Shown piece by piece: positions 1 through 61,436 of a DNA stretch of 61,436 nt. Under the pieces are notes generated by a model. That model did no database searches. It was not told where the DNA came from and worked only from the letters and a program-made list of their open reading frames with translations. Location of the stretch: the UHGV virus genome UHGV-0213688; one strand, given 5' to 3'. Both the position numbers and the translations under genes were made by a program. The stretch's first letter is position 1; the number at the start of each line of letters is the position of its first letter. The stretch comes from a virus.

Positions 1-54
1 TTGCTTACCTCTTATGCCCATTTACGTACACAAGGATTCTTAATAATAAATTGT

Positions 55-279
55 TCAAGATCTGACAAGTCCACATTGTCCCCCTATTATTCTTATGTTT
101 ATATAATAACCCTCTTTACCAATGACAACTGGAGTCTTACTTTTCGGGTCATCTACTATGAGGACAAAACCAATTTCATCTACAAACACTTTACCGTAGT
201 TTGTCTTAAGCCACTCACTATTAATGACAACATCCCGATAATGTTTTTCGTCTTTAAATTGTAAATTAATATCTTTCAT
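55..279 (-). CDS. hypothetical small protein (74 aa) directly downstream of tail fibre gene
   Basis: ATG at 279-277 two nt after the tail-fibre stop; GGGAG about 10 nt upstream; same strand as structural operon. Confidence 0.4.
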   Translation of the reverse strand: MKDINLQFKDEKHYRDVVINSEWLKTNYGKVFVDEIGFVLIVDDPKSKTPVVIGKEGYYINIRIIGGQCGLVRS

Positions 280-280
280 T

Positions 281-2386
281 TTAAACTTTCTCCCTCATTT
301 GACTATCCGTTAATACTCGATTCCATATTCTAAGGTTACGAATATGACCATACAATTTAGTGGAATCTGAAAGTCTTCCACCTATTTCTACTAGCGAGTC
401 CGAGTCCGTTCCTTTCCATGTAAAACCGTGTGAGGTCCCCCCCTTATTCCCATTAACAAATGAGGTGACATCTCCATTACCACTAAAAATAAAACCAAAT
501 ACATGTGAAGAAAATTGTTTTTCAAATGAATAACCCCTGGACAATATAGATGATCCATCCTCATTTACCACATACACATAAGGTGTAACGGAGGTTCTGT
601 CAAATTCCGCAACAAATGCTTTTCCTCTTACGTAGTATTGGTTATTATCCATTATCATTGGGTATGTATTCTCTAATTGAAAGCTATCCCAGTTAACGCT
701 CACTTCAGCAAGGAATGAAATATTTGTCCCTGAGAAATTATTTCTTGCAGGTATAGTAACATAATCCACAGCCCTTGTTGCAGGAGTGCTTCCCGTAATA
801 ATGAAGGAGGATGCACAAAAACCCTTTTCAAATTGCGGAGTACAAAATGATATTGTATCCCCAACTTGCAAGTTATCCCCGTTAGAGCCGTGAGCATAGT
901 TAATACTCCCAATCATGGCACCTGCACTATCAGAAAATTTACATGTTATTTCAACTTTCAGCCATCCATTATCTTCTTTGATGATTCTGTGTGTTACAGT
1001 TCCTCTAGCTCCTAGTGTATATGTCACCTCCCCTGTGTCGCATGACACTATAGATCTTGCAACAAGAATAAGGGCATTATCTTCCCCTAACGCATAGAAT
1101 TGAGGAATTATGGAAATATTAGTTGCTTTCACTCTAATAGATAAGGTTGCGTATTCGTTCTGTTCACAATATATGTTGTTATTGTATTCGCAATAAAATA
1201 GTGATGGTGTATCACCTTGACCGTTTTCATTTGCGGTTGCGGTAGTATATGTAAATCCATATTTATCAACGCCGTAGGTAACGTCGCTACGATACTTATC
1301 ACTATTCAATGAAGATGGGTCATTGCTGTAAGTTATGTGGTTTGTCCTCTGCCCTTCAATTAAGAGTCCTTGCTTTTCAAATCTAGGTTCATCTATACCG
1401 GCAATACAAAACTCACCGTGCTTATTTATGTATGTTGCATTTGATGCACGCGAGAAGCTAACAACCTTATCAGAAGGCATTGTAATAACATCTTCACCAA
1501 CTGTTATTTTCTTATAGCCTGGCGAGTAACCTGCAAGCATATCAAGCGAGTCATTAAATGGGATCCACACGTCAGGGAAAGGTTGAAGATCCGGAGCCCT
1601 GTTAGCTGCAACTTCCGCACGGTCTGCTTCTACCTTTGCACGATCCGCGTCGTTTTTAGCTGCGGTTGCGCTTGTACCTGCGTTGCTTGCTTGTTTTCCA
1701 GCTTCGGTGGCGCTATTGCTTGCTTGTGTAGCAGACGCGGCAGCGGCGTCTTTTAGCGCGGTAGTTTCCGTTACTGCACTGTCCTTAATACCCTGTGTGT
1801 CTGCTTTTAACTGCTCAACGTCAGATTTTAGACCTTGAATTGTGGTCACAGCTTGTGATGCAGTATTAGCGGAACCAGCAGCGCCAGCCTGTGCTTGTTT
1901 AGCAGCGTCTTCGCTAGCTTTAGCATCATTTTTATAGACAAGTGCATCCGAAGCAGATTGAGCAGCCGAAGCCTTACTATTGCGAGCGTCCGTAGCATCT
2001 GCGTTTGCCGCCGCAGCAGAGCGACCAGCTTGCAAAGCATATTCTTCAGAGTTAGCTACAAGTTGTTGGACTTGTTTAATAACGTCCGGAGTTAATTCTT
2101 CTGGTGCCCAGTTAATTAAATAACCGTTCAGCGAACCTTCAGGGCTGTCGGAATAAATGACGATCTCACCAGCTTTATAAGGCTCAAGACCCTGCGGCCC
2201 AATGATTACTTTGTAATGCCCCGCTTGTACAGTTACATTATAAGCACCTTCTCCATCTGTACGAAATACAGCCTCGCTACCATTAAGAACGGTAATTGTG
2301 TTCCCTTTTGCTAAAAGAGCAACGGTAGCGTTAACAATCGGTTTATTTAAACCATCTGTCAAAATACCATATAAACGAGTTGCCAT
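281..2386 (-). CDS. tail fibre protein (Ala-rich coiled-coil shaft, C-terminal receptor-binding region)
   Basis: ORF 281..2416; preferred start is ATG at 2386 (MATRLYG) preceded by AAGAGG; long Ala/Gln/Ser-rich shaft then Gly/Asn/Tyr-rich C-terminus typical of phage fibres. Confidence 0.7.
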   Translation of the reverse strand: MATRLYGILTDGLNKPIVNATVALLAKGNTITVLNGSEAVFRTDGEGAYNVTVQAGHYKVIIGPQGLEPYKAGEIVIYSDSPEGSLNGYLINWAPEELTPDVIKQVQQLVANSEEYALQAGRSAAAANADATDARNSKASAAQSASDALVYKNDAKASEDAAKQAQAGAAGSANTASQAVTTIQGLKSDVEQLKADTQGIKDSAVTETTALKDAAAASATQASNSATEAGKQASNAGTSATAAKNDADRAKVEADRAEVAANRAPDLQPFPDVWIPFNDSLDMLAGYSPGYKKITVGEDVITMPSDKVVSFSRASNATYINKHGEFCIAGIDEPRFEKQGLLIEGQRTNHITYSNDPSSLNSDKYRSDVTYGVDKYGFTYTTATANENGQGDTPSLFYCEYNNNIYCEQNEYATLSIRVKATNISIIPQFYALGEDNALILVARSIVSCDTGEVTYTLGARGTVTHRIIKEDNGWLKVEITCKFSDSAGAMIGSINYAHGSNGDNLQVGDTISFCTPQFEKGFCASSFIITGSTPATRAVDYVTIPARNNFSGTNISFLAEVSVNWDSFQLENTYPMIMDNNQYYVRGKAFVAEFDRTSVTPYVYVVNEDGSSILSRGYSFEKQFSSHVFGFIFSGNGDVTSFVNGNKGGTSHGFTWKGTDSDSLVEIGGRLSDSTKLYGHIRNLRIWNRVLTDSQMREKV

Positions 2387-2510
2387 TTTTACCTCTTGTT
2401 TCGCAGAGTTGATCAATTAATGGATGCACTATGGCATACAAATATGGTAAATTAAATTAGAATATAAAACAATATTGTCTATCATCTTTAACCACATTGT
2501 TGGAGTAATT

Positions 2511-3476
2511 ATGCCAGAGGGTATTTATATAAACTACAATGACGGCAGACCTGCAATGCAGATAACAGCAGGATTACGCGCCCCGTCTTTTTGCGCCAAC
2601 TTCAATCAACGCTGTCAATCCGATAAAACTCTAACCATCAATACACCTTTAACGCCGGGATCGCAGCTTATCGTTGTTATGACTAACCCCGTTGAAGTAT
2701 TAGAAGTATTTGATCAGACGCTAGTTATCCCTGATCCAATGTATGTAACGTCTGTAACTCGAAACGGTGACGGTGGGGTGACGTTGCGAGGCGCGGATGG
2801 ACTTAGCGCTTATAGTGGATTGCCGCAATGGGCAGGGGTAATTATGGAAGTGTTACCTGTAGGAACGCGAAACGAGGGTCTATTTGTAGCTAACTCCACG
2901 GACTTCACAGCAATATCCAACGCAGCCTTTCTCATGACTTGTCAGTATTCCCAGTACGTGTGGGTTAACGGCAGTATGCCATTGCCCGTGGGGGGTATTC
3001 CGTTTGCTCGCTGGAACGACCCTAACGTGTCAGTAGGTTTTGATGGTTCAAATATTATTGTGCGAAATGCAGCGTATGGCGGAATTGATGATGTATCCGC
3101 TTCGGTTGGCATGGAGTTGGTAATATTTAATAACACGCCCCCACAGCCTGGTGAGGGTATCACCATGACGAACAACGCCGGACAGGTAACGTTCTCCACT
3201 GTTAAGAAGCCGTTTGTATTCAACGGGACAGTGAACCTTAGCGCTGGTTGGCAGAATATTGGAAATAGCTTGATACAGCTTTCGTACACGGGTACGCTTA
3301 TTGAAAACAATAGCGGTTATAATCATATACGCATGAACGGGATCCGCATGGCGGATAATGTGGTAGGTGCTGCAAGAAACCGCGTGGTAGGTAACTACTC
3401 ACGTCAACAATTCCAGTTGCCTGGTCGCAACGTTGTCATCCCAACACCCCTTATAGTCATACCAAATATGTATTAA
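2511..3476 (+). CDS. hypothetical protein, divergently oriented inside tail module
   Basis: ORF 2475..3476; preferred ATG 2511 (MPEGIY) with GGAG 6 nt upstream; followed by bidirectional terminator. Confidence 0.55.
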   Translation: MPEGIYINYNDGRPAMQITAGLRAPSFCANFNQRCQSDKTLTINTPLTPGSQLIVVMTNPVEVLEVFDQTLVIPDPMYVTSVTRNGDGGVTLRGADGLSAYSGLPQWAGVIMEVLPVGTRNEGLFVANSTDFTAISNAAFLMTCQYSQYVWVNGSMPLPVGGIPFARWNDPNVSVGFDGSNIIVRNAAYGGIDDVSASVGMELVIFNNTPPQPGEGITMTNNAGQVTFSTVKKPFVFNGTVNLSAGWQNIGNSLIQLSYTGTLIENNSGYNHIRMNGIRMADNVVGAARNRVVGNYSRQQFQLPGRNVVIPTPLIVIPNMY

Positions 3477-3477
3477 T

Positions 3478-3500
3478 AAACGGGGCGCATGCCCCGTTTA
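3478..3500. terminator. bidirectional rho-independent terminator between convergent genes
   Basis: palindrome AAACGGGGC-GCAT-GCCCCGTTT flanked by A/T runs on both sides. Confidence 0.6.
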
Positions 3501-3509
3501 AACATTTAA

Positions 3510-6161
3510 TTACCAGCGCCCTACTATGACAACACCACCGCCAGATAACGGAACACGAATTCCATTACTATCAATCGTAATACCTCCATTTCCGGTGAAG
3601 CCAAATTGTCCAGCATTAGCAACGATGGTCCCTCTTGCAATTATGTTATTCACATGGAAATATCCGTCTTTAGTAATTGCCCAGCCTTGATCATTACCAT
3701 TCCAGTTATAGGATTGAATAATATTACCTATCTTGGCATTGGTAATTGAGCCGTTCTCAATAAAAGCTTCTTGTAAGAAACTTTGACCGTTTTTAATAGC
3801 AAAAGCAAGCTGTGCTGCTCCCGCTACAGGGTTATAAATAGCGAAGTTGTCCGCACTCACCATGAAGTAAGACTGGAATTGTCCTCCGCTACCTTCGATA
3901 CCTAACTGCATACCTGCAACATATTTGTTACCATTATTGTCAATCTGAACTTTTTGACCCCATTGAGCGGAAAGTTTTCCGTTAAGGTCCGCTAGTGCTT
4001 GTGACTGTCCTTGCACGGTGGCAACAACATTACCCACACTTGTCTGAACAGAATCTATCTTGGAAGCTTGACCTTCTACCACTTTGGATAATTCTGTTAC
4101 ACCGTCATCAACCTTTTGCACAGTCTCCATGAGGTTTTTGAAAGTCTCAGTTTCTTGAAACTCTTTATCCATGATTTCTATAATCTGTGCGGTTTCTGCC
4201 CATACACGAGCTTCAACTTCCACAAACGCGGACGAGCCAAAGGCGTTGATAGTTCTTATATACCAGTAATAAGTGTGGTCATTGAGTAAGTTATTTTTCT
4301 GCCATATAGTTCCCATACCTTCACGGGTAGCATCACGCTCAACAACATCTGTATTAGCAGATGCCAGTTTTGTTTCACCAGACGTCCAGAAATCAAATTG
4401 CGTGCTAACACTAGTCAGCTCTGCAATCTTTGGTATAAGAGTTAAAGAAAAATAACCGTTCTGTATCTCGACAGATGAAGGCGGCGGTGGAGCTTGAATA
4501 TTAAACTCCAGATAAGCTTCCGGTGATATTGCACCGCTGTGAGATACAGCTTGAACGTGCGCAGTATAGGCCCCACGAAGCAGCCCAGTAACACGAACGC
4601 TTTGGCCAGGGACTTGTGCGGTCCAAATAGTAACGCCTCCCTGTCGCACAGCTACGCGGTTATATGCGACTTGCCCCATGTTTGTCCAGGATAATACCCC
4701 CTGTACCACATCACTGATTTGCAATATCTGGTATTGAAGATTTTGAGGTTGAGCAACACCACCACTTGGCAAGTCTACAAGATCCGGTCTGTCCATAGGT
4801 TTACCAATTGCATCGTCCCACATTTCCAGGAAATCTTGACGTAATGTAAGGTTAACACCACCTTTAGGGTTAAAAGACCATTTGGTAACGCGCATTTCAA
4901 CATTCTTCATGCCAATCTGCGTAATGGTAACTTTTACATACATTCCTGGACGGAACTTATAACCCTTCATGTTACAAGGGATTTCAATTGTACGTCCAAC
5001 ACGTTTACGACGTAGAATAATATTAGACAAACGTTGTGCCTGATATTCACTAGTTACAAAACGAAAATCCATGTCCTGAGTTATTTCCCCGCCATCCTTT
5101 TCCACCCATTCCTTAACCACAACTGGGGGGAAGTCTGCTTCAACGTAGTTCTGCTTCGGATCAATAAATGTCCCTGTGATGGTGTTTGTGCGCTCCTTAT
5201 AAGAAGTCTCTGGAACAATCTTAATATCCCCAGCAATACAACTTTCGTCCAGCGTCATTGTTGCTGGACCGTAATATGCGCCAACCAGAAGACCGTGTTT
5301 ACCCGCCACATACGTTAGCTCGCCACCACAAGCTTGCAACATAGCATCCAGAATTTTGGAGGGGGCTTCATCTACTTCAAATTCACCGTTAATTTTATAA
5401 CGGCGCTCTGTAGAACCATCAGCGTTATTGACGTATTCATCACAGATGTTAGCAGCTTCTTTGAACTGGTCCCAGTTAATATCTTCATCTTTTCGCTTTA
5501 AATACGTGCGGAAGTAATCAAGTATTACTAAAGCTGCATTATCGCTAAATATGGTATAGCCAGAACGAGGATCATATACACGGCGTCCTCTTTTAAGAAG
5601 CTTAATGTTTGGCAAACCAGAAGGGAATTTTTCTGCATTAAATTTAAAGCTAATGCGAAGCCATGCAATCCCTTTCCCAATCATATCCTCTTTCCAGGAA
5701 GGGCAATTGCTTAACATGAATGGATCTACAGTCTGACGGTCGTTATGAAATTCCCAAGTAACATACTGTTCGAAAGTCTGTACAAGATCATCCCCAAGCC
5801 AAATATCACCAATCCCCTCCAATGGATGTGAAGCTACAACAAGCGCCATATGCAGGAGTTCGTCTTCGTCTTGATCACCAGGCTGCTCCTCGGCAAACGT
5901 CATAACACCGGAAGCAACCGTTGTCCCGTATACTACTGTTCGGGACGCTGCGGCTGCTCGTAAAACCTGCTTACGCTCTTGTTGACCTTTATAAGCATTA
6001 AAGTTCATATTAGGTGTCTTAGTTAAAAGAGCACCTGCCGCAGTTGCAGCCATACCAATAGCCAAAGCTACGCCCGTAGCAATCCACCCCGCCGCAGCGG
6101 CAGCGGAAGCACCTAAAGCTATTGCTGCTCCAATTATTGCTGGTGGCATTAGACCCTCCAA
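3510..6161 (-). CDS. tail tip / host-specificity protein (central fibre, J-like)
   Basis: 883 aa; last gene of the tape-measure-distal tail set; hydrophobic Ala/Gly-rich N-terminus, repeated beta-rich C-terminal region; 13-nt overlap with upstream gene. Confidence 0.65.
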   Translation of the reverse strand: MEGLMPPAIIGAAIALGASAAAAAGWIATGVALAIGMAATAAGALLTKTPNMNFNAYKGQQERKQVLRAAAASRTVVYGTTVASGVMTFAEEQPGDQDEDELLHMALVVASHPLEGIGDIWLGDDLVQTFEQYVTWEFHNDRQTVDPFMLSNCPSWKEDMIGKGIAWLRISFKFNAEKFPSGLPNIKLLKRGRRVYDPRSGYTIFSDNAALVILDYFRTYLKRKDEDINWDQFKEAANICDEYVNNADGSTERRYKINGEFEVDEAPSKILDAMLQACGGELTYVAGKHGLLVGAYYGPATMTLDESCIAGDIKIVPETSYKERTNTITGTFIDPKQNYVEADFPPVVVKEWVEKDGGEITQDMDFRFVTSEYQAQRLSNIILRRKRVGRTIEIPCNMKGYKFRPGMYVKVTITQIGMKNVEMRVTKWSFNPKGGVNLTLRQDFLEMWDDAIGKPMDRPDLVDLPSGGVAQPQNLQYQILQISDVVQGVLSWTNMGQVAYNRVAVRQGGVTIWTAQVPGQSVRVTGLLRGAYTAHVQAVSHSGAISPEAYLEFNIQAPPPPSSVEIQNGYFSLTLIPKIAELTSVSTQFDFWTSGETKLASANTDVVERDATREGMGTIWQKNNLLNDHTYYWYIRTINAFGSSAFVEVEARVWAETAQIIEIMDKEFQETETFKNLMETVQKVDDGVTELSKVVEGQASKIDSVQTSVGNVVATVQGQSQALADLNGKLSAQWGQKVQIDNNGNKYVAGMQLGIEGSGGQFQSYFMVSADNFAIYNPVAGAAQLAFAIKNGQSFLQEAFIENGSITNAKIGNIIQSYNWNGNDQGWAITKDGYFHVNNIIARGTIVANAGQFGFTGNGGITIDSNGIRVPLSGGGVVIVGRW

Positions 6162-6583
6162 ATATCCGTGATTTTGATCTTATTAAGCGGGAATGTTTCC
6201 ACACCGTCCGGGCCCATAGCCCATACATATCCCGTCCATAATATGCCAGCAGTTAAGCCCAATGCTCCCTCAAATGTAACCACATCTCCTCTTTGTGCAA
6301 AGTTCTTATCAACACGCTCACTCAGGTAAGCATCCAGCAAGGTTGGAAGATAAGCTGTTCCGACTTTTTCAATTGAAAATCGCTTGCTTCCAAGCTCTGT
6401 GCTATATTTACCTGCTATCTGATTATAAATATTTGTGTTGTATTGTGCATCAACACATTTAGCGGCAAACGTACAGCAATCGTTTTCGCCCCAAGAAAAA
6501 GGAGTCGATGCTAACTCCTTTACTGTGGTTAATAAACGTGTCTGCCATCCTGGCATTTTACTCATACGTGAATCCTGGCGCAT
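6149..6583 (-). CDS. tail assembly protein, NlpC/P60-like (K-like)
   Basis: ORF 6149..6733 overlaps upstream gene in another frame; preferred ATG 6583 (MRQDSR) with GGGGAG upstream; ENDCCTF Cys motif suggests a papain-like/NlpC fold. Confidence 0.5.
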   Translation of the reverse strand: MRQDSRMSKMPGWQTRLLTTVKELASTPFSWGENDCCTFAAKCVDAQYNTNIYNQIAGKYSTELGSKRFSIEKVGTAYLPTLLDAYLSERVDKNFAQRGDVVTFEGALGLTAGILWTGYVWAMGPDGVETFPLNKIKITDIWRV

Positions 6584-7142
6584 CTTTTTTACTCCCCCAA
6601 AAGATTGAACGTTCAGCCATTTGCGCAACATATCTAAAGAACCGATCACCCGGATGTAAACGTTGCTGACTTTCATCCGTATAGCGATCCGGTAAACCCT
6701 GCGACCAACGCTCAAAGACATTGGCAATAACATAACTCAACGCATTCTGTTGCCCTGCTTGTAAAGCAGTGTCTGTGATAAACCCTTCAAATAATACGTT
6801 TGCACCAGTGACAACGCCTTGATCGTTCATAACCGCAAGATAGCAAATAACATTGCGGCCAATAACTTCTTCGTTTAACGTTTCTCCTACAAGACTCATA
6901 TCCAGACCGCTAAGTGCCATGGACATAGTGCTTGAGCTTGTGCTGTTTTCTTCTGTAACCGATCCAACATCCCCTAGAGTGCCTACACCAAGAAAAGTCT
7001 GACCATTGATAATAACAGTTCCTGTTCCAGTATGAACGCGGGTTATACCGGAAGGGAAGTCTATTTCCGCTGCCAACACTAGCGCAACGTTTGGTTGCTC
7101 CATTGCGCTAAGAAGGCTGTCGCTAAACGGACTGAATAACAT
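6558..7142 (-). CDS. minor tail protein
   Basis: 194 aa; position between distal tail protein and NlpC-like gene; start codon overlaps upstream stop. Confidence 0.5.
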   Translation of the reverse strand: MLFSPFSDSLLSAMEQPNVALVLAAEIDFPSGITRVHTGTGTVIINGQTFLGVGTLGDVGSVTEENSTSSSTMSMALSGLDMSLVGETLNEEVIGRNVICYLAVMNDQGVVTGANVLFEGFITDTALQAGQQNALSYVIANVFERWSQGLPDRYTDESQQRLHPGDRFFRYVAQMAERSIFWGSKKDAPGFTYE

Positions 7143-7726
7143 TAAAATGCCTCCGAGAATTTTAAAGTAAAGGAGTTATTAAAAGCAGGCTGACGTTTAA
7201 CTCCATTTGTGTTTTCGGCTAAACGGAAAGATCCTTGTGGTTTCTGAGTTTCAATCTTTGCACCGTTTGGAGGGATGCTTCTTAACATCGGGGCAATATT
7301 TAAAATCACGTTACCAGAAGAATCACTCCAAGCATCTTCTGTTATTAATTTTAATTCATTGTTCACTGCGATGTAGTCCCCTTCCCATAATACCTTACGG
7401 TCAGGAGTCCAGCCCTTAGTTGACAAAGTTGTCCCAGTGTTATTTGCCCCATTAACCACAGGTGATCCCATTGGAGGTCGACCCCAGCGACCAAAATCCT
7501 GAAGCATAATCCGACCAGCTTTACCATCAAGTTTGGCTAACGTTGATTCAAGCTTTCTAGACTGCCAATCATTTAAATTGCTGAATGTTAGCGTAGCTTC
7601 CCATCGCGATCCAGGATAGGACACAGTTTGGGAAGCCCCATTGAAGGGGCTTGTAAATTCTACAGCGTTTGAGACTAGATACCATTCCATTTCCGATGGT
7701 CTAAGCTCTTCGGGCCAAGTGAGCAT
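7142..7726 (-). CDS. minor tail protein (distal tail, directly after tape measure)
   Basis: 194 aa; starts 4 nt after tape-measure stop. Confidence 0.5.
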   Translation of the reverse strand: MLTWPEELRPSEMEWYLVSNAVEFTSPFNGASQTVSYPGSRWEATLTFSNLNDWQSRKLESTLAKLDGKAGRIMLQDFGRWGRPPMGSPVVNGANNTGTTLSTKGWTPDRKVLWEGDYIAVNNELKLITEDAWSDSSGNVILNIAPMLRSIPPNGAKIETQKPQGSFRLAENTNGVKRQPAFNNSFTLKFSEAF

Positions 7727-7729
7727 ATA

Positions 7730-10700
7730 TTACCCCATTGCAGTTCTACGAATTGTTCCTCGGGATGCAAAGTCAGTAAGAACTTTATTATATCCCTGCT
7801 CCGCACCATCACGAGCTGCTTGCTGCATGGCTTGCGTGAGCGCAGCATCGCCATTTCCTTGCACCGTGATATACTGAACAATGCTAACACCACCGGACAT
7901 ATTCACGCCACCTTGTTGTGAAGCTTGACTATCCAGGAAGCGGTTTAACTTGTCATTAGACGGGGCATTAAGTACACGTTCACCTTTATCCAATAACCAT
8001 GTACCTTCGCGCGGAACATTATCAATACCGTCATGCGCCATACCAGCGATTGCTAAGCCACCCACAGTAGCAGCAGACGCATAACCCATAGCTTTCACTA
8101 TACCAGCCATAGCTGCGCCCATTGTAGCACCGCCTTGCTGTGTACCCCACGCAAGCGCCGCTGATGCCGCTGTCTCCGTGTTAGCAAGGATTGATGGAAT
8201 TTGCATTGCTTTCTGTGCGGCAAACATTGCCTTATAAATAAAGTTCTGTTTACTAACACCTTCTTCCAGCCCTGACAGTATAATACCCAACGATTCCTGA
8301 GAAAAGGATATCATTCTGTTCATAAGAACTTTATCCAGGTTTTCCCTTTCCATACTTGCTTTCTTCAGGACTTGTGTTTTAGCATCTTCGTAAAGCTGAT
8401 AGTAAGCTAGATCATCGGCTCGTTGTTTTGCATTAAGCTCTGCAATCTTTGTATTTTGCTCGTACGCGATTTTTTCATAGTCCGTCATACCTTCATCTAA
8501 CAGACCCTGAGCAAACTTACGATTCTTCTTACGCTCGTCCAGTTTCTTTTGAGCTTCTTCTGCATCGTAAATTGCAGCAGCAAGACTAACAACTTCTGCT
8601 TTTTCCGCAGCAGTTGCAGACGCATTGAGCTTATTGAGGGCGACAGCTTGGGCTTTCGCTTTGGCGTTTTCCTTAACCCCTGTGGTTACTTCGTTAAGCT
8701 TGTTTCGTAAATCGTCAATAACCTTGGCGTTTTGTTGATCCGCCTTAATAGCGTCTTTTGTAGCTTTAGTCCTGTTTCTCTCTGCTTCTTCAAGATCGTA
8801 GTTTTTGCCAAGGGCTTGGGCTAAATCTTGAGCATACTTAACAAGCTCTTTAGCGGATTCGCTTGTTGCCTCTGAGCTAACGTCCTGACCCATAGCTACT
8901 TTGCGAATAAGACTTCCGTATGTATCCGCATCCTTGCCCAGCGTCTGATACAGTCCCCTAAGGATTGCAGCTTGGCGAGCATTGCCAGCACCTTTAACCG
9001 TGTTAACATCAATCTCACGGTTAACGTCCCCGAGTTGGCCTTTAAAGCGATCCAATACTTTTTCGTCAATTAGCGGACCGGATTTAATGTTAAGGACAGC
9101 CTTCATATCCGCAGCAAGCTGACGCGCTAGAGGGATTATTTTCTCTATAGCGGGGCTTGTCATTTCAAGTACATTGTTATATCGACGTTGTGCGTCTTCC
9201 GCGCGTTCAGCGGCTAGCTTGACGTTATCCGTAGCAATCTGTAAGTTCTTTTCTGCACTAGCAGTATCTCGACCGGATGCAGCTCGACGCTTCAATTGTG
9301 CTTCATAGAACTTCTGCGTTTCCGTTGCAGATTTTAGAGCGGTCTGTTCCCGCTTCATTTGCTCTTCAAGTTCAGGAAGAATTGCTCTAGCTTTGACCGC
9401 GTTAGCTGCCAACTGAGCTTCTGTCATTTGCATCAGTTTTTCGCGTACACTGTCAACACTATCCGCAAACTGATTGTTTTCCGCACGACCTGCTTCCAGC
9501 GACGCTTTATAGGAGTAAATTGCACCCGCTGCCAGCATTGCTACACCAACAGGACCGCCAATTAACCCCATAGCACCGCGCAGCACGCTCATTGCTGTAG
9601 CTGCCCGGCTTGCTGCTGGTACAGTTGCATTAAGAGCAGCATTGAGCGCTTGCCGCGCTTGTACGTCCGCCATAATTGCCGCAGAGTGAGCACGGGTAGC
9701 ATTGATAAGCGCAAGACGAGCACCCGCTTCCGCTGCCGTACCCTTAGCAACCGCTAACGCACCGCGTGCAACCTGCAAAGATGCAAGGGAAGCAGCACGG
9801 TCCGCAGCCGCTTTTTGTGCAGTAACGCCAATGGAGCTTTGCATCACCGCCGTAGTTGCCGCAGTTTGTGCAGCTTCCATCTGAGATGCTTTTGCAGCAG
9901 CTATAGACGCTTTAGTCTTAGCAAGCATTGCCGTAATGATACGGGCGGTGATTACTGTGGCTAAAGCTGAACCAACCGTTACAACCGTTCCTAAGTTTTC
10001 GGATAATGCAACAAACGTCTGTCCCAATGCAGCAACAGCACCTTGAGTCTTTTGGGATTCGCCCATAAACTTAGTCAGGTTGTTTGTTGCAACTGTCCAT
10101 TGCTGGTTGAACGTTGGCATAGTGCGGCTGAATTCTTTATCAATTGTATCCGCGGCACCAGACAACGATTTGATAACCACATCTGCGGTTAACTTACCGC
10201 TGTAGGCCAGTTCACGCAATTGTCCAATGGTAACGCCTAACGAATCGGACATGATTTGAGTTAAGCGCGGAGCTTGTTCTGCAACAGAGCGGAATTCATC
10301 CCCACGCAGAACACCGGATGCCATTGCTTGCGAAAACTGAATAAGGGCAGCACTTGCTTCATGGGATGTTGCACCGGAAACAATCATTGCTTTGTTAATT
10401 GTTTCGGTAATGCGTCCAAGCTCCATCCCTGTCATACCAGTATTCTTCATCGCACGCTGGAGACGGGAGTACAGAGTTGCAGTCGCTTCTAAGCTTGTAC
10501 GAGAACGCTGGGCAATATCAAACACGCGTTGCTGCGCATCTGCAACGGTTTCATTACCCGTACGAGCCAGTTCAAGTTTGTTGGTGAGGATAGTCCAGGA
10601 GTCCGATAGCGAAATAACACGGCTAATAGTGTCAACGCTAATCATTCCTACAATTGCAGCATCCAAACGACTTGTGACAGTTGCAAGTTCGTTAGATGTG

Positions 10701-10846
10701 TTAGACAATGTTTTATAGCTGGAGGTAACACGTTGAGCAGACCGCTCCGCTGTGTCACCTGTACGCGCTAAGTTCCGCAACATAGAGTCCGCGGTAGTAA
10801 TCCCTCTCGCGTCAACTCTGATTACTAGCGAAGCGGTTTCGGCCAT
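7730..10846 (-). CDS. tail tape measure protein
   Basis: 1038 aa, Ala-rich, long predicted helical/coiled-coil stretches; AAGGAG before ATG; preceded by chaperone with frameshift. Confidence 0.85.
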   Translation of the reverse strand: MAETASLVIRVDARGITTADSMLRNLARTGDTAERSAQRVTSSYKTLSNTSNELATVTSRLDAAIVGMISVDTISRVISLSDSWTILTNKLELARTGNETVADAQQRVFDIAQRSRTSLEATATLYSRLQRAMKNTGMTGMELGRITETINKAMIVSGATSHEASAALIQFSQAMASGVLRGDEFRSVAEQAPRLTQIMSDSLGVTIGQLRELAYSGKLTADVVIKSLSGAADTIDKEFSRTMPTFNQQWTVATNNLTKFMGESQKTQGAVAALGQTFVALSENLGTVVTVGSALATVITARIITAMLAKTKASIAAAKASQMEAAQTAATTAVMQSSIGVTAQKAAADRAASLASLQVARGALAVAKGTAAEAGARLALINATRAHSAAIMADVQARQALNAALNATVPAASRAATAMSVLRGAMGLIGGPVGVAMLAAGAIYSYKASLEAGRAENNQFADSVDSVREKLMQMTEAQLAANAVKARAILPELEEQMKREQTALKSATETQKFYEAQLKRRAASGRDTASAEKNLQIATDNVKLAAERAEDAQRRYNNVLEMTSPAIEKIIPLARQLAADMKAVLNIKSGPLIDEKVLDRFKGQLGDVNREIDVNTVKGAGNARQAAILRGLYQTLGKDADTYGSLIRKVAMGQDVSSEATSESAKELVKYAQDLAQALGKNYDLEEAERNRTKATKDAIKADQQNAKVIDDLRNKLNEVTTGVKENAKAKAQAVALNKLNASATAAEKAEVVSLAAAIYDAEEAQKKLDERKKNRKFAQGLLDEGMTDYEKIAYEQNTKIAELNAKQRADDLAYYQLYEDAKTQVLKKASMERENLDKVLMNRMISFSQESLGIILSGLEEGVSKQNFIYKAMFAAQKAMQIPSILANTETAASAALAWGTQQGGATMGAAMAGIVKAMGYASAATVGGLAIAGMAHDGIDNVPREGTWLLDKGERVLNAPSNDKLNRFLDSQASQQGGVNMSGGVSIVQYITVQGNGDAALTQAMQQAARDGAEQGYNKVLTDFASRGTIRRTAMG

Positions 10847-11651
10847 TATCTTCTCCTTTTTCTTCTACCTTTATTTTGATTTTGCATTTGACTTTCCATG
10901 AGTTTAGCATTTTGTTCAGCTTCTGACACGCGCTTTTCAAGCCATAGCTGCCGCAGTATTTCGCATTCGTATGGTTGAAGATGTAAGCCCATTGTCACTT
11001 GATAGCTGTGCAATTCTGTATAACTAAAATCTCCTCCAGTGTAGATATCATCAAATAAAGTAGATAGATATTCGAAGCAAAGCGGTATTTCCTTTTCCCG
11101 ATATTCTTTAAGCTTAGGTGGCGTCTTACCAGACTGTTCCTCAACCTTTTGCAGTTGCGATAATAAAGAAGATCCCCCGCCGGGGACTTTACTATTTAGT
11201 TCCCATTGGAGGATCTTCTTATCAATTAACTGTCTGCGCGCTTTTAGAAAAAATTACTATCTTTAGCGGCAAATACGTTAAGGTCTTCTCGAACAGTTGG
11301 GTTCTCCGTTAAGAACTCAAACACGTTGTCAACAGTCGGTGGCTCGTCAAAAGTCCAACCTGCTACAAGGTTACACAGTGAACGGGTAAGGATGTCTTCC
11401 TTCATAGCATCTGTTACTTCCCCGTCTTTACCCTGCATAAGTGCCAACAGTTGACGTTGTGCTTTCAATTCTGCGTCACGATACTCTGTGCAGTAGCGAC
11501 TACGAATGTAGAGTTTTTCGCCAGTGTCGCCTACACCAGGAATAACCACATTCATAGGCTTAGTGTTTGCCGGATCGTTAGCCCGGCTCACAGTTTTAAA
11601 ATCACGGAAGCTTTTAGCTACTGCAACTTTGCCTTTTTTGGTGTCGGTCAT
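10846..11651 (-). CDS. tail assembly chaperone G-T fusion product via -1 programmed ribosomal frameshift
   Basis: the -1 frame stays open for about 134 codons from the slippery site at 11247-11253 down to a TAA at 10848-10846, which overlaps the tape-measure ATG; no ATG-initiated ORF fills this 400-nt gap. Confidence 0.65.
11244..11651 (-). CDS. tail assembly chaperone (G-like, zero-frame product)
   Basis: 135 aa; AAGGA RBS; lies between major tail protein and tape measure; ends AAT TTT TTC TAA. Confidence 0.65.
   Translation of the reverse strand: MTDTKKGKVAVAKSFRDFKTVSRANDPANTKPMNVVIPGVGDTGEKLYIRSRYCTEYRDAELKAQRQLLALMQGKDGEVTDAMKEDILTRSLCNLVAGWTFDEPPTVDNVFEFLTENPTVREDLNVFAAKDSNFF
11247..11253 (-). 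promoter_or_regulatory. slippery heptamer U UUU UUC (-1 frameshift site)
   Basis: mRNA reads ...AGU AAU UUU UUC UAA; X XXY YYZ pattern in zero frame immediately before the stop. Confidence 0.6.
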
Positions 11652-11660
11652 TTCTTATCC

Positions 11661-12584
11661 TTATTCTGCCGCTAAAACGCGGGTAATTTTGATGGAACTT
11701 GCGGTTGTTGGGTCCAGCAATCCGCGGTAGCCCATATTAAGCATGATATCACCTTCACCGTCAATAGGACGCGGAGCCTCAGTGAATTTCACGCGAGGGA
11801 TTTCCACTGTGTATTTCTGTTCCGGATTGGTCGGGTCAATCAGGTCAAACTTGATTGATGTCTCCACTTCATCCAGATACTTCATACGCAGTTTATTATC
11901 CAGGAAGTAAACGTTAGCTGTACCAGTTACAGCACGGCGACCAGCAGACGGTTCAATGGAGAACTTCGAGCCAACAACGAAGCGTGGGGCGATATCGTTT
12001 TCAACGGTAAGACCGATTTCCGTAATAACGCTGATCTCTTCGTTGTTTTCCAGCAAGCGACCGGAGAAACCATCCATCGGTGAAGTAGTTGTACGCTCTT
12101 TGATAGTTGCACCAGCAGGAAGCGATTCCGCAATTTCCATCGAGCGACCAACAATGCCGAACTCTACTGTGGTCATGTTTTCAGCAGACAATGCGAAAGT
12201 CATGCTATTAACTTCACAACCGCGATAGATTGTATATTTACCTGACGGCAGATCTGCGTTATAGTCTACGAAAGTAAATGACTGACGGACAATACCACCT
12301 TTAAGGACGTTGTCTTGCCATTCACCGCGCAGTGCTGCCGCAATGAGGTCGTCAAATGTACCGAAGGACATTTCGCCTGTTACCGTACCTTCAACGCTTC
12401 GAGCGCCAAGACGGAAATCTGCGGTTTCTGCGTCATCGCGCAACTCTTCAGACTCCAGCGTCGCGATGTTAATATCCAGACCGGAACTCGTCACACGAAA
12501 CGGGGTAAACTTTGCGTTCGCTGGAGTTGTGTTGCTCACATCTTCTTTGACGTAATAACACGAATAACGTGAACCTGTAGCCAT
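11661..12584 (-). CDS. major tail (tube) protein
   Basis: 307 aa; GAGAGGA RBS; immediately upstream of chaperone/tape-measure. Confidence 0.65.
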   Translation of the reverse strand: MATGSRYSCYYVKEDVSNTTPANAKFTPFRVTSSGLDINIATLESEELRDDAETADFRLGARSVEGTVTGEMSFGTFDDLIAAALRGEWQDNVLKGGIVRQSFTFVDYNADLPSGKYTIYRGCEVNSMTFALSAENMTTVEFGIVGRSMEIAESLPAGATIKERTTTSPMDGFSGRLLENNEEISVITEIGLTVENDIAPRFVVGSKFSIEPSAGRRAVTGTANVYFLDNKLRMKYLDEVETSIKFDLIDPTNPEQKYTVEIPRVKFTEAPRPIDGEGDIMLNMGYRGLLDPTTASSIKITRVLAAE

Positions 12585-12598
12585 ATTTAGATCCTCTC

Positions 12599-13048
12599 TT
12601 ACCTCGGCTCACGAGCCGACCAATAGATTGTGATAAAGTTAACGTCCCAGTTATCTTCAACCCCGCCTTTGGTAAAATCGTTCAGCGAAGTTTGCCCACC
12701 TTGCGAAAAGTCTAAACTGACAATCCGTAACGTGTGGTCATCCGGGCACGGGATACGCAAGCCCAGTTTAAACTTTTTCCGAATGGAATCCAAGATTTGA
12801 TTCTGTTTAGATGTTCCGGTGTTTAACGGACTGTACACTGTGACTTGATAGAATCCTGGAATTTCATTCAGACCGTTGTCACCTAACGTTGCCGCGTATG
12901 TGGATGCAGGTGCATTGATTGCCTTTAACCACATCTGATTCGCTTTAGGTGTAAACTTCTTGTTCTTCCACGCTATACCTATATCCGGTCCAACGGCTTC
13001 GCGTAGCATCTTATTAAATGCGTCATTGATAAAATCGTATCCCAGCAT
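12599..13048 (-). CDS. tail terminator / tail completion protein (by position)
   Basis: 149 aa, gene order between head-tail joining genes and major tail protein. Confidence 0.4.
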   Translation of the reverse strand: MLGYDFINDAFNKMLREAVGPDIGIAWKNKKFTPKANQMWLKAINAPASTYAATLGDNGLNEIPGFYQVTVYSPLNTGTSKQNQILDSIRKKFKLGLRIPCPDDHTLRIVSLDFSQGGQTSLNDFTKGGVEDNWDVNFITIYWSAREPR

Positions 13049-13455
13049 TATAGTTTTCCTTCTACAATAGCTTGGCGTATCAACATTGGAAGCTTCGCTA
13101 CGTTAATACGCACCATGCCATTTGGCGCTTGCTGCGACCAACCAAGATATTCAAGTTTCGGAGCATACGGGGTTAAGTTGCTAAAGTAGAAAGTCCAGTC
13201 TTTATCATCTGGCAACTGTCTTACGATAACCCTAGCTTCCGCTTTAGCTAATTCCCCAGTAGGATCAAGGCGGATAGTTTCCGTCGCATATGGTGCACCA
13301 ATGGATGAACGCCAACCGCCTTTTGTGCGTCCTGTCTTAACAGGGGTATCCTGAATCACGTTCTCCGTAAACTTGACAACAACCTTTTTGGCTTGCTCCC
13401 CAGTCTGGACAAGCACCTTTTGACTTGCACGCCGTATATCCGCCCCGAATCCCAT
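13048..13455 (-). CDS. neck / tail-completion protein (by position)
   Basis: 135 aa; start overlaps upstream stop. Confidence 0.4.
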   Translation of the reverse strand: MGFGADIRRASQKVLVQTGEQAKKVVVKFTENVIQDTPVKTGRTKGGWRSSIGAPYATETIRLDPTGELAKAEARVIVRQLPDDKDWTFYFSNLTPYAPKLEYLGWSQQAPNGMVRINVAKLPMLIRQAIVEGKL

Positions 13456-13835
13456 TATCGCGTCACCTTGAAAGTATAAAGAACAGAAACATTAGCAGGT
13501 CTTGTATCAACGAACTCGTTGATTGTCCATACTTCCAACTCACCGTCGGGAGACATGCGCTCAATGCGTGCAGTCATTGCTTTATCACGTGTCAGCGGCG
13601 GAGTCATTGGATAGGTTAAGACTTTCAATTCGCCAGTAGCAACAAGGCTCCCACCGATCATTTTTTCCTTCGGAGAAAGAAAAGCTCCAATAAATGGGTA
13701 GCGTTTTTCAACACTAGGATTGTCCCACTCATCTTGACCTTCTCCTTCTTCCATGACCACAAGGGTACAGTTCACGCCAGCGTCGTTGATCATTTGCTTT
13801 GAAGCTTCAACTAACTGCTCATAAGGAAAGCTCAT
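13455..13835 (-). CDS. head closure / head-tail adaptor protein (by position)
   Basis: 126 aa, tightly packed in head-tail joining set. Confidence 0.4.
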   Translation of the reverse strand: MSFPYEQLVEASKQMINDAGVNCTLVVMEEGEGQDEWDNPSVEKRYPFIGAFLSPKEKMIGGSLVATGELKVLTYPMTPPLTRDKAMTARIERMSPDGELEVWTINEFVDTRPANVSVLYTFKVTR

Positions 13836-13838
13836 AAA

Positions 13839-14345
13839 TCACCGTATTAATCTGTTACCCATTTGATAACCCAGCAAAGGTGATAAAAACGTCATTGCTT
13901 TATCGTAAGTCTTTGCTGGTCCGGATTGCGCGGTACTACCAGTTGCATATTCAATCTCAAGCCCTTCCACTTTAGTTCTTTTGACTGCATATGCTGTAGT
14001 TTTACCGTTAAGAGGACCGCCAGATGCAGAGTCCGCTGTAAGCTGGCAAACCGCGTTTATAAGCGCCTTTGGTAAAGGGCTTTGGGGTAGCTCGAACCCA
14101 TCCACAAACACCCCGTAGCGTGGCCAATTTAGCGGTTGCTGTGGGTCCATTTTATAACCCTTAAACCGTTGGCCGTATCCTTCCACAAAATCCATAGCGT
14201 CGAAGATCTTTGTCTTTAGATCTTCATCTTCACTTGGAAGTACAATACCTCGCATTGCGGCATACATGCGGACTTGTTCAATGGTCACATAACTGTTGGC
14301 GTCCGATACACCAGTACCATCTTCAACTATCAGTGGAATCTCCAT
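13839..14345 (-). CDS. head-tail connector protein (by position)
   Basis: 168 aa, first gene after capsid-associated genes. Confidence 0.4.
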   Translation of the reverse strand: MEIPLIVEDGTGVSDANSYVTIEQVRMYAAMRGIVLPSEDEDLKTKIFDAMDFVEGYGQRFKGYKMDPQQPLNWPRYGVFVDGFELPQSPLPKALINAVCQLTADSASGGPLNGKTTAYAVKRTKVEGLEIEYATGSTAQSGPAKTYDKAMTFLSPLLGYQMGNRLIR

Positions 14346-14483
14346 CTTTCTTCCTCATTGCGATGGTTGTAGGGATAAGTGGCGGGAGCTCTTCTTCAGG
14401 AACAGAAACGGCGTCTTCTTGACGCCGTTTTCTATTACGTCGGAGGAGCCACAACACATATTGTCTATGGCTCATTTCCATGA

Positions 14484-15137
14484 TTAACCTCGACGCATCA
14501 TATTACGTGCAACCATACGGGCGACCGGATCGTCAATAGGGTTCTGGAAGCGATGGTCAGAAAGCATGTCTTCCGGTTTACGTTTTTTCTGCGCTTCAAG
14601 ATACATCTGAGTTGCAGTAAGACCGGACTTAGGACGACGACTTTCTTGCTCAACGATAATCTTATCCAGATCCGCTTGAACGTCTGCAATAGCAAGCTCC
14701 AGCGCGTGCTTAGTGTGGGCAATCTCTTTAACCACATCGCTAAGCTTTTCGCTCTTCGCTTTCAGTTCTTCATCGGTTAAGCTGGAAGCGTCACCGATTT
14801 TTTCCGGCTCCAGAAGAGCACGCAGTGCTTCGCTAATCTTAACTTCAATTTGCATCGTTGCAACCGCGACTTTCTTTTGTTCTTCATGAGCTTTCTCCTG
14901 TTTAACAGCTTCATGTAAAACTGGATCAGCAGATTTAACAGGTTCCACTGGCTCTGGCTCTTCCAGCACGCGGTTATCGCGGGTAAACAGTGGAGCAGCA
15001 GTTGTAATATCGTCGCGGGTTAAAGATGGGTTAGCGGTAGCGAAACGCAAAGCATCCACTTTAGGTAGACCGTCGCTAGTCCAATGATTCGGGTTATCCG
15101 GATCAAGTTCTAACAATGCTTCAATTAATGTCTTCAT
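14484..15137 (-). CDS. hypothetical structural-module protein
   Basis: 217 aa, acidic, helical; between Ig-like protein and connector. Confidence 0.4.
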   Translation of the reverse strand: MKTLIEALLELDPDNPNHWTSDGLPKVDALRFATANPSLTRDDITTAAPLFTRDNRVLEEPEPVEPVKSADPVLHEAVKQEKAHEEQKKVAVATMQIEVKISEALRALLEPEKIGDASSLTDEELKAKSEKLSDVVKEIAHTKHALELAIADVQADLDKIIVEQESRRPKSGLTATQMYLEAQKKRKPEDMLSDHRFQNPIDDPVARMVARNMMRRG

Positions 15138-15153
15138 TGTTTAATCCTTATTT

Positions 15154-15477
15154 TTAGGTCACATTAATAACACATGTACCAGTAACACTATCCTTTGCCT
15201 TGGACGTTACTGTCAAGTTTGAAGTACCACTGCTTGCGGTTGTGGTCACGGTAATTGTACCGTCCCCGTTGTCTTTAATTGTAGCAGAGGAACCGTCAAC
15301 TGACGCACTATACGCTTTGTTTGTAGTTCCGCCTGGGACAAAGTTTATTTTAACAGTAACCGTTTTTACTTCTGAAGTTGTGGTGTCAATCTTAGCAGGA
15401 TCGAGAGTAATCGAAATTGGCTCCACCTGCAACGATTTTTCCATCAAGTCATGTCGTTCATAACGTTGATAACGCAT
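15154..15477 (-). CDS. Ig-like (Big-type) domain protein, probable capsid decoration
   Basis: 107 aa Thr/Ser/Val-rich beta-sandwich-like sequence; AGGAG RBS; separate ORF just downstream of major capsid gene. Confidence 0.5.
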   Translation of the reverse strand: MRYQRYERHDLMEKSLQVEPISITLDPAKIDTTTSEVKTVTVKINFVPGGTTNKAYSASVDGSSATIKDNGDGTITVTTTASSGTSNLTVTSKAKDSVTGTCVINVT

Positions 15478-15546
15478 GGTTGTTCTCCTAAAAAAGAGGG
15501 GACATAAATGTCCCCAAAATACTACAGCGCGGCGTTGAGTGAAGCC

Positions 15547-16608
15547 TTAGGAACCCTGATACTCACGAGTGATCAGGCGAGCAACTTTAAGCTGCTTGCG
15601 CTCAGGGAACGCACGACGCCAGGAATCTGCATGGGCCAGGTTGTTAGTAGTTGCAGCGTTAGACGGACCACCTTTAGCAGTTTGAGCAGCAGCCCAAGCA
15701 TGGCCAACAGGATGCAGAATCCATTCAACACGGTTGTGAAGAACTTCTTCACCAGCGCCTTGGTTAGCAGCTTCGTCACGAACAACCGCAGTCGGCACTT
15801 TCGGTGAACCAGCACCCATTGCAGTCGCGCCCGGGCCAAACAGCCAGCTTTCAAAGATACCAGTACGCGGATCGTGCGGCATGGAGTCGTCTTCAATAAT
15901 ACGCAGACCCTGATAATACTCAAACTGAGTTTCACCGCGAGCATCTGGAATGAAGTCGATCAGGTTCAACTGACGCATACGGTTACGAACGGTAGAGTGT
16001 ACCATAATCATGGTCAGACCGCGAGCAGCATCACCCATCGTTGCCGTTGCGTTGATGAAGTTAGACGCGGTAAAGTTGGTCTGGTTATTCGTAAAGGACT
16101 CGCCAGAAATATCGAAAGTCAAATCGTCGTTATGGGATTTCTTCGCATTGGCAAATACACCTTTCCAGGTTGCAATGTATGCAGCTTGCAGACGGCGAAC
16201 CCACCACGCAGACACGCGATTACCGATAGCGGTCATTGGGTCGTTACCAATCAAAGCAGATACCAGATCCGCAGAACCCCAGGATTTTGAACGACTCATA
16301 CGAACCTGAACTTCAGATCCGGTAGTGATGTTAGAAGGTTTGGACGGATCGCCTTTATCAACAGCGATATCTTCGTCTTCATCTTTCAGGTCGTTATAGA
16401 ACGGCTCGTTAAAAGTCAGACCTGCACCAGCAAGGTTAGCAGATAAACGCTCGTCCATTACAACCGCACCGGATTGGATCAGAGCAGAAAGTTCGGCGGT
16501 CTGCGTCTGCACATAACCAGTGAAGATCTCAGGGACAATGACATCCTTCAAACGAGTCAGGTCAGTTTCGCCACGACCAAAGGGTAGAATAATTTTAGAT
16601 TTAGACAT
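15547..16608 (-). CDS. major capsid protein
   Basis: 353 aa; follows scaffold gene; size and position typical of an HK97-fold capsid protein. Confidence 0.75.
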   Translation of the reverse strand: MSKSKIILPFGRGETDLTRLKDVIVPEIFTGYVQTQTAELSALIQSGAVVMDERLSANLAGAGLTFNEPFYNDLKDEDEDIAVDKGDPSKPSNITTGSEVQVRMSRSKSWGSADLVSALIGNDPMTAIGNRVSAWWVRRLQAAYIATWKGVFANAKKSHNDDLTFDISGESFTNNQTNFTASNFINATATMGDAARGLTMIMVHSTVRNRMRQLNLIDFIPDARGETQFEYYQGLRIIEDDSMPHDPRTGIFESWLFGPGATAMGAGSPKVPTAVVRDEAANQGAGEEVLHNRVEWILHPVGHAWAAAQTAKGGPSNAATTNNLAHADSWRRAFPERKQLKVARLITREYQGS

Positions 16609-16730
16609 ACTTGTCTCCAGGAAAAGGATTGATTTGTTTACTGTTGGTAGCCTTTCCCCGTGGAAGGCTGTTTAGGAACCCGTGTCCCTGATGTGTTGAA
16701 ACTTAACATCAGGGACGTCGGGATGTCAAC

Positions 16731-17603
16731 TTATTTCTTAGCAGGACGTACAGGCTTCAGCGGGTCTACGCCATTCTTTTCAGCTAAACGTTTAGCTAAA
16801 GATTGATTAGTTTTCCAGAGGTTCATCTGCTTAGAGATGTTCCAGCCGTCGTGACTGTATGGGTCTTCACCGTGATGGCCGCCAGCGCCCGGACCAGATG
16901 CACCGCCACCAGCAGATCCTTCAACCCAGTGCGGACGCTTCGGAAGGATTTCGTTCAGCCAGTCCGCCGGAGTCAGGTAAGGAGTTACACCAGCCCCATC
17001 TTTCGTAACCACATTGCCGTTCTCGTCGACGGTCATCTGCAACTGTGCATAAGTTACAGCGTCTTCGATAGCAGATGGACGCAATTTAGCACCAGAAGCA
17101 GCGGCAATAACTGCATCTTTAATCTTCGCTTTAGTTTCGCGAGTGCGGTAGCCTTCAATTTCCTGCTTAACCGTGTCACGCTCGGTGATAACAGTTTGCA
17201 ATTGGCGCTCAAGCGGCGCAAGACGGGCTTTAACCATCTTTTCGATGTCTTCCGGAGTACCTTTACCGTTAGCGGCAGCTTCCAGTTGAGGGATACGATC
17301 AAGGTCCGCAAGAACTTCTTCAACCGGACGCCCAAGTGCGCTAATTTGTTGCTTCACTTGACGATGATCGTTACGCTCTTTTGCTAATGCACTTTCCAGA
17401 CGACGAACGCTATCAGCAGGGGCTACACCTTTGACTTTTGCAAGAACGTATTTACCACCCTGCTCTTCGTAAAGAGCAGCAAACTCTGCCGGGATCTCTT
17501 CCGCAGATGCATATTCGTATTCCAGTTCCACATCACCTTCACCGCGAGCGCGTGGATTAATTAGAGCAAAACCAACACTAATAGCTACAGAACTCTTTTT
17601 CAT
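16731..17603 (-). CDS. capsid scaffolding protein
   Basis: 290 aa, charged helical/coiled-coil, Gly-rich C-terminus; between portal and capsid; GGAG RBS. Confidence 0.55.
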   Translation of the reverse strand: MKKSSVAISVGFALINPRARGEGDVELEYEYASAEEIPAEFAALYEEQGGKYVLAKVKGVAPADSVRRLESALAKERNDHRQVKQQISALGRPVEEVLADLDRIPQLEAAANGKGTPEDIEKMVKARLAPLERQLQTVITERDTVKQEIEGYRTRETKAKIKDAVIAAASGAKLRPSAIEDAVTYAQLQMTVDENGNVVTKDGAGVTPYLTPADWLNEILPKRPHWVEGSAGGGASGPGAGGHHGEDPYSHDGWNISKQMNLWKTNQSLAKRLAEKNGVDPLKPVRPAKK

Positions 17604-17698
17604 TTCTTATCTCCGTTGTCACCCGTGTGACGTTTTTGGGGCTGAGCCGTCCCAGCCCCGTGTTCGTTAATATAAACCAATCAACTTGCAAGTTGCAA

Positions 17699-19195
17699 CT
17701 ATTCTTTATTGGAAGCGTCGTCTTCCTTAGGATCTTTGTTTACTTGCTGCTCTGCGTTTAAATCAGCTTTAGCATCATCGGGCAGAGGCCACTTCTTAAG
17801 CTCTTCTTCAAGAATTGCCATTTCTTCTTCAAAGCTTAGTGTGGTCAAGCCCTGATCAACAAGCCAGCCATGAATAGACTGCAAGCTGATTGGAGCCTTA
17901 AGGTTGCGTGCAGTAATAATTTGAACAAAGTCCTGACCGTTAAACATGCTCTTGGTAAATTCAAGATTAGGCTTAACCACAACTTTCTCTGGATCAGCAC
18001 CCATCCATTTAGCGCAGACCTTCAGCAAGTTTTCCAAACCTGCCGCACCAGTATATGCAATTCGAATCAGGCTAGCGGTACGCGCAGCAATACGCGTTTT
18101 CATAGCTTCGCCTGATTCCTGCGTGCTCTTGGTGTTGTTTACCATCTGCCCAGCTTTAATCTGAGCTTCCTGCTTATCCGCTGCCAATGCAAGGCGTTGC
18201 TCGGACAAACCATCGCCGCTAACGCCTACATATTTAGCGTCACCCCCAAGAGCAACGTTAATCACCGCACCAGGACCAATACGTTGAGGGGCTTTATCCC
18301 CATTCTCACCCGAGCCACCAACAACAACTAACGTGTCCTGACCTTGCATATGCAGACTTTGACGGTAATCGGCGTCACTTCGGTACATGCTTAAGCAGAT
18401 GTTAGCTAGCCCCAACAATGGAGGCGCTTCCGGTGCTGGGGTAATATCTGTTGTATTAACAAACTGGAAAGGTATTTCGTCCAGCGTCTTACCTTTATAA
18501 TAAGGAGCAATCATTTGCCCTTCATCATAATTGGTATTGTTGATAAATAAATGCTGGGAGTAGACCGCCCCACCTGCAACTTCATCTGTGTCCATCGGAC
18601 CTAATTGCAGGACGCGATAACGCTTCTCTTCTTTCCAGTCAAACTGATTGACACGTACAGGCCCACTTTCATCCAGAACAACCATGTTCAAGTTAATATT
18701 GCCTAATTCATCTTTACCATCATCCCAGTTGATAATGGATAAAGCATCATAAACGCTAATATACGGTCTGTTATTTACATCCTCACCTTTTGGCAAGTCC
18801 AGCAGCAGACCCAAACGTCCATTTTTTAACTGCATTTCGTTGATGCGACGTAGCAGAGCAATAATGTCTTCACCATCCGCAGTACACAGCTCCCGCATGT
18901 ATTCCATTTCAGGGGGAAGCTGGATTGTAGGAGGCTTCTGGTGCAACAGACCTAAATTGTTTGTGACAGCACTTGAATAATCGTCAGGGAAGTTGGCACG
19001 CAGACGATAAGCGAGCCAACGTTGAAAGCCCAAATCATTAGGATTATTCATCCCATCAATAAGCATGGAAGCTAAAGGTGGCAGATATTTAACACCTTCT
19101 TCCTTAATTTTATCTTCACCCTCATAGCAGTCGTTGCACTTAACCCATGCATCCTTCCACTTGTCATATAGCGGGTGAGTTGCATCAATACCCAT
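17699..19195 (-). CDS. portal protein
   Basis: 498 aa directly downstream of terminase large subunit; GGAGGG RBS. Confidence 0.75.
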   Translation of the reverse strand: MGIDATHPLYDKWKDAWVKCNDCYEGEDKIKEEGVKYLPPLASMLIDGMNNPNDLGFQRWLAYRLRANFPDDYSSAVTNNLGLLHQKPPTIQLPPEMEYMRELCTADGEDIIALLRRINEMQLKNGRLGLLLDLPKGEDVNNRPYISVYDALSIINWDDGKDELGNINLNMVVLDESGPVRVNQFDWKEEKRYRVLQLGPMDTDEVAGGAVYSQHLFINNTNYDEGQMIAPYYKGKTLDEIPFQFVNTTDITPAPEAPPLLGLANICLSMYRSDADYRQSLHMQGQDTLVVVGGSGENGDKAPQRIGPGAVINVALGGDAKYVGVSGDGLSEQRLALAADKQEAQIKAGQMVNNTKSTQESGEAMKTRIAARTASLIRIAYTGAAGLENLLKVCAKWMGADPEKVVVKPNLEFTKSMFNGQDFVQIITARNLKAPISLQSIHGWLVDQGLTTLSFEEEMAILEEELKKWPLPDDAKADLNAEQQVNKDPKEDDASNKE

Positions 19196-19206
19196 ATACC
19201 CTCCAG

Positions 19207-20766
19207 TTAAATACCGATAGTTTTACCGACACCTGTATAAACAGCTTGATCCAGAACCATATAACGTACTTCATCGCCCATATGGTCTTCACATTCCGTA
19301 TCAACGTCGTCCTGATCTACTTCATCACGAGGAAGACTTGGAACAAGTTCAAAAAAATAATTGCAATTATCGAAAACATACATTGCTGGATTTTCACGTG
19401 GTCCCGGCAAAGGTTTACCGTTTGCATCTTCCCGCAACGCGGCTTTAAGAAACTCACGCATTTTCTGCCATCCGCGTTTACGCGACCCAGCAGATTTATC
19501 ACTTCTCTTCCAATGGATGCCGTTATACAGCTTGCCGTTGAGACGGATTTTCTTCGCCATTGTTGCAGCGGTGGAGTTATTGTTCTCCAGATCCCAAATA
19601 GAATTATCCGCAGGTCCAGGAACTACACGGTCGTGTATACCCCAGGCCAATTCCCGCTCCAGTATACCGCTTGCAATCTCTGAGTCCAGCAAATGTAGGC
19701 CTTCGTTTGTTTTACCGTTAGTGCCGTACCATTCGTTAATACGGAACAAGTCACCGCGAACAGTAGAGAATGTAGTACCATCTTCACGTACAACATCCGA
19801 ACCGTCACTAATAGCCCACCAGCCAACGGAGAATGGTTTTGAAGAACCCCAGTCGAAAGAACGTGTAATCTTCCAGCTTGATGGGATTGGGAATGGGCGT
19901 ATTTTATGAACAGTGCTACGCCACAGATCATCGAACATACCGCCGGAGGTGATATCCCAGCTACCGCCTAACCATGCAGCTCGTTTGTTCGGGTCTGTGA
20001 TGGACATAAGCTCTGCAATATATTTCGGGCTCAGGTTTTTGTTCTCGCGGTAAGATCCGAAGATATGACATTGCGTCGTAACCACATCTTCCTCTTTCTG
20101 CGTCCGCGGGTTAAACACTCGCGTAGTTTTCCTGAGTATCTTACCCATCGGTGCAGCGTCAATGAAGCGTTTCTTAACCCAGTTATGTCCCGCGCCAAAC
20201 GGGTTACTGGTAGCAAACACTTCCAGAGGAATGTCTGGTAAATATGTAACAGTACCGTCCGGATTGATAATCGGATTATCTTCTGGTAGGAATGATGAAC
20301 GGTTACAGGACATCATTGCTTCAAACAAACGCCCGTCCGGATACTTTGTTAATTCGTTCCATCCGATAAACGGGTATTCGTGACCATGATAAGACCAATA
20401 ATCCTTTTCTTTGCAAGCAACACGGAACAGCAATTCTTCCCCAGTGGGCCAAACCCATTTATAATCAGACTTGGAACTAAGGAATTTAGCACCATCTTTA
20501 AATTCAGGGAACCAACGCTGTGATTTGGTTACAAGGTCATCAAGGTTTTTATATTCACGGTCGAATATAATGCCTTTCCAGAATTTACCGTACCCTACGC
20601 CAACATTCTTACGGAAACGCATAAGCTGGCAGTCTGTTTTTCCAGGACCGCGAGTTCCGTGGTATAAGATGATATCGGCAGGGCAGGATAAAGCGAGCGT
20701 CTGTGAACCTGGATGTGGCTTCCAGACTACTCGCGGCATGTTATCAGGTTGTCGGTTTAGCTCCAT
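19207..20766 (-). CDS. terL: terminase large subunit
   Basis: 519 aa; N-terminal P-loop-like GTRGPGKT; C-terminal acidic nuclease-like region; overlaps small subunit. Confidence 0.8.
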   Translation of the reverse strand: MELNRQPDNMPRVVWKPHPGSQTLALSCPADIILYHGTRGPGKTDCQLMRFRKNVGVGYGKFWKGIIFDREYKNLDDLVTKSQRWFPEFKDGAKFLSSKSDYKWVWPTGEELLFRVACKEKDYWSYHGHEYPFIGWNELTKYPDGRLFEAMMSCNRSSFLPEDNPIINPDGTVTYLPDIPLEVFATSNPFGAGHNWVKKRFIDAAPMGKILRKTTRVFNPRTQKEEDVVTTQCHIFGSYRENKNLSPKYIAELMSITDPNKRAAWLGGSWDITSGGMFDDLWRSTVHKIRPFPIPSSWKITRSFDWGSSKPFSVGWWAISDGSDVVREDGTTFSTVRGDLFRINEWYGTNGKTNEGLHLLDSEIASGILERELAWGIHDRVVPGPADNSIWDLENNNSTAATMAKKIRLNGKLYNGIHWKRSDKSAGSRKRGWQKMREFLKAALREDANGKPLPGPRENPAMYVFDNCNYFFELVPSLPRDEVDQDDVDTECEDHMGDEVRYMVLDQAVYTGVGKTIGI

Positions 20767-21301
20767 CTTCAGTCTCTTTAACTAGTCGTTGTTGAGACTC
20801 GGATGCAGTTTTTTCCCATTCGTCAATATTTGCTACAGCAGGGACTATCATTACGCCGCCTCTGTTAGTAACATCAATTTTAGCCTTCTTGGGAGCATCC
20901 AAATCATAAATTTGTGCAAGCTTGCCCAATGCGGCTACTCTAGCAGCTTGAGAAGATCCCGGTCCTGTATAATGAGCTTCACGTTTTAATGCTTCAATGA
21001 TATGCTGACGCTCTAGGTCTGCTTCAATGTTAGCTTGCTCAGAAGTACGTTGAACACGGGATCTTTCAATCTCCTTGAGCTTCCATCGAACGTAACAGTC
21101 CGTGGCAAAGCGTTGGCCAAGCTCCTGTGCAAACATAGCATTGAACCCGCATCTCATGCAAGCGTTAGTCCAATTGTAGTCGAACATATACTCAGCAACA
21201 ACTTTGTCACGTATTGCCATCTCGTCAGCGGACAAGCTATTTGCATACTGGATATAGTTCGTCCAGTCACGATCATATTGCTCTTGACTTGCCCCGTTCA
21301 T
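20744..21301 (-). CDS. terS: terminase small subunit
   Basis: 185 aa immediately upstream of and overlapping terL by 23 nt. Confidence 0.55.
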   Translation of the reverse strand: MNGASQEQYDRDWTNYIQYANSLSADEMAIRDKVVAEYMFDYNWTNACMRCGFNAMFAQELGQRFATDCYVRWKLKEIERSRVQRTSEQANIEADLERQHIIEALKREAHYTGPGSSQAARVAALGKLAQIYDLDAPKKAKIDVTNRGGVMIVPAVANIDEWEKTASESQQRLVKETEDGAKPTT

Positions 21302-21321
21302 GGAAGCTCCCCTTCTTATTG

Positions 21322-21627
21322 CTATTTAGGCTGAATATAATTGCTTGATCCTACAAAATCAAGCGAAACATTTTCAGCTTCATAGCGTATGATTTCCTTA
21401 ACCCTTAGCTTACATTCAGTCAGAGCAGTTTCTGTATCCTGTAAACGTCGGATAATATCTCTTGTGTAAACCAAAGGAATTTTCTCAACTTCCCGACATT
21501 CCACCAGTAGATGTGCGGGTAGTCTTACCTTCACTATCTGTGGAGCTGGAGGAGGTTGAGTTTGCGTCGAGCAACCTGCGCAAATCATCAGGAATACGCT
21601 CGTTAAGATAAGCTTTGACGTCAGCAT
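21322..21627 (-). CDS. o-spanin (outer-membrane lipoprotein, Rz1-like)
   Basis: preferred ATG 21627 (GGAG upstream); N-terminus LILTSVFLMICAGCSTQTQPPPAPQ = signal + Cys + Pro-rich; starts inside the 3' end of the i-spanin gene in another frame. Confidence 0.55.
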   Translation of the reverse strand: MLTSKLILTSVFLMICAGCSTQTQPPPAPQIVKVRLPAHLLVECREVEKIPLVYTRDIIRRLQDTETALTECKLRVKEIIRYEAENVSLDFVGSSNYIQPK

Positions 21628-21961
21628 TGCTTTTCTCCAGTGTCTGCAACTTGTCCTGAAGCAACTTGTGGTTATGTTGTTCATCTTGAATTGCAGAAGT
21701 TAGTTTCTTGAAAGAGTCCGTGTCCTTCTCCCTTTGTGCAGCAAGAAATACAACAGCCTCGCCCAGCTTTGCATTGTCTTTCTCCACAACGGTTAAACGT
21801 TCTTCAGCCAAACTTAAATTTGATTTGTTAAGCTCGTTCTGTGACCACAGGTAGGCGGCCACCCCGCATAAAAACACTACCGCGCCGATCATCAAATACT
21901 CGATAAACAGACGCGGTTTAGCTTTTATGAAGCCGAAGAAGTTATTTAGAATCATTTTCAT
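21485..21961 (-). CDS. i-spanin (Rz-like)
   Basis: 158 aa; N-terminal transmembrane helix then coiled-coil; next to holin. Confidence 0.55.
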   Translation of the reverse strand: MKMILNNFFGFIKAKPRLFIEYLMIGAVVFLCGVAAYLWSQNELNKSNLSLAEERLTVVEKDNAKLGEAVVFLAAQREKDTDSFKKLTSAIQDEQHNHKLLQDKLQTLEKSNADVKAYLNERIPDDLRRLLDANSTSSSSTDSEGKTTRTSTGGMSGS

Positions 21962-22286
21962 GTTTGCAGTCCTCTGAGTCGAGTTTGATCCCTGTCCGCG
22001 ATGCTAGAAGCGACTTTAGAGCTTTTAGCGTAGCACGTGAACCCGCCCAAGCGAATAGGCCAGCAAGGCCAAAAGCGAACCAAAGGCTGATATTAAACTC
22101 CCTGTAGATCGCGTACATTATAACGCCGAAGAACGCGGCGGATAAGCCCTCAAGACATGCAATGCTTAACCGTACTTTCTTACCAGCGTCAATTGTGCGC
22201 ATGACGTAACCGAGAGCTCCCCCAATGAGGGAAATCAGAGCAAACCCCGCTAGAACTGCCCAATGTTCGTTTGATGAGTTGAACAT
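21942..22286 (-). CDS. holin (three predicted transmembrane helices)
   Basis: ORF 21942..22319; preferred ATG 22286 with GGAGG 5 nt upstream; three hydrophobic segments, charged C-terminus. Confidence 0.55.
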   Translation of the reverse strand: MFNSSNEHWAVLAGFALISLIGGALGYVMRTIDAGKKVRLSIACLEGLSAAFFGVIMYAIYREFNISLWFAFGLAGLFAWAGSRATLKALKSLLASRTGIKLDSEDCKHENDSK

Positions 22287-22322
22287 GTTCCCTCCAATAA
22301 AAAGGGGCTGACGCCCCATCAG

Positions 22323-22760
22323 TTAAATTACCATTGCAATAGCGCGGTCGATCACGTCATCAGTATAAGGCATCATGCCATTTTCATGACGAATGATTGC
22401 TTTCACCAAACCTGACATTATCGTCTTGTCGAAGACATTAATTGGATCGTTAGGTTGAACACCAATTGCTTTAGCAACAGAGCGAATATACGCTTCCGTA
22501 TCGTTTTCGTTAGGTGGTGCCCAGCGAGCGATAATTTCACGTACAGTGTCGATGTTTTTCTTACCCACATTGGGCAAGCCTTCACGTTTGGTGTAGTTTG
22601 TCAGGACTTTCGCCAGAGCGCGGATGCCGTAGATCGGTTGCGTAAATTGTGCAAAAGATTTGTCGGTCCGCTTATCAACAGGGACCAATCCCTGCCAATT
22701 ATCACCCCAGCGAATGTTACCTGGATTGTTGTTACGAATACCACGAGGTTGAAGCGCCAT
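22323..22760 (-). CDS. putative endolysin (family unassigned)
   Basis: ORF 22323..23030; preferred ATG 22760 (MALQPRGIRNNNPGNIR) with GGAGG 8 nt upstream; sits at the head of holin/spanin cassette. Confidence 0.45.
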   Translation of the reverse strand: MALQPRGIRNNNPGNIRWGDNWQGLVPVDKRTDKSFAQFTQPIYGIRALAKVLTNYTKREGLPNVGKKNIDTVREIIARWAPPNENDTEAYIRSVAKAIGVQPNDPINVFDKTIMSGLVKAIIRHENGMMPYTDDVIDRAIAMVI

Positions 22761-22842
22761 ATCGAGTTCCTCCGCTTGACATGAACCACTCAAGGGTAAC
22801 AGAGAAACTTGATACGGCGCAAGGAGAATTGATCTAAGAAGA

Positions 22843-23103
22843 TTACCCGTCAAACCACTCGCTAATGTACCAGCTAACAAGACCTTTTCCACCTTTATCG
22901 ACCCCGTAGCTGGAGTAAAAAGTGAAGTTATCGGGTTCGTGTTGCAGGATAACCATAAAGTCATGCTGAGTGCTGTCAATAATTGCAATGGCGATTTCCT
23001 CGTTATCTGTGATAAAGATTTCGCCACCAATTACAACATGCGTCCCGTGGTCAACTACCTTGCTGTGATAAGCAGGTGGGATCAGGTGACTGAATGTAGT
23101 CAT
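22843..23103 (-). CDS. hypothetical protein
   Basis: 86 aa ORF packed between HslV-like gene and lysis cassette. Confidence 0.4.
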   Translation of the reverse strand: MTTFSHLIPPAYHSKVVDHGTHVVIGGEIFITDNEEIAIAIIDSTQHDFMVILQHEPDNFTFYSSYGVDKGGKGLVSWYISEWFDG

Positions 23104-23568
23104 TTAAAAACCCTCAAACGATATTGTATCAACGCCAAGAAATGCACATGTGGTATGCTTGATTGCTAGCTCGATAGCTTCGCGTGCGCTTGCACCAGCA
23201 GCCAGAGCTCCCGCAGCAAACACGCAACCACTGCCATCCGACCCCCATCCATCCAGCATGGGTTCGCTCAAAGTACCATCATTATAAATAAAATGGCAAG
23301 TACCTTCCGGAGTAACAGCAAGACCGCAAGTTTGCCCATAATCGTCATCTTTGCTGTAAACTTTAATATCTGGGAACTTAACAGGCTCAGGACTATTAAA
23401 ATAGCGCAACACCTGATCGGTAAATGCTGTAAGACCGCACAAGCCTAGTAAAAACCGTCCACGATGTCCATTTACGCTGTGAACTTTCTTATATGCAGTC
23501 ACAACTTCCCCGCGCATAACTCCACGGTCCGCAGCTAATACTTTTCCATCGTAAGCAATGGTTGTCAT
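23104..23568 (-). CDS. HslV/proteasome-beta-like Ntn-hydrolase peptidase
   Basis: starts MTTIAYDG (Thr after Met); C-terminal GSGxxxAxGA...SAREAIELA resembles HslV GSGGxYAxxAA...SAREIAE. Confidence 0.5.
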   Translation of the reverse strand: MTTIAYDGKVLAADRGVMRGEVVTAYKKVHSVNGHRGRFLLGLCGLTAFTDQVLRYFNSPEPVKFPDIKVYSKDDDYGQTCGLAVTPEGTCHFIYNDGTLSEPMLDGWGSDGSGCVFAAGALAAGASAREAIELAIKHTTCAFLGVDTISFEGF

Positions 23569-23750
23569 TTAATTTTCCTTTGGTCTTGGATAATAACAAT
23601 ACATAAAACAAACAGAATAAGACAGATGCACAGTCCTGTACTTGCAAAGATTCGGATAACCGTGGAAGGTTGTTCGACTACTGTATAGGTATAAAGCCCA
23701 GCGAACATTAACGTCGCAAATAAAAACAATCCGGCGTATAGTTTGGTCAT
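23565..23750 (-). CDS. small membrane protein (two transmembrane helices)
   Basis: 61 aa, two hydrophobic helices. Confidence 0.45.
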   Translation of the reverse strand: MTKLYAGLFLFATLMFAGLYTYTVVEQPSTVIRIFASTGLCICLILFVLCIVIIQDQRKIK

Positions 23751-23812
23751 TGTGTACCCCTCTTATTCGATGGGTACACAATACAATGAAGGATTATCTG
23801 ATAGCAAGGTTT

Positions 23813-24235
23813 TTAATTAAGCACAATCTCAACGTCTTTAACCCAAGTATGAATGATAAATGCTCCTGGCTGTTCAGGATCTTGATCCGGGCCAACGTAG
23901 AACTTTTTACCTTCCCAACCTTTAATTGGGTCATGTACAATAAACTTGTGATTAGTTGTATCGATCACAACCTGATGCAGTGCTCCAGGAACATTGAGAC
24001 TTGGGACAGTGCACAAAAACAAACCACCCATGTATATAGTTTCACGCCCACCGCCTACAGAACAGATGTGGTCAACATTGTTTTGTACTAAATATTCGGA
24101 AATTGTTATTTCCCAGTTATTGTAATATCGATCATGAAATTCCGCAATTACTTCTTCTACAGGTCTATTAAGGATCATCGCCAGACACGCAGAAACGCAT
24201 GTATTCAATGTTGGTTGCTTGACGTGTTTAATCAT
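23813..24235 (-). CDS. papain-like cysteine peptidase, C39-like
   Basis: N-terminal QPTLNTCVSACLAMIL resembles the Q...C...ACLxMI motif of C39 peptidases; downstream His residues. Confidence 0.45.
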   Translation of the reverse strand: MIKHVKQPTLNTCVSACLAMILNRPVEEVIAEFHDRYYNNWEITISEYLVQNNVDHICSVGGGRETIYMGGLFLCTVPSLNVPGALHQVVIDTTNHKFIVHDPIKGWEGKKFYVGPDQDPEQPGAFIIHTWVKDVEIVLN

Positions 24236-24236
24236 C

Positions 24237-24707
24237 TTATGCCTCGTATATGACTTCCGGCTCGTTATTATAAGGACGCAGCAGCAAACGCGCTACCAGC
24301 GCCGTACGCTCGCTCAACCCTTGCGGATGCACAAACCCAACGAACTGGTAGTGACAACCGCGCAGGTGGTGCAAGCTCTTAGCACAATGACACGCTTCCA
24401 AACGAAGTGTCTCGCCCGACTGCCATTTAACCACAATGGTAGAACTCGCGGTCATGTTAATTTCTACGTCACCAATATCTATTTGAAGACGTAAAAGATC
24501 TTCTACAACATTACGGACATAGACAAGGATCTGTGATGTAGGCATAACAATGAGCCCATTCCAATCCTTCCCGCGACCCAATCCGCAATAACGCGCAAAG
24601 TTGGCTATCAACTGCGTTTCTGTAACCTGTTTTACTTCAAACGACTTCTTCAGTTGGCAGTCTTTGGATTCGTCCATTGCATCAACAATAGTTTTAACGT
24701 CAGTCAT
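24237..24707 (-). CDS. hypothetical protein
   Basis: 156 aa ORF, tightly packed. Confidence 0.45.
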   Translation of the reverse strand: MTDVKTIVDAMDESKDCQLKKSFEVKQVTETQLIANFARYCGLGRGKDWNGLIVMPTSQILVYVRNVVEDLLRLQIDIGDVEINMTASSTIVVKWQSGETLRLEACHCAKSLHHLRGCHYQFVGFVHPQGLSERTALVARLLLRPYNNEPEVIYEA

Positions 24708-24710
24708 TAT

Positions 24711-25103
24711 TTACTCCGCTAATGTGTAAGGAATACCGGATGCTTTAATCCGTCTGTACATGTCCATAGTACCAGCTCCGCCCGGAAACACAATAGCGTG
24801 ATCTGGTTTGGGATCAGTATCCAGCATTACTTGATTGCGGTAAGCGCCTGCTTGCGCATTATAAGCTCCCTTGGCGTTATACCGTATCTTGGTATTTGGT
24901 AAGGAAAGATTGTCCCACGGGGCAGGGAACGCTTCTGTCTTAACACCGTTGCGCTCTGCCCAATGTGCGCAAATCCGGTCAACACCGTCAGCGTCACCGT
25001 GACGAAGTGTGGTTATCCTTCTTTGCGTATGCAACTTATCCAGTTGAGCATAAATATACTCTACATGTTTAAAATCACGCCCTCCGGTGACGACTAATAG
25101 CAT
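24711..25103 (-). CDS. SLOG-superfamily protein (DUF2493-like Rossmann fold)
   Basis: VVTGGRDF ... HGDADGVDRxxxxWA ... AGAYRNQVML ... FPGGAGT pattern characteristic of DUF2493/DprA-like SLOG proteins. Confidence 0.5.
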   Translation of the reverse strand: MLLVVTGGRDFKHVEYIYAQLDKLHTQRRITTLRHGDADGVDRICAHWAERNGVKTEAFPAPWDNLSLPNTKIRYNAKGAYNAQAGAYRNQVMLDTDPKPDHAIVFPGGAGTMDMYRRIKASGIPYTLAE

Positions 25104-25166
25104 TATTTCTTCTCCAATGGTTTCAACATTTCATCAATAAAGCCTTTCCAATATTTGATATTTTCT

Positions 25167-25709
25167 TCAATCACCAATAACCTCCTTAAAACGGTTATAC
25201 AAATCACGATAGAACAAAGGACCATATTTGTTACGACGCAGGAAGTCCTTTGCTACAGCTTCCAGAGCTTCGCAGCGATCACGCAACTCTTGAGCCTTCT
25301 TCTCGGTATGCGCCCACACCTCTTCGCTGGTCACACCCGGCGGATTCATTGCACCAACAATTTGACGCAAACGAATATAAGAATCGGATAAAGCGTGTTC
25401 AGCAGCACGCATGTCGACAAGGTTAGTTTCAGCATTTTCGGCACGTTCTTCCTGAGCTCGCCATTCAGCTTCTAACTGGTCAATGCGCATGTCACGATAA
25501 CCCAGCTCCGCAGCAATATCACCTTTGCTGTGCAAGCCTTCGGACGTCATCGCCATAACATGACGGGAGTAATAACCTCCAGCTTGATCCAGTTCCCAAG
25601 CGTCACGCTCACGGTATAAACAATCACACTCCACCAGAATAGGTTCACCCCACGGTTGAACGCCACCACTATCAACCATTCCTGTCCCGTTACATTTTTG
25701 ACAGCTCAT
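25167..25709 (-). CDS. hypothetical protein with N-terminal CxxC...CxC zinc-ribbon-like motif
   Basis: ORF 25167..25721; preferred ATG 25709 (MSCQKCNGTG) with GGTGGAG upstream. Confidence 0.5.
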   Translation of the reverse strand: MSCQKCNGTGMVDSGGVQPWGEPILVECDCLYRERDAWELDQAGGYYSRHVMAMTSEGLHSKGDIAAELGYRDMRIDQLEAEWRAQEERAENAETNLVDMRAAEHALSDSYIRLRQIVGAMNPPGVTSEEVWAHTEKKAQELRDRCEALEAVAKDFLRRNKYGPLFYRDLYNRFKEVIGD

Positions 25710-25711
25710 TA

Positions 25712-25936
25712 TTATCTCCACCTGTTACGGTCATTGCATTTATATTCATACTCGGTAATAACCTGAGGATACATTGGCATAACATTACCTTTTGCATCGT
25801 AGATATATTGCCAAATGATAACCTCCCGGCTATTACCAGTACGTTGACAATTTTGCCGCTCCATTTCTTTGGAGTCTACAATTGCAAATACAACGAAAGC
25901 GGCAATTATAGCGCCTAATATCATGAATATTTTCAT
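25712..25936 (-). CDS. small membrane protein
   Basis: 74 aa, N-terminal hydrophobic helix. Confidence 0.45.
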   Translation of the reverse strand: MKIFMILGAIIAAFVVFAIVDSKEMERQNCQRTGNSREVIIWQYIYDAKGNVMPMYPQVITEYEYKCNDRNRWR

Positions 25937-26235
25937 GGGTTAAGCCTATATTCTTTGATTTCCCTTAGCGTATCACGCCAGTCCATACCTTCAAGGTCAA
26001 CTTCACCGCAGTAGCGAACTCGCCAACCATCAAAGTTTATCAACCATTGTTTCTCCGCTTCATAGAAATCAGGTTCTTCGTCATAGCAATGTACTTTACC
26101 GTCTGCATCTACAGCGATAAAGTTAGCCCAGGGCTCAACAGGGATAGTAAACCCATAATAGTCGGTAAATACTTGCGTCTCCTTGTTAACAGAAGGAATT
26201 TCGTGTCCAGTTTCATCCATTCCTAAATAAAGCAT
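25933..26235 (-). CDS. hypothetical protein, paralogue of 26566..26847
   Basis: shares PVEPWANFIAVDADGKVHCYDEEP vs VVPAWANWLAVDKCEDLYAYEKEP core. Confidence 0.5.
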   Translation of the reverse strand: MLYLGMDETGHEIPSVNKETQVFTDYYGFTIPVEPWANFIAVDADGKVHCYDEEPDFYEAEKQWLINFDGWRVRYCGEVDLEGMDWRDTLREIKEYRLNP

Positions 26236-26286
26236 AACAACCTCCAGATAATTAAGGGCTCCGTAGAGCCCATTATAGATTGATAA

Positions 26287-26565
26287 TTATACTTCTTCCA
26301 AGAAATTGGGACTTACAAGACCATTATAAGGTACTTCATAGGTATCCATATCTTCGTTATACCCGTCTTTACCAAAGGTAACGATAACCGTATGTGGCCA
26401 TCCTTCGTGACAGCTGTATAAATCCTTCACCACCTTATTAACAGTAACAATAGTACCAGCTTTTAACTCCAGAAACTGCGTAACGTCATCCGGAGTATAG
26501 CCTACAGCGCCAATATCTGTGGTTAAACGATACTCTTTACCTTCAACAATATCTTCTACAAACAT
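26287..26565 (-). CDS. hypothetical protein
   Basis: 92 aa ORF between the two paralogues. Confidence 0.45.
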   Translation of the reverse strand: MFVEDIVEGKEYRLTTDIGAVGYTPDDVTQFLELKAGTIVTVNKVVKDLYSCHEGWPHTVIVTFGKDGYNEDMDTYEVPYNGLVSPNFLEEV

Positions 26566-26847
26566 TTAAGCCTCCGAACTAACATTAACTAAAGAATTTA
26601 CCCAACGACCTTCTTCGAAAGGAAACTTGCAGATATATTCGGATTTACCCATATCCTCATACCATTTGTCGTAATCGTCGCATTCGTCTATATAAGGTTC
26701 CTTTTCATATGCGTATAGATCTTCGCATTTATCAACCGCAAGCCAGTTTGCCCAGGCAGGTACTACAACCTGAGTCCCAAAATAGTTAACAATCTTTTTC
26801 CCCTCTTCTACACGCATTCTTCTTTCCTCTATATATTTTTCTGCCAT
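26566..26847 (-). CDS. hypothetical protein, paralogue of 25933..26235
   Basis: conserved W-A-N-[FW]-[IL]-A-V-D ... E-P core shared with 25933..26235. Confidence 0.5.
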   Translation of the reverse strand: MAEKYIEERRMRVEEGKKIVNYFGTQVVVPAWANWLAVDKCEDLYAYEKEPYIDECDDYDKWYEDMGKSEYICKFPFEEGRWVNSLVNVSSEA

Positions 26848-27185
26848 TCACGAACAGTTTCTAACATAGATTTATAATCGTCATCCCAATCATAATTCTC
26901 AACATCCTTTTGAAGTTTGGCGATCATTTCTTCAAGGCTGTTAGCTGGTAAGTAGCTTTCACCAAATGCAGCAAGACGTTTCTGATAATCGGGGCTTTGT
27001 TCATCCACCCAGCCAAATTCAGCTTCAAATGAATCACAACCAGAGCACGATCCATAAGAACCTTCACAAACCCCCAATACACCATCTTTTCTTATCAGGG
27101 CAAGCCATTCACCCTGATAACAACCAAACTCAACAAAATCTAATACTTCGCATCCAGCAGCTTCTAATGCTAATTGGTAAGACAT
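26829..27185 (-). CDS. hypothetical protein
   Basis: 118 aa acidic, Cys-containing ORF. Confidence 0.45.
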   Translation of the reverse strand: MSYQLALEAAGCEVLDFVEFGCYQGEWLALIRKDGVLGVCEGSYGSCSGCDSFEAEFGWVDEQSPDYQKRLAAFGESYLPANSLEEMIAKLQKDVENYDWDDDYKSMLETVREWQKNI

Positions 27186-27427
27186 TCTTCTTGCTCCTCT
27201 ACATATTTAGTGACACATTTTTGAAAATTAAGAACGATATTTTTCTCTTTTACGGAGTGAAATTTAACACGTTCCGGGCAGATAATCCAGCCTTTAAAAC
27301 GTTGAGTAGCGTCATTCCATGCAGCACGACCATAATAGCCGCGATATGGACCTAATCGCATTGTATTTACCTCTGTAACCACATTGTTGGAGGAGTTTGT
27401 CGTGGTGCTTGCGCTGGGGTCGCACAT
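27170..27427 (-). CDS. hypothetical protein
   Basis: 85 aa ORF at the start of the packed minus-strand early block. Confidence 0.4.
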   Translation of the reverse strand: MCDPSASTTTNSSNNVVTEVNTMRLGPYRGYYGRAAWNDATQRFKGWIICPERVKFHSVKEKNIVLNFQKCVTKYVEEQEECLTN

Positions 27428-27796
27428 AAATACCTCCTTGATGCTCTAAAAACTGGTGAGAATTGATAGAAATTGGTTGCATCCGCTTAAAGATGGTAGC
27501 TATGGGTAGCTACAAGACGGATTATACGTTGACGACTCAGAATTTACTACCAAAATCCATATATTTAGAAAGGATGAGTGCAATATATTCAAAAAGAAGG
27601 TAGGTGGGGTCATGGATGTAGGTGGATAGGCTATGTGACAGGTGAGATTTAGACAAGGACTTACTATCAGGATGGACAGGGCACGCCCCGGCGATCCAAG
27701 TACCTGGAAAAGGATGGGTCGGGTCGCGCGGCTGGGCCTGCGTGGGTCGGTGTGCGCTGTGCGAGCTGTGCGCGACGCTGTGCGCCTGTTTCGCCC

Positions 27797-27833
27797 GAGC
27801 TAATGCATTACCATTACCTTTGTGCATTAGCTC
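27797..27833. repeat. perfect 11-bp inverted repeat with 15-nt spacer in a GC-rich non-coding region
   Basis: GAGCTAATGCA-ttaccattacctttg-TGCATTAGCTC; spacer has direct repeat TTACC-ATTACC; no T-run follows. Confidence 0.6.
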
Positions 27834-27854
27834 GCTAGCGTGGCGCTGTGTGCG

Positions 27855-28013
27855 TTATAGCGCGGTTCCCCATTTCCGTTCGTGGCGCTCTGCATACCGC
27901 TGTTCCATTACTTCGTTGTATTTGCGATCCCATTTAGCATCACATACTTCGGTTACAATTAGTGCCACCAGTGGACCAACTACCGCAACGACCATCATGA
28001 TTAAAATTAACAT
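27855..28013 (-). CDS. small single-pass membrane protein (52 aa)
   Basis: ORF 27855..28133; preferred ATG 28013 with GGAGG 7 nt upstream; hydrophobic N-terminus MLILIMMVVAVVGPLVALIV. Confidence 0.4.
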   Translation of the reverse strand: MLILIMMVVAVVGPLVALIVTEVCDAKWDRKYNEVMEQRYAERHERKWGTAL

Positions 28014-28069
28014 TTTGTACCTCCGTATTTGGTTGATGTGTGTAGTATCCACCAGACCGATCATGTTGT

Positions 28070-28213
28070 CTAGGCATTTTGTGCTATTAATTGCGCGTAG
28101 AACTCGCGCCCTGTCTGCATAGCCTGCGCCCATGTAGTCTCTTCGTACTCCATGCGCATGACCTGCAATAATAACGCGTGCTGTGCGCGTGTAAGCGTGT
28201 ATTTGCGTGACAT
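28070..28213 (-). CDS. small hypothetical protein (47 aa, below ORF-track cutoff)
   Basis: ATG 28213 preceded by AGAGG; start separated by one nt from the upstream stop (TAA-C-ATG). Confidence 0.3.
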   Translation of the reverse strand: MSRKYTLTRAQHALLLQVMRMEYEETTWAQAMQTGREFYAQLIAQNA

Positions 28214-28214
28214 G

Positions 28215-28364
28215 TTAATATACCTCTACCAGTTTAACGATGGCGCTAAAATCAGCGATTCCAAGTTGCATCTCTGAGCGGACGAAACCTTCTGCGGCTG
28301 CACGGTTCGGAGCTTTAACGTCTCCAATGTAGTTACCGTAGTACATGACTTTAAACTTTCTCAT
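28215..28364 (-). CDS. small hypothetical protein (49 aa, below ORF-track cutoff)
   Basis: ATG 28364 with GGAGG 8 nt upstream; translationally coupled to next small ORF. Confidence 0.35.
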   Translation of the reverse strand: MRKFKVMYYGNYIGDVKAPNRAAAEGFVRSEMQLGIADFSAIVKLVEVY

Positions 28365-28587
28365 TTTATTTTCCTCCACCTTTCGGCTTTATCTTTCCTT
28401 TGACTATATAGTACGCCATGACTTGATCTATGTCTAGGCCAAACGTGGCATTTTAGCGTAGCGTTGCTGCAAAGCTGTAGATGCAAAACAATTCTAAAAT
28501 AGCACTTTTGGCCTATTCAATATCACGATGCAAGGCTATTATTACTTCAACAAAGCAATACTGCTTAACCACATTAAGGGTTACATC

Positions 28588-28740
28588 ATGGAATTCAAAT
28601 TAGTGGAACTCGAGTCCGGTAAAATAGCTGGTTATGTATCTGCCCCAAGCTGGGAGGAGGCTGAAATCTTCTTAATGGGTCAGTTCGATATGTACATTAG
28701 CGACATCTACAAGGAATACGATTTAGTCCAAATTAAGTGA
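28588..28740 (+). CDS. small hypothetical protein (50 aa)
   Basis: ORF 28528..28740; preferred ATG 28588 (MEFKLVEL) with AAGGG upstream. Confidence 0.4.
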   Translation: MEFKLVELESGKIAGYVSAPSWEEAEIFLMGQFDMYISDIYKEYDLVQIK

Positions 28741-28748
28741 TTTATATC

Positions 28749-28777
28749 TTGCCTAGTTGATCCAACTGGGCAATAAT
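28749..28777 (+). promoter_or_regulatory. sigma70-like promoter, copy 1 of a repeated element
   Basis: TTGCCT - 17 nt - AATAAT; spacer holds imperfect inverted repeat CCTAGTTGA/TCCAACTGG; 17-nt motif TGATTTATATCTTGCCT overlaps upstream stop codon. Confidence 0.45.
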
Positions 28778-28809
28778 AAGTCAACTTAAACAAAACGAGG
28801 ATATACATC

Positions 28810-29313
28810 ATGGCTACCAAACTAATTGGCAAGGGTGCTTTCACTAAAGCATACCTTCTGGATTCAGGTCGCGTACTTCTAAAATCTTGCGACCCTATTA
28901 AAGAATGCATGGCGTGGGGATGGTTTCCTGAGCATGAATTATTTCCCCATGTCACAATGATAGACACAGGAGTCTACGAAATGGATTATTATCCTCGTGT
29001 TCGCAGCTTAAAGAGCGCTTTACAACCTGAGCAATACGCACTCTATAAACAACTCCGCAGCTTGTGCGCAGGGTTAGAGATGCCGCGTAATACATATGAC
29101 AACTATAGCTATCTATATGATGTTTTCAGTAATAGCGACCTGGCCCAAGACATTAAAGATGTGCTCCTGGAAGCTTTGGATGCTTGCGCTAATATTGGTC
29201 CGCAAATGTGGTTTGAAATCAGTCCTCGCAATGTGGCGGTAAAAAACGGAAAACTTGTTTTGCTGGATGTTTTCTTTTGTACACAAGCTCTAAAGAATAT
29301 CAGAAATAGTTGA
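28810..29313 (+). CDS. hypothetical protein with protein-kinase-like motifs
   Basis: 167 aa; IGKGAFTKAY (Gly-rich-loop-like), LLK, SPRNVAV, LLDVFF (DFG-like); too short for a canonical kinase so function is tentative. Confidence 0.5.
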   Translation: MATKLIGKGAFTKAYLLDSGRVLLKSCDPIKECMAWGWFPEHELFPHVTMIDTGVYEMDYYPRVRSLKSALQPEQYALYKQLRSLCAGLEMPRNTYDNYSYLYDVFSNSDLAQDIKDVLLEALDACANIGPQMWFEISPRNVAVKNGKLVLLDVFFCTQALKNIRNS

Positions 29314-29321
29314 TTTATATC

Positions 29322-29350
29322 TTGCCTACTTCAACTTAGTAGGTAATAAT
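29322..29350 (+). promoter_or_regulatory. sigma70-like promoter, copy 2 of the repeated element
   Basis: identical TTGCCT - 17 nt - AATAAT geometry; spacer inverted repeat CCTACT/AGTAGG; same TGATTTATATCTTGCCT motif overlapping upstream stop. Confidence 0.45.
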
Positions 29351-29399
29351 AAGTACAACTTAGCAAGACTACTAAACAATCCAACAGAAGGAATATACC

Positions 29400-30014
29400 A
29401 TGTCTAAAGTAACCCACCGCGAACAGGATAAAATGCGCTACACCATGAAAACGAATGCACGCCGCGCTCTGAAGACCCGCTGGGGCCAGGTTGCACGCGA
29501 TGCACACGAACAGCTTATCCATCAGGACGACATTGGTTTTTACATTATCGAGAAGGAAGTCCTTCAGGTGCTGCGCGATCACGAAAAAGCGCAACAGCCG
29601 GAGCACAAAGTCCCGGCACCGACCGCCGCGCCAGCTGCCAGCGTCTCGGTACTGCGCCCGATGGTAAATCCGGAAATTGTCAAAAGCTGCCTCGAAGCTC
29701 TGGAGCAGGAGGAAGAGAAAGATATGAAACATGCAAAAGCTGCCACGCAGGTTTCTGAAATCAAAATCGAAGAGCCAAAAGCTGCCGCGCCAAAACAGGA
29801 TGTAAAAGCTGCTCGCTGTGATTTCAAAAATGGCGCTCGCAAGCCTCTGAAAGGAAAAACTGCCGAAGTGTGGGCAATGGGTGACAAACTTTTAGCCGAA
29901 CTGGGCCGCACGCCGGAGCTGAAAGAAATGAAAGCTGCAATGCCTTCTTACAACGGGACGACGGTAGCCATTCAGTTCTACGCTTGGCGCAAATATAACG
30001 GCCTGGACGCATAA
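29400..30014 (+). CDS. hypothetical protein; C-terminal ~50-aa module shared with 45730..46533
   Basis: AAGGA RBS; C-terminus ...VWAMGDKLLAELG...IQFYAWRKYNG matches ...AWALMDQISATLG...TQYARWKKFNG. Confidence 0.55.
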   Translation: MSKVTHREQDKMRYTMKTNARRALKTRWGQVARDAHEQLIHQDDIGFYIIEKEVLQVLRDHEKAQQPEHKVPAPTAAPAASVSVLRPMVNPEIVKSCLEALEQEEEKDMKHAKAATQVSEIKIEEPKAAAPKQDVKAARCDFKNGARKPLKGKTAEVWAMGDKLLAELGRTPELKEMKAAMPSYNGTTVAIQFYAWRKYNGLDA

Positions 30015-30069
30015 TCTATAACCACACTGTTCACTGACGGGCTTCTGCGGGAGCCCTAAGGATAAGAAG

Positions 30070-30246
30070 ATGCAATTAGATAGTTTCGCAACTCAATACT
30101 TAAAAGACCTTCAGCGTCGTGTGAATGAAGCACGTGCCAAAGAAGGCCTTAAACCTCTAAACCAGTCCCAGCTTGTTGGCGAATTAATCGAGCAAGCTGC
30201 CACTCAGTCAACATTATTCGTCGGCTCTGTGTTCGTAAGGAAATAA
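30070..30246 (+). CDS. small hypothetical protein (58 aa, below ORF-track cutoff)
   Basis: ATG 30070 with AAGGA 7 nt upstream; stop TAA one nt before next gene ATG. Confidence 0.4.
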   Translation: MQLDSFATQYLKDLQRRVNEARAKEGLKPLNQSQLVGELIEQAATQSTLFVGSVFVRK

Positions 30247-30247
30247 T

Positions 30248-30574
30248 ATGAAAAAGTTCATCCGCTCTTACACTGACATCCGAGGCTTGCGAAAAGGAAC
30301 GGTTTATGAAGTTGCCGACTTCGGAAATAAAATATTGGTCCCTTATTACAATAAAGACGAAAAGCCGGTTCCAATGACCAGCGTATGCTTCACCCGCCTT
30401 ATGCAGGACAAGTTCCTTGTAGAAGTGCAACCGATGCGCAAAGAAGGCACATCCGAAATCTGGTTTGTGCACCGCCAGGAACCGGATAGTATTTGGTCCG
30501 ACTGGATAAGCGAAAAACTGTCGGGTATTATGTCCGACGATACGCTAGCCCACTTCACACCTGTACAGCTCTAA
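30248..30574 (+). CDS. hypothetical protein
   Basis: 108 aa ORF. Confidence 0.5.
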   Translation: MKKFIRSYTDIRGLRKGTVYEVADFGNKILVPYYNKDEKPVPMTSVCFTRLMQDKFLVEVQPMRKEGTSEIWFVHRQEPDSIWSDWISEKLSGIMSDDTLAHFTPVQL

Positions 30575-30953
30575 AATACTCCCGGGCCAGCCCTCCTACT
30601 GGTCCGGTTAACCGCGCAATAAAGTCCTCCTCCAATATCTCGCGATTAAGCGCATTATAGCTTGATATACCTTCCGATCACAATAGTTCAATAAATTTCC
30701 CTCAAAAGCACTTGACTTCTCATTTTTGATCTGCATCCGTTCAGGTTTATGAAAATTTATAGAGTTTATATAATGACCATAAACTCGTCAAATAATACCA
30801 ATAGGTACTATATACATTAATAATAAATCCTTATTTTATATATATTTATAGTTATTATTTACTATTAGTTTAATTATATTTGTTTTAGTTAGTTGACTGA
30901 AAGTTTATAAGTTTATAGGGAGCGAGCCAACCGAGATTTCATAAAATGCATAG

Positions 30954-31217
30954 TATAGTGGTATAGTGGCATTCACTATGTTTCACTACTACTACTAATT
31001 CTTTGTTTGAAAACGGGGTAATAAGGGGAAAACCGTAAACTTATAAACTTTGCTCTGTGTCAAAAATAAAATTAGTGAATAGTGGAATAGTGGTTTATAG
31101 TGGCAAACTTTTATAAAGCCAGTAACGGCGCACTATACACATTTTGCCCACTATGTACGCCACTAAGCACTATATTAAAACAATCCTTGCAAATAGCTAA
31201 TGTCTGTTTTATAGTGG
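30954..31217. repeat. iteron array: at least 6 direct and 4 inverted copies of core ATAGTGG
   Basis: direct copies at 30954, 30962, 31078, 31086, 31097, 31210; inverted CACTAT at 30974, 31131, 31149, 31169; flanked by inverted AAGTTTATAAGTTTA (30900 and 31035) in a 640-bp AT-rich ORF-free region. Confidence 0.6.
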
Positions 31218-31242
31218 CTTCACCAGTTGACTAGGAGGATTT

Positions 31243-31986
31243 ATGAGCGAAGAAACTATCACATCCGCACCATTAACATCTAAAACTGTGGTTAAAGATC
31301 TGTGTTTTGCTGCGTGGGTTGTGCAAGCTTGCTCGCAGTTGCGCGGTGCGCCAACCAAATCACAGGCGCTTGCTATGGTGGAGGATTACTTCAACGAAGA
31401 TGTGGAACAGCCTGTTAAAAAAGCTGTAAGACAAAAAGCGGGAAAGCTGGATGCAGAACGGGCGGCTTTCCTTGCATGGGTTAGCGATAAGCTGGGACAT
31501 GAACTGGATGCCAAAGAGCTTCGCAGCTATACGGGCAAATTCAATTACCACATGGGCAAGGGTAACGACCCATATGAAGAAGCATTTAAGGTAAAAGAAG
31601 ATAAGGGTAAGGCGGGGCGCAAGGAAAACGTCGAGCTTAAAGCATGGATAGAGCGCCAAGCCTTGCTCAAAGGGGATCCTCTGACAGATAAGGAAGCGGA
31701 TAAATTGACACATCGCTGGTACAGGATGCGCCGGAGCGGCGATGTTCGGGACTGGGATAATCGCGGTCGCTGGCCTACGTGTTCCCTGCACCATTACGAA
31801 ACCGCTACCGCTATCCGTGTCAAGCTTGGCGCTCATTGGGTAGACCTTGCACTATACAGGGATGCTGAACAGGCTAAAAATATTCTTCCGAACATTGATA
31901 ATTGGCTTATTAGCTTAAGACAGGGAAGGGAGCCGCAGGACGTTATGTTAGAAGTTAGTAACCATATTATCACAACTCCGCAATAA
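31243..31986 (+). CDS. hypothetical protein, first gene after iteron region
   Basis: 247 aa; AGGAGG RBS 5 nt upstream. Confidence 0.55.
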   Translation: MSEETITSAPLTSKTVVKDLCFAAWVVQACSQLRGAPTKSQALAMVEDYFNEDVEQPVKKAVRQKAGKLDAERAAFLAWVSDKLGHELDAKELRSYTGKFNYHMGKGNDPYEEAFKVKEDKGKAGRKENVELKAWIERQALLKGDPLTDKEADKLTHRWYRMRRSGDVRDWDNRGRWPTCSLHHYETATAIRVKLGAHWVDLALYRDAEQAKNILPNIDNWLISLRQGREPQDVMLEVSNHIITTPQ

Positions 31987-32051
31987 TGCAAAAATAGTTG
32001 CAAAGTAAGGCTTTACTGTGTATTGTGTGGACGGTTGTAACGGAGGGTATT

Positions 32052-32255
32052 ATGGATCACGAATCGGAATTTGATTTGAACTACATAACGGCAGCGGAAA
32101 TCGAAGACCGTTATGGCATATCTAAGTTTAAGATGTCGCGCATACGTGACAGCATCCCGGGCGCTATCAGAATTGCTAACCAGTACATCTACAAACGCTC
32201 CTTAGCAGTGCCCGTTCTGGAAAAGATGCAAGGCGATAAGCGTCGGAGGTCTTAA
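32052..32255 (+). CDS. small putative DNA-binding protein (HTH-like)
   Basis: ORF 31998..32255; preferred ATG 32052 with GGAGGG; ITAAEIEDRYGISKFKMSRIRDS resembles a helix-turn-helix. Confidence 0.4.
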   Translation: MDHESEFDLNYITAAEIEDRYGISKFKMSRIRDSIPGAIRIANQYIYKRSLAVPVLEKMQGDKRRRS

Positions 32256-32261
32256 TTAAAT

Positions 32262-34604
32262 ATGGAACTGTTTCCCGCTGAAATTAAAGCTTTCCCACAA
32301 TGGGCGGTCGCCGATGCGGATAAAAAGCCTCTTGTATGGGACAACGATATTGGACGTTTGATGGCGGCGGACGTTACCGATCCGGATATGCTTATGACGT
32401 TTGAAGCTGCCAAAGGTTGCGCCGCGCATTTCAACAAACCTTATATTGGCTTTGTGCTTACTGCACAAGACCCGTTCACCTGCATCGATCTGGATGTGAA
32501 GAACGCGACCAATGAACCTGATCCCAAGAAGCACACGACGCCGGAACAGTTGCGCCGCTTCGAACAGATCATGACTGCGTTCGATACTTACACCGAAGTA
32601 AGTCGCTCAGGTTTGGGTGTCCACCTGTGGTTAAGAGGTAACATCGGTAAAGGTCGCCGACGTGATGGTGTCGAGGTTTATAGTCAGGAGCGTTTTATTA
32701 TCTGCACGGGCAATCCTGTTTATAACAAACCAGTTGCAGAACGTGATCATTATCTTACTATGCTTGTGAATGAAATTGATCTTCAGCGCAAGACATATGA
32801 AATTGAACTGGTAGAAAAAGATCCGGTAGAAGACGATGCGACTATTCACCAGCGAGCACTTGAAGCGGACAACGGGGATAAGTATGCACGCCTATTCAAT
32901 GGCGAATGGGTTGAAATGGGATTCCCTTCCCAGTCTGAAGCAGACCTTGCCCTTATTTCTATGTATGCATTCTACACAGAAAGTAATGAGCAATGCCGTC
33001 GTCTGTTCCGTTACAGTGCACTGGGCAAACGTGAGAAGGCTAATAAGAACAATGTTCATATTGACCGTTGTTTGCGCATGTGCCGCGGTCGTATGGAGCG
33101 TGAGCGCATTGCCCAGGAAAACGTAGCGGCGCTGGCGCGGGATTACGCTGCTCGTATGCAAGCCGCACACAGTGCAATGCAGCAGGTAACGGAAATGCCT
33201 GTGATTGTCGAAACAACACAGGGGCAGACAGTAGTTGCGGAAAGTACATCCATTGATGCAACAGCTATTGACTGGCCACCGGGACTCGCTGGGGAGCTTG
33301 CGAAGTACATCTACAAAGCATCCGTCCGACCAGTAAAAGAAATCTCTATTGTGACTGCGCTCGGCTTTATGGCTGGGGTATGCGGGAAAGTATGGCAGAT
33401 TCCGCAATCCGGTCTTAATGGTTATTTTGTCTTAATTGCTCGTTCTGGTGTTGGTAAAGAGACGTTGAACAGTGGGCTGTCTAATATAGTTAGCCAGATT
33501 CAGGACCAGTTTCCGCAGATTCATAGCTTTGTATCTTTTGACAGATGCGCTTCTGGATCTGCACTGCGTAAATCTTTTGCAGACAAACAATCTTTTATCA
33601 ACTTGAACGGTGAGTTTGGTAAGATTATCAAAGCAATGGCAACGGCTCCAGCAGGATCGCCGATGCAAAGTTTCAAGAATGACCTTACCGATGTTTATCA
33701 AAAGTCCGGTCAGATGTCTATCGTTGGTGGTATGTCTTATTCTGATAAGGCTAATAATACTGAAGCTCAACAAGGTGTGGCATATAGCATCATGGGCGAA
33801 ACGACACCGGATACGTTCTTTGAAGCATTAACCCGTGAAATGATGGAGGACGGATTCTTATCCCGTTTCCATGTTGTACGCTATGAAGGTGATCGACCAC
33901 CTTTAAACAAAAATCAGCAGACTACAATGGATCAGCATTTGAAGGACATGGTGTGCCATCTTGTTAACCACACTTTAGTAACAATGGCAAAGCATCAGAG
34001 TATTGAAGTACAGTTTAGCCCGGATGCGGAAACATTATGCGATCAGTTTAACGATGAATGTGATCGCAATATTAACGCAACCAAAGACGAAGCGATCCGT
34101 CAGCCGTGGAACCGTGCTCACCTGAAGGTCTTGCGACTTTCTGCCTTGTTAGCTGTGGGTGAGAACTGGATCAATCCGGTGGTACAAACCTATCATGTGC
34201 AATGGGCTTTGGACTTCGTGCGTCATGGGCAGGATATTATTATGAAGGAATGGCATAGCGGAGGCATTGGGACTAATGATGAAGCTCGTATCCGTACTAT
34301 GTGTCAGGTCTGTGTGAATTATCTAACTAAAGACTGGGTGAAAGTTAAACGTGTAGATTTGCGCAAAGAAGGTATTATCACGCGGGGTGATATTACTACG
34401 CGTCTTGCAAGTAAGTCCGCGTTTAAAAACTATCATCACGGATTATCCGCTGCAATCGAGTCTACAATCAAGGAGATGGTTGCTATGGGTGCACTTGTTC
34501 CGGTAACACGGGAGGAGACTATTAAACTGGGATTTACTGGGGCAGCTTGGCGCATTACGCAAGATGTTGAAGGAATTATGGCAAACTTAGGTGAAGAGGA
34601 ATAA
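32262..34604 (+). CDS. DNA primase/helicase (PrimPol-type primase domain + P-loop helicase domain)
   Basis: 780 aa; N-terminal DLD and SRSGLGVHLW motifs; central phage/plasmid primase-like region; Walker-A-like ARSGVGKET. Confidence 0.7.
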   Translation: MELFPAEIKAFPQWAVADADKKPLVWDNDIGRLMAADVTDPDMLMTFEAAKGCAAHFNKPYIGFVLTAQDPFTCIDLDVKNATNEPDPKKHTTPEQLRRFEQIMTAFDTYTEVSRSGLGVHLWLRGNIGKGRRRDGVEVYSQERFIICTGNPVYNKPVAERDHYLTMLVNEIDLQRKTYEIELVEKDPVEDDATIHQRALEADNGDKYARLFNGEWVEMGFPSQSEADLALISMYAFYTESNEQCRRLFRYSALGKREKANKNNVHIDRCLRMCRGRMERERIAQENVAALARDYAARMQAAHSAMQQVTEMPVIVETTQGQTVVAESTSIDATAIDWPPGLAGELAKYIYKASVRPVKEISIVTALGFMAGVCGKVWQIPQSGLNGYFVLIARSGVGKETLNSGLSNIVSQIQDQFPQIHSFVSFDRCASGSALRKSFADKQSFINLNGEFGKIIKAMATAPAGSPMQSFKNDLTDVYQKSGQMSIVGGMSYSDKANNTEAQQGVAYSIMGETTPDTFFEALTREMMEDGFLSRFHVVRYEGDRPPLNKNQQTTMDQHLKDMVCHLVNHTLVTMAKHQSIEVQFSPDAETLCDQFNDECDRNINATKDEAIRQPWNRAHLKVLRLSALLAVGENWINPVVQTYHVQWALDFVRHGQDIIMKEWHSGGIGTNDEARIRTMCQVCVNYLTKDWVKVKRVDLRKEGIITRGDITTRLASKSAFKNYHHGLSAAIESTIKEMVAMGALVPVTREETIKLGFTGAAWRITQDVEGIMANLGEEE

Positions 34605-34606
34605 AT

Positions 34607-34630
34607 AAAGGGCCTTTCGGCCCTTTATTG
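34607..34630. terminator. bidirectional rho-independent terminator
   Basis: AAAGGGCC-TTTC-GGCCCTTT with T/A runs both sides, between convergent genes. Confidence 0.7.
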
Positions 34631-34855
34631 TTAGTTGAGATAGTAATCGTCGACGTCGTACCTTGCCATAATTTCGGATGCTTCCGCTGCACTTTCCGCT
34701 TCTTCATAAGCTTGCTCAGCGTCGTCATAAGTACCGTAATACATCCAACCTTCACCCATTGGACGGATATATGCTTCAAATTTGCCAGTACGCGGGTGAC
34801 GTACAACTTTATAATCCGCGCCCATTGTGCTATATACTTTATTCAGCATGACCAT
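34631..34855 (-). CDS. hypothetical protein, lone minus-strand gene in plus-strand block
   Basis: 74 aa; GGAGG 8 nt upstream of ATG 34855. Confidence 0.55.
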   Translation of the reverse strand: MVMLNKVYSTMGADYKVVRHPRTGKFEAYIRPMGEGWMYYGTYDDAEQAYEEAESAAEASEIMARYDVDDYYLN

Positions 34856-35013
34856 TTTGTAATCCTCCGTTTTGTTTATGAGTTAATAGTACAGTTAGAC
34901 GGATCAGATGTAAAGGCAAATCGTGCTATTTCATAGATGCATTTCAAGTCTAAAGTTGTTGCACACATCGTAAGTCCTGCTATACTTACAGCATAAAGTT
35001 AACGGAGGGAACA

Positions 35014-35088
35014 ATGTTCGAGCTTTTAAAATTATTTGCGGGTGCTATTTTCGTAGCTGGTTATTTCTGGTTTATGTACATTCTGTGA
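35014..35088 (+). CDS. tiny hydrophobic peptide (24 aa)
   Basis: ATG 35014 with GGAGGG 5 nt upstream; MFELLKLFAGAIFVAGYFWFMYIL; stop overlaps RBS of next gene. Confidence 0.3.
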   Translation: MFELLKLFAGAIFVAGYFWFMYIL

Positions 35089-35096
35089 GGTGTAAG

Positions 35097-35312
35097 ATGA
35101 AAATTGAATTAGAAGTTATTGAAGGTCAGGCTCCGGTTGATGAATTTGGTCACATTGACAATGATGTAATTATTATCGGATTAGACGGTTCTTTACATGC
35201 TGTAGGTAATCAAAATGTAATGGGAGGTCTTTGTAATTGTTGCAGTGATAATTTTCCAAAACACAATCGATATATTCTCATCCCTAAAAATATCAAAGAC
35301 TGTGAGGAATGA
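35097..35312 (+). CDS. hypothetical protein (AT-rich island)
   Basis: ORF 35085..35312; ATG 35097 after GAGGTG. Confidence 0.5.
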   Translation: MKIELEVIEGQAPVDEFGHIDNDVIIIGLDGSLHAVGNQNVMGGLCNCCSDNFPKHNRYILIPKNIKDCEE

Positions 35313-35315
35313 AAA

Positions 35316-35549
35316 ATGAGTAAATTAAAAACAACTATCTACACTAAAAAAGCTATTGAAGGCTTTATGCAACATTTGTCTGAATTGGGTCTAAGCGTCT
35401 ATGGACCTTGTATGAAGGAAGAGATTGAGTATCCTTCCCTTATGGATTACAATGTTGACGATATTATTAATCGGCGCAAATGTATTCAGGATGGGAGCTT
35501 ATTCTATATAGATGATATTACATTAATTGATCACGAGGATGACAAATGA
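35316..35549 (+). CDS. hypothetical protein (AT-rich island)
   Basis: 77 aa; GAGGA RBS. Confidence 0.5.
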   Translation: MSKLKTTIYTKKAIEGFMQHLSELGLSVYGPCMKEEIEYPSLMDYNVDDIINRRKCIQDGSLFYIDDITLIDHEDDK

Positions 35550-35737
35550 ATCTTAAACTATTAAAGAATTTATATTGGACAGTTTGGACTATCCTTACAG
35601 TTATTCTTATCGTATATGTTAATAAATCAACTGTCCTGGGAATACTTTATGTAATAGCATATGGTATTAGCTGTACTATTGGTTCTGCTGCTTTAGTTGT
35701 TATTTCTTATGAGGGTGATAAAGGGGAAGAAAAATGA
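35546..35737 (+). CDS. small membrane protein (AT-rich island)
   Basis: 63 aa with two hydrophobic helices; overlapping stop/start. Confidence 0.5.
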   Translation: MNLKLLKNLYWTVWTILTVILIVYVNKSTVLGILYVIAYGISCTIGSAALVVISYEGDKGEEK

Positions 35738-36048
35738 GTATTGTAAACACTATCTGTGAGGCAATTTATGCGGAGCTTATCCGTATTGAAACTAATCTGC
35801 ATAAAGAAGGACGAAAAGAAATCAAAAGAATTCTTGTAGATTTCCCTACAGCAATGGATATTCGAAGAGATGGTCATTTATACTATTGGGGTAGTGAATA
35901 CATCGATGAATGCGACGGAGGGCATTGTATCCACATGGCTATTATGAATTACCCTATTGTTCCAACCGATCAAGTAACAGGTTTTGAGTTGATGTTAAAT
36001 GATGGTACTTTAGCACCAAAAGCGGCAAAGGGAACCGCGCAAAATTGA
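35734..36048 (+). CDS. hypothetical protein (AT-rich island)
   Basis: 104 aa; AAGGGG RBS. Confidence 0.5.
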   Translation: MSIVNTICEAIYAELIRIETNLHKEGRKEIKRILVDFPTAMDIRRDGHLYYWGSEYIDECDGGHCIHMAIMNYPIVPTDQVTGFELMLNDGTLAPKAAKGTAQN

Positions 36049-36357
36049 AGCTTGCCATTCAAGACTGCATCCTTTAAGATAACCACAGTTAACGAGGTTT
36101 AACAATTTAACAACATTAACTTAGTGAACGATGCTTAACTCAAGCCCTTGAAAGCGGTAGCTGTACCTCCTTACAGCAACTACTTTCGCTGGGCTTCCTG
36201 GAGCGGACAGGGTAAACCCGCAACTTACTGAACGATGTGAACGATGTTTAACGCGACGGCGCCAGATGTACCAAACCGTCACCAGCCTTTGGCGAGGCTG
36301 TACAAGTAGGCCAGGATAGACGAAGACGGCAGTCAAAGTAAGCTATCCGACAATCAA

Positions 36358-36393
36358 GAGAGCCCAGGAATCCTTATGCCTGGGCTTTTTTGT
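36358..36393 (+). terminator. rho-independent terminator
   Basis: AGCCCAGG-aatccttatg-CCTGGGCT followed by TTTTTTGTT. Confidence 0.7.
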
Positions 36394-36465
36394 TCCTTGT
36401 GATCAACAGAACTTCAATATAAAATTCTTTATGAAGTGTTTTACATTAAAGTTATGGAGACAAAC

Positions 36466-36933
36466 ATGGCAGTAAATATTCGCGCTAAAGGTCAACGCGG
36501 TGAGCGGGAAGTATGCGATTTCTTTAATGCAATTTATGCTGAAATCTACGCAGAGCTGGGGATGCAGTTACCGGAAAAACCTATTGCTCAGCGTAACCAG
36601 AATCAAAGTGCGGTCGGTGGTTGTGACATTAGCAATACGTGCCACCATGCGGTTGAAGTAAAAAACCACGCTACGCCACAAGTAAACACATGGTGGAAGC
36701 AGACTGTTCAATCGGCTAAAGAGCTTGGAAGATATCCAGTTCTGATGTATAAAATAGAACGTAAAGGATGGAAGGTTGTTCTACCGCTCAATCCAGTCGT
36801 CTTTAGCAATGGTGAGTGGCAGTGGTATGAAGTTAAAGACTCCATCCGCGCGGAAATTAGTCTTGATGATTACCGCATTATTTTTAAAGCGCACGCGAAA
36901 CAATGGTTAATTGATCGCGGTTCAATTCAATAA
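36466..36933 (+). CDS. putative PD-(D/E)xK-type nuclease (possible resolvase)
   Basis: ORF 36436..36933; preferred ATG 36466 after GGAG; GGCDIS...HHAVEVKNH fits a D...E-x-K arrangement. Confidence 0.4.
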   Translation: MAVNIRAKGQRGEREVCDFFNAIYAEIYAELGMQLPEKPIAQRNQNQSAVGGCDISNTCHHAVEVKNHATPQVNTWWKQTVQSAKELGRYPVLMYKIERKGWKVVLPLNPVVFSNGEWQWYEVKDSIRAEISLDDYRIIFKAHAKQWLIDRGSIQ

Positions 36934-36942
36934 GGTGAAATT

Positions 36943-37536
36943 ATGACTGACGTATTAAATAGCACAGAAAGTTCTTTTGTAATTGATGTTGAAAAATTTG
37001 CCGCAGTATTAAGCACAATTCCGGTCGGTGTGAAACGCTTAACAGACAGCGCCATCTTGCCAGCGTTCGCTACTGCTGGGGCAGCTTGCTTTGACCTGCA
37101 CGCGGATCTCAAAAGTGAAGACGGTTGTGAACAAATCATTTTCTCTTACGAGCACATATTCCGCACAGGGTTGGCGTTTGATATCCCTAAAGGGTATGCG
37201 CTTATGGTCTATTCCCGTAGTGGGCACGGATTCAAAAATGACGTGCGTTTGGCAAACTGCGTGGGCGTTATTGATAGCGATTACACTGGCGAAGTTAAAG
37301 TTAAGCTTACTATTGATCATGATGGTTGTTTTACCGTTAGTCATGGTGATCGTATTGCGCAAGCTATGCTTATTAAGGTGCCTTGCGTGCAACTGGTAGA
37401 AGTAGAAGAACTCAAAACTACTGAGCGCGGTGCTAATGGATTCGGGTCAACTGGCACGTCTGCCAATGTGGTTACAGCAGAGGAAGAAGCTGCTACGCAT
37501 CCGATCATGACTTCACGTCATTTAGATAAAAAATAA
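36943..37536 (+). CDS. dut: dUTP diphosphatase
   Basis: conserved dUTPase motifs: AGAACFDL, YSRSGHG, GVIDSDYTGE, RIAQ, RGANGFGSTG. Confidence 0.8.
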   Translation: MTDVLNSTESSFVIDVEKFAAVLSTIPVGVKRLTDSAILPAFATAGAACFDLHADLKSEDGCEQIIFSYEHIFRTGLAFDIPKGYALMVYSRSGHGFKNDVRLANCVGVIDSDYTGEVKVKLTIDHDGCFTVSHGDRIAQAMLIKVPCVQLVEVEELKTTERGANGFGSTGTSANVVTAEEEAATHPIMTSRHLDKK

Positions 37537-37599
37537 GTCTTGCTTAAGCACATGGATGTGTTACTATACATACATCGAAACACAACAGAGGACAGAAAA

Positions 37600-38010
37600 A
37601 TGTTCGACGCAGATAAAGCAGTACAAGCAACAGAAGCAGATGTAATTGAGTGGTATAAAACTAAAGCGGAATTGCAGAAGCTGCAAGCTCGTGAGCGAGC
37701 ACTCCGTGATAAGATTATTAAGTCCTATTTCCCAGCGCCGTCTGAGGGGACTAATAAAGTTGAAATTACTGGCGGGGTTATGAAAATGACCCACAAGATT
37801 GATCGTAAGATTGATCTTCCAAGCCTTAACGGAATCTTGGGCGATCTGATTAAAGTTGGTGTTAACGTTGATCAGCTTGTGGAAAATAAACCTGTATTGA
37901 AAGTTGCGGCTTGGCGTAAACTTACAGCGGAGCAAGCCGCAGTCTTCAACCAGTGCGTTGAATCTAAAGTTGGATCTGCGTCACTGGAAATTGTTCCAAA
38001 TAAAGCTTAA
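37600..38010 (+). CDS. hypothetical protein
   Basis: ORF 37540..38010; preferred ATG 37600 with GAGGA upstream. Confidence 0.5.
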   Translation: MFDADKAVQATEADVIEWYKTKAELQKLQARERALRDKIIKSYFPAPSEGTNKVEITGGVMKMTHKIDRKIDLPSLNGILGDLIKVGVNVDQLVENKPVLKVAAWRKLTAEQAAVFNQCVESKVGSASLEIVPNKA

Positions 38011-38051
38011 CCACATTAACGGGCGGTCAATCCGCCCAACAGGAAACTAAA

Positions 38052-38843
38052 ATGCGTAAAGAATTTCAGAAAGCTTATCATGCCCTGTTAAAAGGTGTTG
38101 TAACTGTCAAAGTTAAGTTTGAAGCAGGTGGTCGTCTTTATACCTACCGTGCCCTGGAAAGCGACGAATTACATCCGGGCGATACTGTTGTTATTCAATA
38201 TAACGGCAAGTTCTTTACTACGGAAGTAGTAGAAGTGGATCAGTATCCGGACTTCAGCAAGGATGTTGAATATAAATGGATTGTGTGCAAAGTGGACGAA
38301 GAACGCTATGCCCACTTCCTGGAACAGGAACACATGTTTGAACAACAGATGTTGGCTTTGTCCGCAAACAAAGAAGCAGAAGCAACCAAGAAAGAACTGA
38401 TCGAGTTGTACGGTGAAGAAAATGTCGGTTACTTAGCGGGCATTGCTCAGGGTAAAGTGACGGTCCCGACGTTCAATGACGTTATTGACACTCTGTTGCA
38501 AAATTTTGCAGATGGTGCAGATCTTAACGGTAGTGTTGTTGAGTTTAAAACAGCCCCTTATAATGGTGAAGCTGTGCAACGTCAGCATGATCTGTATGTT
38601 CAGGTGCTGGGACGCGGTTTACGCAAGATGGAAGGTCCGCGTCTAGACTGGGAAAGCCGTTACAATAAACACATTGCAAACATGCATACTCTGAACGGTT
38701 TCACCTGGCGTGACTTTATGGCACCGGGCGCAAATAAGGAGAATAAAGAGGACGTAAAAGCTGCTAAGATTTTGTTTGATCGTTTTAAGCGTAAGCAGTA
38801 TCCGATCGAGCAATATATCGAAGAGTTCAAAAACAAACTGTAA
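38052..38843 (+). CDS. hypothetical protein
   Basis: 263 aa; AGGA RBS; followed by terminator. Confidence 0.55.
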   Translation: MRKEFQKAYHALLKGVVTVKVKFEAGGRLYTYRALESDELHPGDTVVIQYNGKFFTTEVVEVDQYPDFSKDVEYKWIVCKVDEERYAHFLEQEHMFEQQMLALSANKEAEATKKELIELYGEENVGYLAGIAQGKVTVPTFNDVIDTLLQNFADGADLNGSVVEFKTAPYNGEAVQRQHDLYVQVLGRGLRKMEGPRLDWESRYNKHIANMHTLNGFTWRDFMAPGANKENKEDVKAAKILFDRFKRKQYPIEQYIEEFKNKL

Positions 38844-38849
38844 TAAACT

Positions 38850-38874
38850 AAAGGGGTCTTTAGACCCCTTTTTA
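38850..38874 (+). terminator. rho-independent terminator
   Basis: AAAGGGGTC-TTTA-GACCCCTTTTT. Confidence 0.7.
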
Positions 38875-38886
38875 ACAGGAGTTATT

Positions 38887-39510
38887 ATGCGAGTAACAAT
38901 TATTTCTGATGCAAGTTTTTGTCCAAATACAAAAGCCGCAGGCTATGGCGGATGGGTAGTTTGCAACCGCGGAAGTAATGCTAATGGCGGGCCATTACGC
39001 GGTGCTCCGGATAACAATGCAGCTGAAACAATGGCGATCTGCAATGTCATTTGGGAAGGATTGAAAGCTAATTTAATTCAATCGGGTGATCATTTAATTG
39101 TGCAAACAGATTGTTCAACAGCTATTAAAGTGTATAAAGAGGCAAGCTGGAAAAGCGAACAGGAAGGTACAGCTTTCAAATGGTTGAACGATCAACTTCG
39201 TAAATATAACCTTACTATTGAGTTTCGCCACGTTAAAGGTCATACAAGTAATCAGGACCAGCGTAGCAAAGCTCAAAGATTTTGTGATGAACGTGCGCGT
39301 TCTGCTATGCGATTGGAAAGAAGTAAGATCCGTTTGCAAGAATGCAAAGAGCTTATTTCCGAAGCAAAGAAAAAGGAAAATAGACCTAAAAAGGGTAGCG
39401 GACATTTACGCCGTAATACCCGTATGAAAGAGAAAGCTCAAAAAGCTGCAATACTTTTAGAACGTTGCGGTATACGCAGCAGTTCCCATCAACATGATTA
39501 TTATGAATGA
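38887..39510 (+). CDS. ribonuclease H
   Basis: ORF 38776..39510; preferred ATG 38887 after AGGAG; RNase H-like pattern ISDASFC...GYGGW...AE...TDC...VKGH...NxD. Confidence 0.65.
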   Translation: MRVTIISDASFCPNTKAAGYGGWVVCNRGSNANGGPLRGAPDNNAAETMAICNVIWEGLKANLIQSGDHLIVQTDCSTAIKVYKEASWKSEQEGTAFKWLNDQLRKYNLTIEFRHVKGHTSNQDQRSKAQRFCDERARSAMRLERSKIRLQECKELISEAKKKENRPKKGSGHLRRNTRMKEKAQKAAILLERCGIRSSSHQHDYYE

Positions 39511-39518
39511 GGTTAACA

Positions 39519-40433
39519 ATGGCATTTAAACCACATTTAGCGACTGACGCGGTTGAAGAAAAGATTAAGTTTCCATGCTGCATACTGCCTAAAATCGACG
39601 GTGTACGCGGTTTAAATCCGGATGGGCAAATAGTAGGGCGCAGCTTAAAGCTGTTTAAAAACCGCCATACAAGCGCAATTTTCAGCGGTCCTCAATACAT
39701 GGGCTATGACGGTGAGCTTGCAGCAGGAGTTGAAACGGACCCGGATCTGTGCCGTAAAACAACCAGTGCGGTAAACACAATTGAAGGTGAACCATTCCTG
39801 AAATGGCACATCTTTGATCTGTGCGCGGAAAGTGTTGCCGAGCTGGGCTATGAAGCACGCTACAACATGATGAAAGACTTTATAACCACACAGCACGCGA
39901 AAGGTGAACTGCTCGATCTGCAAGTTGTGCCAATGTATGTGGTTAAGTCTTTGCAAGAGCTGCTTTACTGGGAAAACATCTGGCTTGATATGGGTTATGA
40001 AGGTATTATTATCCGTGATCCAAACAAGCCTTACAAACATGGGCGCGGTACAGTTCGAGAAGGCGGATACCTTCGTATTAAACGCTTTATTCAGGAAGAT
40101 GCTATTGTCCTCGATATTATTGAGGGTGAAACTAATCTTAATGAAGCTACCGTTAACGAGCTGGGAAGGACTACACGATCTTCACATCAGGAAAATAAAG
40201 TTCCTAACGGTATGATTGGGACGCTTGTTTGTAAAGACGTTAAGACGGGTAATACAATCAACGTTAGTCCTGGTAAACTAACACAAGAGGATAAGATTTA
40301 TTATTGGAATAACCCTGACAAGATTAAAGGTTGGACTATTTCATATAAACACTTCCCTCATGGTGTTAAAGATAAACCGCGTTTTGCTAACTTTATGCAT
40401 TTCCGCGATGAAAGTGATCAGGCTTTAGATTAA
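39519..40433 (+). CDS. ATP-dependent DNA ligase
   Basis: nucleotidyltransferase motif I LPKIDGVRG (KxDG); size about 305 aa; preferred ATG 39519. Confidence 0.7.
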   Translation: MAFKPHLATDAVEEKIKFPCCILPKIDGVRGLNPDGQIVGRSLKLFKNRHTSAIFSGPQYMGYDGELAAGVETDPDLCRKTTSAVNTIEGEPFLKWHIFDLCAESVAELGYEARYNMMKDFITTQHAKGELLDLQVVPMYVVKSLQELLYWENIWLDMGYEGIIIRDPNKPYKHGRGTVREGGYLRIKRFIQEDAIVLDIIEGETNLNEATVNELGRTTRSSHQENKVPNGMIGTLVCKDVKTGNTINVSPGKLTQEDKIYYWNNPDKIKGWTISYKHFPHGVKDKPRFANFMHFRDESDQALD

Positions 40434-40498
40434 AAAGTAATTGAGGGTTCAAAGTATATTACGTTACAATGAGCACGAACTTAAAAGAGAGGCGTTAA

Positions 40499-41227
40499 AT
40501 GGCCATTGAAATTAAAATGTCTTCACAAGTAGTGCAAGACACAGGCGTTAAAATTCTGGTTTACGGTGAAGCGGGTATGGGTAAAACCAGCCTTGTAGCC
40601 ACGCTACCTAAACCAATTTTGATCAGCGCAGAGTCCGGTCTGTTATCTATTGCAGCGGAAAACCTTAATCGCGTTTATGGTAACATGGGATTGCCGATCG
40701 TTTATGATATCCCAGTTATCGAAGTTAAATGTCTGGAGGACGTTGAAGCTGCTTATCAGTGGTGCGTAACTCCAGCTAACCAGCAGTATTTCGATTCTAT
40801 TGCGCTTGACAGCTTGAGCGAAATTGCTGAACAATGTTTAAACAATGCGAAAAAAGGAACAAAAGATCCTCGTCAAGCTTATGGTACTTTGCTTGAAAAG
40901 ATGCAAGATCTGATCCGTAAATTTCGCGATATTCCTGGCAAACATGTTTATATGTCTGCTAAAATGGGCAAAGACAAAGATGAAGTCTCCGGTGTTACCG
41001 CGTATGCTCCATCTATGCCTGGGTCCAAATTGGGGCAAATGCTCCCTTATTTCTTCGACGAAGTATTTCGTCTGAATGTAAATAAGGATCAGCAAGGTAA
41101 CTCATATCGTTACTTGCAAACTCAACCGGACTTTAATACAATCGCTAAGGATCGTTCGGGACGTTTAGATGCGGTTGAAGTCCCACACTTAGGTTCTGTT
41201 ATCAACAAAATGAAAGGTATCAACTAA
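40499..41227 (+). CDS. RecA-like AAA ATPase (Sak4-like recombination protein)
   Basis: Walker A GEAGMGKTS near N-terminus, about 240 aa; followed by DUF669-like gene as in Sak4 modules. Confidence 0.55.
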   Translation: MAIEIKMSSQVVQDTGVKILVYGEAGMGKTSLVATLPKPILISAESGLLSIAAENLNRVYGNMGLPIVYDIPVIEVKCLEDVEAAYQWCVTPANQQYFDSIALDSLSEIAEQCLNNAKKGTKDPRQAYGTLLEKMQDLIRKFRDIPGKHVYMSAKMGKDKDEVSGVTAYAPSMPGSKLGQMLPYFFDEVFRLNVNKDQQGNSYRYLQTQPDFNTIAKDRSGRLDAVEVPHLGSVINKMKGIN

Positions 41228-42096
41228 TGACTATGCCAACTAATTTCCACTTTGACGCGAGCAGCTATCAAGCACCTTCTTACGGCGCATTGCCGAAAGG
41301 TTGGTATAAAGCAGTAATTGAAGCATCTGAATTTAAACCGACCAAAAATGGCGGTATAGCAATCCAGGTAACGTTTAGCATCATTGATGGTTTTGCTAAA
41401 GGTCGTAAAATCTTTGCTCGTTATAACGTTATCAACGACAACGAAGATACTGTGCGTATCGCTTACGAGCAACTGGGCGCTCTTTCCCACGCTGTAGGCG
41501 TAATTCGCTGGGATACCCCTGCTCAACTGCACAACATTCCGCTGAACCTGCGTCTGAAAGTTCGTTCTCAGGAAGGCTATGAAGACAGCAACGAGCCGAA
41601 CGGTTACGCTAACATCAACGATCCGGTTAAGTATGCAGAAAAAGAAGCAGGTGCTCCGGCAATGGGTGCTCAAGCAGCAGTAGCCAACCCGTTCGGTGCA
41701 GGTGCTCCAGCACAGCAGCCAGCATTCCCGGGCGCAGCACCGCAGCAGCCAGCAGCTAACCCGTTTGCTCAGCAACAGCAAGCTCCGGTACAGCAACAGC
41801 AGCAGCCAGTTCAGCAGCCTGTTCAGCAACCAGCACCGCAGCAGGGCGCAGCAGCTCAACCGTGGCAGAACGCAGCACCGCAGCCGTGGGATAATCCTGC
41901 TCAAAACGCAGCGCCGCAGCAGCCAGTTCAGCAAGCTCCGGTACAACAGCCAGTAGCACCGGAAGCAGCTCAGCAGCCGTGGGCGCAGCAGGTAGCACAG
42001 CCGGGTCAGGCAGCAGCACCACAGCAGCAAGCGCAGCCACAGCAGCAAGCTGAACCGCATCCGGCACAAGCAGCAGTCCCGCCGTGGCAGCAGTAA
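41227..42096 (+). CDS. DUF669-like protein with long Q/P/A-rich disordered C-terminal tail
   Basis: globular N-terminal ~140 aa then ~150 aa of QQP/PQQ repeats with recurring PW(Q/D/A) motifs. Confidence 0.5.
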   Translation: MTMPTNFHFDASSYQAPSYGALPKGWYKAVIEASEFKPTKNGGIAIQVTFSIIDGFAKGRKIFARYNVINDNEDTVRIAYEQLGALSHAVGVIRWDTPAQLHNIPLNLRLKVRSQEGYEDSNEPNGYANINDPVKYAEKEAGAPAMGAQAAVANPFGAGAPAQQPAFPGAAPQQPAANPFAQQQQAPVQQQQQPVQQPVQQPAPQQGAAAQPWQNAAPQPWDNPAQNAAPQQPVQQAPVQQPVAPEAAQQPWAQQVAQPGQAAAPQQQAQPQQQAEPHPAQAAVPPWQQ

Positions 42097-42122
42097 GTTA
42101 ACTCTCCCTCTGTAGTGTCCCT

Positions 42123-42150
42123 AAGCCGTCGAAAGACGGCTTATTTTTCT
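42123..42150 (+). terminator. rho-independent terminator
   Basis: AAGCCGTC-GAAA-GACGGCTT followed by ATTTTTCT. Confidence 0.65.
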
Positions 42151-42161
42151 AAGGTACTCCA

Positions 42162-43070
42162 ATGGCTATTTATATTGCAGAAAAAACACTTCAAGCAATC
42201 AATGACGGTGTGCAAAAAGATCAGGGCGGGACTTACCGTAAATATCTCGGCGTAGTTATTCCCACAATTGAAGACGCATATCGCCCCGAAAGCGGCAACC
42301 GCAGTCACTTAGGTGCTTCCCTTATTGGACAACAATGTGCTCGCAAGCTGTTCTACGGGTATCGCTGGGCTACTCGTAAAGAGTTCGATGGACGCCAGCT
42401 CCGCCTATTTAACCGCGGACATCTGGAAGAAGCGCGTTTCATTGCTATGCTTCTTGCGGCAGGTATGCAGGTCTACCAGCAGGATGAAAACGGACACCAG
42501 TTCCGTATCAGCGAAGCTGGCGGACACTTTGGCGGTTCCTGCGATGGTGTGGTTATAGGTTGTCCGGACGTTCAGCCTGGGATGCCCGTGCTTACTGAAA
42601 TGAAAACTCACAACGATAAGTCATTCAAGAAGCTGAAAGCTAAAGGTGTCAAAGAAGCTAAACCTGAGCACTATGTACAGATGAACGTGTACATGCGAAA
42701 GCTTGGACTTGGTGCAGCGTTATATCTTGCTGTAAACAAGAACGATGATGAAGTTTACGCAGAAATTATTCCATTTGATCCGGTTACTGCGGACATGTAT
42801 ATTGATCGTGGTGTGCAGATTGCTATTGCTACGGATATTCCTGACCGTGCTTTTAAAGACTCTACATTCTTCGAATGCAAATGGTGCGACCACTCCTCAT
42901 TGTGCTGGCGTAAAACTATGCCGGAAGTAAACTGTCGCACATGTCAATTTCTTGAGCCAAAAGATGATGGAACATGGTATTGCAATTTTCATTCCGTTGC
43001 AGTAGATACGCAGGGACAGAAAGTTGGTTGTCAAAACTATCAAGTAGCTAATTATTACGGGAAAGATTGA
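42162..43070 (+). CDS. PD-(D/E)xK exonuclease, Cas4-like with C-terminal Cys cluster
   Basis: GSCDGVV and LTEMKTH motifs; C-terminal CKWCDHSSLC...CRTC...C cluster. Confidence 0.55.
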   Translation: MAIYIAEKTLQAINDGVQKDQGGTYRKYLGVVIPTIEDAYRPESGNRSHLGASLIGQQCARKLFYGYRWATRKEFDGRQLRLFNRGHLEEARFIAMLLAAGMQVYQQDENGHQFRISEAGGHFGGSCDGVVIGCPDVQPGMPVLTEMKTHNDKSFKKLKAKGVKEAKPEHYVQMNVYMRKLGLGAALYLAVNKNDDEVYAEIIPFDPVTADMYIDRGVQIAIATDIPDRAFKDSTFFECKWCDHSSLCWRKTMPEVNCRTCQFLEPKDDGTWYCNFHSVAVDTQGQKVGCQNYQVANYYGKD

Positions 43071-43071
43071 T

Positions 43072-45048
43072 ATGCAACTCCGCGATTATCAACAGGAAGC
43101 AGTTTATAGCGTATTCCGCTATTTTGATGCTGAAAAGGGTAACGCGGGGAACCCTTTGATCCTGTTACCAACAGGGACAGGAAAATCGCTCGTTATCGCG
43201 GGGTTCCTCGATCTGCTTTATAAATGGTATCCAAACCAGCGCGTAATGATGTTAACTCACGTCAAAGAGTTAATTGCGCAAAACTATGATAAATTAATGA
43301 AAGTCTGGCCTGAAGCGCCAGCAGGTATTTACAGCGCAGGTTTGAAGCGTAAAGAAGTTTATAATCTTATCACATTTGCGGGGATTGCATCTGTTGCTAA
43401 GCATCCTAAAAAGTTCGGCAAGGTTGATCTAATCTTTGTGGATGAAGCGCACCTTATTAGTCCGCGTGATGCAACAATGTATAAGAAGTTCTTTGCAGCA
43501 TTGCGTGAAGTTAACCCGTATTTAAAAATTATCGGTCTTACCGCTACACCTTACCGACTGGGTTACGGCTCAATTGTTAAGGAAAACGAAGACGATGATG
43601 CTTTATTTGATAAAGTAACGTTTGATGCAACTACCCCTGAAGCCTTTAACTGGTTCCTGGAGCAAGGCTATTTGCTTCCGGTTGTGCCAAAGCGTACAAA
43701 GATGGAACTGGACCTCAATGGTGTAGGGAAACGCGGCGGTGAGTTTATTCAGAGTGAGCTGCAAAGTGCGGTGAACCGCGACGACGCAACACTCCGAGCA
43801 CTTGAGGAAGCCATTGAATGTGGTGAAGACCGTCAAAGTTGGCTTATATTTTGTTCTGGTATTGAACACGCTAAAGATGCGTGTGATATGCTAAACGATA
43901 TGGGTATTAGTTGCGGATGTATTCACTCAAAGCTTGATGCAAAAGAGCGTGACGAGATTATTGAAAAGTTCAAGCGTGGAGAGTTTCGAGCGCTGACAAA
44001 TAACAACGTCTTAACCACAGGTTTCGACCATCCAATGCTTGATCTGATTATCATGCTTCGCCCAACTGCCTCGGCGGTGCTATGGGTTCAGATGTTGGGT
44101 CGCGGTACGCGTCCGGTATATGCGGAGGGCTTTGATCTTTCCACGCAGGAAGGCCGCTTGCAAGCTATTGCAGCAAGCCCTAAGCAGAACTGCCTTGTAC
44201 TGGATTTCAGCGGTAATACGCGTCGTTTGGGCCCTATTAACGACCCTGTTAAACCCAAGCGCCCGGGCGAAAAAGGTGCTGGTACTGCTCCGGTTAAAGA
44301 ATGCGATGTGTGCGGGTCGTATAATCATGCATCTGCTCGCTATTGTGGTGGCTTTGCACCAATTCCTATGGACAGCGTTACACAGGAACAAGTTCAACAA
44401 TTATATTTGAAGGGATTCAGACTACGTGGAACGGATTATGTTAAAGAAGGATTTTGCGGTCATGAGTTTAAGTTCCAGACGAAACTTAAAAAGGCAGCAA
44501 GTACCGAAGCACTGATCAAACAGGACATTCCGGTAGTTGAAGACTTCAAAGTTACGCATGTGACTTATGCGAAGCACACTAAACGCAATGACAGCTCCAA
44601 ACCTCCAACAATGAAGGTGACTTATTATTGCGGTAGTAAAATATTCAGCGAATGGGTAGCTCTACTTCATGGTGACTGGGCGGGTCGTAAAGCGGTCGCA
44701 TGGTGGAAGAAAAGGACGCATCTTCCTTTACCACAAACTATTGAAGAAGCTCTTGATGTTGCTGCAATGCTTAAAACACCGAAATACATCAAAGTTCATA
44801 CCAATAAGAAATGGCCTGAGATATTGAACTACGATTATGATGGTACGTGTTTCGGTAAGTTTGAAGCTCCACAGGACGACGAAGCTATTCAAGTTAAAGT
44901 ATACGGGCAAGATGGAACAACCGAAGGTCCGAGCTATAACGATGATGTGAGCTGGGATGATATTGTTTCGCAGAATACGCAAGGTATAACAGTGAACAAT
45001 GTGGTTAATCCTGTACAAGTAGATGATCCAGATTACGTTCCGTTCTAA
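43072..45048 (+). CDS. superfamily 2 DNA helicase (DEAH-type)
   Basis: DYQQEAV (Q-motif-like), Walker A PTGTGKS, VDEAH box, helicase C-terminal region, Cys4 zinc ribbon CDVCGS...CGG. Confidence 0.75.
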   Translation: MQLRDYQQEAVYSVFRYFDAEKGNAGNPLILLPTGTGKSLVIAGFLDLLYKWYPNQRVMMLTHVKELIAQNYDKLMKVWPEAPAGIYSAGLKRKEVYNLITFAGIASVAKHPKKFGKVDLIFVDEAHLISPRDATMYKKFFAALREVNPYLKIIGLTATPYRLGYGSIVKENEDDDALFDKVTFDATTPEAFNWFLEQGYLLPVVPKRTKMELDLNGVGKRGGEFIQSELQSAVNRDDATLRALEEAIECGEDRQSWLIFCSGIEHAKDACDMLNDMGISCGCIHSKLDAKERDEIIEKFKRGEFRALTNNNVLTTGFDHPMLDLIIMLRPTASAVLWVQMLGRGTRPVYAEGFDLSTQEGRLQAIAASPKQNCLVLDFSGNTRRLGPINDPVKPKRPGEKGAGTAPVKECDVCGSYNHASARYCGGFAPIPMDSVTQEQVQQLYLKGFRLRGTDYVKEGFCGHEFKFQTKLKKAASTEALIKQDIPVVEDFKVTHVTYAKHTKRNDSSKPPTMKVTYYCGSKIFSEWVALLHGDWAGRKAVAWWKKRTHLPLPQTIEEALDVAAMLKTPKYIKVHTNKKWPEILNYDYDGTCFGKFEAPQDDEAIQVKVYGQDGTTEGPSYNDDVSWDDIVSQNTQGITVNNVVNPVQVDDPDYVPF

Positions 45049-45063
45049 TTGACTTCAACATCT

Positions 45064-45096
45064 AATGCCCCTACTATTGGGGCATTACTTATTTAT
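45064..45096 (+). terminator. probable rho-independent terminator
   Basis: AATGCCCC-tactatt-GGGGCATT then interrupted T-run ACTTATTTAT. Confidence 0.5.
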
Positions 45097-45107
45097 AGGG
45101 GATTGCA

Positions 45108-45602
45108 ATGTACGTCCTGATTGATACAGATAAATTTGAACTCTTGGCAAAGCATCCCAATTGGCTGACACTACACCAACTTGGAATTATTTGTTGCCCT
45201 GAGTCAACACTGGTGACACCAGTAGACGATTTACATGATCTTGAAGATGTTGATCTTCAAATGCTTTATATTAACTTGACAGAAAACTTAGGAGCTGCAC
45301 CTTATGAACGGGAAATCGTTGAGCGCATTTTGTTTGATTACTTTACGCAACTTCCAGAAACAATCCTGGATCACGCCCAAATCAGCGCACAAGCCGAATT
45401 CTGTGTGGAATACGATATCCAAGGCTTTTGCTCACCTCAAATTGGGCAATACGTTCCGTCAATGGATGAAGGACTTTGGAAACCTGCCCGTGCCAAATAC
45501 GATGCTGAACGGGAGGGTGGTATTATTTCCGGTGCCAGGGTCGTTTGTGAGCAACCCGCATTGCAAGCCGCATGGACACCGGGCAGAGGGGCAAAGAGTT
45601 AG
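45108..45602 (+). CDS. hypothetical protein
   Basis: 164 aa; AGGGG RBS. Confidence 0.5.
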   Translation: MYVLIDTDKFELLAKHPNWLTLHQLGIICCPESTLVTPVDDLHDLEDVDLQMLYINLTENLGAAPYEREIVERILFDYFTQLPETILDHAQISAQAEFCVEYDIQGFCSPQIGQYVPSMDEGLWKPARAKYDAEREGGIISGARVVCEQPALQAAWTPGRGAKS

Positions 45603-45623
45603 TAAGTTCTAAGCTTGATCAAA

Positions 45624-45641
45624 AATATTTTTAAAAATATT
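45624..45641. repeat. perfect 18-bp AT palindrome upstream of 45730 gene (candidate operator)
   Basis: AATATTTTTAAAAATATT is its own reverse complement. Confidence 0.5.
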
Positions 45642-45729
45642 CAGATAAGGGGTTGCGTGTCACAAAATCCTTTGGTACATTTAACCCCGTTGGTAACAAA
45701 CGAACCCATAACAATTCGGAGTGAAGAGA

Positions 45730-46533
45730 ATGAGCAACATTGAAGACAAAAAAGCTGCTGCCGCAGCCGCTGCTGCCGCCGCTGCAAAATCTGCTAAACC
45801 TGCAAAGAAAGAAGCTACTGTGAATGATGCAGAAGCTAAGAAAGCCGCAGCCGCTGAAGCTGCACGCGTAGCAAAAGAGAAAAAAGAAGCAGAGAAAAAA
45901 GCTGCCGCTGAAAAGAAACAAGCTGAAATCCGCACTGAAGCGGAAAACAAATTCAATGCGATTGCTAACGCTGCTGAAATCCTGAAAAACTCTTTGGCTA
46001 CCGTCACCGACGAAAGCACTGTTGAACAGATCACGGAAGCGGAAACTCAGGGATCTGCAAACCTGAAGACCATTAAAGAAGCTCTGAAAGAGCTGAAAGC
46101 TGTCGTTAAGAAGTCTAAAGGTGAAGACCTGTCCGGTGCTGTAACTTCTGCTCAGGGCCTGGTGGATGGTCTGGAAGCTACTATTAAAGGCTTCAAAGAC
46201 AAGATCCGTGCTGCAAAACAGGCAGAAAAAGAAGCGGAAAAAGCGCGCGCTAAAGAGCTTCGTGAGAAAGAAAAAGAAGCTAACCGTATGCCGGAACAGA
46301 ACGGTGTTCGTCGTCCACAACCGGAAACTTCCTGCGGTCGTGCCTGGGCTCTGATGGACCAGATTAGCGCTACGCTGGGTCAGCCTGCTCCGATCTCTTA
46401 TGTTCTGAACCTGGCTGGTCGCCATGGTCTGAACGAAGATACCATTAAAACTCAGTATGCACGCTGGAAGAAATTTAATGGTGTGACTGGTCGCGTACCT
46501 GTACCCGTACCGGAAGCCCTGAACGGCTTGTAA
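45730..46533 (+). CDS. Ala/Lys/Glu-rich protein with poly-Ala run and conserved C-terminal module
   Basis: GGAG 9 nt upstream of ATG 45730 (ORF track begins at GTG 45721); 11 consecutive Ala codons; C-terminal module shared with 29400..30014. Confidence 0.55.
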   Translation: MSNIEDKKAAAAAAAAAAAKSAKPAKKEATVNDAEAKKAAAAEAARVAKEKKEAEKKAAAEKKQAEIRTEAENKFNAIANAAEILKNSLATVTDESTVEQITEAETQGSANLKTIKEALKELKAVVKKSKGEDLSGAVTSAQGLVDGLEATIKGFKDKIRAAKQAEKEAEKARAKELREKEKEANRMPEQNGVRRPQPETSCGRAWALMDQISATLGQPAPISYVLNLAGRHGLNEDTIKTQYARWKKFNGVTGRVPVPVPEALNGL

Positions 46534-46558
46534 TATCAAAACATATCACGTTATAATG

Positions 46559-46587
46559 AAAGCGCCCAATGAGGCGCTTTCTTTTTC
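46559..46587 (+). terminator. rho-independent terminator
   Basis: AAAGCGCC-CAATGA-GGCGCTTT followed by CTTTTTC. Confidence 0.65.
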
Positions 46588-46602
46588 ACTAGAGGATTTA
46601 AG

Positions 46603-47310
46603 ATGAATATTAATCAACAAGCTCCCGAGTCTCGTTCTAAAGAAAACGATATGTATTTAGACGTGCATTCGGTATTCTCTACCATTCAGGGTGAAGGTCC
46701 ATTCTGCGGTCAACCTGCGGTATTTGTGCGCCTTGCTGGATGTAACCTGCAATGCCCGGGCTGCGACACGGATTATACTGTTGGTCGTTCTCTTTACCAC
46801 ATTGTTGATATCATGCGTTTAATCGAAAGCCGTAAGCTGGAATCTGGCAATAGCACCTCACTTGTGGTTATCACTGGGGGCGAACCATTCCGCCAGCAAA
46901 TTAACCCGTTTATTGAACAACTGTTATCACGCGGGTATCTTGTGCAGATTGAAACGAATGGGTCTATGCCTTTACCTAAGAACTTTTCCCAGCTACCTGT
47001 CATTGTATGCAGTCCTAAGACTTCAAAAATTCATCCTACTGTGCTGTACCGAGCAAACGCATTTAAATATGTGCTTAAAGCGTGCTGTGTAAACGTGGAA
47101 GACGGTTTACCGCTTCAGGCATTAGATCATCAAGCTACGCCATTTATCGCTAGACCTCCGAAGGGGTTCAAGGGTAAGATATATTTACAGCCAATGGACG
47201 AGCAGGATGAAGATCTTAACCACAGTAACATCCAAGCGGTTGTCCAAAGCTGTATGAAACACGGGTACACGTTGCAGCTTCAGGTTCACAAATATATCGG
47301 GGTGGAATAA
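46603..47310 (+). CDS. queE: 7-carboxy-7-deazaguanine synthase (radical SAM)
   Basis: VFSTIQGEGPFCGQPAVFVRLAGCNLQCPGCDTDYT matches the QueE N-terminal cluster-binding signature; AGAGGA RBS. Confidence 0.8.
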   Translation: MNINQQAPESRSKENDMYLDVHSVFSTIQGEGPFCGQPAVFVRLAGCNLQCPGCDTDYTVGRSLYHIVDIMRLIESRKLESGNSTSLVVITGGEPFRQQINPFIEQLLSRGYLVQIETNGSMPLPKNFSQLPVIVCSPKTSKIHPTVLYRANAFKYVLKACCVNVEDGLPLQALDHQATPFIARPPKGFKGKIYLQPMDEQDEDLNHSNIQAVVQSCMKHGYTLQLQVHKYIGVE

Positions 47311-47312
47311 CT

Positions 47313-47573
47313 ATGAGCGAAAAATATATGTTTGAAAATCGTCCTATTGATGGTATGACCTGGAACAAACTCCAGGAAGCTGCTTGTCACGGTGCATTAG
47401 TTTGCACTAAAGAGCGCGATGTTGAAAAGGCCGGACCTGTTTATAAACTCCGCGACCCTTGTAATGAAGAATACTGCTTTGTGTTTAGCGATGAAGCTGA
47501 ACAGTTTAGTAATCCTTACCGCACCGCTGATGAAGCTGCGGAAATGAGTCGTAAATATGCGGATCAATTATGA
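47313..47573 (+). CDS. hypothetical protein inside deazaguanine module
   Basis: 86 aa; GGGGTGGAATAACT-ATG. Confidence 0.5.
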   Translation: MSEKYMFENRPIDGMTWNKLQEAACHGALVCTKERDVEKAGPVYKLRDPCNEEYCFVFSDEAEQFSNPYRTADEAAEMSRKYADQL

Positions 47574-47582
47574 GGTGGAATA

Positions 47583-47795
47583 ATGATCACTTTGGAAGAA
47601 GCGAAACAGCATCAGGAAATGATCACTGAGCTGGTAGAAAAACTTAATTCTGCAATTGCTCACGCTACTATGCAGGGTGTGCATGTTGAATTAGATATTA
47701 ATCACGTTAGTACAATTGGAGCACGCAATCATCCGATTGTGATGTCAAACGTAACAATCAACCCTTGTGATATTAAAGGTGTAGAAGATGAATGA
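47583..47795 (+). CDS. hypothetical small protein (possible paralogue of next gene)
   Basis: 70 aa; GAGGTGGAATA-ATG, same RBS context as upstream gene. Confidence 0.45.
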   Translation: MITLEEAKQHQEMITELVEKLNSAIAHATMQGVHVELDINHVSTIGARNHPIVMSNVTINPCDIKGVEDE

Positions 47796-47976
47796 AGAAA
47801 CTGTAATTCTTATGCAGAAAATTCAACGTTTACAGGACGAGTTGAATGACGCTATTTGCCGCGCTGCATCAAAGAAAATACATTCGGAGCTTGAAATACA
47901 CCAGCGCCGGGTAACATCTGAAGCGGTGGTGGAACAAGTAGTCATTAACCTCAATATTAGTCTTAAAGGTTTCTAA
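47788..47976 (+). CDS. hypothetical small protein
   Basis: 62 aa; overlaps upstream gene by 8 nt; AAAGGTG RBS. Confidence 0.45.
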   Translation: MNEETVILMQKIQRLQDELNDAICRAASKKIHSELEIHQRRVTSEAVVEQVVINLNISLKGF

Positions 47977-47977
47977 A

Positions 47978-48700
47978 ATGAACAAATTAGATAAACTGGT
48001 ATTCCCTGTAAAAAATCATAACTCCGCCGTTGTGGTCCTGTCTGGCGGTCAGGACAGCGTGACCTGTTTAGGTCTTGCACTTAATAACTATGATAAGGTT
48101 TACGCTATTGGTTTTGCATACGGTCAACGTCACACTGTGGAATTAGCTTGCGCTGAACAGATATGTAAAGAACACGATGTCCCATTTGTTGTCTTTGAAT
48201 TACCTGCTTTGAAACAGATTGGCAATAGCGCTTTAATTGGGAACGAAGGTGATGTTAACGAACATCACGAACAGCACAACAACCTTCCAGCAAGCTTTGT
48301 GCCAAACCGTAATGCTCTTTTCCTGACTACCGCGCACGCCTACGCGCAGAAAGTTGGTGCCCGATATGTGGTTACAGGCGTCTGTGAAACAGACTATAGC
48401 GGTTATCCGGATTGCCGCCAGCAGTTTGTAGACTTGCTTGAAGCTACGTTAAACGTTGGATATGAAACAGATATTCATTTCGTTACCCCGCTTATGCGTT
48501 TAAATAAAGCAGAAACGTTTGAGCTGGCGGATAAGGTTGGCTTCTTAACCACAGTAATTGAACAGTCCCATACTTGCTATAACGGTGTCCGTCGCACTCT
48601 GCATGACTGGGGCTATGGTTGCGGTGAATGCCCTGCGTGCAAACTGCGTGCTAAAGGGTACAGTGAATTTATGGATAACGCTTACAGCAAACACGTTTGA
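47978..48700 (+). CDS. queC: 7-cyano-7-deazaguanine (preQ0) synthase
   Basis: PP-loop VVLSGGQDS; C-terminal Zn-binding Cys cluster CYNG...CGECPACKLR; 240 aa with no amidotransferase fusion. Confidence 0.85.
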   Translation: MNKLDKLVFPVKNHNSAVVVLSGGQDSVTCLGLALNNYDKVYAIGFAYGQRHTVELACAEQICKEHDVPFVVFELPALKQIGNSALIGNEGDVNEHHEQHNNLPASFVPNRNALFLTTAHAYAQKVGARYVVTGVCETDYSGYPDCRQQFVDLLEATLNVGYETDIHFVTPLMRLNKAETFELADKVGFLTTVIEQSHTCYNGVRRTLHDWGYGCGECPACKLRAKGYSEFMDNAYSKHV

Positions 48701-48820
48701 TCTTACCGCGAAAACCGCACCGCTAGCGCATTGTTTAGGGTGCGGGAACCCAACTATACTACTAAACCTTTTAAACCCAACAACCAGCGAATAACGCTGT
48801 TAAAACTGGAGAACAAAAGT

Positions 48821-49300
48821 ATGAAATTTATCGTTGCTTATCTGGCTGCAATTACATTCGTAAACCTGGGCTTTTCCTACCTTCCAATGCTCAATACGCC
48901 TCTTGGCGTGGTCCCGATGATGGCTTTCTTTGTAGGTATTATCTTTGTGTTGCGTGACTACGCACAGCGTAACGCTGGTAAAGGCGTTATCCCTGCAATG
49001 ATTGTGGGTTGCATCCTTAGCTGGGTATTTGGGGATCCTGCTGTTGTAGTTGCATCCGTTGCATCCTTTGCTCTTAGCGAGTTTGCGGACTATGCGGTAT
49101 ACACGATTACTAAGAAGCCGTTTCATCAACGTGTATTTATTAGCTCTTTGGTAGCTGTACCGATTGACTCCATTGTGTTCTTAAGTATTATAGGTATTGT
49201 TAATCCGGGATCAATGGTAGCAATGAGCTTAAGTAAGTTCACAGCATCTGCTATTCTTTGGGTTGTTTACGAAGTTCATTCACGTACAGCGAGAGCGTAA
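48821..49300 (+). CDS. YhhQ/DUF165-like membrane protein (queuosine-precursor transporter family)
   Basis: ORF 48731..49300; preferred ATG 48821 after GGAG; about 159 aa, 4-5 hydrophobic helices; VLRDYAQRNAG and SEFADYAVY resemble YhhQ motifs; sits between queC and queD. Confidence 0.5.
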   Translation: MKFIVAYLAAITFVNLGFSYLPMLNTPLGVVPMMAFFVGIIFVLRDYAQRNAGKGVIPAMIVGCILSWVFGDPAVVVASVASFALSEFADYAVYTITKKPFHQRVFISSLVAVPIDSIVFLSIIGIVNPGSMVAMSLSKFTASAILWVVYEVHSRTARA

Positions 49301-49302
49301 AA

Positions 49303-49890
49303 ATGAAAGATAATTTGAATAAGATTTGGCACCAACACGACGGTAAAGGGATGCCTATTTTTCTTCGTAATGAGAAGTTTGAAGTTCGTTTGCGCAACGG
49401 CACACACGTTAAGAATTTATTAGATGGATGGGATTGGGCTATGGAAGGGCGTTCAGCTATGGATGAAAATAGCCCTTATAAAGTTCAAGATATTATAGCC
49501 TGGCGATATATCGTTGCGGATGATTACGTCAAACAAGCTAGCGAAAACACTCGCTCCGGATTGTACCATCAAGCTTCTGAAACAAGCATAAGTAATACAT
49601 TTAATGGTGCAGTTTTTACGAAATATGAACCATCTAAAATTCCCATGAATAAATATCAGAAAATTATTTATGGTAAAGATCAAAACGGCAATGTTGTAAA
49701 GTGCATCGTGGATGTGTATGATGTCTTGGAAGCTTGGAAGACAACTAACCCAGCTTTGCAGCATTTAATTAAAAAAGCGTTGCAGCCGGGCGAACGCGGT
49801 CATAAAAGTCTGGTAGAAGACTTGAAAGATATTATTGCATCCGCACAGCGTGCATTAGAAATTGAACAGTCTAAAGAGGTATTAAAATGA
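49303..49890 (+). CDS. hypothetical protein embedded in deazaguanine module
   Basis: ORF 49258..49890; preferred ATG 49303 directly after upstream stop; no motif recognised. Confidence 0.5.
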   Translation: MKDNLNKIWHQHDGKGMPIFLRNEKFEVRLRNGTHVKNLLDGWDWAMEGRSAMDENSPYKVQDIIAWRYIVADDYVKQASENTRSGLYHQASETSISNTFNGAVFTKYEPSKIPMNKYQKIIYGKDQNGNVVKCIVDVYDVLEAWKTTNPALQHLIKKALQPGERGHKSLVEDLKDIIASAQRALEIEQSKEVLK

Positions 49891-50423
49891 GCTATACAGT
49901 AATTCGTTCACATGAAATTTGCGCCGGACATCGTGTTGTAGGTCACGAAAGCAAATGTCGCCACCTCCACGGTCACAACTATAAGTTTCACTTTAAGGTT
50001 GCTCCGAAGCATGGATGCGGAAAAGTAGTGACACGAGGAAAGCTGATTGAGGACGGTCTGGACAGCGTTGGGCGCGTGATTGACTTTAGTGTGGTTAAAA
50101 CTACGCTCTGCCAGTGGCTAGAAGATAACTGGGATCATAAGTTTCTACATTGGGAAAAGGATATGTTGATCAACGGACTGCAATGTTGTATTGAAACGGA
50201 TACTCAATCTGAACGCGGTTGGCCTACTTTCGGTGAAGGGGATGAAGATCTTAAAGCTTTTAACGATTCACTGGTATCTTTGCCGTTCAACCCAACTGCG
50301 GAAAACCTAGCTGCATATATGGTTGAAGTGATTGGTCCGCTACTGCTTGACGAACATGGCGTTCAACTTGTAGAATGCACCATCGAAGAAACTTCGAAAT
50401 GTCACGTAAACTATAGCCTGTAA
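49887..50423 (+). CDS. queD: 6-carboxy-5,6,7,8-tetrahydropterin synthase
   Basis: CAGHRVVGHESKCRHLHGHNYKF matches the QueD Cys/His zinc and active-site signature; AAAGAGG RBS. Confidence 0.8.
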   Translation: MSYTVIRSHEICAGHRVVGHESKCRHLHGHNYKFHFKVAPKHGCGKVVTRGKLIEDGLDSVGRVIDFSVVKTTLCQWLEDNWDHKFLHWEKDMLINGLQCCIETDTQSERGWPTFGEGDEDLKAFNDSLVSLPFNPTAENLAAYMVEVIGPLLLDEHGVQLVECTIEETSKCHVNYSL

Positions 50424-50424
50424 T

Positions 50425-51063
50425 ATGACCACATTAACAAGGAAACTGCAAACCATGTCAAAATTTACTATTAATGACGAAAGTATTCAATTTGAAATTA
50501 CTCGCGCGGTGCGCGCTTTACTAACTCGAATTGAAAATTGCACTGAATTACGTCCAGGTTTGGAAGAGACTCCATATCGTGTCGCTAAAGCCTATGCTAC
50601 ATGGTTCGGCGGTTATAATGTGGATATTGCTGGTCTGTTTAAGACCTTTGAAGACGGGGCGGAAGGTTCAAATGAAATGGTCATCGTCCGTGATATTCCA
50701 GTTTATAGCCATTGTGAACACCATATAGCCCCTATTATCGGTCGCGCTGTTGTGGGGTATGTTCCTAACGGTCGCATTGTGGGGCTCAGTAAACTGTCTC
50801 GCGTTGTGGATGCTTTTAGTCGTCGACTGCAAGTTCAGGAACGTCTTACTAACCAGATTGCTGACGCTATCCAGGAACACCTGAATCCGAAAGCTGTATG
50901 TGTTTATATTGATGCCAAGCATATGTGCATGGAGTCGCGCGGTGTTAAGCAGGTATGCGGCAGCTCTACTATTACCAAAGCGTTCCGGGGCGCTACAGAA
51001 CTGGAGCATGGTAGCGATATTGGTAAAGAATGGCGCCGGGAGTTCCTCGAAGCTTGTAAATAA
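50425..51063 (+). CDS. folE: GTP cyclohydrolase I
   Basis: CEHHIAPIIG, GLSKLSRVVDAFSRRLQVQERLT and HMCMESRG motifs; start could instead be ATG 50455. Confidence 0.85.
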   Translation: MTTLTRKLQTMSKFTINDESIQFEITRAVRALLTRIENCTELRPGLEETPYRVAKAYATWFGGYNVDIAGLFKTFEDGAEGSNEMVIVRDIPVYSHCEHHIAPIIGRAVVGYVPNGRIVGLSKLSRVVDAFSRRLQVQERLTNQIADAIQEHLNPKAVCVYIDAKHMCMESRGVKQVCGSSTITKAFRGATELEHGSDIGKEWRREFLEACK

Positions 51064-51082
51064 TAGATAGCTTTACAGATCA

Positions 51083-51119
51083 AGCCCATATCGGTCATAA
51101 TACTGGTATGGGCTTTTTA
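51083..51119 (+). terminator. possible terminator (long loop)
   Basis: AGCCCATA - 16-nt loop - TATGGGCT followed by TTTTT. Confidence 0.4.
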
Positions 51120-51134
51120 GTCATTGGAGGAAAT

Positions 51135-51341
51135 ATGGTAAGACAATACTTTTTCAACGTTCGAGCTGTAGAAAAAGGTACTTTCAGAGTTCTGTTATGT
51201 ATGGACGGTATTGCTGAAAGCAGTAACGCAAAACAAATTCATGCGGATCTGCATGTTAGAGTTGAACAGATCTTAAGCGAGCAATGCTTTAAGAAAGAAA
51301 ATTATCTCATTGAAGTAGTCGCTTTAAACAACGTGGAGTAA
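51135..51341 (+). CDS. hypothetical small protein
   Basis: ORF 51108..51341; preferred ATG 51135 with GGAGG upstream. Confidence 0.45.
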   Translation: MVRQYFFNVRAVEKGTFRVLLCMDGIAESSNAKQIHADLHVRVEQILSEQCFKKENYLIEVVALNNVE

Positions 51342-51344
51342 GAA

Positions 51345-52265
51345 ATGAACGTTTTTATGGCAGCAGTTTACACAAACGGATATATGCCCGGGCAGCAGCG
51401 CTATGAAAAGCTGTCCGAGCATGAGAAAAATATCACGCGCAATCTGCCCCATATTTTGGAATCATACCACTACGTTGGACGTCAGAAGTATGTTGATCAA
51501 ATGCGTGCGGATGGGGCTAAAGTGTTTCTCGACTCCGGTGCATTCTCCGCGCACTCGTTAGGTGCTCACATTGATATTGTTGAATACTGCGAATACATCA
51601 AGCGCAACAAAGACATCCTTCGCGTAGAAGATGGTGCGGTGATGGCGTCAGTGCTCGATGGTATCGGTGATCCGTTGCAGACCTACCGTAACCAACTTGA
51701 AATGGAAGCACGCGGTGCTAAACCGTTACCTTGCTTTCACTTTGGGGAGGACTTCCGCTATCTTGAATACTACATGAAGAACTACGAATATATCACCATC
51801 GGGGGCATGGTAGGACGTTCCACAGACACGCTTAAAACTTGGCTGGACCGCATGTGGGACAAATACATTTGCGACGGTAGCGGACGTGCTAAGATTAAAC
51901 TTCATGCGTTTGGTATTACGTCCACAACCATTATGGAACGTTATCCGTGGTATAGCTGTGACTCTTCCTCCTGGATTCAAGCAGCAGCGTTTGGAAGTGT
52001 GGTTACTCCTCCGTGGGGCCCAATGCGCGTATCAGATAAGTCACCGGACCGCCATCATTTTGGTAAGCATGTTTCAACATTAACTGAAATTGAACAAGAC
52101 GCTGTCCTTAAATACCTTGAGCAAAACGGTTTCACTTACGAACGTTTATCAACAATCTATGAATCACGTGCTGCCTTCAACTTATGGGCGTATGGTGTAA
52201 TTGCTACAAACATTAACGCTACCCATGACGGCACATTCCGTGATCGTGTAATGGAGTTATTTTGA
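51345..52265 (+). CDS. dpdA: DpdA-like tRNA-guanine-transglycosylase homologue (7-deazaguanine DNA transglycosylase)
   Basis: TGT-like VFLDSGAFSAH motif and TIM-barrel-like pattern; no TGT zinc site; directly downstream of folE. Confidence 0.65.
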   Translation: MNVFMAAVYTNGYMPGQQRYEKLSEHEKNITRNLPHILESYHYVGRQKYVDQMRADGAKVFLDSGAFSAHSLGAHIDIVEYCEYIKRNKDILRVEDGAVMASVLDGIGDPLQTYRNQLEMEARGAKPLPCFHFGEDFRYLEYYMKNYEYITIGGMVGRSTDTLKTWLDRMWDKYICDGSGRAKIKLHAFGITSTTIMERYPWYSCDSSSWIQAAAFGSVVTPPWGPMRVSDKSPDRHHFGKHVSTLTEIEQDAVLKYLEQNGFTYERLSTIYESRAAFNLWAYGVIATNINATHDGTFRDRVMELF

Positions 52266-52492
52266 TGGCTAACTTAAGAAGACCAAAAGGCAAACGTAAA
52301 TATACTCACACAGGCGTAAGAATTAATTATTACGGTGAAAACAGAGTAGTATTTCTCCACAAGACACCTAAGCAGTGGCAGGATCCGTCAGGTACATGGT
52401 TTAATGCACAAGGAAAACAAATGGGGCTTTACGGATACCCTCCAACCTGCGAATTAGATTTAACCACAATTAGAGCAATCGAGGATCGCTAA
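52262..52492 (+). CDS. hypothetical small protein
   Basis: 76 aa; GGAG RBS; overlaps dpdA stop. Confidence 0.45.
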   Translation: MMANLRRPKGKRKYTHTGVRINYYGENRVVFLHKTPKQWQDPSGTWFNAQGKQMGLYGYPPTCELDLTTIRAIEDR

Positions 52493-52728
52493 TGACACCA
52501 GTATGTGAAGAATATATTACTTCTCAATCTAAAGCTGGGGGTAAAGCGGTAGGTCGTGTTGCTATCGCTAAGTTAACAAACGCGGGCTATGAACCAAAAG
52601 TCACCCCGCCTCCCCCTGAGCCCTGGATATGGGAGAAAAACGGGGGTCGTATTATAGCCATTACATCGTATATGGGACCTTTTAGATTAAAGATTGAGTA
52701 TCTTGTAGACTTAGATGGGGACTCCTAA
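52492..52728 (+). CDS. hypothetical small protein
   Basis: 78 aa; GAGGA RBS. Confidence 0.45.
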   Translation: MTPVCEEYITSQSKAGGKAVGRVAIAKLTNAGYEPKVTPPPPEPWIWEKNGGRIIAITSYMGPFRLKIEYLVDLDGDS

Positions 52729-53681
52729 TGCTTGACGCTCTTAAATTTGTTCAAGGCTCCGTCGCTAAAAAGGAACTGGTAGAAGGGCTTACCAGCTTTC
52801 TTATCCGTGATGGGCAGGTACAGGGCTTTAACGGTGTTATTGCACTGGGTAGTCCTATTGAGTTGGATATTGATTGCAAGCCCGAAGCTGGGCCTATGAT
52901 TAAAGCTATTTCCAACTGCGATGAAACAGTGCAGCTAACAATGATGGCTAACGGTAAGTTAAATATCAAGTCCGGTCCGTTTCGTGTTGCTATACGCTGC
53001 ATTGATAAAGAAACGCCGCACGTATTTCCTGAAGGTGATTTGTACGAAATAGACGGCGCTCGCTTCGTGCATGGTGTAAAGTCCGTTGCTCCATTTGTTG
53101 GGTCCGATGCTTCCCGTCCGTGGGCTTGCGGTATCCTGATTAATAACGGTAGCCTGTTTGCTACAAATAACGTCACTATTGCGGAATACTGGTTTGGTAA
53201 TCAGTTCCCTATTGATTGCATAATACCTTCCGTTGCAATTAAAGAAATACTGCGTATTAAAGCTAACCCGACGCATATTCAGGTTAGCAAGAATAACGTA
53301 ACGTTTCATTATCCGGAAGGTCGCTGGTTGCGGACACAGCTTATTGATGCGGAATGGCCCGATATACGTCGTATTTTAAATGTTCAATGCAATGCACATC
53401 CTGTTGATCCAGGTCTTTTTGAAGGCTTGCATAAAATTAAACCGTTCGCAGAAGACCGACCGCGTGTATATATTGAAAACGGTCTAGCCCGTACTCACTA
53501 TGATGATGCAGAAGGTGCAAGCTTCGTATTACAGGACCGCACTATAACGGGAGTGTACAATATTGACATCCTGCTATTGCTTGAAAATGTGGTTAAGACG
53601 GCGGACTTTAGTTTATATCCGCAACCTTGCGCATTCTTTGGGGAAAACCTTCGCGGTGTATTAATTGGAGAACGTGTATGA
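52728..53681 (+). CDS. putative sliding-clamp (DnaN beta-clamp-like) protein
   Basis: 317 aa just upstream of DNA polymerase; DAEWPDIRRILN resembles DnaN GRFPDYRRVLP; weak overall. Confidence 0.4.
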   Translation: MLDALKFVQGSVAKKELVEGLTSFLIRDGQVQGFNGVIALGSPIELDIDCKPEAGPMIKAISNCDETVQLTMMANGKLNIKSGPFRVAIRCIDKETPHVFPEGDLYEIDGARFVHGVKSVAPFVGSDASRPWACGILINNGSLFATNNVTIAEYWFGNQFPIDCIIPSVAIKEILRIKANPTHIQVSKNNVTFHYPEGRWLRTQLIDAEWPDIRRILNVQCNAHPVDPGLFEGLHKIKPFAEDRPRVYIENGLARTHYDDAEGASFVLQDRTITGVYNIDILLLLENVVKTADFSLYPQPCAFFGENLRGVLIGERV

Positions 53682-53824
53682 CAAATGAAGAAACATATAA
53701 AGAGGCTTGTGATAAGGTTATACTTTCGCGCTCAAATAAAAACCATAAACCTACACCTGCTCCGGAAGGGTTAAGCGACGATGAACTTTTAAAATGGTTG
53801 GAGTCTTTTAAAGATGAGGACTGA
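53678..53824 (+). CDS. small hypothetical protein (48 aa)
   Basis: ORF 53627..53824; preferred ATG 53678 with GGAG 8 nt upstream, ATGA overlap with upstream stop. Confidence 0.35.
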   Translation: MTNEETYKEACDKVILSRSNKNHKPTPAPEGLSDDELLKWLESFKDED

Positions 53825-55799
53825 TGCTATTGGTTTCTTTTGGCAGGACTTACCGCCTGAGCCAAAAGCAAAGAAAGAAAAGGTTAAACGTTTACCGCCG
53901 GAGCGCACTTGGGAGCGCCCGGATTATCTGCCAAACTTAGAGGAAGCGCGGAACTTCCAATACAACCTGTATACGCAGGACGAACTTATTCAAGCATGGA
54001 TTAACCGCGAACCGCTTGTATACGATATTGAATGTTATCCAAACTATTTCTTAATCGCGTTTCGCGGAGTACGGACTAAGAAAGTTGTCTACTTCGAAAT
54101 GTATCACGGTTGTAGTTTGAATTGCTTGTTACTTAACTGGATAATGACAAACTTCCTTATCGTAAGCTTTAACGGTAACGGGTACGATATGCTAATTGCT
54201 ACGCTTGCGCTTAACGGCTGCTCTAATGCTCAGCTTAAAGATGCAACCGATAAGATAATCGTTGAAGACTGGCGTCCTTCTGATGTGTTGAAGAGTTACC
54301 GCCTTAAGCGTATGCAGAACGTTAACCACATTGATATTATGGAAGTTCTGCCTGGATCTGGTGGTTTGAAACAATATGGCGGACGTGTACATACTCGCCG
54401 TATGCAGGATTTACCGTTCAAGCCAAATACAATGCTGACGCAGGACCAGATGTTGATTGCACGCTGGTACTGTATTAACGACCTTGTACAGACGGAAGAA
54501 TGTTTTATTGCATTGCAAGAGCCTTTGCACCTTCGTGAAATTATGTCGCAAGAATATGGTGTGGATCTGCGTTCACGTTCTGATGCGCAGATTGCAGAAG
54601 ACGTAATTAAACACGAAATTCAAGCGTTAACTGGTGTGCGTCCCCAGCGTCCCCAAGTTTATCCTGGAACAAAGTATGCGTATAACATACCGAACTTTAT
54701 TCGTTTTCAAACACCTCTGATGAATAGTGTTTTGGATATTGTTCGCGACTGCCGCTTTGTTGTTAGTGATAACGGTGGTGTTAGCTTGCCCCCAGCGTTA
54801 ACAGGTCTTGAAATCAAGATTGCGGACGGTGTCTACCGTATGGGTATTGGCGGTCTGCACAGCTCCGAAGAATGTGCTGGACATGGTAAAGAGCCAGGTA
54901 TTAAGAAGCGGGACATTGACGTAACGTCCTATTACCCTTCAATTATTCTTAATCAGGGCTTATACCCCGAACAGTTGGGACCAGCTTTCCTTCGTGTTTA
55001 TAAAAGCATTGTAGACCGTCGTATTGCGGCTAAGCACTCAGGGGACAAGAACACAGCCAACACGCTGAAGATCGTTATCAACGGATCGTTCGGTAAATTG
55101 GGTTCAATGTGGTCTGTATTGTACGCGCCACAATTATTGATACAGGTAACTATCACCGGACAGCTATCCCTGTTAATGCTTATTGAAGCATTCGAGCTAA
55201 ACGGTGTTAAAGTAATTTCAGCGAATACCGATGGTATTGTGGTTAAGTATCCCGACCACATGCAGGACTTCGTTGATAACATGATCAAGTGGTGGGAATC
55301 CGTCACAGGTTTTGAAATGGAATCCACTTATTATGACAAGCTATACAGTGCCAACGTCAATAACTATGTAGCTGTCAAAGAACCTGATGCAGAAGGTAAC
55401 GTTGAAGTTAAGCGTAAGGGCTGGTTTGCCAAGACAGGACTTCAAAAGAACTGTACGGGCGAAATTATCATGGAAGCGGTATGTGAATGCCTGGCCCACG
55501 GTACGCCTGTTTCTCGTACTATACGCAATTGCAACGATATTAGAAAATTCATTATCCTACGTGCGGTGAAAGGTGGCGCGGTATGGAATGGCGAATTTTT
55601 GGGTAAGGTTGTACGCTGGTATTTAAGCACCAATGAAGAAACTCCCGAAATAATCTATGCTAACTCGGGCAACCGTGTAGCTGGTAGCGCGGGAGGTGTC
55701 CCAATCATGACGCTACCGGATAAAATACCGGACGACATAGATTATGATGCTTATATAGCTAAAGCAGAGAAGTATCTCGAAGACATGGGATACGCCTAA
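53814..55799 (+). CDS. DNA polymerase, family B (with 3'-5' exonuclease domain)
   Basis: exo I YDIECYP; pol motif A DVTSYYPSIIL; motif B KIVINGSFGKLG; motif C SANTDGIVV. Confidence 0.8.
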   Translation: MRTDAIGFFWQDLPPEPKAKKEKVKRLPPERTWERPDYLPNLEEARNFQYNLYTQDELIQAWINREPLVYDIECYPNYFLIAFRGVRTKKVVYFEMYHGCSLNCLLLNWIMTNFLIVSFNGNGYDMLIATLALNGCSNAQLKDATDKIIVEDWRPSDVLKSYRLKRMQNVNHIDIMEVLPGSGGLKQYGGRVHTRRMQDLPFKPNTMLTQDQMLIARWYCINDLVQTEECFIALQEPLHLREIMSQEYGVDLRSRSDAQIAEDVIKHEIQALTGVRPQRPQVYPGTKYAYNIPNFIRFQTPLMNSVLDIVRDCRFVVSDNGGVSLPPALTGLEIKIADGVYRMGIGGLHSSEECAGHGKEPGIKKRDIDVTSYYPSIILNQGLYPEQLGPAFLRVYKSIVDRRIAAKHSGDKNTANTLKIVINGSFGKLGSMWSVLYAPQLLIQVTITGQLSLLMLIEAFELNGVKVISANTDGIVVKYPDHMQDFVDNMIKWWESVTGFEMESTYYDKLYSANVNNYVAVKEPDAEGNVEVKRKGWFAKTGLQKNCTGEIIMEAVCECLAHGTPVSRTIRNCNDIRKFIILRAVKGGAVWNGEFLGKVVRWYLSTNEETPEIIYANSGNRVAGSAGGVPIMTLPDKIPDDIDYDAYIAKAEKYLEDMGYA

Positions 55800-55809
55800 A
55801 TTCTACTTG

Positions 55810-55835
55810 CAGACCCTTCGCGGGTCTGTTTTAAT
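55810..55835 (+). terminator. rho-independent terminator
   Basis: CAGACCC-TTCGC-GGGTCTG followed by TTTTAAT. Confidence 0.6.
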
Positions 55836-55863
55836 ATATGCATACAACAAGAGGAGATACAAA

Positions 55864-56148
55864 ATGAGCTTAGTAGACGATTACAATAAAGGTAAAATCG
55901 ACGCGGTGGAACTTAACCGTCAGCTTAATAAACAAAATGAAGAACGCAAACAAGGTAAGTACCTTACAATGATTGTTGCACTTATCTTCACTGTTATTGG
56001 CGGATGTGTTTACGGCTACATTAACCACACTGTTGAAGCTGGCAATGAATGTCGCGCTAAATATCCAATTCACGTTGGTGTAACTCCACAGGAAGACATT
56101 GATGCGCTTCTGGAACTTCAAGCCTTATGTCGTAAAGGGAAAGCATAA
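55864..56148 (+). CDS. small membrane protein
   Basis: ORF 55807..56148; preferred ATG 55864 after AGAGGAG; central hydrophobic helix. Confidence 0.5.
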   Translation: MSLVDDYNKGKIDAVELNRQLNKQNEERKQGKYLTMIVALIFTVIGGCVYGYINHTVEAGNECRAKYPIHVGVTPQEDIDALLELQALCRKGKA

Positions 56149-56681
56149 TGAAACGTTTATTACTCGTAGCCTTGCTGATAGCGCCTGGTGTCCAAGCTGT
56201 GGATTTAAAAGATGCAGCAAAGAAACTATGCCAAGACCATCCTATTAAGTTACAATGTGAAGAGCTTGTATCCAGCATGTTAACCAATTCTTACGTGATG
56301 GGACAAACGCAGCTTGGATGTGAGTTAGGTATTATTGATGCGTGCAAAGCAGCGCGTACCAATAAACATTTTGAAAAGAACGCACGTTGGCTGGAGCAGC
56401 GCATTAGAACCCTTGATCATAGGGGTACTTTTGGGGGGCTAGCCGCGTGTAAAACCTTAAAGGGGTACATTAGCATGGCTGGTAAAGAAAAGAGCGTAGC
56501 AAGCGATTTAGCTGCGGATGTAGCAAGTCGCGAACCGTGGCAACATGGTGACAAACCAGTAGTTTACATTCACGTCTATTACTGGAATAATATGACAGCG
56601 GAGCAACAAGAAGCGTTGAAAGTTTTAGCCGACGTTATTGTTGTTCCTGAGGAACCATCACCGGAAACACCGGAAGCGTAA
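56148..56681 (+). CDS. secreted/periplasmic protein with signal peptide
   Basis: N-terminus MKRLLLVALLIAPGVQA followed by Cys-containing mature region. Confidence 0.55.
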   Translation: MKRLLLVALLIAPGVQAVDLKDAAKKLCQDHPIKLQCEELVSSMLTNSYVMGQTQLGCELGIIDACKAARTNKHFEKNARWLEQRIRTLDHRGTFGGLAACKTLKGYISMAGKEKSVASDLAADVASREPWQHGDKPVVYIHVYYWNNMTAEQQEALKVLADVIVVPEEPSPETPEA

Positions 56682-56688
56682 CAAATAA

Positions 56689-56716
56689 ATACCCGCGTTC
56701 GCGCGGGTATTTTAAG
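56689..56716 (+). terminator. probable rho-independent terminator
   Basis: ATACCCGCG-TTCG-CGCGGGTAT followed by TTTAAGG. Confidence 0.45.
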
Positions 56717-56724
56717 GAGCGAGC

Positions 56725-56910
56725 ATGGCTAAAGCAGCAAAAGGTTATCGACAGACCTTTAAATTGATAGGCGGACCGTGGGACGGGCAGAAGGTGCAAT
56801 TATATAGCGCTGGAACGCTGGAATTTTCAGTGAAAAGCTTCGACTCACGTCCAGGGCGCTATGTACCCACGGGCAATAATTATAATCTAATTTGGGAGTT
56901 TGCTAAATAA
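56725..56910 (+). CDS. hypothetical small protein
   Basis: 61 aa; AAGGAG RBS. Confidence 0.45.
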   Translation: MAKAAKGYRQTFKLIGGPWDGQKVQLYSAGTLEFSVKSFDSRPGRYVPTGNNYNLIWEFAK

Positions 56911-57117
56911 ATGAATGAATATGTGGTTATGTATTTTGTGATTGGCGCAATTGTTGCAGCAATGACTTATTTCTTTTGTTGGAATAACTATGACTATGCG
57001 CTAGCCCATAAGAAACGTTGGGAGAAGATTGTGGGTCTTCTATGTATACTCGCTTGCTGGCCAGTCACTATTATTGCGACTGCGTATGATCAATACATGT
57101 ACAGGAGACGCAAATGA
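56911..57117 (+). CDS. small membrane protein
   Basis: 68 aa, two hydrophobic helices. Confidence 0.45.
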   Translation: MNEYVVMYFVIGAIVAAMTYFFCWNNYDYALAHKKRWEKIVGLLCILACWPVTIIATAYDQYMYRRRK

Positions 57118-57395
57118 TGGAATATCTATTAGTTGTCGTTGCGCTATTTCTAATCATTGTTGTTATAATGACCGGAGATAGTAATGAGAAGGGCTTTACA
57201 GCAATGAGCAGGGCGTTATTACGCGCCCTTGCTGTAGCACTACTTGGGACCAGCTTTGCTATGGCGTTTGGGATTGTAGACATCCCTAGCACCTATTATG
57301 GCTTTGTTAAAGTTCAACACCAACTTACTTATGCTACCGTCGTCGGATTGGGTGCTGTAACACTTGCAATCCTGTCAGCTTTTCATAAGCGTTAA
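57114..57395 (+). CDS. small membrane protein
   Basis: 93 aa, three hydrophobic segments; AGGAG RBS. Confidence 0.5.
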   Translation: MMEYLLVVVALFLIIVVIMTGDSNEKGFTAMSRALLRALAVALLGTSFAMAFGIVDIPSTYYGFVKVQHQLTYATVVGLGAVTLAILSAFHKR

Positions 57396-57396
57396 A

Positions 57397-57429
57397 CAAA
57401 AAGGGGCTCTAGCGGCCCCTTTTCTCTTC
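57397..57429. terminator. bidirectional rho-independent terminator
   Basis: AAAGGGGC-TCTAGCG-GCCCCTTT with A-run upstream and T-rich run downstream; between convergent genes. Confidence 0.65.
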
Positions 57430-57633
57430 TTAGAATATACGAAAGAAAGCACCGTATGGGTATACGCCAAAAGTATTGAAAACAGGCGGTGCAAAAGCAT
57501 TTACAAACACAGGAGTTGGCGCTACTGGTTGAAAAGTTTTGCAATTACACGCTGCTTGAGCCAATTGCCCCTGAAGTATACCTGCTTGTGTTGCAGGACT
57601 GCCTAGACAGCAACGGTTAGTATTACCACACAT
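57430..57633 (-). CDS. small Cys-rich protein (67 aa)
   Basis: AAGGAGG 7 nt upstream of ATG 57633; MCGNTNRCC...CNC; last gene before terminator. Confidence 0.45.
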   Translation of the reverse strand: MCGNTNRCCLGSPATQAGILQGQLAQAACNCKTFQPVAPTPVFVNAFAPPVFNTFGVYPYGAFFRIF

Positions 57634-57644
57634 AGTAGACCTCC

Positions 57645-57929
57645 TTAAAGGTCGCTTTCGTTATCCTGCTTGGAACTGGGCTTTTCGGCTTCAATCATCC
57701 CAAGTACCGCAATAACTTTAACAGCAATACGCTGAGCCAGACTGATTTGCTGCTGTGTTAATTTTCCGGTCGACACCACAGTCATTAATCCGCTTAAGTT
57801 TCCAAGAGACTTGAAATCACTGAATGCGGATTTCATAATAGTAAGTTGATCATGACCTTCATCAGCTATAACATGAGCACGAATAGAAAGTCCTTCAACA
57901 ACTTTATCAATACCTTCATTCTTCGTCAT
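57645..57929 (-). CDS. hypothetical protein
   Basis: 94 aa ORF, overlaps upstream gene by 14 nt. Confidence 0.5.
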   Translation of the reverse strand: MTKNEGIDKVVEGLSIRAHVIADEGHDQLTIMKSAFSDFKSLGNLSGLMTVVSTGKLTQQQISLAQRIAVKVIAVLGMIEAEKPSSKQDNESDL

Positions 57930-58446
57930 TTGGTTTTACCTTCTGCTCCGGTTTCTGAGGGACCGTTTGAGCGGTCTTTGGCTGCAACACTTCCTGATCA
58001 ATCATTGGTGGCCACGGACTAATATGTTCGCGGGCTTCTACAGGTTGCTCCGGTTGCACGCCAAGAAACTTATTAATAAAATCACCTGCAAAGTCTGTAC
58101 CATCGCTGACGTAAACGTGCATACGATCAAGATCAGACTGACTAATGGAGTTTGGAGCGATCGTGATTTTAAACTGGTGGAAGCCGACATACATCACATT
58201 CACGGGTCGTTCGATAGTGCCCGGCGTAGGCGGTATCACTCCCATAATCCAACAGTAATGAACCCTTCCATCGCCCATAGGTTCACAGCCAGCATTAAGC
58301 CAGCTAACCTTCTGGTGTGGGAACATGGTAGTTGAATCGGTAGCGTCCCGACGTAACGTCCAATCAACACCGCCCATGTTGATGGAGTTTTTCGGTTTCA
58401 TCCCGTTGAACTGGGTTACGCCCATTCCTGCGTTTACGTTTTGCAT
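57916..58446 (-). CDS. hypothetical protein
   Basis: 176 aa ORF. Confidence 0.5.
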   Translation of the reverse strand: MQNVNAGMGVTQFNGMKPKNSINMGGVDWTLRRDATDSTTMFPHQKVSWLNAGCEPMGDGRVHYCWIMGVIPPTPGTIERPVNVMYVGFHQFKITIAPNSISQSDLDRMHVYVSDGTDFAGDFINKFLGVQPEQPVEAREHISPWPPMIDQEVLQPKTAQTVPQKPEQKVKPNDEE

Positions 58447-58461
58447 GTCGGCTTCCTATTC

Positions 58462-58830
58462 TTACATATCTTTCATTTTTTGAAGAGCGCAAGTACAAGC
58501 TGCGGCAAGATCAGTCAACTCTTTCATGATCCCTGCGAGGTCGCCTTCTTTCTTACACTCCATTAATTCGCGGTATTCCATTTCAACAATGGACATCATA
58601 CCGCCGGGCTTGTCGTGGTACGCCGCCCACGTATGCGGAGGTTCTTCCATCCGGTCAAGAACATTTGACATAGCTGCCATATGTTCATGATCTCGAGCAT
58701 AAGAGTGAGCATGTTTATATTCCTCTTTCTCATGTTCATGGTGGTGCTCGCCTACGCTAATGCGAGGTAAAGCAACCTTAGGCAATTTGACCCGTGGTAT
58801 TCCCATCGTTGCGATTTTAATGTGGCTCAT
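58462..58830 (-). CDS. His-rich protein, possible MazG-like NTP pyrophosphohydrolase
   Basis: AGAGGT RBS; HHHEHEKEEYKHAH stretch; EMEYRELMECKKEGD...ELTDLAAACTCAL resembles the MazG/HisE E-rich helix pair. Confidence 0.4.
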   Translation of the reverse strand: MSHIKIATMGIPRVKLPKVALPRISVGEHHHEHEKEEYKHAHSYARDHEHMAAMSNVLDRMEEPPHTWAAYHDKPGGMMSIVEMEYRELMECKKEGDLAGIMKELTDLAAACTCALQKMKDM

Positions 58831-58901
58831 GATAGTACCTCTGTTAAAAGCGCCCCAAGCGGAGGAGCGAAAGGCGCTTTAGTTTAACCACACTTCAACG
58901 A

Positions 58902-59609
58902 TTAGCAGCAGCCAGTCGGAGGAGTTGGAGGAGTTGGCAGTTTAAAGTTAACTAACTGCTCAACCTGATTGATCTTACAAGTAAGACCAGCCGTCTGTGC
59001 CAACTGGGAGTTTGCAAAGCGAGCTTCCTGCAACTGAGATTTCAGGTCACAGATCAGAACTGCTTGCGCCTGCGCGTGCTGGTCACGGATTAGCGCACGG
59101 GTAGCTTCAGCTTGACGCTCGATGTTCAGGTTGGTTTCGCAGCAACACTTCTGAGCTTCTAACTGTGCTTGGAAAGAACGGGTGATGTTAGCTGCTTCGT
59201 TGCTACACAGAGCCGCGAGCACTTGGCTGGTGCTACCCTGAATTTGAGTGTTGAGACCGGCAAAGCCCTGAACGGAAGCCAGCATGTTCTGAGTGTTCTG
59301 CTGAGTGATGCCGTTATAGGTAGAAGCAGCGGAGCGCTCAACAGTCAGGTTAGTACCGTTCTGCCCCTGAATGGTCTGAAGAGTACCGTTGTTGATAGCT
59401 TGCAGAATTGCGTTGGTGTCAACAGAAGCTTGCACTTCCACCGGACCAGCGAAGTTACCGCGACCACCCCAACCACCATTGCCGCCCCAACCGTTACCGA
59501 TCCAGGAACCAATCAAACCACCGATTGCACCACCGATACCAGCCGCACCAGCTTCACCGCCGAAACCGTCGCCACCGAGATTAGTAGGTAAAAGAGTCAT
59601 GTCAGACAT
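58902..59609 (-). CDS. glycine-rich protein with Cys-rich C-terminus
   Basis: ORF 58902..59738 begins at TTG; preferred ATG 59609 (MSDMTLLP); N-terminal GGDGFGGEAGAAGIGGAIGGLIGSWIGNGWGGNGGWGGRG; Gln/Asn/Thr-rich middle; CCCET and terminal GCC. Confidence 0.5.
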   Translation of the reverse strand: MSDMTLLPTNLGGDGFGGEAGAAGIGGAIGGLIGSWIGNGWGGNGGWGGRGNFAGPVEVQASVDTNAILQAINNGTLQTIQGQNGTNLTVERSAASTYNGITQQNTQNMLASVQGFAGLNTQIQGSTSQVLAALCSNEAANITRSFQAQLEAQKCCCETNLNIERQAEATRALIRDQHAQAQAVLICDLKSQLQEARFANSQLAQTAGLTCKINQVEQLVNFKLPTPPTPPTGCC

Positions 59610-59739
59610 AGGAAAATCTCCATATATGGATTTGTTAAGCGGATGTAACCAACTGGTTACGAAGTAAAGCATACCCCTTAACACGATTTTTACAATCATC
59701 CAAATGTAAAGATTTTGTAAATTAGGATTGACAGTCAAT

Positions 59740-59764
59740 AAAAAAGCGCGCCCGAAGACGCGCT
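59740..59764 (-). terminator. rho-independent terminator downstream of tail fibre gene (minus strand)
   Basis: minus-strand RNA forms AGCGCG-UCUUCGGG-CGCGCU followed by UUUUUU. Confidence 0.65.
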
Positions 59765-59781
59765 GTTGAAGTTAGATGTGG

Positions 59782-61383
59782 TTATGGAAGGTTAGTTTGT
59801 TGTGAACCATTCGCTTCTTTTAATGCAGCAAGTTCTGTTTCCAATTTCTCCACCTTTTCCATCAAAGCAAGAATTGCTTCATGATGCAAAGCGGCAGCAA
59901 CACCATAAGTATCTACACCCTTAACGTCGGAGATCACCTCATTACCACGTAAAGTCATGGAGCCCGCATTGAAGACAGCATCTGGGAATACTTTCTCCAC
60001 ATCCTGGGCAATGAAGCCATAGTTAACCTTAGAGTTGTCATGCTTGACACGCCACGATACACCCTTAATGGAGCGCATAGCGCCAAGAGGGTTAGGGATA
60101 CGTGTAATATCTTCCTTGATACGCTCGTCAGAAGAAGTGCTCCACCCACCCGAACATACAGCATTACCACCCTTCAAGAACTGGAAATACCTCTGAGTAT
60201 CAACACCACCAGACGAAGTGGTCATTAAGGTAATATCGCCCTTCCGTTCGGAGTAGACTCGCGCATATACTGTATCATCTGGTGAGACGAAGTCCAAAAA
60301 CCCTTCGATATCACTACCACGACCCACGATACGCATAAAACTACCCCTGGAACGTATGAGGCCAGGTACATTTAAGTCACCATCATCGCCGAAGTCAAAG
60401 TTCTGAGTAGTACCTAGAGTAGCGTTGTACACTGATACACGGGCCGCATACGTAGAACCTATCGTACCGACCATACGGAAATCTGCGGAACCATTCAACT
60501 GACTACCAACACGGTACTCACTTATAACACGGCCACCAGTAACAAATGTTGTTGCGGGCGGTAGTGTGGAATCACTGTTTATCACAGACCATGACGTATT
60601 CGCGGCAATGAACCCACCAGATGCACGTATAACCCAGACGCCGACGAAGTTGCGGCCCATAATCTCGTCAGTTGATGCTCCGTAAATTGGACTCGAGCGT
60701 GAAGCGTTAAAATTACATGTGTTATAGCGACCTGCTATTGCTTTTGTACCTCCAGGGATTGCATCACCCCCGCTATCATCAGGGAATATGCTATTGTCGG
60801 AATAAAATGCACCATGAGATGTGCCAATAGCCTGCGCGTAACTCCCACTGGAATAAGTGGTAAAATAACCTGTAATATTTGGTGCAGCTGATTCAAATAC
60901 TTGTCCGTTTGCACTACTAACGCCGCCATCACCACGACCATAAAGCGCTCTGACTGATCCTTCTTGAACACCGTTTTTATCGGGGACACGAAAAGTTGTT
61001 GCTCCGTCACCCTTAGAATATTTGCCGCGCTGGAATTTATCAGCCAGCCATTCAGAATCATCTATAGCGCCCACCATTTGAGCGTAATTCCATAATTCAG
61101 GCCAGTCAGCGCGATTAAGCAATTGACCGTCAGCGACCACTTCATACGGTTGTATATATGCACGACTATCCCGAAGATGGAAATCCCCTACCCCGTAATT
61201 CATCACCCCGTTCATTGTTGGACCAACTGTACCTGTGTTAATCAGGTTCTCTACCCAACGTTTAGTTGTTGCATCATAATCGCTAACTGGGTCCCCAGCT
61301 AAGGGTGTAGACCCAATTGGTCGAACGTTTAACCACGCAGCAGCACGGTCCGCAAGATCAGATAGGTTATTACTTTTATCCAT
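59782..61383 (-). CDS. tail fibre / tailspike protein with C-terminal intramolecular chaperone (S74-like self-cleaving) domain
   Basis: 533 aa; C-terminus SSDERIKEDITRIP...GFIAQDVEKVFPDAV... then coiled-coil ETELAALKEANG matches the endosialidase/L-shaped-fibre chaperone domain signature. Confidence 0.7.
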   Translation of the reverse strand: MDKSNNLSDLADRAAAWLNVRPIGSTPLAGDPVSDYDATTKRWVENLINTGTVGPTMNGVMNYGVGDFHLRDSRAYIQPYEVVADGQLLNRADWPELWNYAQMVGAIDDSEWLADKFQRGKYSKGDGATTFRVPDKNGVQEGSVRALYGRGDGGVSSANGQVFESAAPNITGYFTTYSSGSYAQAIGTSHGAFYSDNSIFPDDSGGDAIPGGTKAIAGRYNTCNFNASRSSPIYGASTDEIMGRNFVGVWVIRASGGFIAANTSWSVINSDSTLPPATTFVTGGRVISEYRVGSQLNGSADFRMVGTIGSTYAARVSVYNATLGTTQNFDFGDDGDLNVPGLIRSRGSFMRIVGRGSDIEGFLDFVSPDDTVYARVYSERKGDITLMTTSSGGVDTQRYFQFLKGGNAVCSGGWSTSSDERIKEDITRIPNPLGAMRSIKGVSWRVKHDNSKVNYGFIAQDVEKVFPDAVFNAGSMTLRGNEVISDVKGVDTYGVAAALHHEAILALMEKVEKLETELAALKEANGSQQTNLP

Positions 61384-61436
61384 CTTTTCGGATTTAAGCT
61401 TTGTAATGTCCTGAGGGATATTAGTACAAGTAGTCA

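What the first reader, a model, noticed from the sequence alone, without database searches (positions are those of the whole stretch)
28738..29350. Twice-repeated promoter element overlapping gene stop codons
The 17-nt motif TGATTTATATCTTGCCT occurs at 28738 and 29311, each time starting with the TGA stop of the upstream gene. In both copies TTGCCT is followed by exactly 17 nt and then AATAATAAG. The 17-nt spacers differ in sequence but each holds an inverted repeat (CCTAGTTGA/TCCAACTGG; CCTACT/AGTAGG). Conserved geometry with variable dyad spacers suggests a family of early promoters with individual operator sites.
Basis: seen in the sequence. Interest (0 to 1): 0.5.

Follow-up and report, generated by a model that had tools for sequence, protein, structure and literature searches.

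The report
Repeated intergenic hairpin between early genes
The twice-repeated "promoter" is the visible part of a ~57-nt two-tier RNA hairpin that sits on the stop codons of small early genes in this Seurat-type coliphage and in distantly related phages. It resembles phage T7's RNase III processing signals and marks the points where small genes are swapped in and out; it is a real, conserved element of a known kind.

Summary
TGATTTATATCTTGCCT occurs exactly twice (28738, 29311), each time starting with a gene's TGA stop, followed by TTGCCT-N17-AATAATAAG. The window is a Seuratvirus coliphage genome, and the copies lie in the first kilobase of the rightward early operon.

The interpretation needs revising. 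The "variable dyads" extend into the "-35" (TTGCC/GGCAA), and the conserved flanks also pair. Each copy is therefore one interrupted hairpin of 20-24 bp (28733-28789, 29308-29360).

The same fold occurs after stop codons, always sense-oriented, in Seuratvirus, Nonagvirus, Vidquintavirus and Craquatrovirus phages:
- The upper helix is 99% paired in 26 distinct copies, and 7 of 9 pairs show compensatory changes.
- There are many G·U pairs, which points to an RNA-level structure.
- Only about half the copies keep a sigma70-like hexamer geometry; the spacer ranges from 14 to 17 nt, and some copies have no -35 or -10.

The architecture matches T7's early RNase III sites folded the same way. Relatives differ by small genes of unknown function inserted or deleted at these elements, as with the PeSL cassettes of T4-like phages.

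Best reading: an intercistronic RNA processing and stabilising hairpin that also serves as a recombination joint. Weak promoter activity in the window's two copies is not excluded. Individual operator sites are not supported.

The parts
28733..28789 (+). Element copy 1, a two-tier hairpin. Lower-stem 5' arm is 28733-28745 and contains the TGA stop at 28738-28740. Internal loop AUC is 28746-28748. Upper stem is 28749-28759 paired with 28763-28773, with apical loop 28760-28762. 3' internal loop UA is 28774-28775. Lower-stem 3' arm is 28776-28782 plus 28784-28789, with A28783 bulged.
   Evidence: RNAfold gives dG -24.4 kcal/mol, 24 pairs, z = -7.6. The covariance model scores 76.4 bits on the + strand and 28.8 bits on the - strand.
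29308..29360 (+). Element copy 2, a two-tier hairpin. Lower-stem 5' arm is 29308-29318 and contains the TGA stop at 29311-29313. Internal loop is 29319-29321. Upper stem is 29322-29330 paired with 29338-29346, with apical loop 29331-29337. 3' internal loop is 29347-29348. Lower-stem 3' arm is 29349-29354 plus 29356-29360.
   Evidence: RNAfold gives dG -17.5 kcal/mol, 20 pairs, z = -4.5. The covariance model scores 61.8 bits on the + strand and 19.9 bits on the - strand.
28749..28777 (+). Sigma70-like hexamers embedded in copy 1: TTGCCT (28749-28754), 17 nt, AATAAT (28772-28777). If this is a promoter, the start site would be near 28783-28786.
   Evidence: 9/12 match. Function not shown.
29322..29350 (+). 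Sigma70-like hexamers embedded in copy 2: TTGCCT (29322-29327), 17 nt, AATAAT (29345-29350). If this is a promoter, the start site would be near 29356-29359.
   Evidence: 9/12 match. Function not shown.
28588..28740 (+). First rightward early gene (50 aa from ATG 28588; the longest ORF starts at 28528 and gives 70 aa). Its TGA lies inside the lower stem of copy 1.
   Evidence: leader homology to relatives that carry a different first gene runs to 28591. No Pfam or PHROG family.
28810..29313 (+). The 167-aa gene of unknown function bracketed by the two copies. It is the variable cassette: absent in SA80RD, SHIN8 and STP-SP5, and replaced by an 82-aa gene in CAjan-type phages.
   Evidence: PHROG 11084, function unknown.
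29400..30014 (+). Conserved 204-aa early gene downstream of copy 2. It served as the anchor for finding relatives.
   Evidence: homologs at 95-99% in Seuratvirus, 56% in yong3, and 29-33% in PSTCR4 and Vid5.
28790..28809 (+). Leader and ribosome-binding site (GAGGA, 28797-28801) of the 167-aa gene. The leader plus ATGGCTAC is shared with the alternative 82-aa cassette of relatives, with the breakpoint at 28817.
29361..29399 (+). Leader and ribosome-binding site of the 204-aa gene. The 35 nt from the AATAAT box (29345-29379, so starting inside copy 2 and running into this leader) are 24/35 identical, ungapped, to the TATTAT box plus leader of the first rightward gene (28537-28571). That is the best match in the whole window.

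Best explanation
Each copy is an intercistronic structured RNA element in the host-RNAP-transcribed early operon. It is a hairpin of about 57 nt, made of a lower stem of 11-13 bp that includes the upstream gene's stop codon, a 3x2 internal loop, an upper stem of 9-11 bp, and a variable apical loop.

Inferred mechanism:
- The element is transcribed as part of the polycistronic early mRNA.
- It acts like the T7 early RNase III processing signals. Host RNase III would cut once at the internal loop, predicted within GGCAA|UA|AUAAG at about 28773-28776 and 29346-29349.
- The upstream cistron would be left with a protective 3' hairpin. The downstream cistron would be freed with an unstructured leader.

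Because the same 50-66-nt block recurs between neighbouring small genes of unknown function, it also serves as the homology at which gene cassettes are deleted, inserted or exchanged, as PeSLs do in T4-like phages.

Shown here: the fold, its conservation and covariation, sense orientation, restriction to the promoter-proximal early region, the likeness to T7 sites, and breakpoints at the element edges.

Inferred only: cleavage by RNase III and the stabilising effect.

The sigma70-like hexamers are largely a by-product of the stems. They may add weak internal promoter activity in the copies that have them.
For: Fold:
- All 16 hand-collected variants give the same two-tier hairpin, with z from -3.1 to -7.6. 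The sense strand is more stable than its complement in 12 of 16.

Covariation:
- On the MAFFT alignment A1, the upper helix is 98.5% paired and 7 of 9 pairs change on both sides. All five measures exceed 500 of 500 shuffles. Slid controls give 31-48% paired against 86.8%.
- On the model-based alignment of 26 distinct sense copies, the upper helix is 99.1% paired, with 29 G·U cells against 2 non-pairs.
- The lower stem also compensates. In CAjan-type junction 2, G-C becomes U-A and U·G becomes C-G.

Distribution:
- Copies occur after stop codons in Seuratvirus, yong3, Nonagvirus JenK1, Vid5 and PSTCR4. They also occur in the leftward early operon of CAjan-type phages. They are always in the sense of the flanking genes.
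- They lie only within about 1 kb of the divergent control region.

Hairpin versus promoter:
- The hairpin is present in 21 of 21 distinct copies. A sigma70-like geometry is present in only 11-12 of 21.

Likeness to T7:
- The T7 sites R0.3, R0.5, R1, R1.1 and R1.3, folded identically, show a lower stem starting at or beside the upstream stop codon, an internal loop and a 9-10-bp upper stem. They have 19-26 pairs and dG of -21 to -25. The window's copies have 24 and 20 pairs and dG of -24.4 and -17.5.
- E. coli RNase III substrates typically have two helical turns. Internal loops limit cleavage to one strand and leave a protective 3' hairpin (PMC1540722).

Recombination role:
- SA80RD and SHIN8 carry one chimeric element that continues leftwards as copy 1 and rightwards as copy 2.
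- Other breakpoints fall at 28730-28738, 28788, 29304-29311 and 29362.
- Repeat-mediated deletion has been seen experimentally in Seuratvirus CSP1 (PMC13577005).
Against: - There are no transcript or cleavage data for any of these phages. RNase III action is inferred from architecture alone.
- RNase III sequence antideterminants (proximal and distal boxes) were not evaluated.
- The inner lower stem (UUAU/AUAA) and the AAUAAUAA box are nearly invariant rather than covarying. Some sequence-specific constraint therefore exists beyond pairing; it could be a -10 box, an RNase E site or a protein contact.
- Outer lower-stem pairing is only about 76% in a fixed register.
- Many of the aligned copies are close relatives, so cell counts overstate the number of independent events. 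There are about 11 independent upper-stem sequence types.
- The best candidate for a primary rightward promoter upstream of the first gene scores only 8/12. That leaves room for the 9/12 elements to be real promoters.
- The T7 cleavage coordinates used are from my memory of Dunn & Studier 1983, not from the fetched record.
Confidence: 0.55

Rival explanations
1. Composite early promoter of the PeSL type. TTGCCT-17-AATAAT would be a working sigma70 promoter with an A/T-rich upstream stretch, driving the next gene. The stem-loop in the spacer would attenuate read-through from upstream. This is not exclusive of the RNA-processing reading.
For: - Both window copies score 9/12 with a 17-nt spacer, A at -11 and T at -7.
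- The same geometry is kept in 11-12 of 21 family variants, including distant Vid5 and PSTCR4-1.
- PeSLs place the stem-loop 'most commonly between the -35 and -10 boxes', and they have experimentally shown promoter and terminator activity (PMC2839356).
- The AATAAT box plus leader of copy 2 is the best match in the window (24/35) to the TATTAT box plus leader of the first rightward gene.
- No better + strand promoter is seen upstream of the first gene; the best is 8/12.
- T7 has minor E. coli promoters B and C annotated beside or inside its RNase III hairpins.
Against: - A 9/12 match occurs 117 times in the window.
- Ten of 21 family copies lack the geometry but keep the hairpin. The spacer is 14 or 15 nt in PSTCR4-3, CSP1-2 and JenK1-3. 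In CAjan-type junction 2 the hexamers are ACTGCT and AGTAAT. The leftward copies have no TTG.
- TTGCC and GGCAA are mutually complementary, so their conservation is explained by pairing.
- PeSL promoters match the consensus exactly; these do not.
Confidence: 0.3
2. Intrinsic (rho-independent) terminator or attenuator ending each small early gene, as the SA126VB record annotates the homologous sites.
For: - The SA126VB record marks both homologous junctions as 'rho-independent terminator (WebGeSTer)'.
- The position just after stop codons fits.
- PeSL stem-loops terminate efficiently in a reporter assay.
Against: - There is no U-tract. The hairpin is followed by AAUAAUAAG.
- The consensus terminator scan reports nothing at either copy.
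- The U-rich 5' and A-rich 3' flanks pair with each other instead of forming a terminator tail.
- Downstream genes in the same operon need read-through.
Confidence: 0.1
3. One reading: promoters whose variable dyad spacers are individual operators for DNA-binding regulators.
For: There is dyad symmetry between the hexamers, and the dyad sequence differs between sites.
Against: - The dyads differ at every site (about 11 sequence types), so each would need its own regulator.
- Pairing is kept through G·T wobbles that are A·C mismatches on the other strand.
- Stem length and loop size vary (loop 3-7 nt).
- The flanks pair as well.
- No repressor gene was identified next to the sites; the neighbouring genes have no known function.
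Confidence: 0.03
4. A DNA-level hairpin on the displaced or lagging-template strand, acting for example as a priming or recombination hot spot. Alternatively, a functionless duplication scar that is merely copied along with the cassettes.
For: - Sense orientation on both sides of the divergent region also equals the lagging-strand template if replication starts there (GC skew turn).
- Breakpoints coincide with the element edges.
Against: - The elements sit strictly between a stop codon and the next ribosome-binding site.
- The fold persists across four genera with only 29-33% identity in the neighbouring protein.
- The many compensatory changes argue for selection on the fold, not a scar.
- G·T pairs are poor in DNA.
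Confidence: 0.05

Closest known systems
RNase III processing signals of the phage T7 early region (R0.3, R0.5, R1, R1.1, R1.3)
   Same: - Both lie between cistrons of an early operon transcribed by host RNA polymerase.
- The lower stem starts at or over the upstream stop codon.
- Both have a small asymmetric internal loop, a 9-11-bp upper stem and about two helical turns in total.
- Stabilities are similar, and within each genome the copies form a recognisable family.
- In T7, single-strand cleavage at the internal loop leaves a protective 3' hairpin (PMC1540722).
   Different: - There is no sequence similarity to the T7 sites, and the host phage lineage differs (siphoviruses with deazaguanine DNA-modification genes).
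- Cleavage is untested here.
- These elements contain sigma70-like hexamers inside the stem.
- They bracket variable small genes of unknown function. Such indels at RNase III sites are not something I know to be reported for T7.
PeSL (promoter-early stem-loop) cassettes of T4-like myoviruses (Arbiol et al. 2010, PMC2839356; Comeau et al. 2014, PMC4122927)
   Same: - Both are a repeated intergenic motif running from a stop codon to the next ATG.
- Both have an A/T-rich stretch, a -35, a stem-loop mostly between -35 and -10, a -10 and a Shine-Dalgarno sequence.
- Both flank small genes of unknown function in a hyperplastic early region.
- Close relatives differ by cassettes bounded by the motif, and some carry a single chimeric motif.
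   Different: - PeSL promoters match the sigma70 consensus and are strong; these score 9/12, and half the family lacks the geometry.
- The PeSL stem is G/C-rich and acts as a terminator.
- PeSLs are not described as two-tier hairpins whose flanks pair.
- PeSLs number dozens per genome, against 1-3 here.
- PeSLs are known only in T4-like myoviruses.
Intrinsic terminators
   Same: A stable hairpin directly after a stop codon, annotated as a terminator in one relative's record.
   Different: There is no 3' U-tract, and the flanks pair to extend the helix.

Membership tests
T7-type RNase III processing signal | About two helical turns (about 20 bp or more) of double-stranded RNA | tested here: met
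   The window copies have 24 and 20 pairs, against 19-26 pairs for T7 sites folded the same way. The criterion is from PMC1540722.
T7-type RNase III processing signal | An internal loop or bulge separating the upper and lower stems, which directs single-strand cleavage | tested here: met
   A 3x2 internal loop (AUC/UA) is present in both copies and in essentially all family members.
T7-type RNase III processing signal | Location between cistrons of a polycistronic early mRNA, in the sense orientation | tested here: met
   All copies lie between a stop codon and the next ribosome-binding site, in the sense orientation, in both divergent early operons.
T7-type RNase III processing signal | Selection for the RNA fold (compensatory changes; G·U tolerated, A·C not) | tested here: met
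   the upper helix is 98.5-99.1% paired, 7 of 9 pairs show double changes, and there are 29 G·U cells against 2 non-pairs.
T7-type RNase III processing signal | Site-specific cleavage by host RNase III | not testable with these tools
   This needs rnc+/rnc- transcript mapping or an in vitro cleavage assay.
T7-type RNase III processing signal | Absence of proximal-box and distal-box antideterminant base pairs | not tested
   The cleavage register is unknown, so the box positions cannot be assigned.
PeSL composite promoter-terminator cassette | A repeated intergenic motif from stop codon to next ATG, with a stem-loop between or overlapping the -35 and -10 | tested here: met
   compared with the description in PMC2839356.
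PeSL composite promoter-terminator cassette | A sigma70 promoter identical or near-identical to the consensus (a strong early promoter) | tested here: not met
   The window copies score 9/12. Ten of 21 family variants lack the geometry.
PeSL composite promoter-terminator cassette | Flanks small genes of unknown function, with indels and replacements between close relatives bounded by the motif, and chimeric single motifs | tested here: met
   The chimeras are in SA80RD and SHIN8. The slot holds 0, 1 or 2 genes from 3 families.
PeSL composite promoter-terminator cassette | Demonstrated promoter and terminator activity, and mini-circle formation | not testable with these tools
   This needs reporter fusions and inverse PCR.
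Sigma70 promoter | A -35 and -10 with 16-18-nt spacing, conserved among homologous sites | tested here: inconclusive
   Met in the window's two copies (9/12, 17 nt). Not conserved across the family, where the spacer is 14-17 nt and hexamers are lost in about half.
Sigma70 promoter | A transcription start 6-8 nt downstream of the -10 | not testable with these tools
   No transcript data were found for this phage group.
Intrinsic terminator | A G+C-rich hairpin followed immediately by a U-tract | tested here: not met
   The hairpin is followed by AAUAAUAAG. The terminator scan gives no hit at either copy.
Repressor operator | Symmetric half-sites of shared sequence on double-stranded DNA | tested here: not met
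   The dyad sequences differ at every site, and pairing relies on strand-specific G·T wobbles.
Rfam families | A match to a curated covariance model | tested here: not met
   No relevant hit at E <= 1 in 27500-31500.

The most novel reading that the evidence does not exclude
This could be an undescribed structured-RNA family ('early-operon punctuation hairpin') shared by Seuratvirus, Nonagvirus, Vidquintavirus and Craquatrovirus. All four belong to a wider group of siphoviruses that carry 7-deazaguanine DNA-modification genes.

The element would combine three roles in one block of about 57 nt:
- an RNase III-type processing and 3'-stabilising signal;
- a facultative internal sigma70 promoter built from the same nucleotides as the stems;
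- the portable homology by which small early genes of unknown function move within and between genera.

In effect it would be a siphovirus counterpart of PeSLs with a different RNA logic.
Probability: 0.3. Interest if true: 0.6.

Novelty: new member of a known kind. Interest (0 to 1): 0.4.

Why it matters
- **Annotation.** A covariance model now identifies them cleanly, and the family could be deposited in Rfam.
- **Biology.** If the elements are RNase III signals, early gene expression in this widely isolated group of coliphages would depend on host RNA processing, as in T7. That is directly testable in rnc mutants. Several members of the group belong to the BASEL collection.
- **Evolution and engineering.** The elements mark natural cassette boundaries where small early genes, often anti-defence candidates, are gained and lost. 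That is useful for comparative mining and for designing insertions in therapeutic phages.
- **Caution.** The finding is not a surprise in kind. Both intercistronic processing hairpins and promoter/stem-loop cassettes are known from other phages.

Tried and rejected
- An exact 14-mer scan of IMG/VR returned 120 mostly unrelated contigs. These are chance matches and were not used.
- The search for related loci with the 204-aa protein found only 4 IMG/VR loci, so the annotated phage collection was used instead.
- The genome-wide pattern CTTGCCT-N17-AATAAT and the GGCAATAATAAGT box give no further copies in the window above chance. The covariance model with filters off also finds only the two copies.
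- Rfam gave no relevant hit. Pfam, PHROG and PDB give no function for the cassette genes. My by-eye impression of a kinase-like P-loop in the 167-aa protein is unsupported and was dropped.
- The intrinsic-terminator reading was rejected because there is no U-tract.
- The operator reading was rejected because of strand-specific wobble pairs and site-specific dyads.
- I considered UGA read-through into the in-frame TAA TAA, 12 codons downstream in both copies and in CSP1-2. The frame relation is absent in JenK1 and PSTCR4, so it is judged incidental.
- Literature searches on Seuratvirus, CAjan, 9g and Vid5 found no description of this element and no transcript maps.
- The search for a canonical rightward promoter upstream of the first gene found nothing better than 8/12.
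Full report
**1. Observation.**

The 17-mer TGATTTATATCTTGCCT is present exactly at 28738 and 29311 and nowhere else in the window, even with three mismatches. The expected count at that tolerance is 0.17.

Both copies begin with the TGA stop of an ORF: 28528..28740 and 28810..29313. In both, TTGCCT is followed by 17 nt and then AATAATAAG. The similarity extends over 66 nt at 73% identity.

The inverted repeats are longer than stated and include the '-35'. The conserved flanks are themselves complementary.

**2. Context.**

The window is essentially a complete Seuratvirus (Queuovirinae) coliphage genome, 90-99% identical to Seurat, CAjan, slur01 and about 30 others over this region.

GC skew and ORF orientation switch at about 28.4 kb. 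The two copies therefore lie in the first kilobase of the rightward early operon, next to the divergent control region.

The genes around them have no known function.

**3. What the element is.**

RNAfold shows that each copy is a single interrupted hairpin:
- Lower stem: 28733-28745 pairs with 28776-28789. It includes the TGA stop.
- Internal loop: AUC on the 5' side, UA on the 3' side.
- Upper stem: TTGCCUAGUUG/CAACUGGGCAA.
- Apical loop: 3 nt.
- Copy 1 has dG -24.4 kcal/mol and 24 pairs. Copy 2 (29308-29360) has dG -17.5 kcal/mol and 20 pairs.

Homologous junctions in relatives carry different upper-stem sequences but the same fold. Examples:
- STP-SP5 has GCCG...CGGC where the window has GCCU...GGGC.
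- CAjan-type phages have CUGCUCAUC/GGUGGGCAG.

Using the conserved 204-aa gene as an anchor, I found the same element in more distant phages:
- Hafnia phage yong3.
- Nonagvirus JenK1.
- Pantoea phage Vid5.
- Three consecutive junctions of Providencia phage PSTCR4. The neighbouring protein in PSTCR4 is only 29% identical.

A covariance model found further copies in the leftward early operon of CAjan-type phages. These have yet another upper stem (AAUGGGCAU/GUGCCCAUU). They too are in the sense orientation of their flanking genes.

In the window and in (near-)complete PSTCR4, JenK1 and Vid5 genomes, copies occur only beside the divergent control region.

**4. Selection acts on the fold.**

- On a MAFFT alignment of 15 variants, the upper helix is 98.5% paired and 7 of 9 pairs change on both sides. 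No shuffle out of 500 reaches any of the five measures. Sliding the partner columns drops pairing from 86.8% to 31-48%.
- On the model-based alignment of 26 distinct sense copies, the upper helix is 99.1% paired. It has 29 G·U cells and only 2 non-pairs.
- The sense strand is more stable than the complement in 12 of 16 variants.
- The lower stem also shows compensation. In CAjan-type junction 2, G-C becomes U-A and U·G becomes C-G. Its inner four or five pairs (UUAU/AUAA) are nearly invariant, and the outer register shifts between lineages.

Caveat: many copies are close relatives. There are about 11 independent upper-stem sequence types.

**5. Promoter or hairpin?**

The window's copies score 9/12 against the sigma70 consensus with a 17-nt spacer. 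But 117 sites in the window score at least 9/12.

Across 21 distinct family variants, the hairpin is present in all. The homologous hexamer geometry is present in only 11-12. The exceptions:
- The spacer is 15 nt in CSP1-2 and JenK1-3, and 14 nt in PSTCR4-3.
- CAjan-type junction 2 reads ACTGCT...AGTAAT.
- The leftward copies and PSTCR4-2 have no TTG.
- JenK1-1 has no -10.

TTGCC and GGCAA pair with each other, so their conservation does not need a promoter to explain it.

A weak internal promoter in the copies that have the hexamers remains possible, for three reasons:
- The AATAAT box plus leader of copy 2 is the best match in the window (24/35) to the TATTAT box plus leader of the first rightward gene.
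- No better promoter is visible upstream of that gene.
- T7 has minor E. coli promoters beside its RNase III hairpins.

**6. Likely mechanism.**

I folded the T7 early intergenic gaps that hold RNase III sites. The coordinates are recalled from Dunn & Studier 1983 and are not in the fetched record.

Five of six sites give the same architecture:
- The lower stem begins at or beside the upstream stop codon. In R0.5, for example, it reads GAG-UGA-UAG.
- There is a small internal loop and a 9-10-bp upper stem.
- They have 19-26 pairs and dG of -21 to -25.
- The recalled cut site falls in the 3' side of the internal loop.

E. coli RNase III substrates typically span two helical turns. Internal loops restrict cleavage to one strand and leave a protective 3' hairpin (PMC1540722).

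By analogy, I propose cleavage within GGCAA|UA|AUAAG. This would leave the upstream cistron with the upper hairpin at its 3' end and give the downstream cistron a free leader. This step is inference.

An intrinsic terminator is unlikely because there is no U-tract. One relative's record nonetheless annotates the sites that way.

**7. Cassette behaviour.**

The slot between the first gene and the 204-aa gene varies among relatives:
- No gene: SA80RD, SHIN8, STP-SP5.
- An 82-aa gene: CAjan, Greed, slur01 and others.
- Two genes: CSP1.
- The 167-aa gene: the window, Seurat, VogelGryff.

Breakpoints in window coordinates fall in two places:
- At the element edges: 28730-28738, 28788, 29304-29311 and 29362.
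- At ribosome-binding sites and start codons: 28591, 28805-28817 and 29394.

SA80RD and SHIN8 have one chimeric element, with the copy-1 hairpin and the copy-2 leader. That is the product expected from recombination between the two copies.

This is the behaviour described for the PeSLs of T4-like phages. Their layout also matches: A/T-rich stretch, -35, stem-loop mostly between -35 and -10, -10, then Shine-Dalgarno (PMC2839356 and PMC4122927).

Repeat-mediated deletion has been observed experimentally in Seuratvirus CSP1, between 14-bp repeats (PMC13577005).

**8. Novelty and verdict.**

I found no description of the element in Rfam or in the genome papers of this phage group.

In kind it is not new. 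It combines features of T7-type intercistronic RNase III signals and PeSL cassettes, in a different phage lineage and with an unrelated sequence. I rate it a new member of a known kind, of moderate interest.

The decisive experiments are TEX/RppH-discriminated 5'-end mapping in rnc+ and rnc- hosts, and in vitro RNase III cleavage.

Noticed in passing
window 30575-31242: A 668-nt A/T-rich non-coding region with a cluster of ATAGTGG/CCACTAT repeats. Seven of the window's nine exact copies lie within 30955-31217. It also holds a perfect 16-nt inverted repeat (30900-30915 / 31036-31051). The arrangement looks like iterons or an operator array, so it may be an origin or a middle-gene control region.
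   Followed up: partly
window 28528-28740: The first rightward gene is probably shorter than the longest ORF. Leader homology with relatives that carry a different first gene runs to 28591. That points to ATG 28588 (50 aa, ribosome-binding site AAGGG at 28576-28580) rather than ATG 28528 (70 aa), which is the start annotated in CAjan.
   Followed up: partly
window 28380-28587: The divergent control region shows leftward sigma70-like sites (TTGAAT-18-TAGAAT and TAGACA-17-TACTAT on the - strand). The best rightward candidate is only 8/12 (TATTCA-17-TATTAT, ending at 28542). The segment TTGGCCTATTCAA...GGCTATTATTACTTCAAC resembles a degenerate copy of the element.
   Followed up: partly
L138 / L145 (Pantoea phage Vid5, MG948468, record about 53500-54800): The homolog of the 204-aa gene lies on the record's minus strand (53975-54475; tblastn E = 2e-18), with an element copy just upstream (54541-54595, minus strand). 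The record annotates gp80 on the plus strand over that stretch. gp80, and perhaps its neighbours gp78-79 and gp81, may therefore be called on the wrong strand, and the true divergence point may lie further right.
   Followed up: partly
window 28738-28779 and 29311-29352: Both TGA stops are followed in frame, 12 codons later, by TAA TAA (the AATAATAA box). The same holds in CSP1 junction 2 despite a different hairpin length, but not in JenK1 or PSTCR4. This is probably incidental and was not pursued as read-through.
   Followed up: partly
window 30015-30069: A different, simple G+C-rich hairpin (GGGCTTC-TGCG-GGAGCCC) sits just upstream of the ribosome-binding site of the 58-aa ORF. It has no U-tract.
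   Followed up: no
window 29400-30014: The C-terminal 60-100 residues of the 204-aa early protein are shared with proteins of many unrelated siphoviruses infecting Pseudomonas, Klebsiella, Vibrio, Stenotrophomonas and Shewanella. They give a sub-threshold Pfam hit to HNH_repeat (PF18780, E = 0.044). In CAjan, a homing endonuclease gene directly follows this gene.
   Followed up: no
L141 (phage T7, record 1514 and 3113): The T7 RefSeq record annotates the minor E. coli promoters B and C next to or inside the intergenic hairpins that hold RNase III sites R0.5 and R1. This is a precedent for a promoter and a processing signal sharing one intergenic gap.
   Followed up: yes

What the first reader, a model, noticed from the sequence alone, without database searches (positions are those of the whole stretch)
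30700..31242. AT-rich 640-bp ORF-free region with an ordered iteron array (candidate origin or regulatory hub)
At least six direct copies of ATAGTGG and four inverted copies (CACTAT) are clustered here, some in tandem (TATAGTGGTATAGTGG; AATAGTGGAATAGTGG). Two inverted copies of AAGTTTATAAGTTTA (30900 and 31035) flank the first cluster. The region sits directly upstream of an unknown 247-aa gene and the primase-helicase gene. This is the classic signature of iteron-type binding sites for an initiator or regulator.
Basis: seen in the sequence. Interest (0 to 1): 0.65.

Follow-up and report, generated by a model that had tools for sequence, protein, structure and literature searches.

The report
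Two-repeat replication control region, Seuratvirus
The 668-bp gap in front of this E. coli phage's replication genes carries two families of short repeats, each of which changes together with a different neighbouring protein in related phages, so it is most likely an undescribed replication origin and control region read by two proteins.

Summary
Seven of the window's nine ATAGTGG copies, and 13 TAGTG cores, lie in 30956-31216, ordered 2 direct/2 inverted, 4 direct/4 inverted, and one on the -10 of the promoter of gene 31243-31986. No shuffle in 2000 reaches this.

The window is a Seuratvirus (Queuovirinae), 98.5% identical here to phage SeppeHuegi. Comparing 22 related loci shows two independent repeat families.

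- **Family 1 (ATAGTGG)** becomes ATAGGGT or TAGGGGTA where the downstream 247-aa orphan protein is of another subtype. It becomes TGGAATAA where that gene is replaced by other small genes.
It brackets an 88-90% AT block. It becomes GTTTTG or ATTTTAT exactly in step with three alleles of the helicase/C-terminal part of the primase-helicase. That protein's first 300 residues stay 92-100% identical.

Best reading: a replication origin of the SaPI Rep / P4 alpha type, with helicase repeats around an unwinding element. Joined to it is an array for a second, new DNA-binding protein that probably also regulates its own operon.

Neither binding nor initiation has been shown. I rate it a new variant of a known kind, of moderate interest.

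The parts
30583..30608 (.). G+C-rich hairpin (CCGGGCCAG...CTGGTCCGG) ending the upstream + strand gene cluster; left boundary of the control region
   Evidence: Sequence. Annotated as a rho-independent terminator in relatives SA80RD and SA126VB. It is the second hairpin of the folded leftward transcript.
30654..30683 (-). Leftward sigma-70-like promoter TTGTGA-18-TATAAT, in a block nearly invariant in all nine aligned relatives
   Evidence: 10 of 12 matches; alignment A3. Its function was not tested.
30743..30790 (+). Family-2 left set: three direct (G/A)TTTAT at 30745, 30755 and 30764, spaced 9-10 bp, plus one inverted copy at 30779
   Evidence: Replaced copy for copy by GTTTTG or ATTTTAT in phages with another primase-helicase allele, while flanking DNA stays 78-98% identical.
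30791..30893 (.). AT-rich block (up to 90% A+T), largely conserved among relatives; candidate DNA unwinding element; the cumulative G-C minimum of the window falls at 30830
   Evidence: alignment A3.
30900..30917 (+). Family-2 right set, arm L: tandem AAGTTTAT AAGTTTAT (left arm of the 16-bp perfect inverted repeat)
   Evidence: Changes to AGTTTTAGGTTTTTGG in type II phages, together with arm R.
30951..30990 (.). Family-1 cluster 1: two direct (A)TAGTGG then two inverted copies
31035..31052 (-). Family-2 arm R: inverted tandem copy (TAAACTTATAAACTTT)
   Evidence: Degenerate in CAjan (72% identical to the window), so a base-paired stem is not conserved.
31071..31176 (.). Family-1 cluster 2: four direct copies (31073-31102), a 28-bp centre holding the element AAGCCAGTAACGGCG (nearly invariant in the class A relatives aligned), then four inverted copies (31131-31172)
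   Evidence: (I1).
31187..31217 (+). Promoter-like site TTGCAA-17-TATAGT; its -10 hexamer is the last family-1 copy (ATAGTGG, 31211-31217)
   Evidence: sequence. AGGAGG ribosome site at 31233-31238.
31243..31986 (+). Gene for the 247-aa orphan protein (phrog_27223): three helical hairpins plus a C-terminal beta-beta-beta-alpha-alpha domain; candidate reader of family 1
32052..32255 (+). Gene for a 67-aa protein (phrog_11967) that may be helix-turn-helix-like, present in all module types; does not track either repeat family
   Evidence: The only domain hint is a non-significant HTH_17 match (E = 0.075) in a relative's homologue.
32262..34604 (+). Primase-helicase: AEP primase-polymerase, MCM-like AAA+ helicase and a C-terminal winged-helix-like domain (roughly aa 668-780, i.e. 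34263-34601); candidate reader of family 2

Best explanation
The region 30743-31217 is a composite replication origin and control region read by two different phage proteins.

**Family 2.** The hexamers (A/G)GTTTAT lie on both sides of an AT-rich block. I infer that they are iterons for the C-terminal winged-helix-like domain of the primase-helicase encoded 1.4 kb downstream. That protein would assemble on both sides, melt the AT-rich block and load itself, as SaPI Rep proteins and P4 alpha do.

**Family 1.** The heptamers ATAGTGG form two head-to-head arrays (2+2 and 4+4), with one further copy on the -10 of the operon promoter. I infer that they are bound by the 247-aa protein encoded immediately downstream. 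This protein belongs to an orphan family built of repeated helical hairpins. The arrays would form a nucleoprotein complex next to the origin core and would repress or time transcription of the replication operon.

**Shown:** the repeats, their order and their excess over chance; the concerted replacement of each family in relatives; its strict association with one protein or protein segment; and independent assortment of the two families.

**Inferred:** which protein binds which repeat, DNA melting, and that replication starts here.
For: 1. **Repeat excess and order**.
2. **Family 1 and the downstream protein.** The repeat is ATAGTGG in 10 loci whose downstream protein is subtype A. It is ATAGGGT or TAGGGGTA in 6 loci with subtype B (43% identical). 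It is TGGAATAA in 6 loci where the gene is replaced by other small genes.
3. **An independent replicate.** L021 and L019 have 99-100% identical primase-helicases, yet carry subtype A with TAGTG and subtype B with TAGGG respectively.
4. **Which part of the 247-aa protein tracks the repeat.** Only residues 66-116 follow the repeat class: identity is 50-98% within a class and 36-46% between classes.
5. **The 67-aa protein does not track it.** In L019 (TAGGG) its middle stretch, where I would place a recognition helix, is nearly identical to the window's (TAGTG).
[quoted passage not shown] Each allele is combined with two or three family-1 classes. Allele III was predicted from the repeats before its sequence was examined.
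7. **Linkage alone does not explain this.** DNA between the family-2 sets, and residues 1-300 of the primase, stay 78-100% identical across alleles.
9. **Other consistent features.** The AT peak of 88-90% and the window's cumulative G-C minimum at 30830 lie between the family-2 sets. One family-1 copy forms the -10 of the promoter.
Against: - No binding, melting or initiation data exist.
- The 247-aa protein has no recognisable DNA-binding fold or domain, and its model is only moderate (pLDDT 75.6, pTM 0.42).
- Each association rests on few independent events: three alleles and three or four repeat classes, in recombining and closely related genomes. The protein segment that tracks family 1 is also the part of the gene nearest the repeats, so linkage contributes.
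- The G-C curve is nearly flat from 27.5 to 30.5 kb, and skew also follows transcription direction.
- Dru_SM1 carries a GGAATA block without the class C proteins.
- In SaPIs the origin lies just downstream of rep, not upstream of the operon.
Confidence: 0.6

Rival explanations
1. This is a transcription control region only. The ATAGTGG arrays are operators for a phage regulator (the 247-aa protein) that switches the replication operon's promoter on or off. Replication starts elsewhere, or only at the AGTTTAT/AT-rich core, and the array has no part in initiation.
For: One copy forms the -10 of the TTGCAA-17-TATAGT promoter directly upstream of the gene. In SA80RD-type phages the inverted copies abut a TATAAT promoter annotated by the depositors. 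Head-to-head arrays resemble operators. pRN1 has an analogous operon, with a small repressor gene ahead of the primase-helicase gene (abstract).
Against: Thirteen sites spread over 260 bp are far more than a single promoter needs. Cluster 1 is enclosed by family-2 sites, so it is physically interleaved with the candidate origin core. No known regulator fold is detected. This reading is not exclusive of the best explanation: plasmid initiators commonly do both.
Confidence: 0.25
2. The repeats reflect a structured RNA or a DNA cruciform. The 16-bp inverted repeat would close a 120-nt domain and the direct/inverted heptamers would form hairpins. On this reading they are not protein-binding sites.
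For: The 30895-31056 stretch folds better than shuffles as single-stranded DNA (-19.2 kcal/mol, z = -2.74). The arms of the inverted repeat change together between type I and type II phages.
Against: There is no Rfam match. In CAjan, Seurat and SLUR76 the right arm is degenerate and no longer complementary (72% identical to the window's arm). The arms are made of the same word that occurs as direct repeats in the left set, and it changes there too. Seven of the thirteen family-1 copies are direct repeats, which pairing does not explain. A z-score of -2.7 is expected for any sequence holding inverted repeats.
Confidence: 0.04
3. The ATAGTGG copies are tandem -10 promoter elements (TATAGT), or the region is a packaging (pac/cos) site bound by the small terminase.
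For: TATAGT matches TATAAT in 5 of 6 positions, and two promoter-like sites use a repeat copy as their -10. Pac sites can contain short repeats (general knowledge).
Against: In class B phages the word is TATAGG(G), which lacks the essential final T of a -10, yet number and order are kept. Six of the 13 copies face the other way. The region lies among replication genes, at least 5 kb from the structural-gene block that ends near 25.7 kb, and the repeats co-vary with replication-module proteins.
Confidence: 0.03

Closest known systems
SaPI replication origins and Rep / PriRep5 self-loading helicases (Staphylococcus aureus pathogenicity islands)
   Same: The initiator combines a primase, a hexameric helicase and a C-terminal winged-helix domain. 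The origin has 6-12 short (5-6 nt) iterons on both sides of a central AT-rich region, and iteron sequence is matched to the Rep type (PMC9371898). Here the AEP domain matches PriRep5 (7ola, E = 7e-11). About nine hexamers bracket an AT-rich block, and they co-vary with the helicase/C-terminal allele.
   Different: The SaPI origin lies immediately downstream of rep; here the region is 1.4 kb upstream, ahead of the operon. SaPIs have no second repeat family and no second specific protein. Binding and melting are demonstrated for SaPIs and not here.
Satellite phage P4: alpha protein with ori and crr
   Same: A single polypeptide carries a primase, a helicase and a C-terminal winged-helix origin-binding domain (PMC2777425). 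From my own knowledge, it binds short octamer repeats present in both direct and inverted orientation in two separated clusters.
   Different: P4 alpha has a DnaG-type primase and an SF3 helicase. Here the primase is an AEP primase-polymerase and the helicase is MCM-like. P4 uses one repeat family and one protein; here there are two families and a second candidate protein.
Iteron plasmids and phage lambda ori/O (RepA, RepE, Pi, lambda O)
   Same: Repeated initiator-binding sites lie next to an AT-rich unwinding element, adjacent to or inside the initiator gene. Inverted copies at the initiator's promoter give autoregulation (review PMC4980987, listed, and general knowledge).
   Different: Classical iterons are 17-22 bp long and phased at about 22 bp, and are read by winged-helix Rep proteins. 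Here the words are 6-7 bp, spaced 7-10 bp apart. The candidate protein has no detectable winged-helix or any other known fold. No DnaA boxes or IHF sites are present.
Archaeal plasmid pRN1 replication operon orf56/orf904
   Different: ORF56 is a small CopG-type repressor acting at one promoter site, and the pRN1 origin lies downstream of orf904. Here there is a 247-aa orphan protein with 13 sites.

Membership tests
Iteron-type replication origin (general) | Cluster of short repeated words far above chance, confined to one non-coding region | tested here: met
   Seven of nine ATAGTGG copies lie in 281 bp (P = 1.5e-15). TAGTG occurs 13 times against 1.47 expected, and GTTTAT 7 times against 1.11; no shuffle in 2000 reaches either count. 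This is the only such cluster in the window.
Iteron-type replication origin (general) | Adjacent AT-rich DNA unwinding element | tested here: met
   AT content is 88-90% in 30801-30875. The block is largely conserved in relatives and lies between the family-2 sets. Melting itself was not tested.
Iteron-type replication origin (general) | Repeats are bound by a cognate initiator encoded nearby | not testable with these tools
   The evidence is indirect only: concerted change of the repeats with the 247-aa protein subtype and with the primase-helicase allele.
Iteron-type replication origin (general) | Replication initiates at the site | not testable with these tools
   The cumulative G-C minimum of the window at 30830 is consistent, but the curve is flat from 27.5 to 30.5 kb.
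Classical plasmid/lambda iterons | Repeats of 17-22 bp phased at about two helical turns, read by a winged-helix Rep or lambda O-type protein | tested here: not met
   The words are 6-7 bp long with centre-to-centre spacings of 7-10 bp within the direct arrays (7-18 bp among the inverted copies of cluster 2). The 247-aa protein shows no winged-helix or other known fold.
SaPI Rep / P4 alpha-type origin (self-loading primase-helicase) | Initiator with a primase, a hexameric helicase and a C-terminal winged-helix DNA-binding domain | tested here: met
SaPI Rep / P4 alpha-type origin (self-loading primase-helicase) | Six to twelve penta- or hexanucleotide iterons on both sides of a central AT-rich region | tested here: met
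   Left of the AT-rich block: 30745+, 30755+, 30764+, 30779-. Right of it: 30903+, 30911+, 31036-, 31043-, 31093+.
SaPI Rep / P4 alpha-type origin (self-loading primase-helicase) | At least two iterons on each side pointing in opposite directions | tested here: inconclusive
   Both sides hold copies in both orientations, but the two sides are not simple mirror images: + + + - on the left and + + ... - - on the right.
SaPI Rep / P4 alpha-type origin (self-loading primase-helicase) | Iteron sequence specific to the cognate helicase C-terminal domain | tested here: met
   Three alleles correspond to three words in 20 of 20 loci. Each allele is combined with two or three family-1 classes, and the third allele was predicted from the repeats. 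This is co-variation, not binding.
SaPI Rep / P4 alpha-type origin (self-loading primase-helicase) | [quoted passage not shown] | tested here: not met
   The region lies 1.4 kb upstream of the primase-helicase gene, ahead of the operon.
Autoregulated operator array | Binding sites overlap the promoter of the binding protein's own gene | tested here: met
   The -10 of TTGCAA-17-TATAGT (31187-31215) is the ATAGTGG copy at 31211-31217, 26 bp before the start codon. This is a consensus match only; promoter activity was not tested.
Known RNA families | Match to an Rfam covariance model | tested here: not met
   No match with E up to 1 in 30400-31400 on either strand.

The most novel reading that the evidence does not exclude
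Seuratvirus origins may be 'two-key' origins. On this reading firing needs two independent sequence-specific readers, which recombination shuffles freely among co-circulating phages to give at least eight lock-and-key combinations seen here. The second is a new kind of DNA-binding protein built of tandem helical hairpins of about 37 aa, in which one hairpin (residues 66-116) sets the heptamer read. The combinations would then define replicon specificity groups that matter in mixed infections.
Probability: 0.25. Interest if true: 0.75.

Novelty: new variant of a known kind. Interest (0 to 1): 0.55.

Why it matters
I found no description of a replication origin for the Queuovirinae, the phages with 7-deazaguanine-modified DNA that are used in studies of defence systems and phage therapy. 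The library search for iterons in this group returned nothing.

The analysis gives an exact, testable map: which 6-7-bp words there are, where they lie, and which protein should read each. It also supplies natural specificity swaps (ATAGTGG / ATAGGGT / TGGAATAA and GTTTAT / GTTTTG / ATTTTAT) that can serve as ready-made controls.

The analysis points to an orphan protein family as a sequence-specific DNA binder with an unrecognised fold. Only two representative clusters exist among 1.84 billion.

It also shows that the widespread phage primase-helicase family, with more than 1500 members at E <= 1e-10, carries exchangeable origin-recognition alleles behind a constant primase domain. If confirmed, the region would be useful for building phage-dependent replicons and for understanding replication incompatibility between related virulent phages.

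Tried and rejected
2. **Domain and homologue searches for the 247-aa protein.** Pfam found nothing at E <= 0.01 or at E <= 10. A profile search of 1.84 billion representatives found only the family itself plus a spurious BTB/BACK repeat protein.
3. **AP2-like idea for the C-terminal beta-beta-beta-alpha domain.** The class C 93-aa protein has a weak AP2 hit (E = 2e-4, below the cut-off), but BLASTP between the two finds nothing. I dropped the idea.
4. **Primase C-terminal fragment.** A database search with the 181-aa fragment returned no hits. A profile of the C-terminal domain against PDB sequences gave only chance hits.
5. **IMG/VR scan with the 247-aa protein.** This gave only 2 loci.
6. 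**Host-factor sites.** No DnaA box or IHF consensus is present in the intergenic region, and there are only two GATC sites there.
7. **The 67-aa protein as reader of family 1.** Rejected, because L019 (TAGGG) is nearly identical to the window (TAGTG) in the middle stretch where I would place a recognition helix.
8. **C-terminal half of the 247-aa protein as reader of family 2, or as partner of the primase allele.** There is no consistent pattern.
9. **Structured RNA or cruciform.** See the rival explanations.

Full report
**What the window is.** The stretch 30500-31300 is 98.5% identical to Escherichia phages SeppeHuegi and phiG7, and matches 34 phage records, nearly all Seuratvirus (Queuovirinae). 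In the window, structural genes lie on the minus strand up to about 26 kb and replication genes on the plus strand from 31243. The finding lies in the 668-bp gene-free stretch 30575-31242 (34% G+C). To its left is a plus-strand gene ending at 30574. To its right are a 247-aa gene (31243-31986; phrog_27223, unknown function, no Pfam domain), a 67-aa gene (32052-32255) and the primase-helicase gene (32262-34604; NrS-1-type helix-bundle domain plus DUF3987).

- ATAGTGG occurs nine times in 61,436 bases, and seven of these lie within 30955-31217. The binomial P is 1.5e-15.
- The core TAGTG occurs 13 times in the intergenic region against 1.47 expected from dinucleotide-preserving shuffles; 0 of 2000 shuffles reach it.
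- The copies are ordered. Two direct (30956, 30964) are followed by two inverted (30974, 30984). Four direct (31073-31098) are followed by four inverted (31131-31168). One further direct copy sits at 31212.
- The consensus is A-T-A-G-T-G-G, with TAGTG invariant.
- The 16-bp perfect inverted repeat at 30900-30915 and 31036-31051 encloses the first cluster.
- AT content reaches 88-90% at 30801-30875.

**Family 1 changes in concert with the downstream gene.** CAjan, Seurat, slur01 and SLUR76 are 94-97% identical to the window up to about 30920 and then diverge. Their intergenic region has the same architecture, but the word is ATAGGG(T), at 11-12 copies, and their downstream protein is only 43% identical.

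SA80RD, Greed, CSP1, SA126VB and Dru_SM1 keep TAGTG, and their protein is 56-63% identical, with a nearly identical N-terminal third. A third group (Skure, OddieOddie, GottfriedDienst, VogelGryff, PLYYY01) has no homologue of the 247-aa gene. It has three small genes in its place, an 830-bp intergenic region, and the word TGGAATAA.

Metagenomic contigs add a more distant lineage. L021 (protein 68% identical to the window's) has ATAGTGG, whereas L019 (45% identical) has ATAGGGTA. Yet these two contigs have 99-100% identical primase-helicases. L018 has TAGGGGTA. So the same association appears in two backgrounds.

Within the 247-aa family, only residues 66-116 follow the repeat class: 50-98% identity within a class and 36-46% between classes. 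Residues 12-52 are conserved throughout, and residues 125-240 do not track.

The 67-aa protein is present in every module type, including the third. In L019 (TAGGG) its middle stretch, where I would place a recognition helix, is nearly identical to the window's (TAGTG). It is therefore a poor candidate reader.

**A second repeat family.** The same word occurs as three direct copies spaced 9-10 bp apart, plus one inverted copy, at 30745-30784, on the other side of the AT-rich block. GTTTAT is enriched: 7 copies against 1.1 expected, with 0 of 2000 shuffles reaching this.

In SA80RD-type and Skure-type phages every one of these copies reads GTTTTG instead. In L019, L021 and L025 they read ATTTTA(T). 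Meanwhile the DNA to the left of the left set is 96-98% identical in most relatives, and the AT-rich block between the sets is 78-95% identical.

Primase-helicase alignments show residues 1-300 at 92-100% identity in all. The remainder falls into three alleles: 67-80% identity in residues 300-640 and 43-49% in residues 640-780. In all 20 loci that include the C-terminal end, the allele predicts the word: I with GTTTAT, II with GTTTTG, III with ATTTTA. Each allele occurs with two or three different family-1 classes. The third allele was predicted from the repeats before its sequence was inspected. The two repeat families therefore assort independently, and each stays with one protein segment.

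**What the proteins look like.**

**Comparison with known systems.** SaPI Rep proteins are self-loading helicases. Their C-terminal winged helix binds 5-6-nt iterons, 6-12 of them on both sides of a central AT-rich region, with Rep-specific sequences (PMC9371898). P4 alpha and pRN1 ORF904 share the order primase, helicase, winged helix (PMC2777425).

Family 2, the AT-rich block and the primase-helicase fit this scheme in anatomy and in specificity matching. They differ in position, lying upstream of the operon rather than downstream of rep.

Family 1 and its orphan protein have no counterpart in those systems. Its words are too short and too closely spaced for classical plasmid or lambda iterons. 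One copy forms the -10 of the promoter TTGCAA-17-TATAGT, 26 bp before the gene, as in autoregulated initiator or repressor genes.

**Further points.**
- The cumulative G-C minimum of the whole window is at 30830, inside the AT-rich block. The curve is flat for 3 kb to the left, so this is weak support.
- No DnaA or IHF consensus site is present, and there is no Rfam match.
- The inverted-repeat arms are not kept complementary in CAjan-type phages. This argues for binding sites rather than a stem.
- In class B phages the word (TATAGG) is a poor -10 element, so the repeats are not simply promoter elements.

**Verdict.** The repeats are real, ordered and functionally constrained.

The most probable mechanism is a SaPI/P4-like self-loading origin joined to an array for a new specific DNA-binding protein that also controls the operon promoter. 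I put this at about 0.6. A purely transcriptional role for the ATAGTGG array is the main alternative, at about 0.25.

I found no prior description in the searchable literature. It is a new variant of a known kind. The claims about binding, melting and initiation remain inferences, and simple experiments listed above can test them.

Noticed in passing
window 30575-30683 (- strand): A leftward sigma-70-like promoter (TTGTGA-18-TATAAT, 30683 to 30654) sits in a block nearly invariant in all nine aligned relatives. In the window it would give a transcript of about 75 nt, folding into two hairpins (z = -3.98) and ending at the 30583-30608 hairpin. This could be a small RNA reminiscent of lambda oop. 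In SLUR76 and Dru_SM1 the same promoter faces an inserted minus-strand HNH endonuclease gene.
   Followed up: partly
window 32262-34604: The primase-helicase is a recombination mosaic. Residues 1-300 are 92-100% identical across all relatives, while residues 300-780 come in three alleles (43-49% identity in the last 140 residues). The breakpoint lies at the linker between the primase and helicase parts.
   Followed up: yes
window 31100-31234: A 44-codon GTG ORF, annotated as a hypothetical protein in SeppeHuegi and KS_A3, lies entirely inside repeat cluster 2, and the sequence beneath its 3' end is not conserved in SA80RD-type relatives. It is probably an annotation artefact.
   Followed up: partly
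window 31113-31128: The element AAGCCAGTAACGGCG, at the centre of cluster 2 between the direct and inverted copies, is nearly invariant (one substitution) in the five class A relatives aligned, although the flanks vary. Its function is unknown.
   Followed up: no
L010 (Dru_SM1) 3380-3420; L013 (Skure) 4690-4740: Dru_SM1 carries the class C repeat block (TTATTCC x3, GGAATA x2) next to the leftward promoter, although it has the class A protein and TAGTG clusters. It may be a recombination remnant, or these sites may be read by something other than the class C small proteins.
   Followed up: no
L002, L003, L006, L010, L011, L018 around the module: HNH homing endonuclease genes are inserted at several different points around this locus in relatives: upstream of the 108-aa gene, on the minus strand next to the leftward promoter, and between the 67-aa gene and the primase gene. 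This suggests the locus is a hot spot for homing and module exchange.
   Followed up: no
window 30894-30899 and 30916-30928; relatives in A3: The hexamer TTGACT just left of arm L is invariant in all nine aligned relatives. Many relatives have TAGGGGTATAC just right of arm L (the window has TAGGGAGCGAGCC), and G-runs (GGGGTAATAAGGGG, 31015-31028) precede arm R. No good -10 follows the TTGACT, and the role of these elements is unknown.
   Followed up: no
L023 (Hafnia phage yong3) 2480-3190; L025 1873-3210: More distant relatives (primase-helicase 69-76% identical) also have a gene-free, AT-rich, repeat-bearing region of 700-1300 bp ahead of the primase-helicase operon, with other small genes in place of the 247-aa gene. 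Pantoea phage Vid5 (L024) shows no such gap directly upstream.
   Followed up: partly

What the first reader, a model, noticed from the sequence alone, without database searches (positions are those of the whole stretch)
32262..34604. Replication set combining a PrimPol-type primase-helicase with a family B polymerase and a clamp-like protein
The 780-aa protein has archaeo-eukaryotic PrimPol motifs (DLD, SGxGxHxW) fused to a P-loop helicase domain. The polymerase at 53814..55799 is a compact family B enzyme (DIE exonuclease motif, DxxSYYPS, KxxxNGSFG, NTDG). The 317-aa gene just before it has a DnaN-like FPDxRRxL motif. This is an unusual mix for a siphovirus-like genome. The clamp call is weak and deserves testing, because a phage-encoded beta-clamp serving a B-family polymerase would be notable.
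Basis: partly seen in the sequence, partly recalled or inferred. Interest (0 to 1): 0.5.

Follow-up and report, generated by a model that had tools for sequence, protein, structure and literature searches.

The report
Known Seuratvirus replisome with beta-clamp
The three genes are real and are the already-annotated replication genes of a Seuratvirus-type coliphage (an NrS-1-like primase-helicase, a divergent family B polymerase and a true bacterial-type sliding clamp). Comparison with relatives suggests that a short peptide at the start of the polymerase binds the clamp, and possibly the tail of the DNA-modifying enzyme DpdA as well.

Summary
The window is a Seuratvirus (Queuovirinae) genome, 93-98% identical in DNA to phages phiG7, KS_A8, Seurat and CAjan. 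All three ORFs exist as described.

- **780-aa protein:** an archaeo-eukaryotic PrimPol, an NrS-1-type helix bundle and a DUF3987 AAA+ helicase.
- **317-aa protein:** a confident three-domain beta-clamp (pLDDT 92.8; TM 0.8 to DnaN structures).
- **661-aa protein:** a divergent but complete family B polymerase that Pfam does not detect.

None of this is unusual. The clamp family occurs in 360 phage records and the polymerase family in 823, and GenBank and the phage Vid5 paper already name them.

What I add is comparative. The polymerase starts with a disordered but invariant peptide (RxDxxG[FLM]FWxD) that resembles E. coli Pol II's QLGLF clamp-binding motif.
- The peptide is missing in the PolB clade that lacks a clamp gene.
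- It also sits on unrelated family A polymerases encoded next to homologous clamps.

The neighbouring DpdA ends in a conserved Q-E-L-F tail, and so do DpdAs of other clamp-encoding phages; DpdAs of actinophages do not.

No clamp loader is encoded. Binding is inferred, not shown.

The parts
32262..34604 (+). Primase-helicase, 780 aa. Domains: AEP PrimPol (aa 1-200), NrS-1-type helix-bundle domain (aa ~224-290), DUF3987 AAA+ helicase (aa ~340-655; Walker A ARSGVGKE at 393-400), and a C-terminal region of about 120 aa.
   Evidence: PHROG 3022, E = 4e-274. Pfam DUF3987 and NrS1-1_pol-like_HBD. Profile against PDB: 7OLA 9e-32, NrS-1 4e-19. Invariant D76, D78, G119, H121, G398, K399 and E400 across 55 homologs.
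51345..52265 (+). DpdA, the DNA 7-deazaguanine transglycosylase (306 aa). It ends in VMELF (nt 52248-52262), a candidate clamp-binding tail.
   Evidence: PHROG 887, E = 1e-95. 99.7% identical to CAjan DpdA, which is essential for dPreQ0 in DNA (PMC6884629). 47 of 53 distinct homolog C-termini end in LF followed by at most 3 residues, against 29 of 2522 background ORFs.
52262..52728 (+). Two small ORFs (76 and 78 aa) of unknown function between dpdA and the clamp gene.
   Evidence: ORF list. PHROG 38388, function unknown, for the first; no hit for the second.
52728..53681 (+). Beta-type (DnaN-like) sliding clamp, 317 aa, three domains.
   Evidence: AF2 pLDDT 92.8, pTM 0.87. Foldseek against PDB: the top 50 are all DnaN, E about 1e-20, TMq 0.77-0.83. 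The profile hits beta-clamps at 8e-5. PHROG 947, E = 5e-82. Pfam is sub-threshold only (22.3 against 27).
53678..53824 (+). 48-aa ORF that bridges the clamp stop and the polymerase start, with an ATGA overlap at each end. Function unknown. This slot varies between relatives.
   Evidence: Sequence read directly. phiG7 has two different ORFs in this position.
53814..53948 (+). N-terminal 45-aa peptide of the polymerase: MRTDAIGFFWQDLPP...PPERTWERPDYLPNL. Candidate clamp-binding module.
   Evidence: pLDDT is 45-60 for residues 1-20, yet R2, D4, G7, F9, W10, D12, P28, W33, Y38, L39 and P40 are invariant. It is absent from clamp-less PolBs. It is present on family A polymerases encoded next to homologous clamps.
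53814..55799 (+). Divergent family B DNA polymerase with proofreading motifs, 661 aa. ExoI D71/E73, ExoII N120/D125, ExoIII Y219/D223, motif A D369xxSYYPS, motif B K419xxxNGSFG, motif C N471-T-D473-G.
55809..55829 (+). Terminator-like GC hairpin followed by a T-run, immediately after the polymerase stop codon. Likely the end of the dpdA-clamp-polB transcription unit.
   Evidence: Consensus scan. The number of such sites in the region is no higher than in shuffled sequence, so this is a weak call.
36436..45048 (+). Rest of the replication and recombination module: RusA (36436-36933), dUTPase (36943-37536), RNase H (38776-39510), ATP-dependent ligase (39507-40433), Sak4-like ATPase (40499-41227), DUF669 SSB (41227-42096), Cas4-like exonuclease (42162-43070) and SF2 helicase (43072-45048). 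No clamp loader.
   Evidence: Pfam and PHROG hits.
46603..51063 (+). preQ0 synthesis genes upstream of dpdA: QueE (46603-47310), QueC without a Gat domain (47978-48700), QueD (49887-50423) and FolE (50425-51063).
   Evidence: PHROG hits. The gene content matches the dPreQ0 group represented by CAjan (PMC6884629).

Best explanation
This is the ordinary, already-annotated replication module of a Seuratvirus (Queuovirinae).

**Shown by homology and fold**
- The 780-aa protein is an NrS-1-like PrimPol + HBD + DUF3987 ring-helicase fusion.
- The 317-aa protein is a true three-domain beta-type sliding clamp.
- The 661-aa protein is a divergent, proofreading-competent family B polymerase.

**Inferred roles**
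- The primase-helicase unwinds the fork and lays down primers.
- The clamp is the polymerase's processivity factor.
- The polymerase attaches to the clamp through a disordered N-terminal peptide (RxDxxG[FLM]FWxD, core G-Phi-F). This peptide resembles the C-terminal QLGLF motif by which E. coli Pol II binds beta.
- Because the phage encodes no clamp loader, the host DnaX complex presumably loads the clamp.
- RNase H and the ATP-dependent ligase mature the lagging strand.
- DpdA, encoded just upstream, then exchanges G for preQ0.
For: **Identity of the phage**
- 93-98% nucleotide identity to annotated Seuratvirus genomes, with the same gene names.
- The clamp is 100% identical to that of phage KurtStettler.

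**Protein identities**

**Polymerase-clamp pairing**
1. The polymerase gene lies downstream of the clamp gene on the same strand in all 69 clamp-positive loci (gap between the frames -174 to +687 nt, median -16), and ATGA stop-start overlaps link the genes in the window.
2. The first ~20 residues are disordered but invariant.
3. Of 115 distinct PolB loci with enough flank, 64 of 67 with the N-terminal extension have a clamp gene. None of the 48 that start directly at ExoI has one.
4. PolBs paired with divergent clamps carry divergent short N-termini that keep an aromatic pair: MFFDDV, MFFEEV, VKFFDLP.
5. The same 45-aa peptide (41% identity, E = 5e-9) heads an unrelated family A polymerase in phage Bhz54. 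Nothing else in the two proteins aligns.
6. tblastn with the peptide finds 65 phage records, some with PolA and some with PolB. Most listed hits have an annotated clamp at or next to the match.
7. Paracoccus phage R3 has a clamp and the peptide but no dpdA, so the peptide's partner is not DpdA.
8. The polymerase C-terminus is conserved equally in lineages with and without a clamp, so it is not the clamp-specific element.

**Clamp pocket**
- Residues aligned to E. coli beta R152, T172, P242, R246, Y323 and R365 are identical, and the C-terminal ...IGMR tail is retained. The pocket residue list is from my own knowledge.
Against: - No binding was tested.
- The peptide lacks the canonical Gln of QL[SD]LF.
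- The clamp-less PolBs form essentially one clade (about 3 state changes on an NJ tree). The 64/0 table therefore reflects few independent events, and its Fisher p-value is inflated.
- Clamp-less PolB phages such as AH2 also have a different SSB and a different exonuclease. The peptide could therefore bind another protein of the shared module instead.
- One locus (L053) has the motif but no clamp within 6 kb.
- Pocket-aligned columns are only slightly more conserved than average (0.70 against 0.65).
- No clamp loader is encoded, so loading by the host complex is pure inference.
- The clamp fails Pfam's gathering threshold.
Confidence: 0.7

Rival explanations
1. The clamp's main client is the DNA-modification machinery (DpdA), not the polymerase. 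On this reading the polymerase's N-terminal peptide binds some other protein of the shared module, such as the DUF669 SSB, the SF2 helicase or the primase-helicase.
For: - In the metagenomic loci the clamp co-occurs with dpdA and the que genes: 44 of 52 clamp-positive loci have DpdA, against 0 of 39 clamp-negative loci.
- DpdA carries a conserved C-terminal Q-E-L-F tail.
- Cellulophaga phage phiSM has a clamp inside its que/dpdA cluster and no annotated polymerase anywhere in the genome.
- Streptococcus phage MS1 has dpdA directly followed by dnaN.
- Clamp-less PolB phages differ in several module genes, not only the clamp.
Against: - The clamp family is in 360 phage records and DpdA in 237. 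Several clamp-bearing groups (the Pseudomonas phage 73/Ab26 type, Rhodobacter RcTitan, Acinetobacter Loki) are not among the listed DpdA hits, but I did not check their whole genomes.
- Paracoccus R3, checked over its whole genome, has clamp + polymerase + peptide and no dpdA.
- The clamp gene lies upstream of the polymerase gene on the same strand in every clamp-positive locus.
- The peptide core G-[FL]-F resembles known beta-binding motifs.
Confidence: 0.12
2. The clamp homolog is a host-takeover factor. It would sequester the host clamp loader or Pol III, or form mixed dimers with host beta, and so shut down host replication rather than serve phage synthesis.
For: - No phage clamp loader is encoded.
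- Kazlauskas et al. note that stand-alone PolIII-beta homologs in viruses raise questions about their role (PMC4889955).
Against: - The clamp gene lies directly upstream of a polymerase gene in all 69 clamp-positive loci, and the polymerases next to it, of two unrelated families, carry the same dedicated peptide.
- At 15% identity to host beta, heterodimer formation is unlikely.
- No toxicity data exist either way.
Confidence: 0.05
3. The PrimPol-helicase is itself the main replicase, as reported for phage NrS-1, and the PolB-clamp pair serves only repair or late synthesis.
For: The architecture is the same as NrS-1 polymerase: Prim/Pol + HBD + helicase ring (PMC7102993).
Against: - This phage also encodes a complete proofreading PolB with a clamp, plus RNase H and a ligase. 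That set is typical of RNA- or DNA-primed discontinuous replication.
- The PolB family is conserved in 823 phage records and is used as a marker gene (PMC5758909).
Confidence: 0.06

Closest known systems
Replication genes of Seuratvirus/Nonagvirus/Vidquintavirus (phages Seurat, CAjan, 9g, Vid5)
   Same: - Same genes in the same order: dpdA, clamp, polB, with the primase 20 kb upstream.
- 93-100% identity to Seuratvirus members.
- Vid5 ORF29 and ORF30 are described as PolB plus a beta subunit, with HHpred 100% to Pol III beta (PMC6266253).
   Different: Nothing of substance. The window has a different small ORF between the clamp and polB genes than phiG7 does.
E. coli DNA polymerase II with the beta clamp
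   Same: - A family B polymerase working on a three-domain beta-type clamp.
- Pol II's motif QLGLF has the same L-G-L-F core as the phage peptide (e.g. DALGLFW in relatives).
- Pol II is among the best sequence and fold matches.
   Different: - The phage motif is at the extreme N-terminus rather than the C-terminus. It lacks the Gln and is followed by an invariant Trp and Asp.
- The clamp is encoded by the phage and is only about 15% identical to host beta.
- The polymerase lacks the usual PolB N-terminal domain, and its motif C is NTDG.
Phage T4/RB69 gp43 polymerase with the gp45 clamp
   Same: A phage-encoded PolB tethered to a phage-encoded sliding clamp by a short terminal peptide (established knowledge).
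   Different: - gp45 is a two-domain, PCNA-like trimer loaded by phage gp44/62 (PMC4889955).
- Here the clamp is a three-domain beta type and no loader is encoded.
NrS-1 primase-polymerase and SaPI5 primase-helicase (PDB 6A9W, 7OLA)
   Same: - AEP PrimPol domain followed by a helix-bundle domain and a C-terminal hexameric AAA+ helicase (PMC7102993).
- Similar Walker A motif: GTGKG in NrS-1, GVGKE here.
   Different: - Only the first ~260 residues align by sequence.
- The helicase half matches Pfam DUF3987, which is classed as SF6/MCM-like (PMC4889955). NrS-1's helicase was described as SF3-like.
- NrS-1 has no separate replicative polymerase.
Hda (N-terminal QLSLPL), and DNMT1 binding to PCNA
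   Same: - Hda shows that a beta-binding motif can sit at an extreme N-terminus.
- DNMT1-PCNA is a precedent for a DNA-modifying enzyme recruited to new DNA through the sliding clamp.
- Both are from my own knowledge.
   Different: Neither is homologous to the proteins here. The DpdA-clamp link is only inferred from a conserved tail and from gene neighbourhood.

Membership tests
Bacterial beta sliding clamp (DnaN / Pol III beta) | Three tandem domains of the clamp fold in one chain | tested here: met
   AF2 pLDDT 92.8. Full-length Foldseek matches to about 50 DnaN chains, TMq 0.77-0.83, E about 1e-20.
Bacterial beta sliding clamp (DnaN / Pol III beta) | Sequence membership by the curated Pfam models (DNA_pol3_beta, _2 and _3) | tested here: not met
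   Only the central domain is hit, at 22.3 bits against a cut-off of 27. The family profile does hit solved beta-clamps over residues 2-257 (E = 8e-5 to 1e-4).
Bacterial beta sliding clamp (DnaN / Pol III beta) | Head-to-tail homodimer ring around DNA | not testable with these tools
   Only a monomer could be modelled.
Bacterial beta sliding clamp (DnaN / Pol III beta) | Hydrophobic peptide-binding cleft between domains II and III | tested here: inconclusive
   Columns aligned to E. coli R152, T172, P242, R246, Y323 and R365 are identical, and V247, L177, V360, V361 and M362 are conservative. Pocket columns are barely more conserved than average (0.70 against 0.65). The alignment is at 15% identity.
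Family B DNA polymerase | Exonuclease motifs I-III and polymerase motifs A, B and C | tested here: met
   D71/E73, N120/D125, Y219/D223, D369xxSYYPS, K419xxxNGSFG and N471-T-D473-G are all invariant in 59 homologs. The first Asp of the usual DTD is Asn.
Family B DNA polymerase | PolB fold (exonuclease, palm, fingers, thumb) | tested here: met
Family B DNA polymerase | Pfam DNA_pol_B / DNA_pol_B_exo1 hit | tested here: not met
   No Pfam hit even at E <= 10. PDB sequence hits to the palm region only (1S5J 1e-5; profile 6e-8).
Archaeo-eukaryotic primase, PrimPol type (NrS-1-like) | AEP motifs I (DxD), II (sGxGxH) and III, and homology to solved PrimPols | tested here: met
   D76, D78, S114, G119 and H121 are invariant. 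Profile hits to 7OLA (9e-32) and NrS-1 (4e-19) over residues 7-251.
Archaeo-eukaryotic primase, PrimPol type (NrS-1-like) | Pfam Prim-Pol (PF09250) hit | tested here: not met
   No hit at E <= 10. Only AEP-TOTE at E = 0.08. The NrS-1 HBD model passes (30 bits against 27.9).
DUF3987 replicative helicase (SF6/MCM-like AAA+) | Pfam PF13148 above threshold, with a Walker A motif | tested here: met
   49-50.7 bits against a cut-off of 27. G398, K399 and E400 are invariant. Helicase activity of a DUF3987 protein is shown in PMC11724360.
DUF3987 replicative helicase (SF6/MCM-like AAA+) | Hexameric ring and DNA unwinding | not testable with these tools
Canonical beta-clamp-binding motif QL[SD]LF | Pentapeptide Q-L-[SD]-L-F in a disordered terminus | tested here: inconclusive
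   The PolB N-terminus A-I-G-F-F (relatives A-L-G-L-F) matches 3-4 of 5 positions and lacks Q. It lies in a pLDDT 45 segment. The DpdA tail is [VI]-Q-E-L-F. Binding was not tested.
Genus Seuratvirus (Queuovirinae) | High nucleotide identity and synteny with type members | tested here: met
   93-98% identity over the primase and the dpdA-polB region to Seurat, CAjan and phiG7. Gene order matches phiG7. Only these regions were compared, not the whole genome.

The most novel reading that the evidence does not exclude
The phage beta-clamp may be a hub rather than only a processivity factor.

- A portable ~45-aa N-terminal peptide lets whichever polymerase sits next to the clamp gene, family B or family A, dock on it.
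- The DNA-guanine transglycosylase DpdA docks through a C-terminal Q-E-L-F tail, so that insertion of 7-deazaguanine is coupled to the replication fork.
- The dpdA-clamp association recurs in three distant lineages: Queuovirinae-like modules, Streptococcus Dp-1-like phage MS1, and Cellulophaga phiSM, which has no annotated polymerase of its own.
- I found no paper linking DpdA to a clamp in the searchable library.
Probability: 0.4. Interest if true: 0.65.

Novelty: already known. Interest (0 to 1): 0.3.

Why it matters
As stated, the finding confirms annotation that already exists, so it matters little. It does show that a reader working from raw sequence can call a highly divergent clamp and a PolB that Pfam misses.

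The by-products could matter more:
- **A portable docking peptide.** A peptide shared by PolA and PolB enzymes would explain how phages swap polymerases while keeping the same clamp.
- **A clamp-tethered DpdA.** This would give a testable mechanism for how about a third of the guanines in CAjan-type DNA are replaced quickly enough to escape restriction. It would also be a bacterial-virus parallel to PCNA-coupled maintenance methylation.
- **A polymerase family outside Pfam.** This very abundant phage PolB family has more than 7,900 protein clusters and 823 phage records, lies outside Pfam DNA_pol_B, and carries an invariant NTDG motif C.

Tried and rejected
1. **Primase N-terminus MELF as a third clamp-binding motif.** Rejected: it is conserved only among close relatives, and the family consensus there is variable.
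2. **Polymerase C-terminus (…LEDMGYA) as the clamp motif, as in Pol II or T4.** Rejected: it is equally conserved in clamp-less PolBs.
3. **A phage clamp loader.** None found among the ORFs scanned. The only other P-loop proteins are a Sak4-like ATPase, the SF2 helicase and the primase-helicase (synteny with phiG7).
4. **Pfam Prim-Pol and DNA_pol_B at permissive E-values.** No hits. Membership rests on PDB profiles and on fold.
5. **hhalign of the clamp family against E. coli DnaN.** It aligned only domains I-II (probability 83%). A MAFFT alignment with bridging clamps was used for pocket mapping instead, and gave only a weak result.
6. **The 64/0/3/48 co-occurrence table as strong statistics.** Tempered: the clamp-less PolBs are essentially one clade.
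7. **Other clamp clients in the window.** A search for terminal QxxLF or G-Phi-F motifs found only PolB and DpdA. The QLRLF in the Cas4-like exonuclease and the QLSLL in PolB are internal.
8. **Pseudomonas phage PIP as a control.** Its record is fragmented by frameshifts and was not used.
9. **Literature on DpdA plus clamp, or on phage beta-clamp motifs.** Nothing relevant.
Full report
**What the window is.** The primase gene and the dpdA-polB region are 93-98% identical in DNA to more than 30 annotated E. coli siphophages of the genus Seuratvirus (Queuovirinae): phiG7, KS_A8, Seurat, CAjan and the BASEL phages. Gene order matches phiG7. Structural and lysis genes are on the minus strand of 1-29 kb and 57.6-61.4 kb. 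An early replication and DNA-modification module is on the plus strand of 29-57.5 kb.

**Checking the observation.** The three ORFs exist as stated, and the quoted motifs are present. The only slip is that the clamp motif reads WPDIRRIL. It aligns with E. coli beta FPDYRRVL.

**Primase-helicase (32262-34604).**
- PHROG 'DNA primase', E = 4e-274.
- Pfam finds the NrS-1 polymerase helix-bundle domain (28-30 bits against a cut-off of 27.9) and DUF3987 (49-51 bits against 27).
- Pfam's Prim-Pol model does not hit. However, the sequence hits the SaPI5 primase 7OLA and the NrS-1 primase-polymerase N-terminal domain (7e-11 and 2e-7).
- A profile of 55 homologs raises these hits to 9e-32 and 4e-19 over residues 7-251.
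- The AEP motifs DxD, sGxGxH and the Walker A GK[E] are invariant.
- DUF3987 proteins are regarded as SF6/MCM-like replicative helicases, often fused to AEP primases (PMC4889955). One has measured 5'-3' helicase activity (PMC11724360).
- NrS-1 polymerase has the same Prim/Pol + HBD + ring-helicase plan (PMC7102993). This is a known kind of protein.

**Clamp (52728-53681).**
- Pfam gives only a sub-threshold central-domain hit (22.3 bits against 27).
- PHROG 947 'processivity factor' scores 5e-82 over the full length.
- A 59-sequence profile hits solved beta-clamps over residues 2-257.
- The AlphaFold model is confident (pLDDT 92.8, pTM 0.87). Its top 50 PDB matches are all DnaN, aligned end to end (TMq 0.77-0.83, E about 1e-20, 15% identity).

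**Polymerase (53814-55799).**
- There is no Pfam hit even at E <= 10.
- PHROG 1252 scores 2e-227.
- The palm region hits Sulfolobus PolB1, E. coli Pol II and Pol alpha.
- All exonuclease and polymerase motifs are invariant across 59 homologs. Motif C is NTDG, so the first Asp of the usual DTD is Asn.
- The enzyme is compact because ExoI begins at residue 71. In clamp-less relatives ExoI begins at about residue 10.

**Is the mix unusual?** No.
- tblastn finds the clamp family in 360 phage records, the PolB family in 823 and DpdA in 237.
- The protein database holds more than 7,900 PolB clusters.
- GenBank records already call these genes 'DNA polymerase', 'DNA polymerase beta subunit/processivity factor/replicative clamp' and 'primase'.
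- The Vid5 paper reports PolB followed by a beta subunit, with HHpred 100% to Pol III beta (PMC6266253).
- Kazlauskas et al. list PolIII-beta homologs as a recognised class of phage processivity factors (PMC4889955).

**Does the clamp serve the polymerase?** Several observations point that way.
- *A disordered but invariant N-terminus.* The polymerase's first ~20 residues are disordered in the model (pLDDT 45-60). They are nevertheless among the most conserved in the family (R2, D4, G7, F9, W10, D12, then P28, W33, Y38, L39, P40). Fifty distinct instances give R-x-D-[AS]-[IL]-G-[LFM]-F-W-x-D-x-P. Variants such as DALGLFW line up with the QLGLF motif by which E. coli Pol II binds beta (my own knowledge).
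- *Co-occurrence with the clamp gene.* I fetched 157 related viral loci and scanned them with clamp and polymerase profiles. Among 115 distinct PolBs with enough upstream DNA, 64 of 67 with an N-terminal extension have a clamp gene. In every clamp-positive locus that gene is upstream on the same strand, between 174 nt of overlap and 687 nt away (median gap -16 nt). None of the 48 PolBs that start directly at ExoI has a clamp within 6-10 kb.
- *Co-divergence.* PolBs paired with very divergent clamps have short, divergent N-termini that still begin with an aromatic pair and acidic residues: MFFDDV, MFFEEV, VKFFDLP, LYFFKDD.
- *A caveat on the statistics.* On an NJ tree the clamp-less PolBs form essentially one clade (about 3 state changes). 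This is a few evolutionary events, not 100 independent ones.
- *An independent natural swap.* In Stenotrophomonas phage Bhz54 the gene after the clamp is a family A polymerase (Pfam DNA_pol_A 1e-63). Its first 56 residues are 41% identical to the window's PolB peptide (E = 5e-9), and nothing else in the two proteins aligns.
- *The peptide travels with the clamp.* tblastn with that 46-aa peptide finds 65 phage records. Some have PolA (the Bhz54 group, Vibrio VpKK5/033B, Microcystis Me-ZS1, Synechococcus Ssp-JY38, Sphingomonas, Paracoccus R3, BcepGomr) and some have PolB (Queuovirinae). Most listed hits have an annotated clamp at or next to the match.
- *The partner is not DpdA.* Paracoccus R3 has the clamp and the peptide but no dpdA.
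- *A remaining confounder.* Clamp-less PolB phages such as Burkholderia AH2 also differ in their SSB and exonuclease. Another protein of the shared module therefore cannot be excluded as the peptide's partner.
- *No loader.* No clamp loader is encoded, so loading by the host DnaX complex is an inference.

**A by-product: DpdA.**
- *The gene.* DpdA (51345-52265) is 99.7% identical to CAjan DpdA. CAjan DpdA is essential for the dPreQ0 that replaces about 32% of G in that phage (PMC6884629). It lies two small ORFs upstream of the clamp and ends in ...VMELF.
- *A conserved tail.* Among 53 distinct homolog C-termini from the fetched loci, 47 end in L-F followed by at most 3 residues, and 39 end exactly in LF. 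The consensus is [VI]-Q-E-L-F. The background is 29 of 2522 ORFs.
- *The tail recurs in distant phages that encode a clamp:*
  - Bhz54: EQMELF.
  - Rhizobium RHEph04: EQRLF.
  - Me-ZS1: DQPELF.
  - Ssp-JY38: PDPVLF.
  - Streptococcus phage MS1: KQNRLF. Its dpdA is followed directly by its own dnaN.
- *Controls without a clamp.* Seven DpdAs from actinophages, none with a clamp gene in the short stretch fetched around dpdA, lack such a tail.
- *Cellulophaga phiSM.* This phage has a Pfam-positive clamp inside its que/dpdA cluster and no annotated polymerase in the whole genome. Its DpdA lacks the tail, but the overlapping ParB-like gene ends in SVNLF.
- *Co-occurrence.* In the metagenomic loci, 44 of 52 clamp-positive loci have DpdA, against 0 of 39 clamp-negative loci.
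- *Hypothesis.* DpdA may be a clamp client.
- *Evidence against necessity.* Rosebush, whose close relative Arbiter has neither the DpdA tail nor a clamp gene next to dpdA, still modifies about 28% of G (PMC6884629).
- *Literature.* I found no paper linking DpdA to a clamp.

**Verdict.** The observation and the functional calls are correct, but the feature is the known, annotated replication module of a known phage genus. The parts that may be new rest on comparative inference only and need binding tests. They are a portable N-terminal docking peptide shared by PolB and PolA enzymes, and a clamp-binding-like tail on DpdA.

Noticed in passing
window 51345-52265 (tail at 52248-52262): DpdA ends in VMELF. 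47 of 53 distinct homolog C-termini end in [Q]-[EDG]-L-F, against about 1% of background ORFs. The tail looks like a beta-clamp-binding motif. It is absent from seven actinophage DpdAs that have no clamp gene in the short stretch fetched around dpdA.
   Followed up: partly
L166 (Streptococcus virus MS1) 1375-3484: In a distant Gram-positive phage, dpdA is followed directly by the phage's own dnaN, and DpdA ends in KQNRLF. This is an independent dpdA-clamp association.
   Followed up: partly
L163/L164 (Cellulophaga phage phiSM), clamp at L163 6373-7455: A Pfam-positive beta-clamp sits inside the que/dpdA cluster of a phage with no annotated DNA polymerase anywhere in its 44.5-kb genome. The ParB-like gene that overlaps dpdA ends in SVNLF. 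The gene after the clamp is a BT4734-like AEP primase with a PriCT-2 domain.
   Followed up: partly
L160 20926-22938 (Stenotrophomonas phage Bhz54); also L170, L175, L169: Family A polymerases encoded next to homologous clamps carry the same N-terminal peptide as the window's PolB (MRFDAIGMFWEDVP...PPIPDTGWRPPTYLPDL). The dpdA-clamp-polymerase cassette therefore exists in both PolA and PolB versions.
   Followed up: yes
window 53678-53824: A 48-aa ORF (MTNEETYKEACDKV...SFKDED) bridges the clamp stop and the PolB start, with an ATGA overlap at each end. phiG7 has two different ORFs in this slot, and most relatives have none, so it is a variable insertion point.
   Followed up: no
window 55221-55235 (PolB residues 470-474): Motif C is A-N-T-D-G. 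Asn replaces the first Asp of the usual DTD, and this is invariant in 59 homologs. No Pfam DNA_pol_B model detects this very abundant phage polymerase family.
   Followed up: partly
L053 (IMGVR_UViG_3300030943_000159): The one clear exception to the pattern: a PolB with an N-terminal motif (LDLFWWEE) but no clamp gene detected within the 6 kb on either side.
   Followed up: no
window 56148-56681: This 177-aa ORF matches two separate PHROGs end to end (23744 over aa 1-97, 22730 over aa 110-177). phiG7 has two separate small genes at about this position. It is either a gene fusion or a lost stop codon.
   Followed up: no
window 45721-46533: The ORF begins with a run of about 11 alanines (VKRMSNIEDKKAAAAAAAAAAA...). 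The phiG7 gene at the matching position in the gene order is annotated as an FtrA-domain transcriptional activator.
   Followed up: no
window ~28000-30500: GC skew changes sign here (negative over 1-30 kb, positive over 30-58 kb), at the point where transcription diverges between the structural and early modules. I did not examine it for an origin of replication.
   Followed up: no
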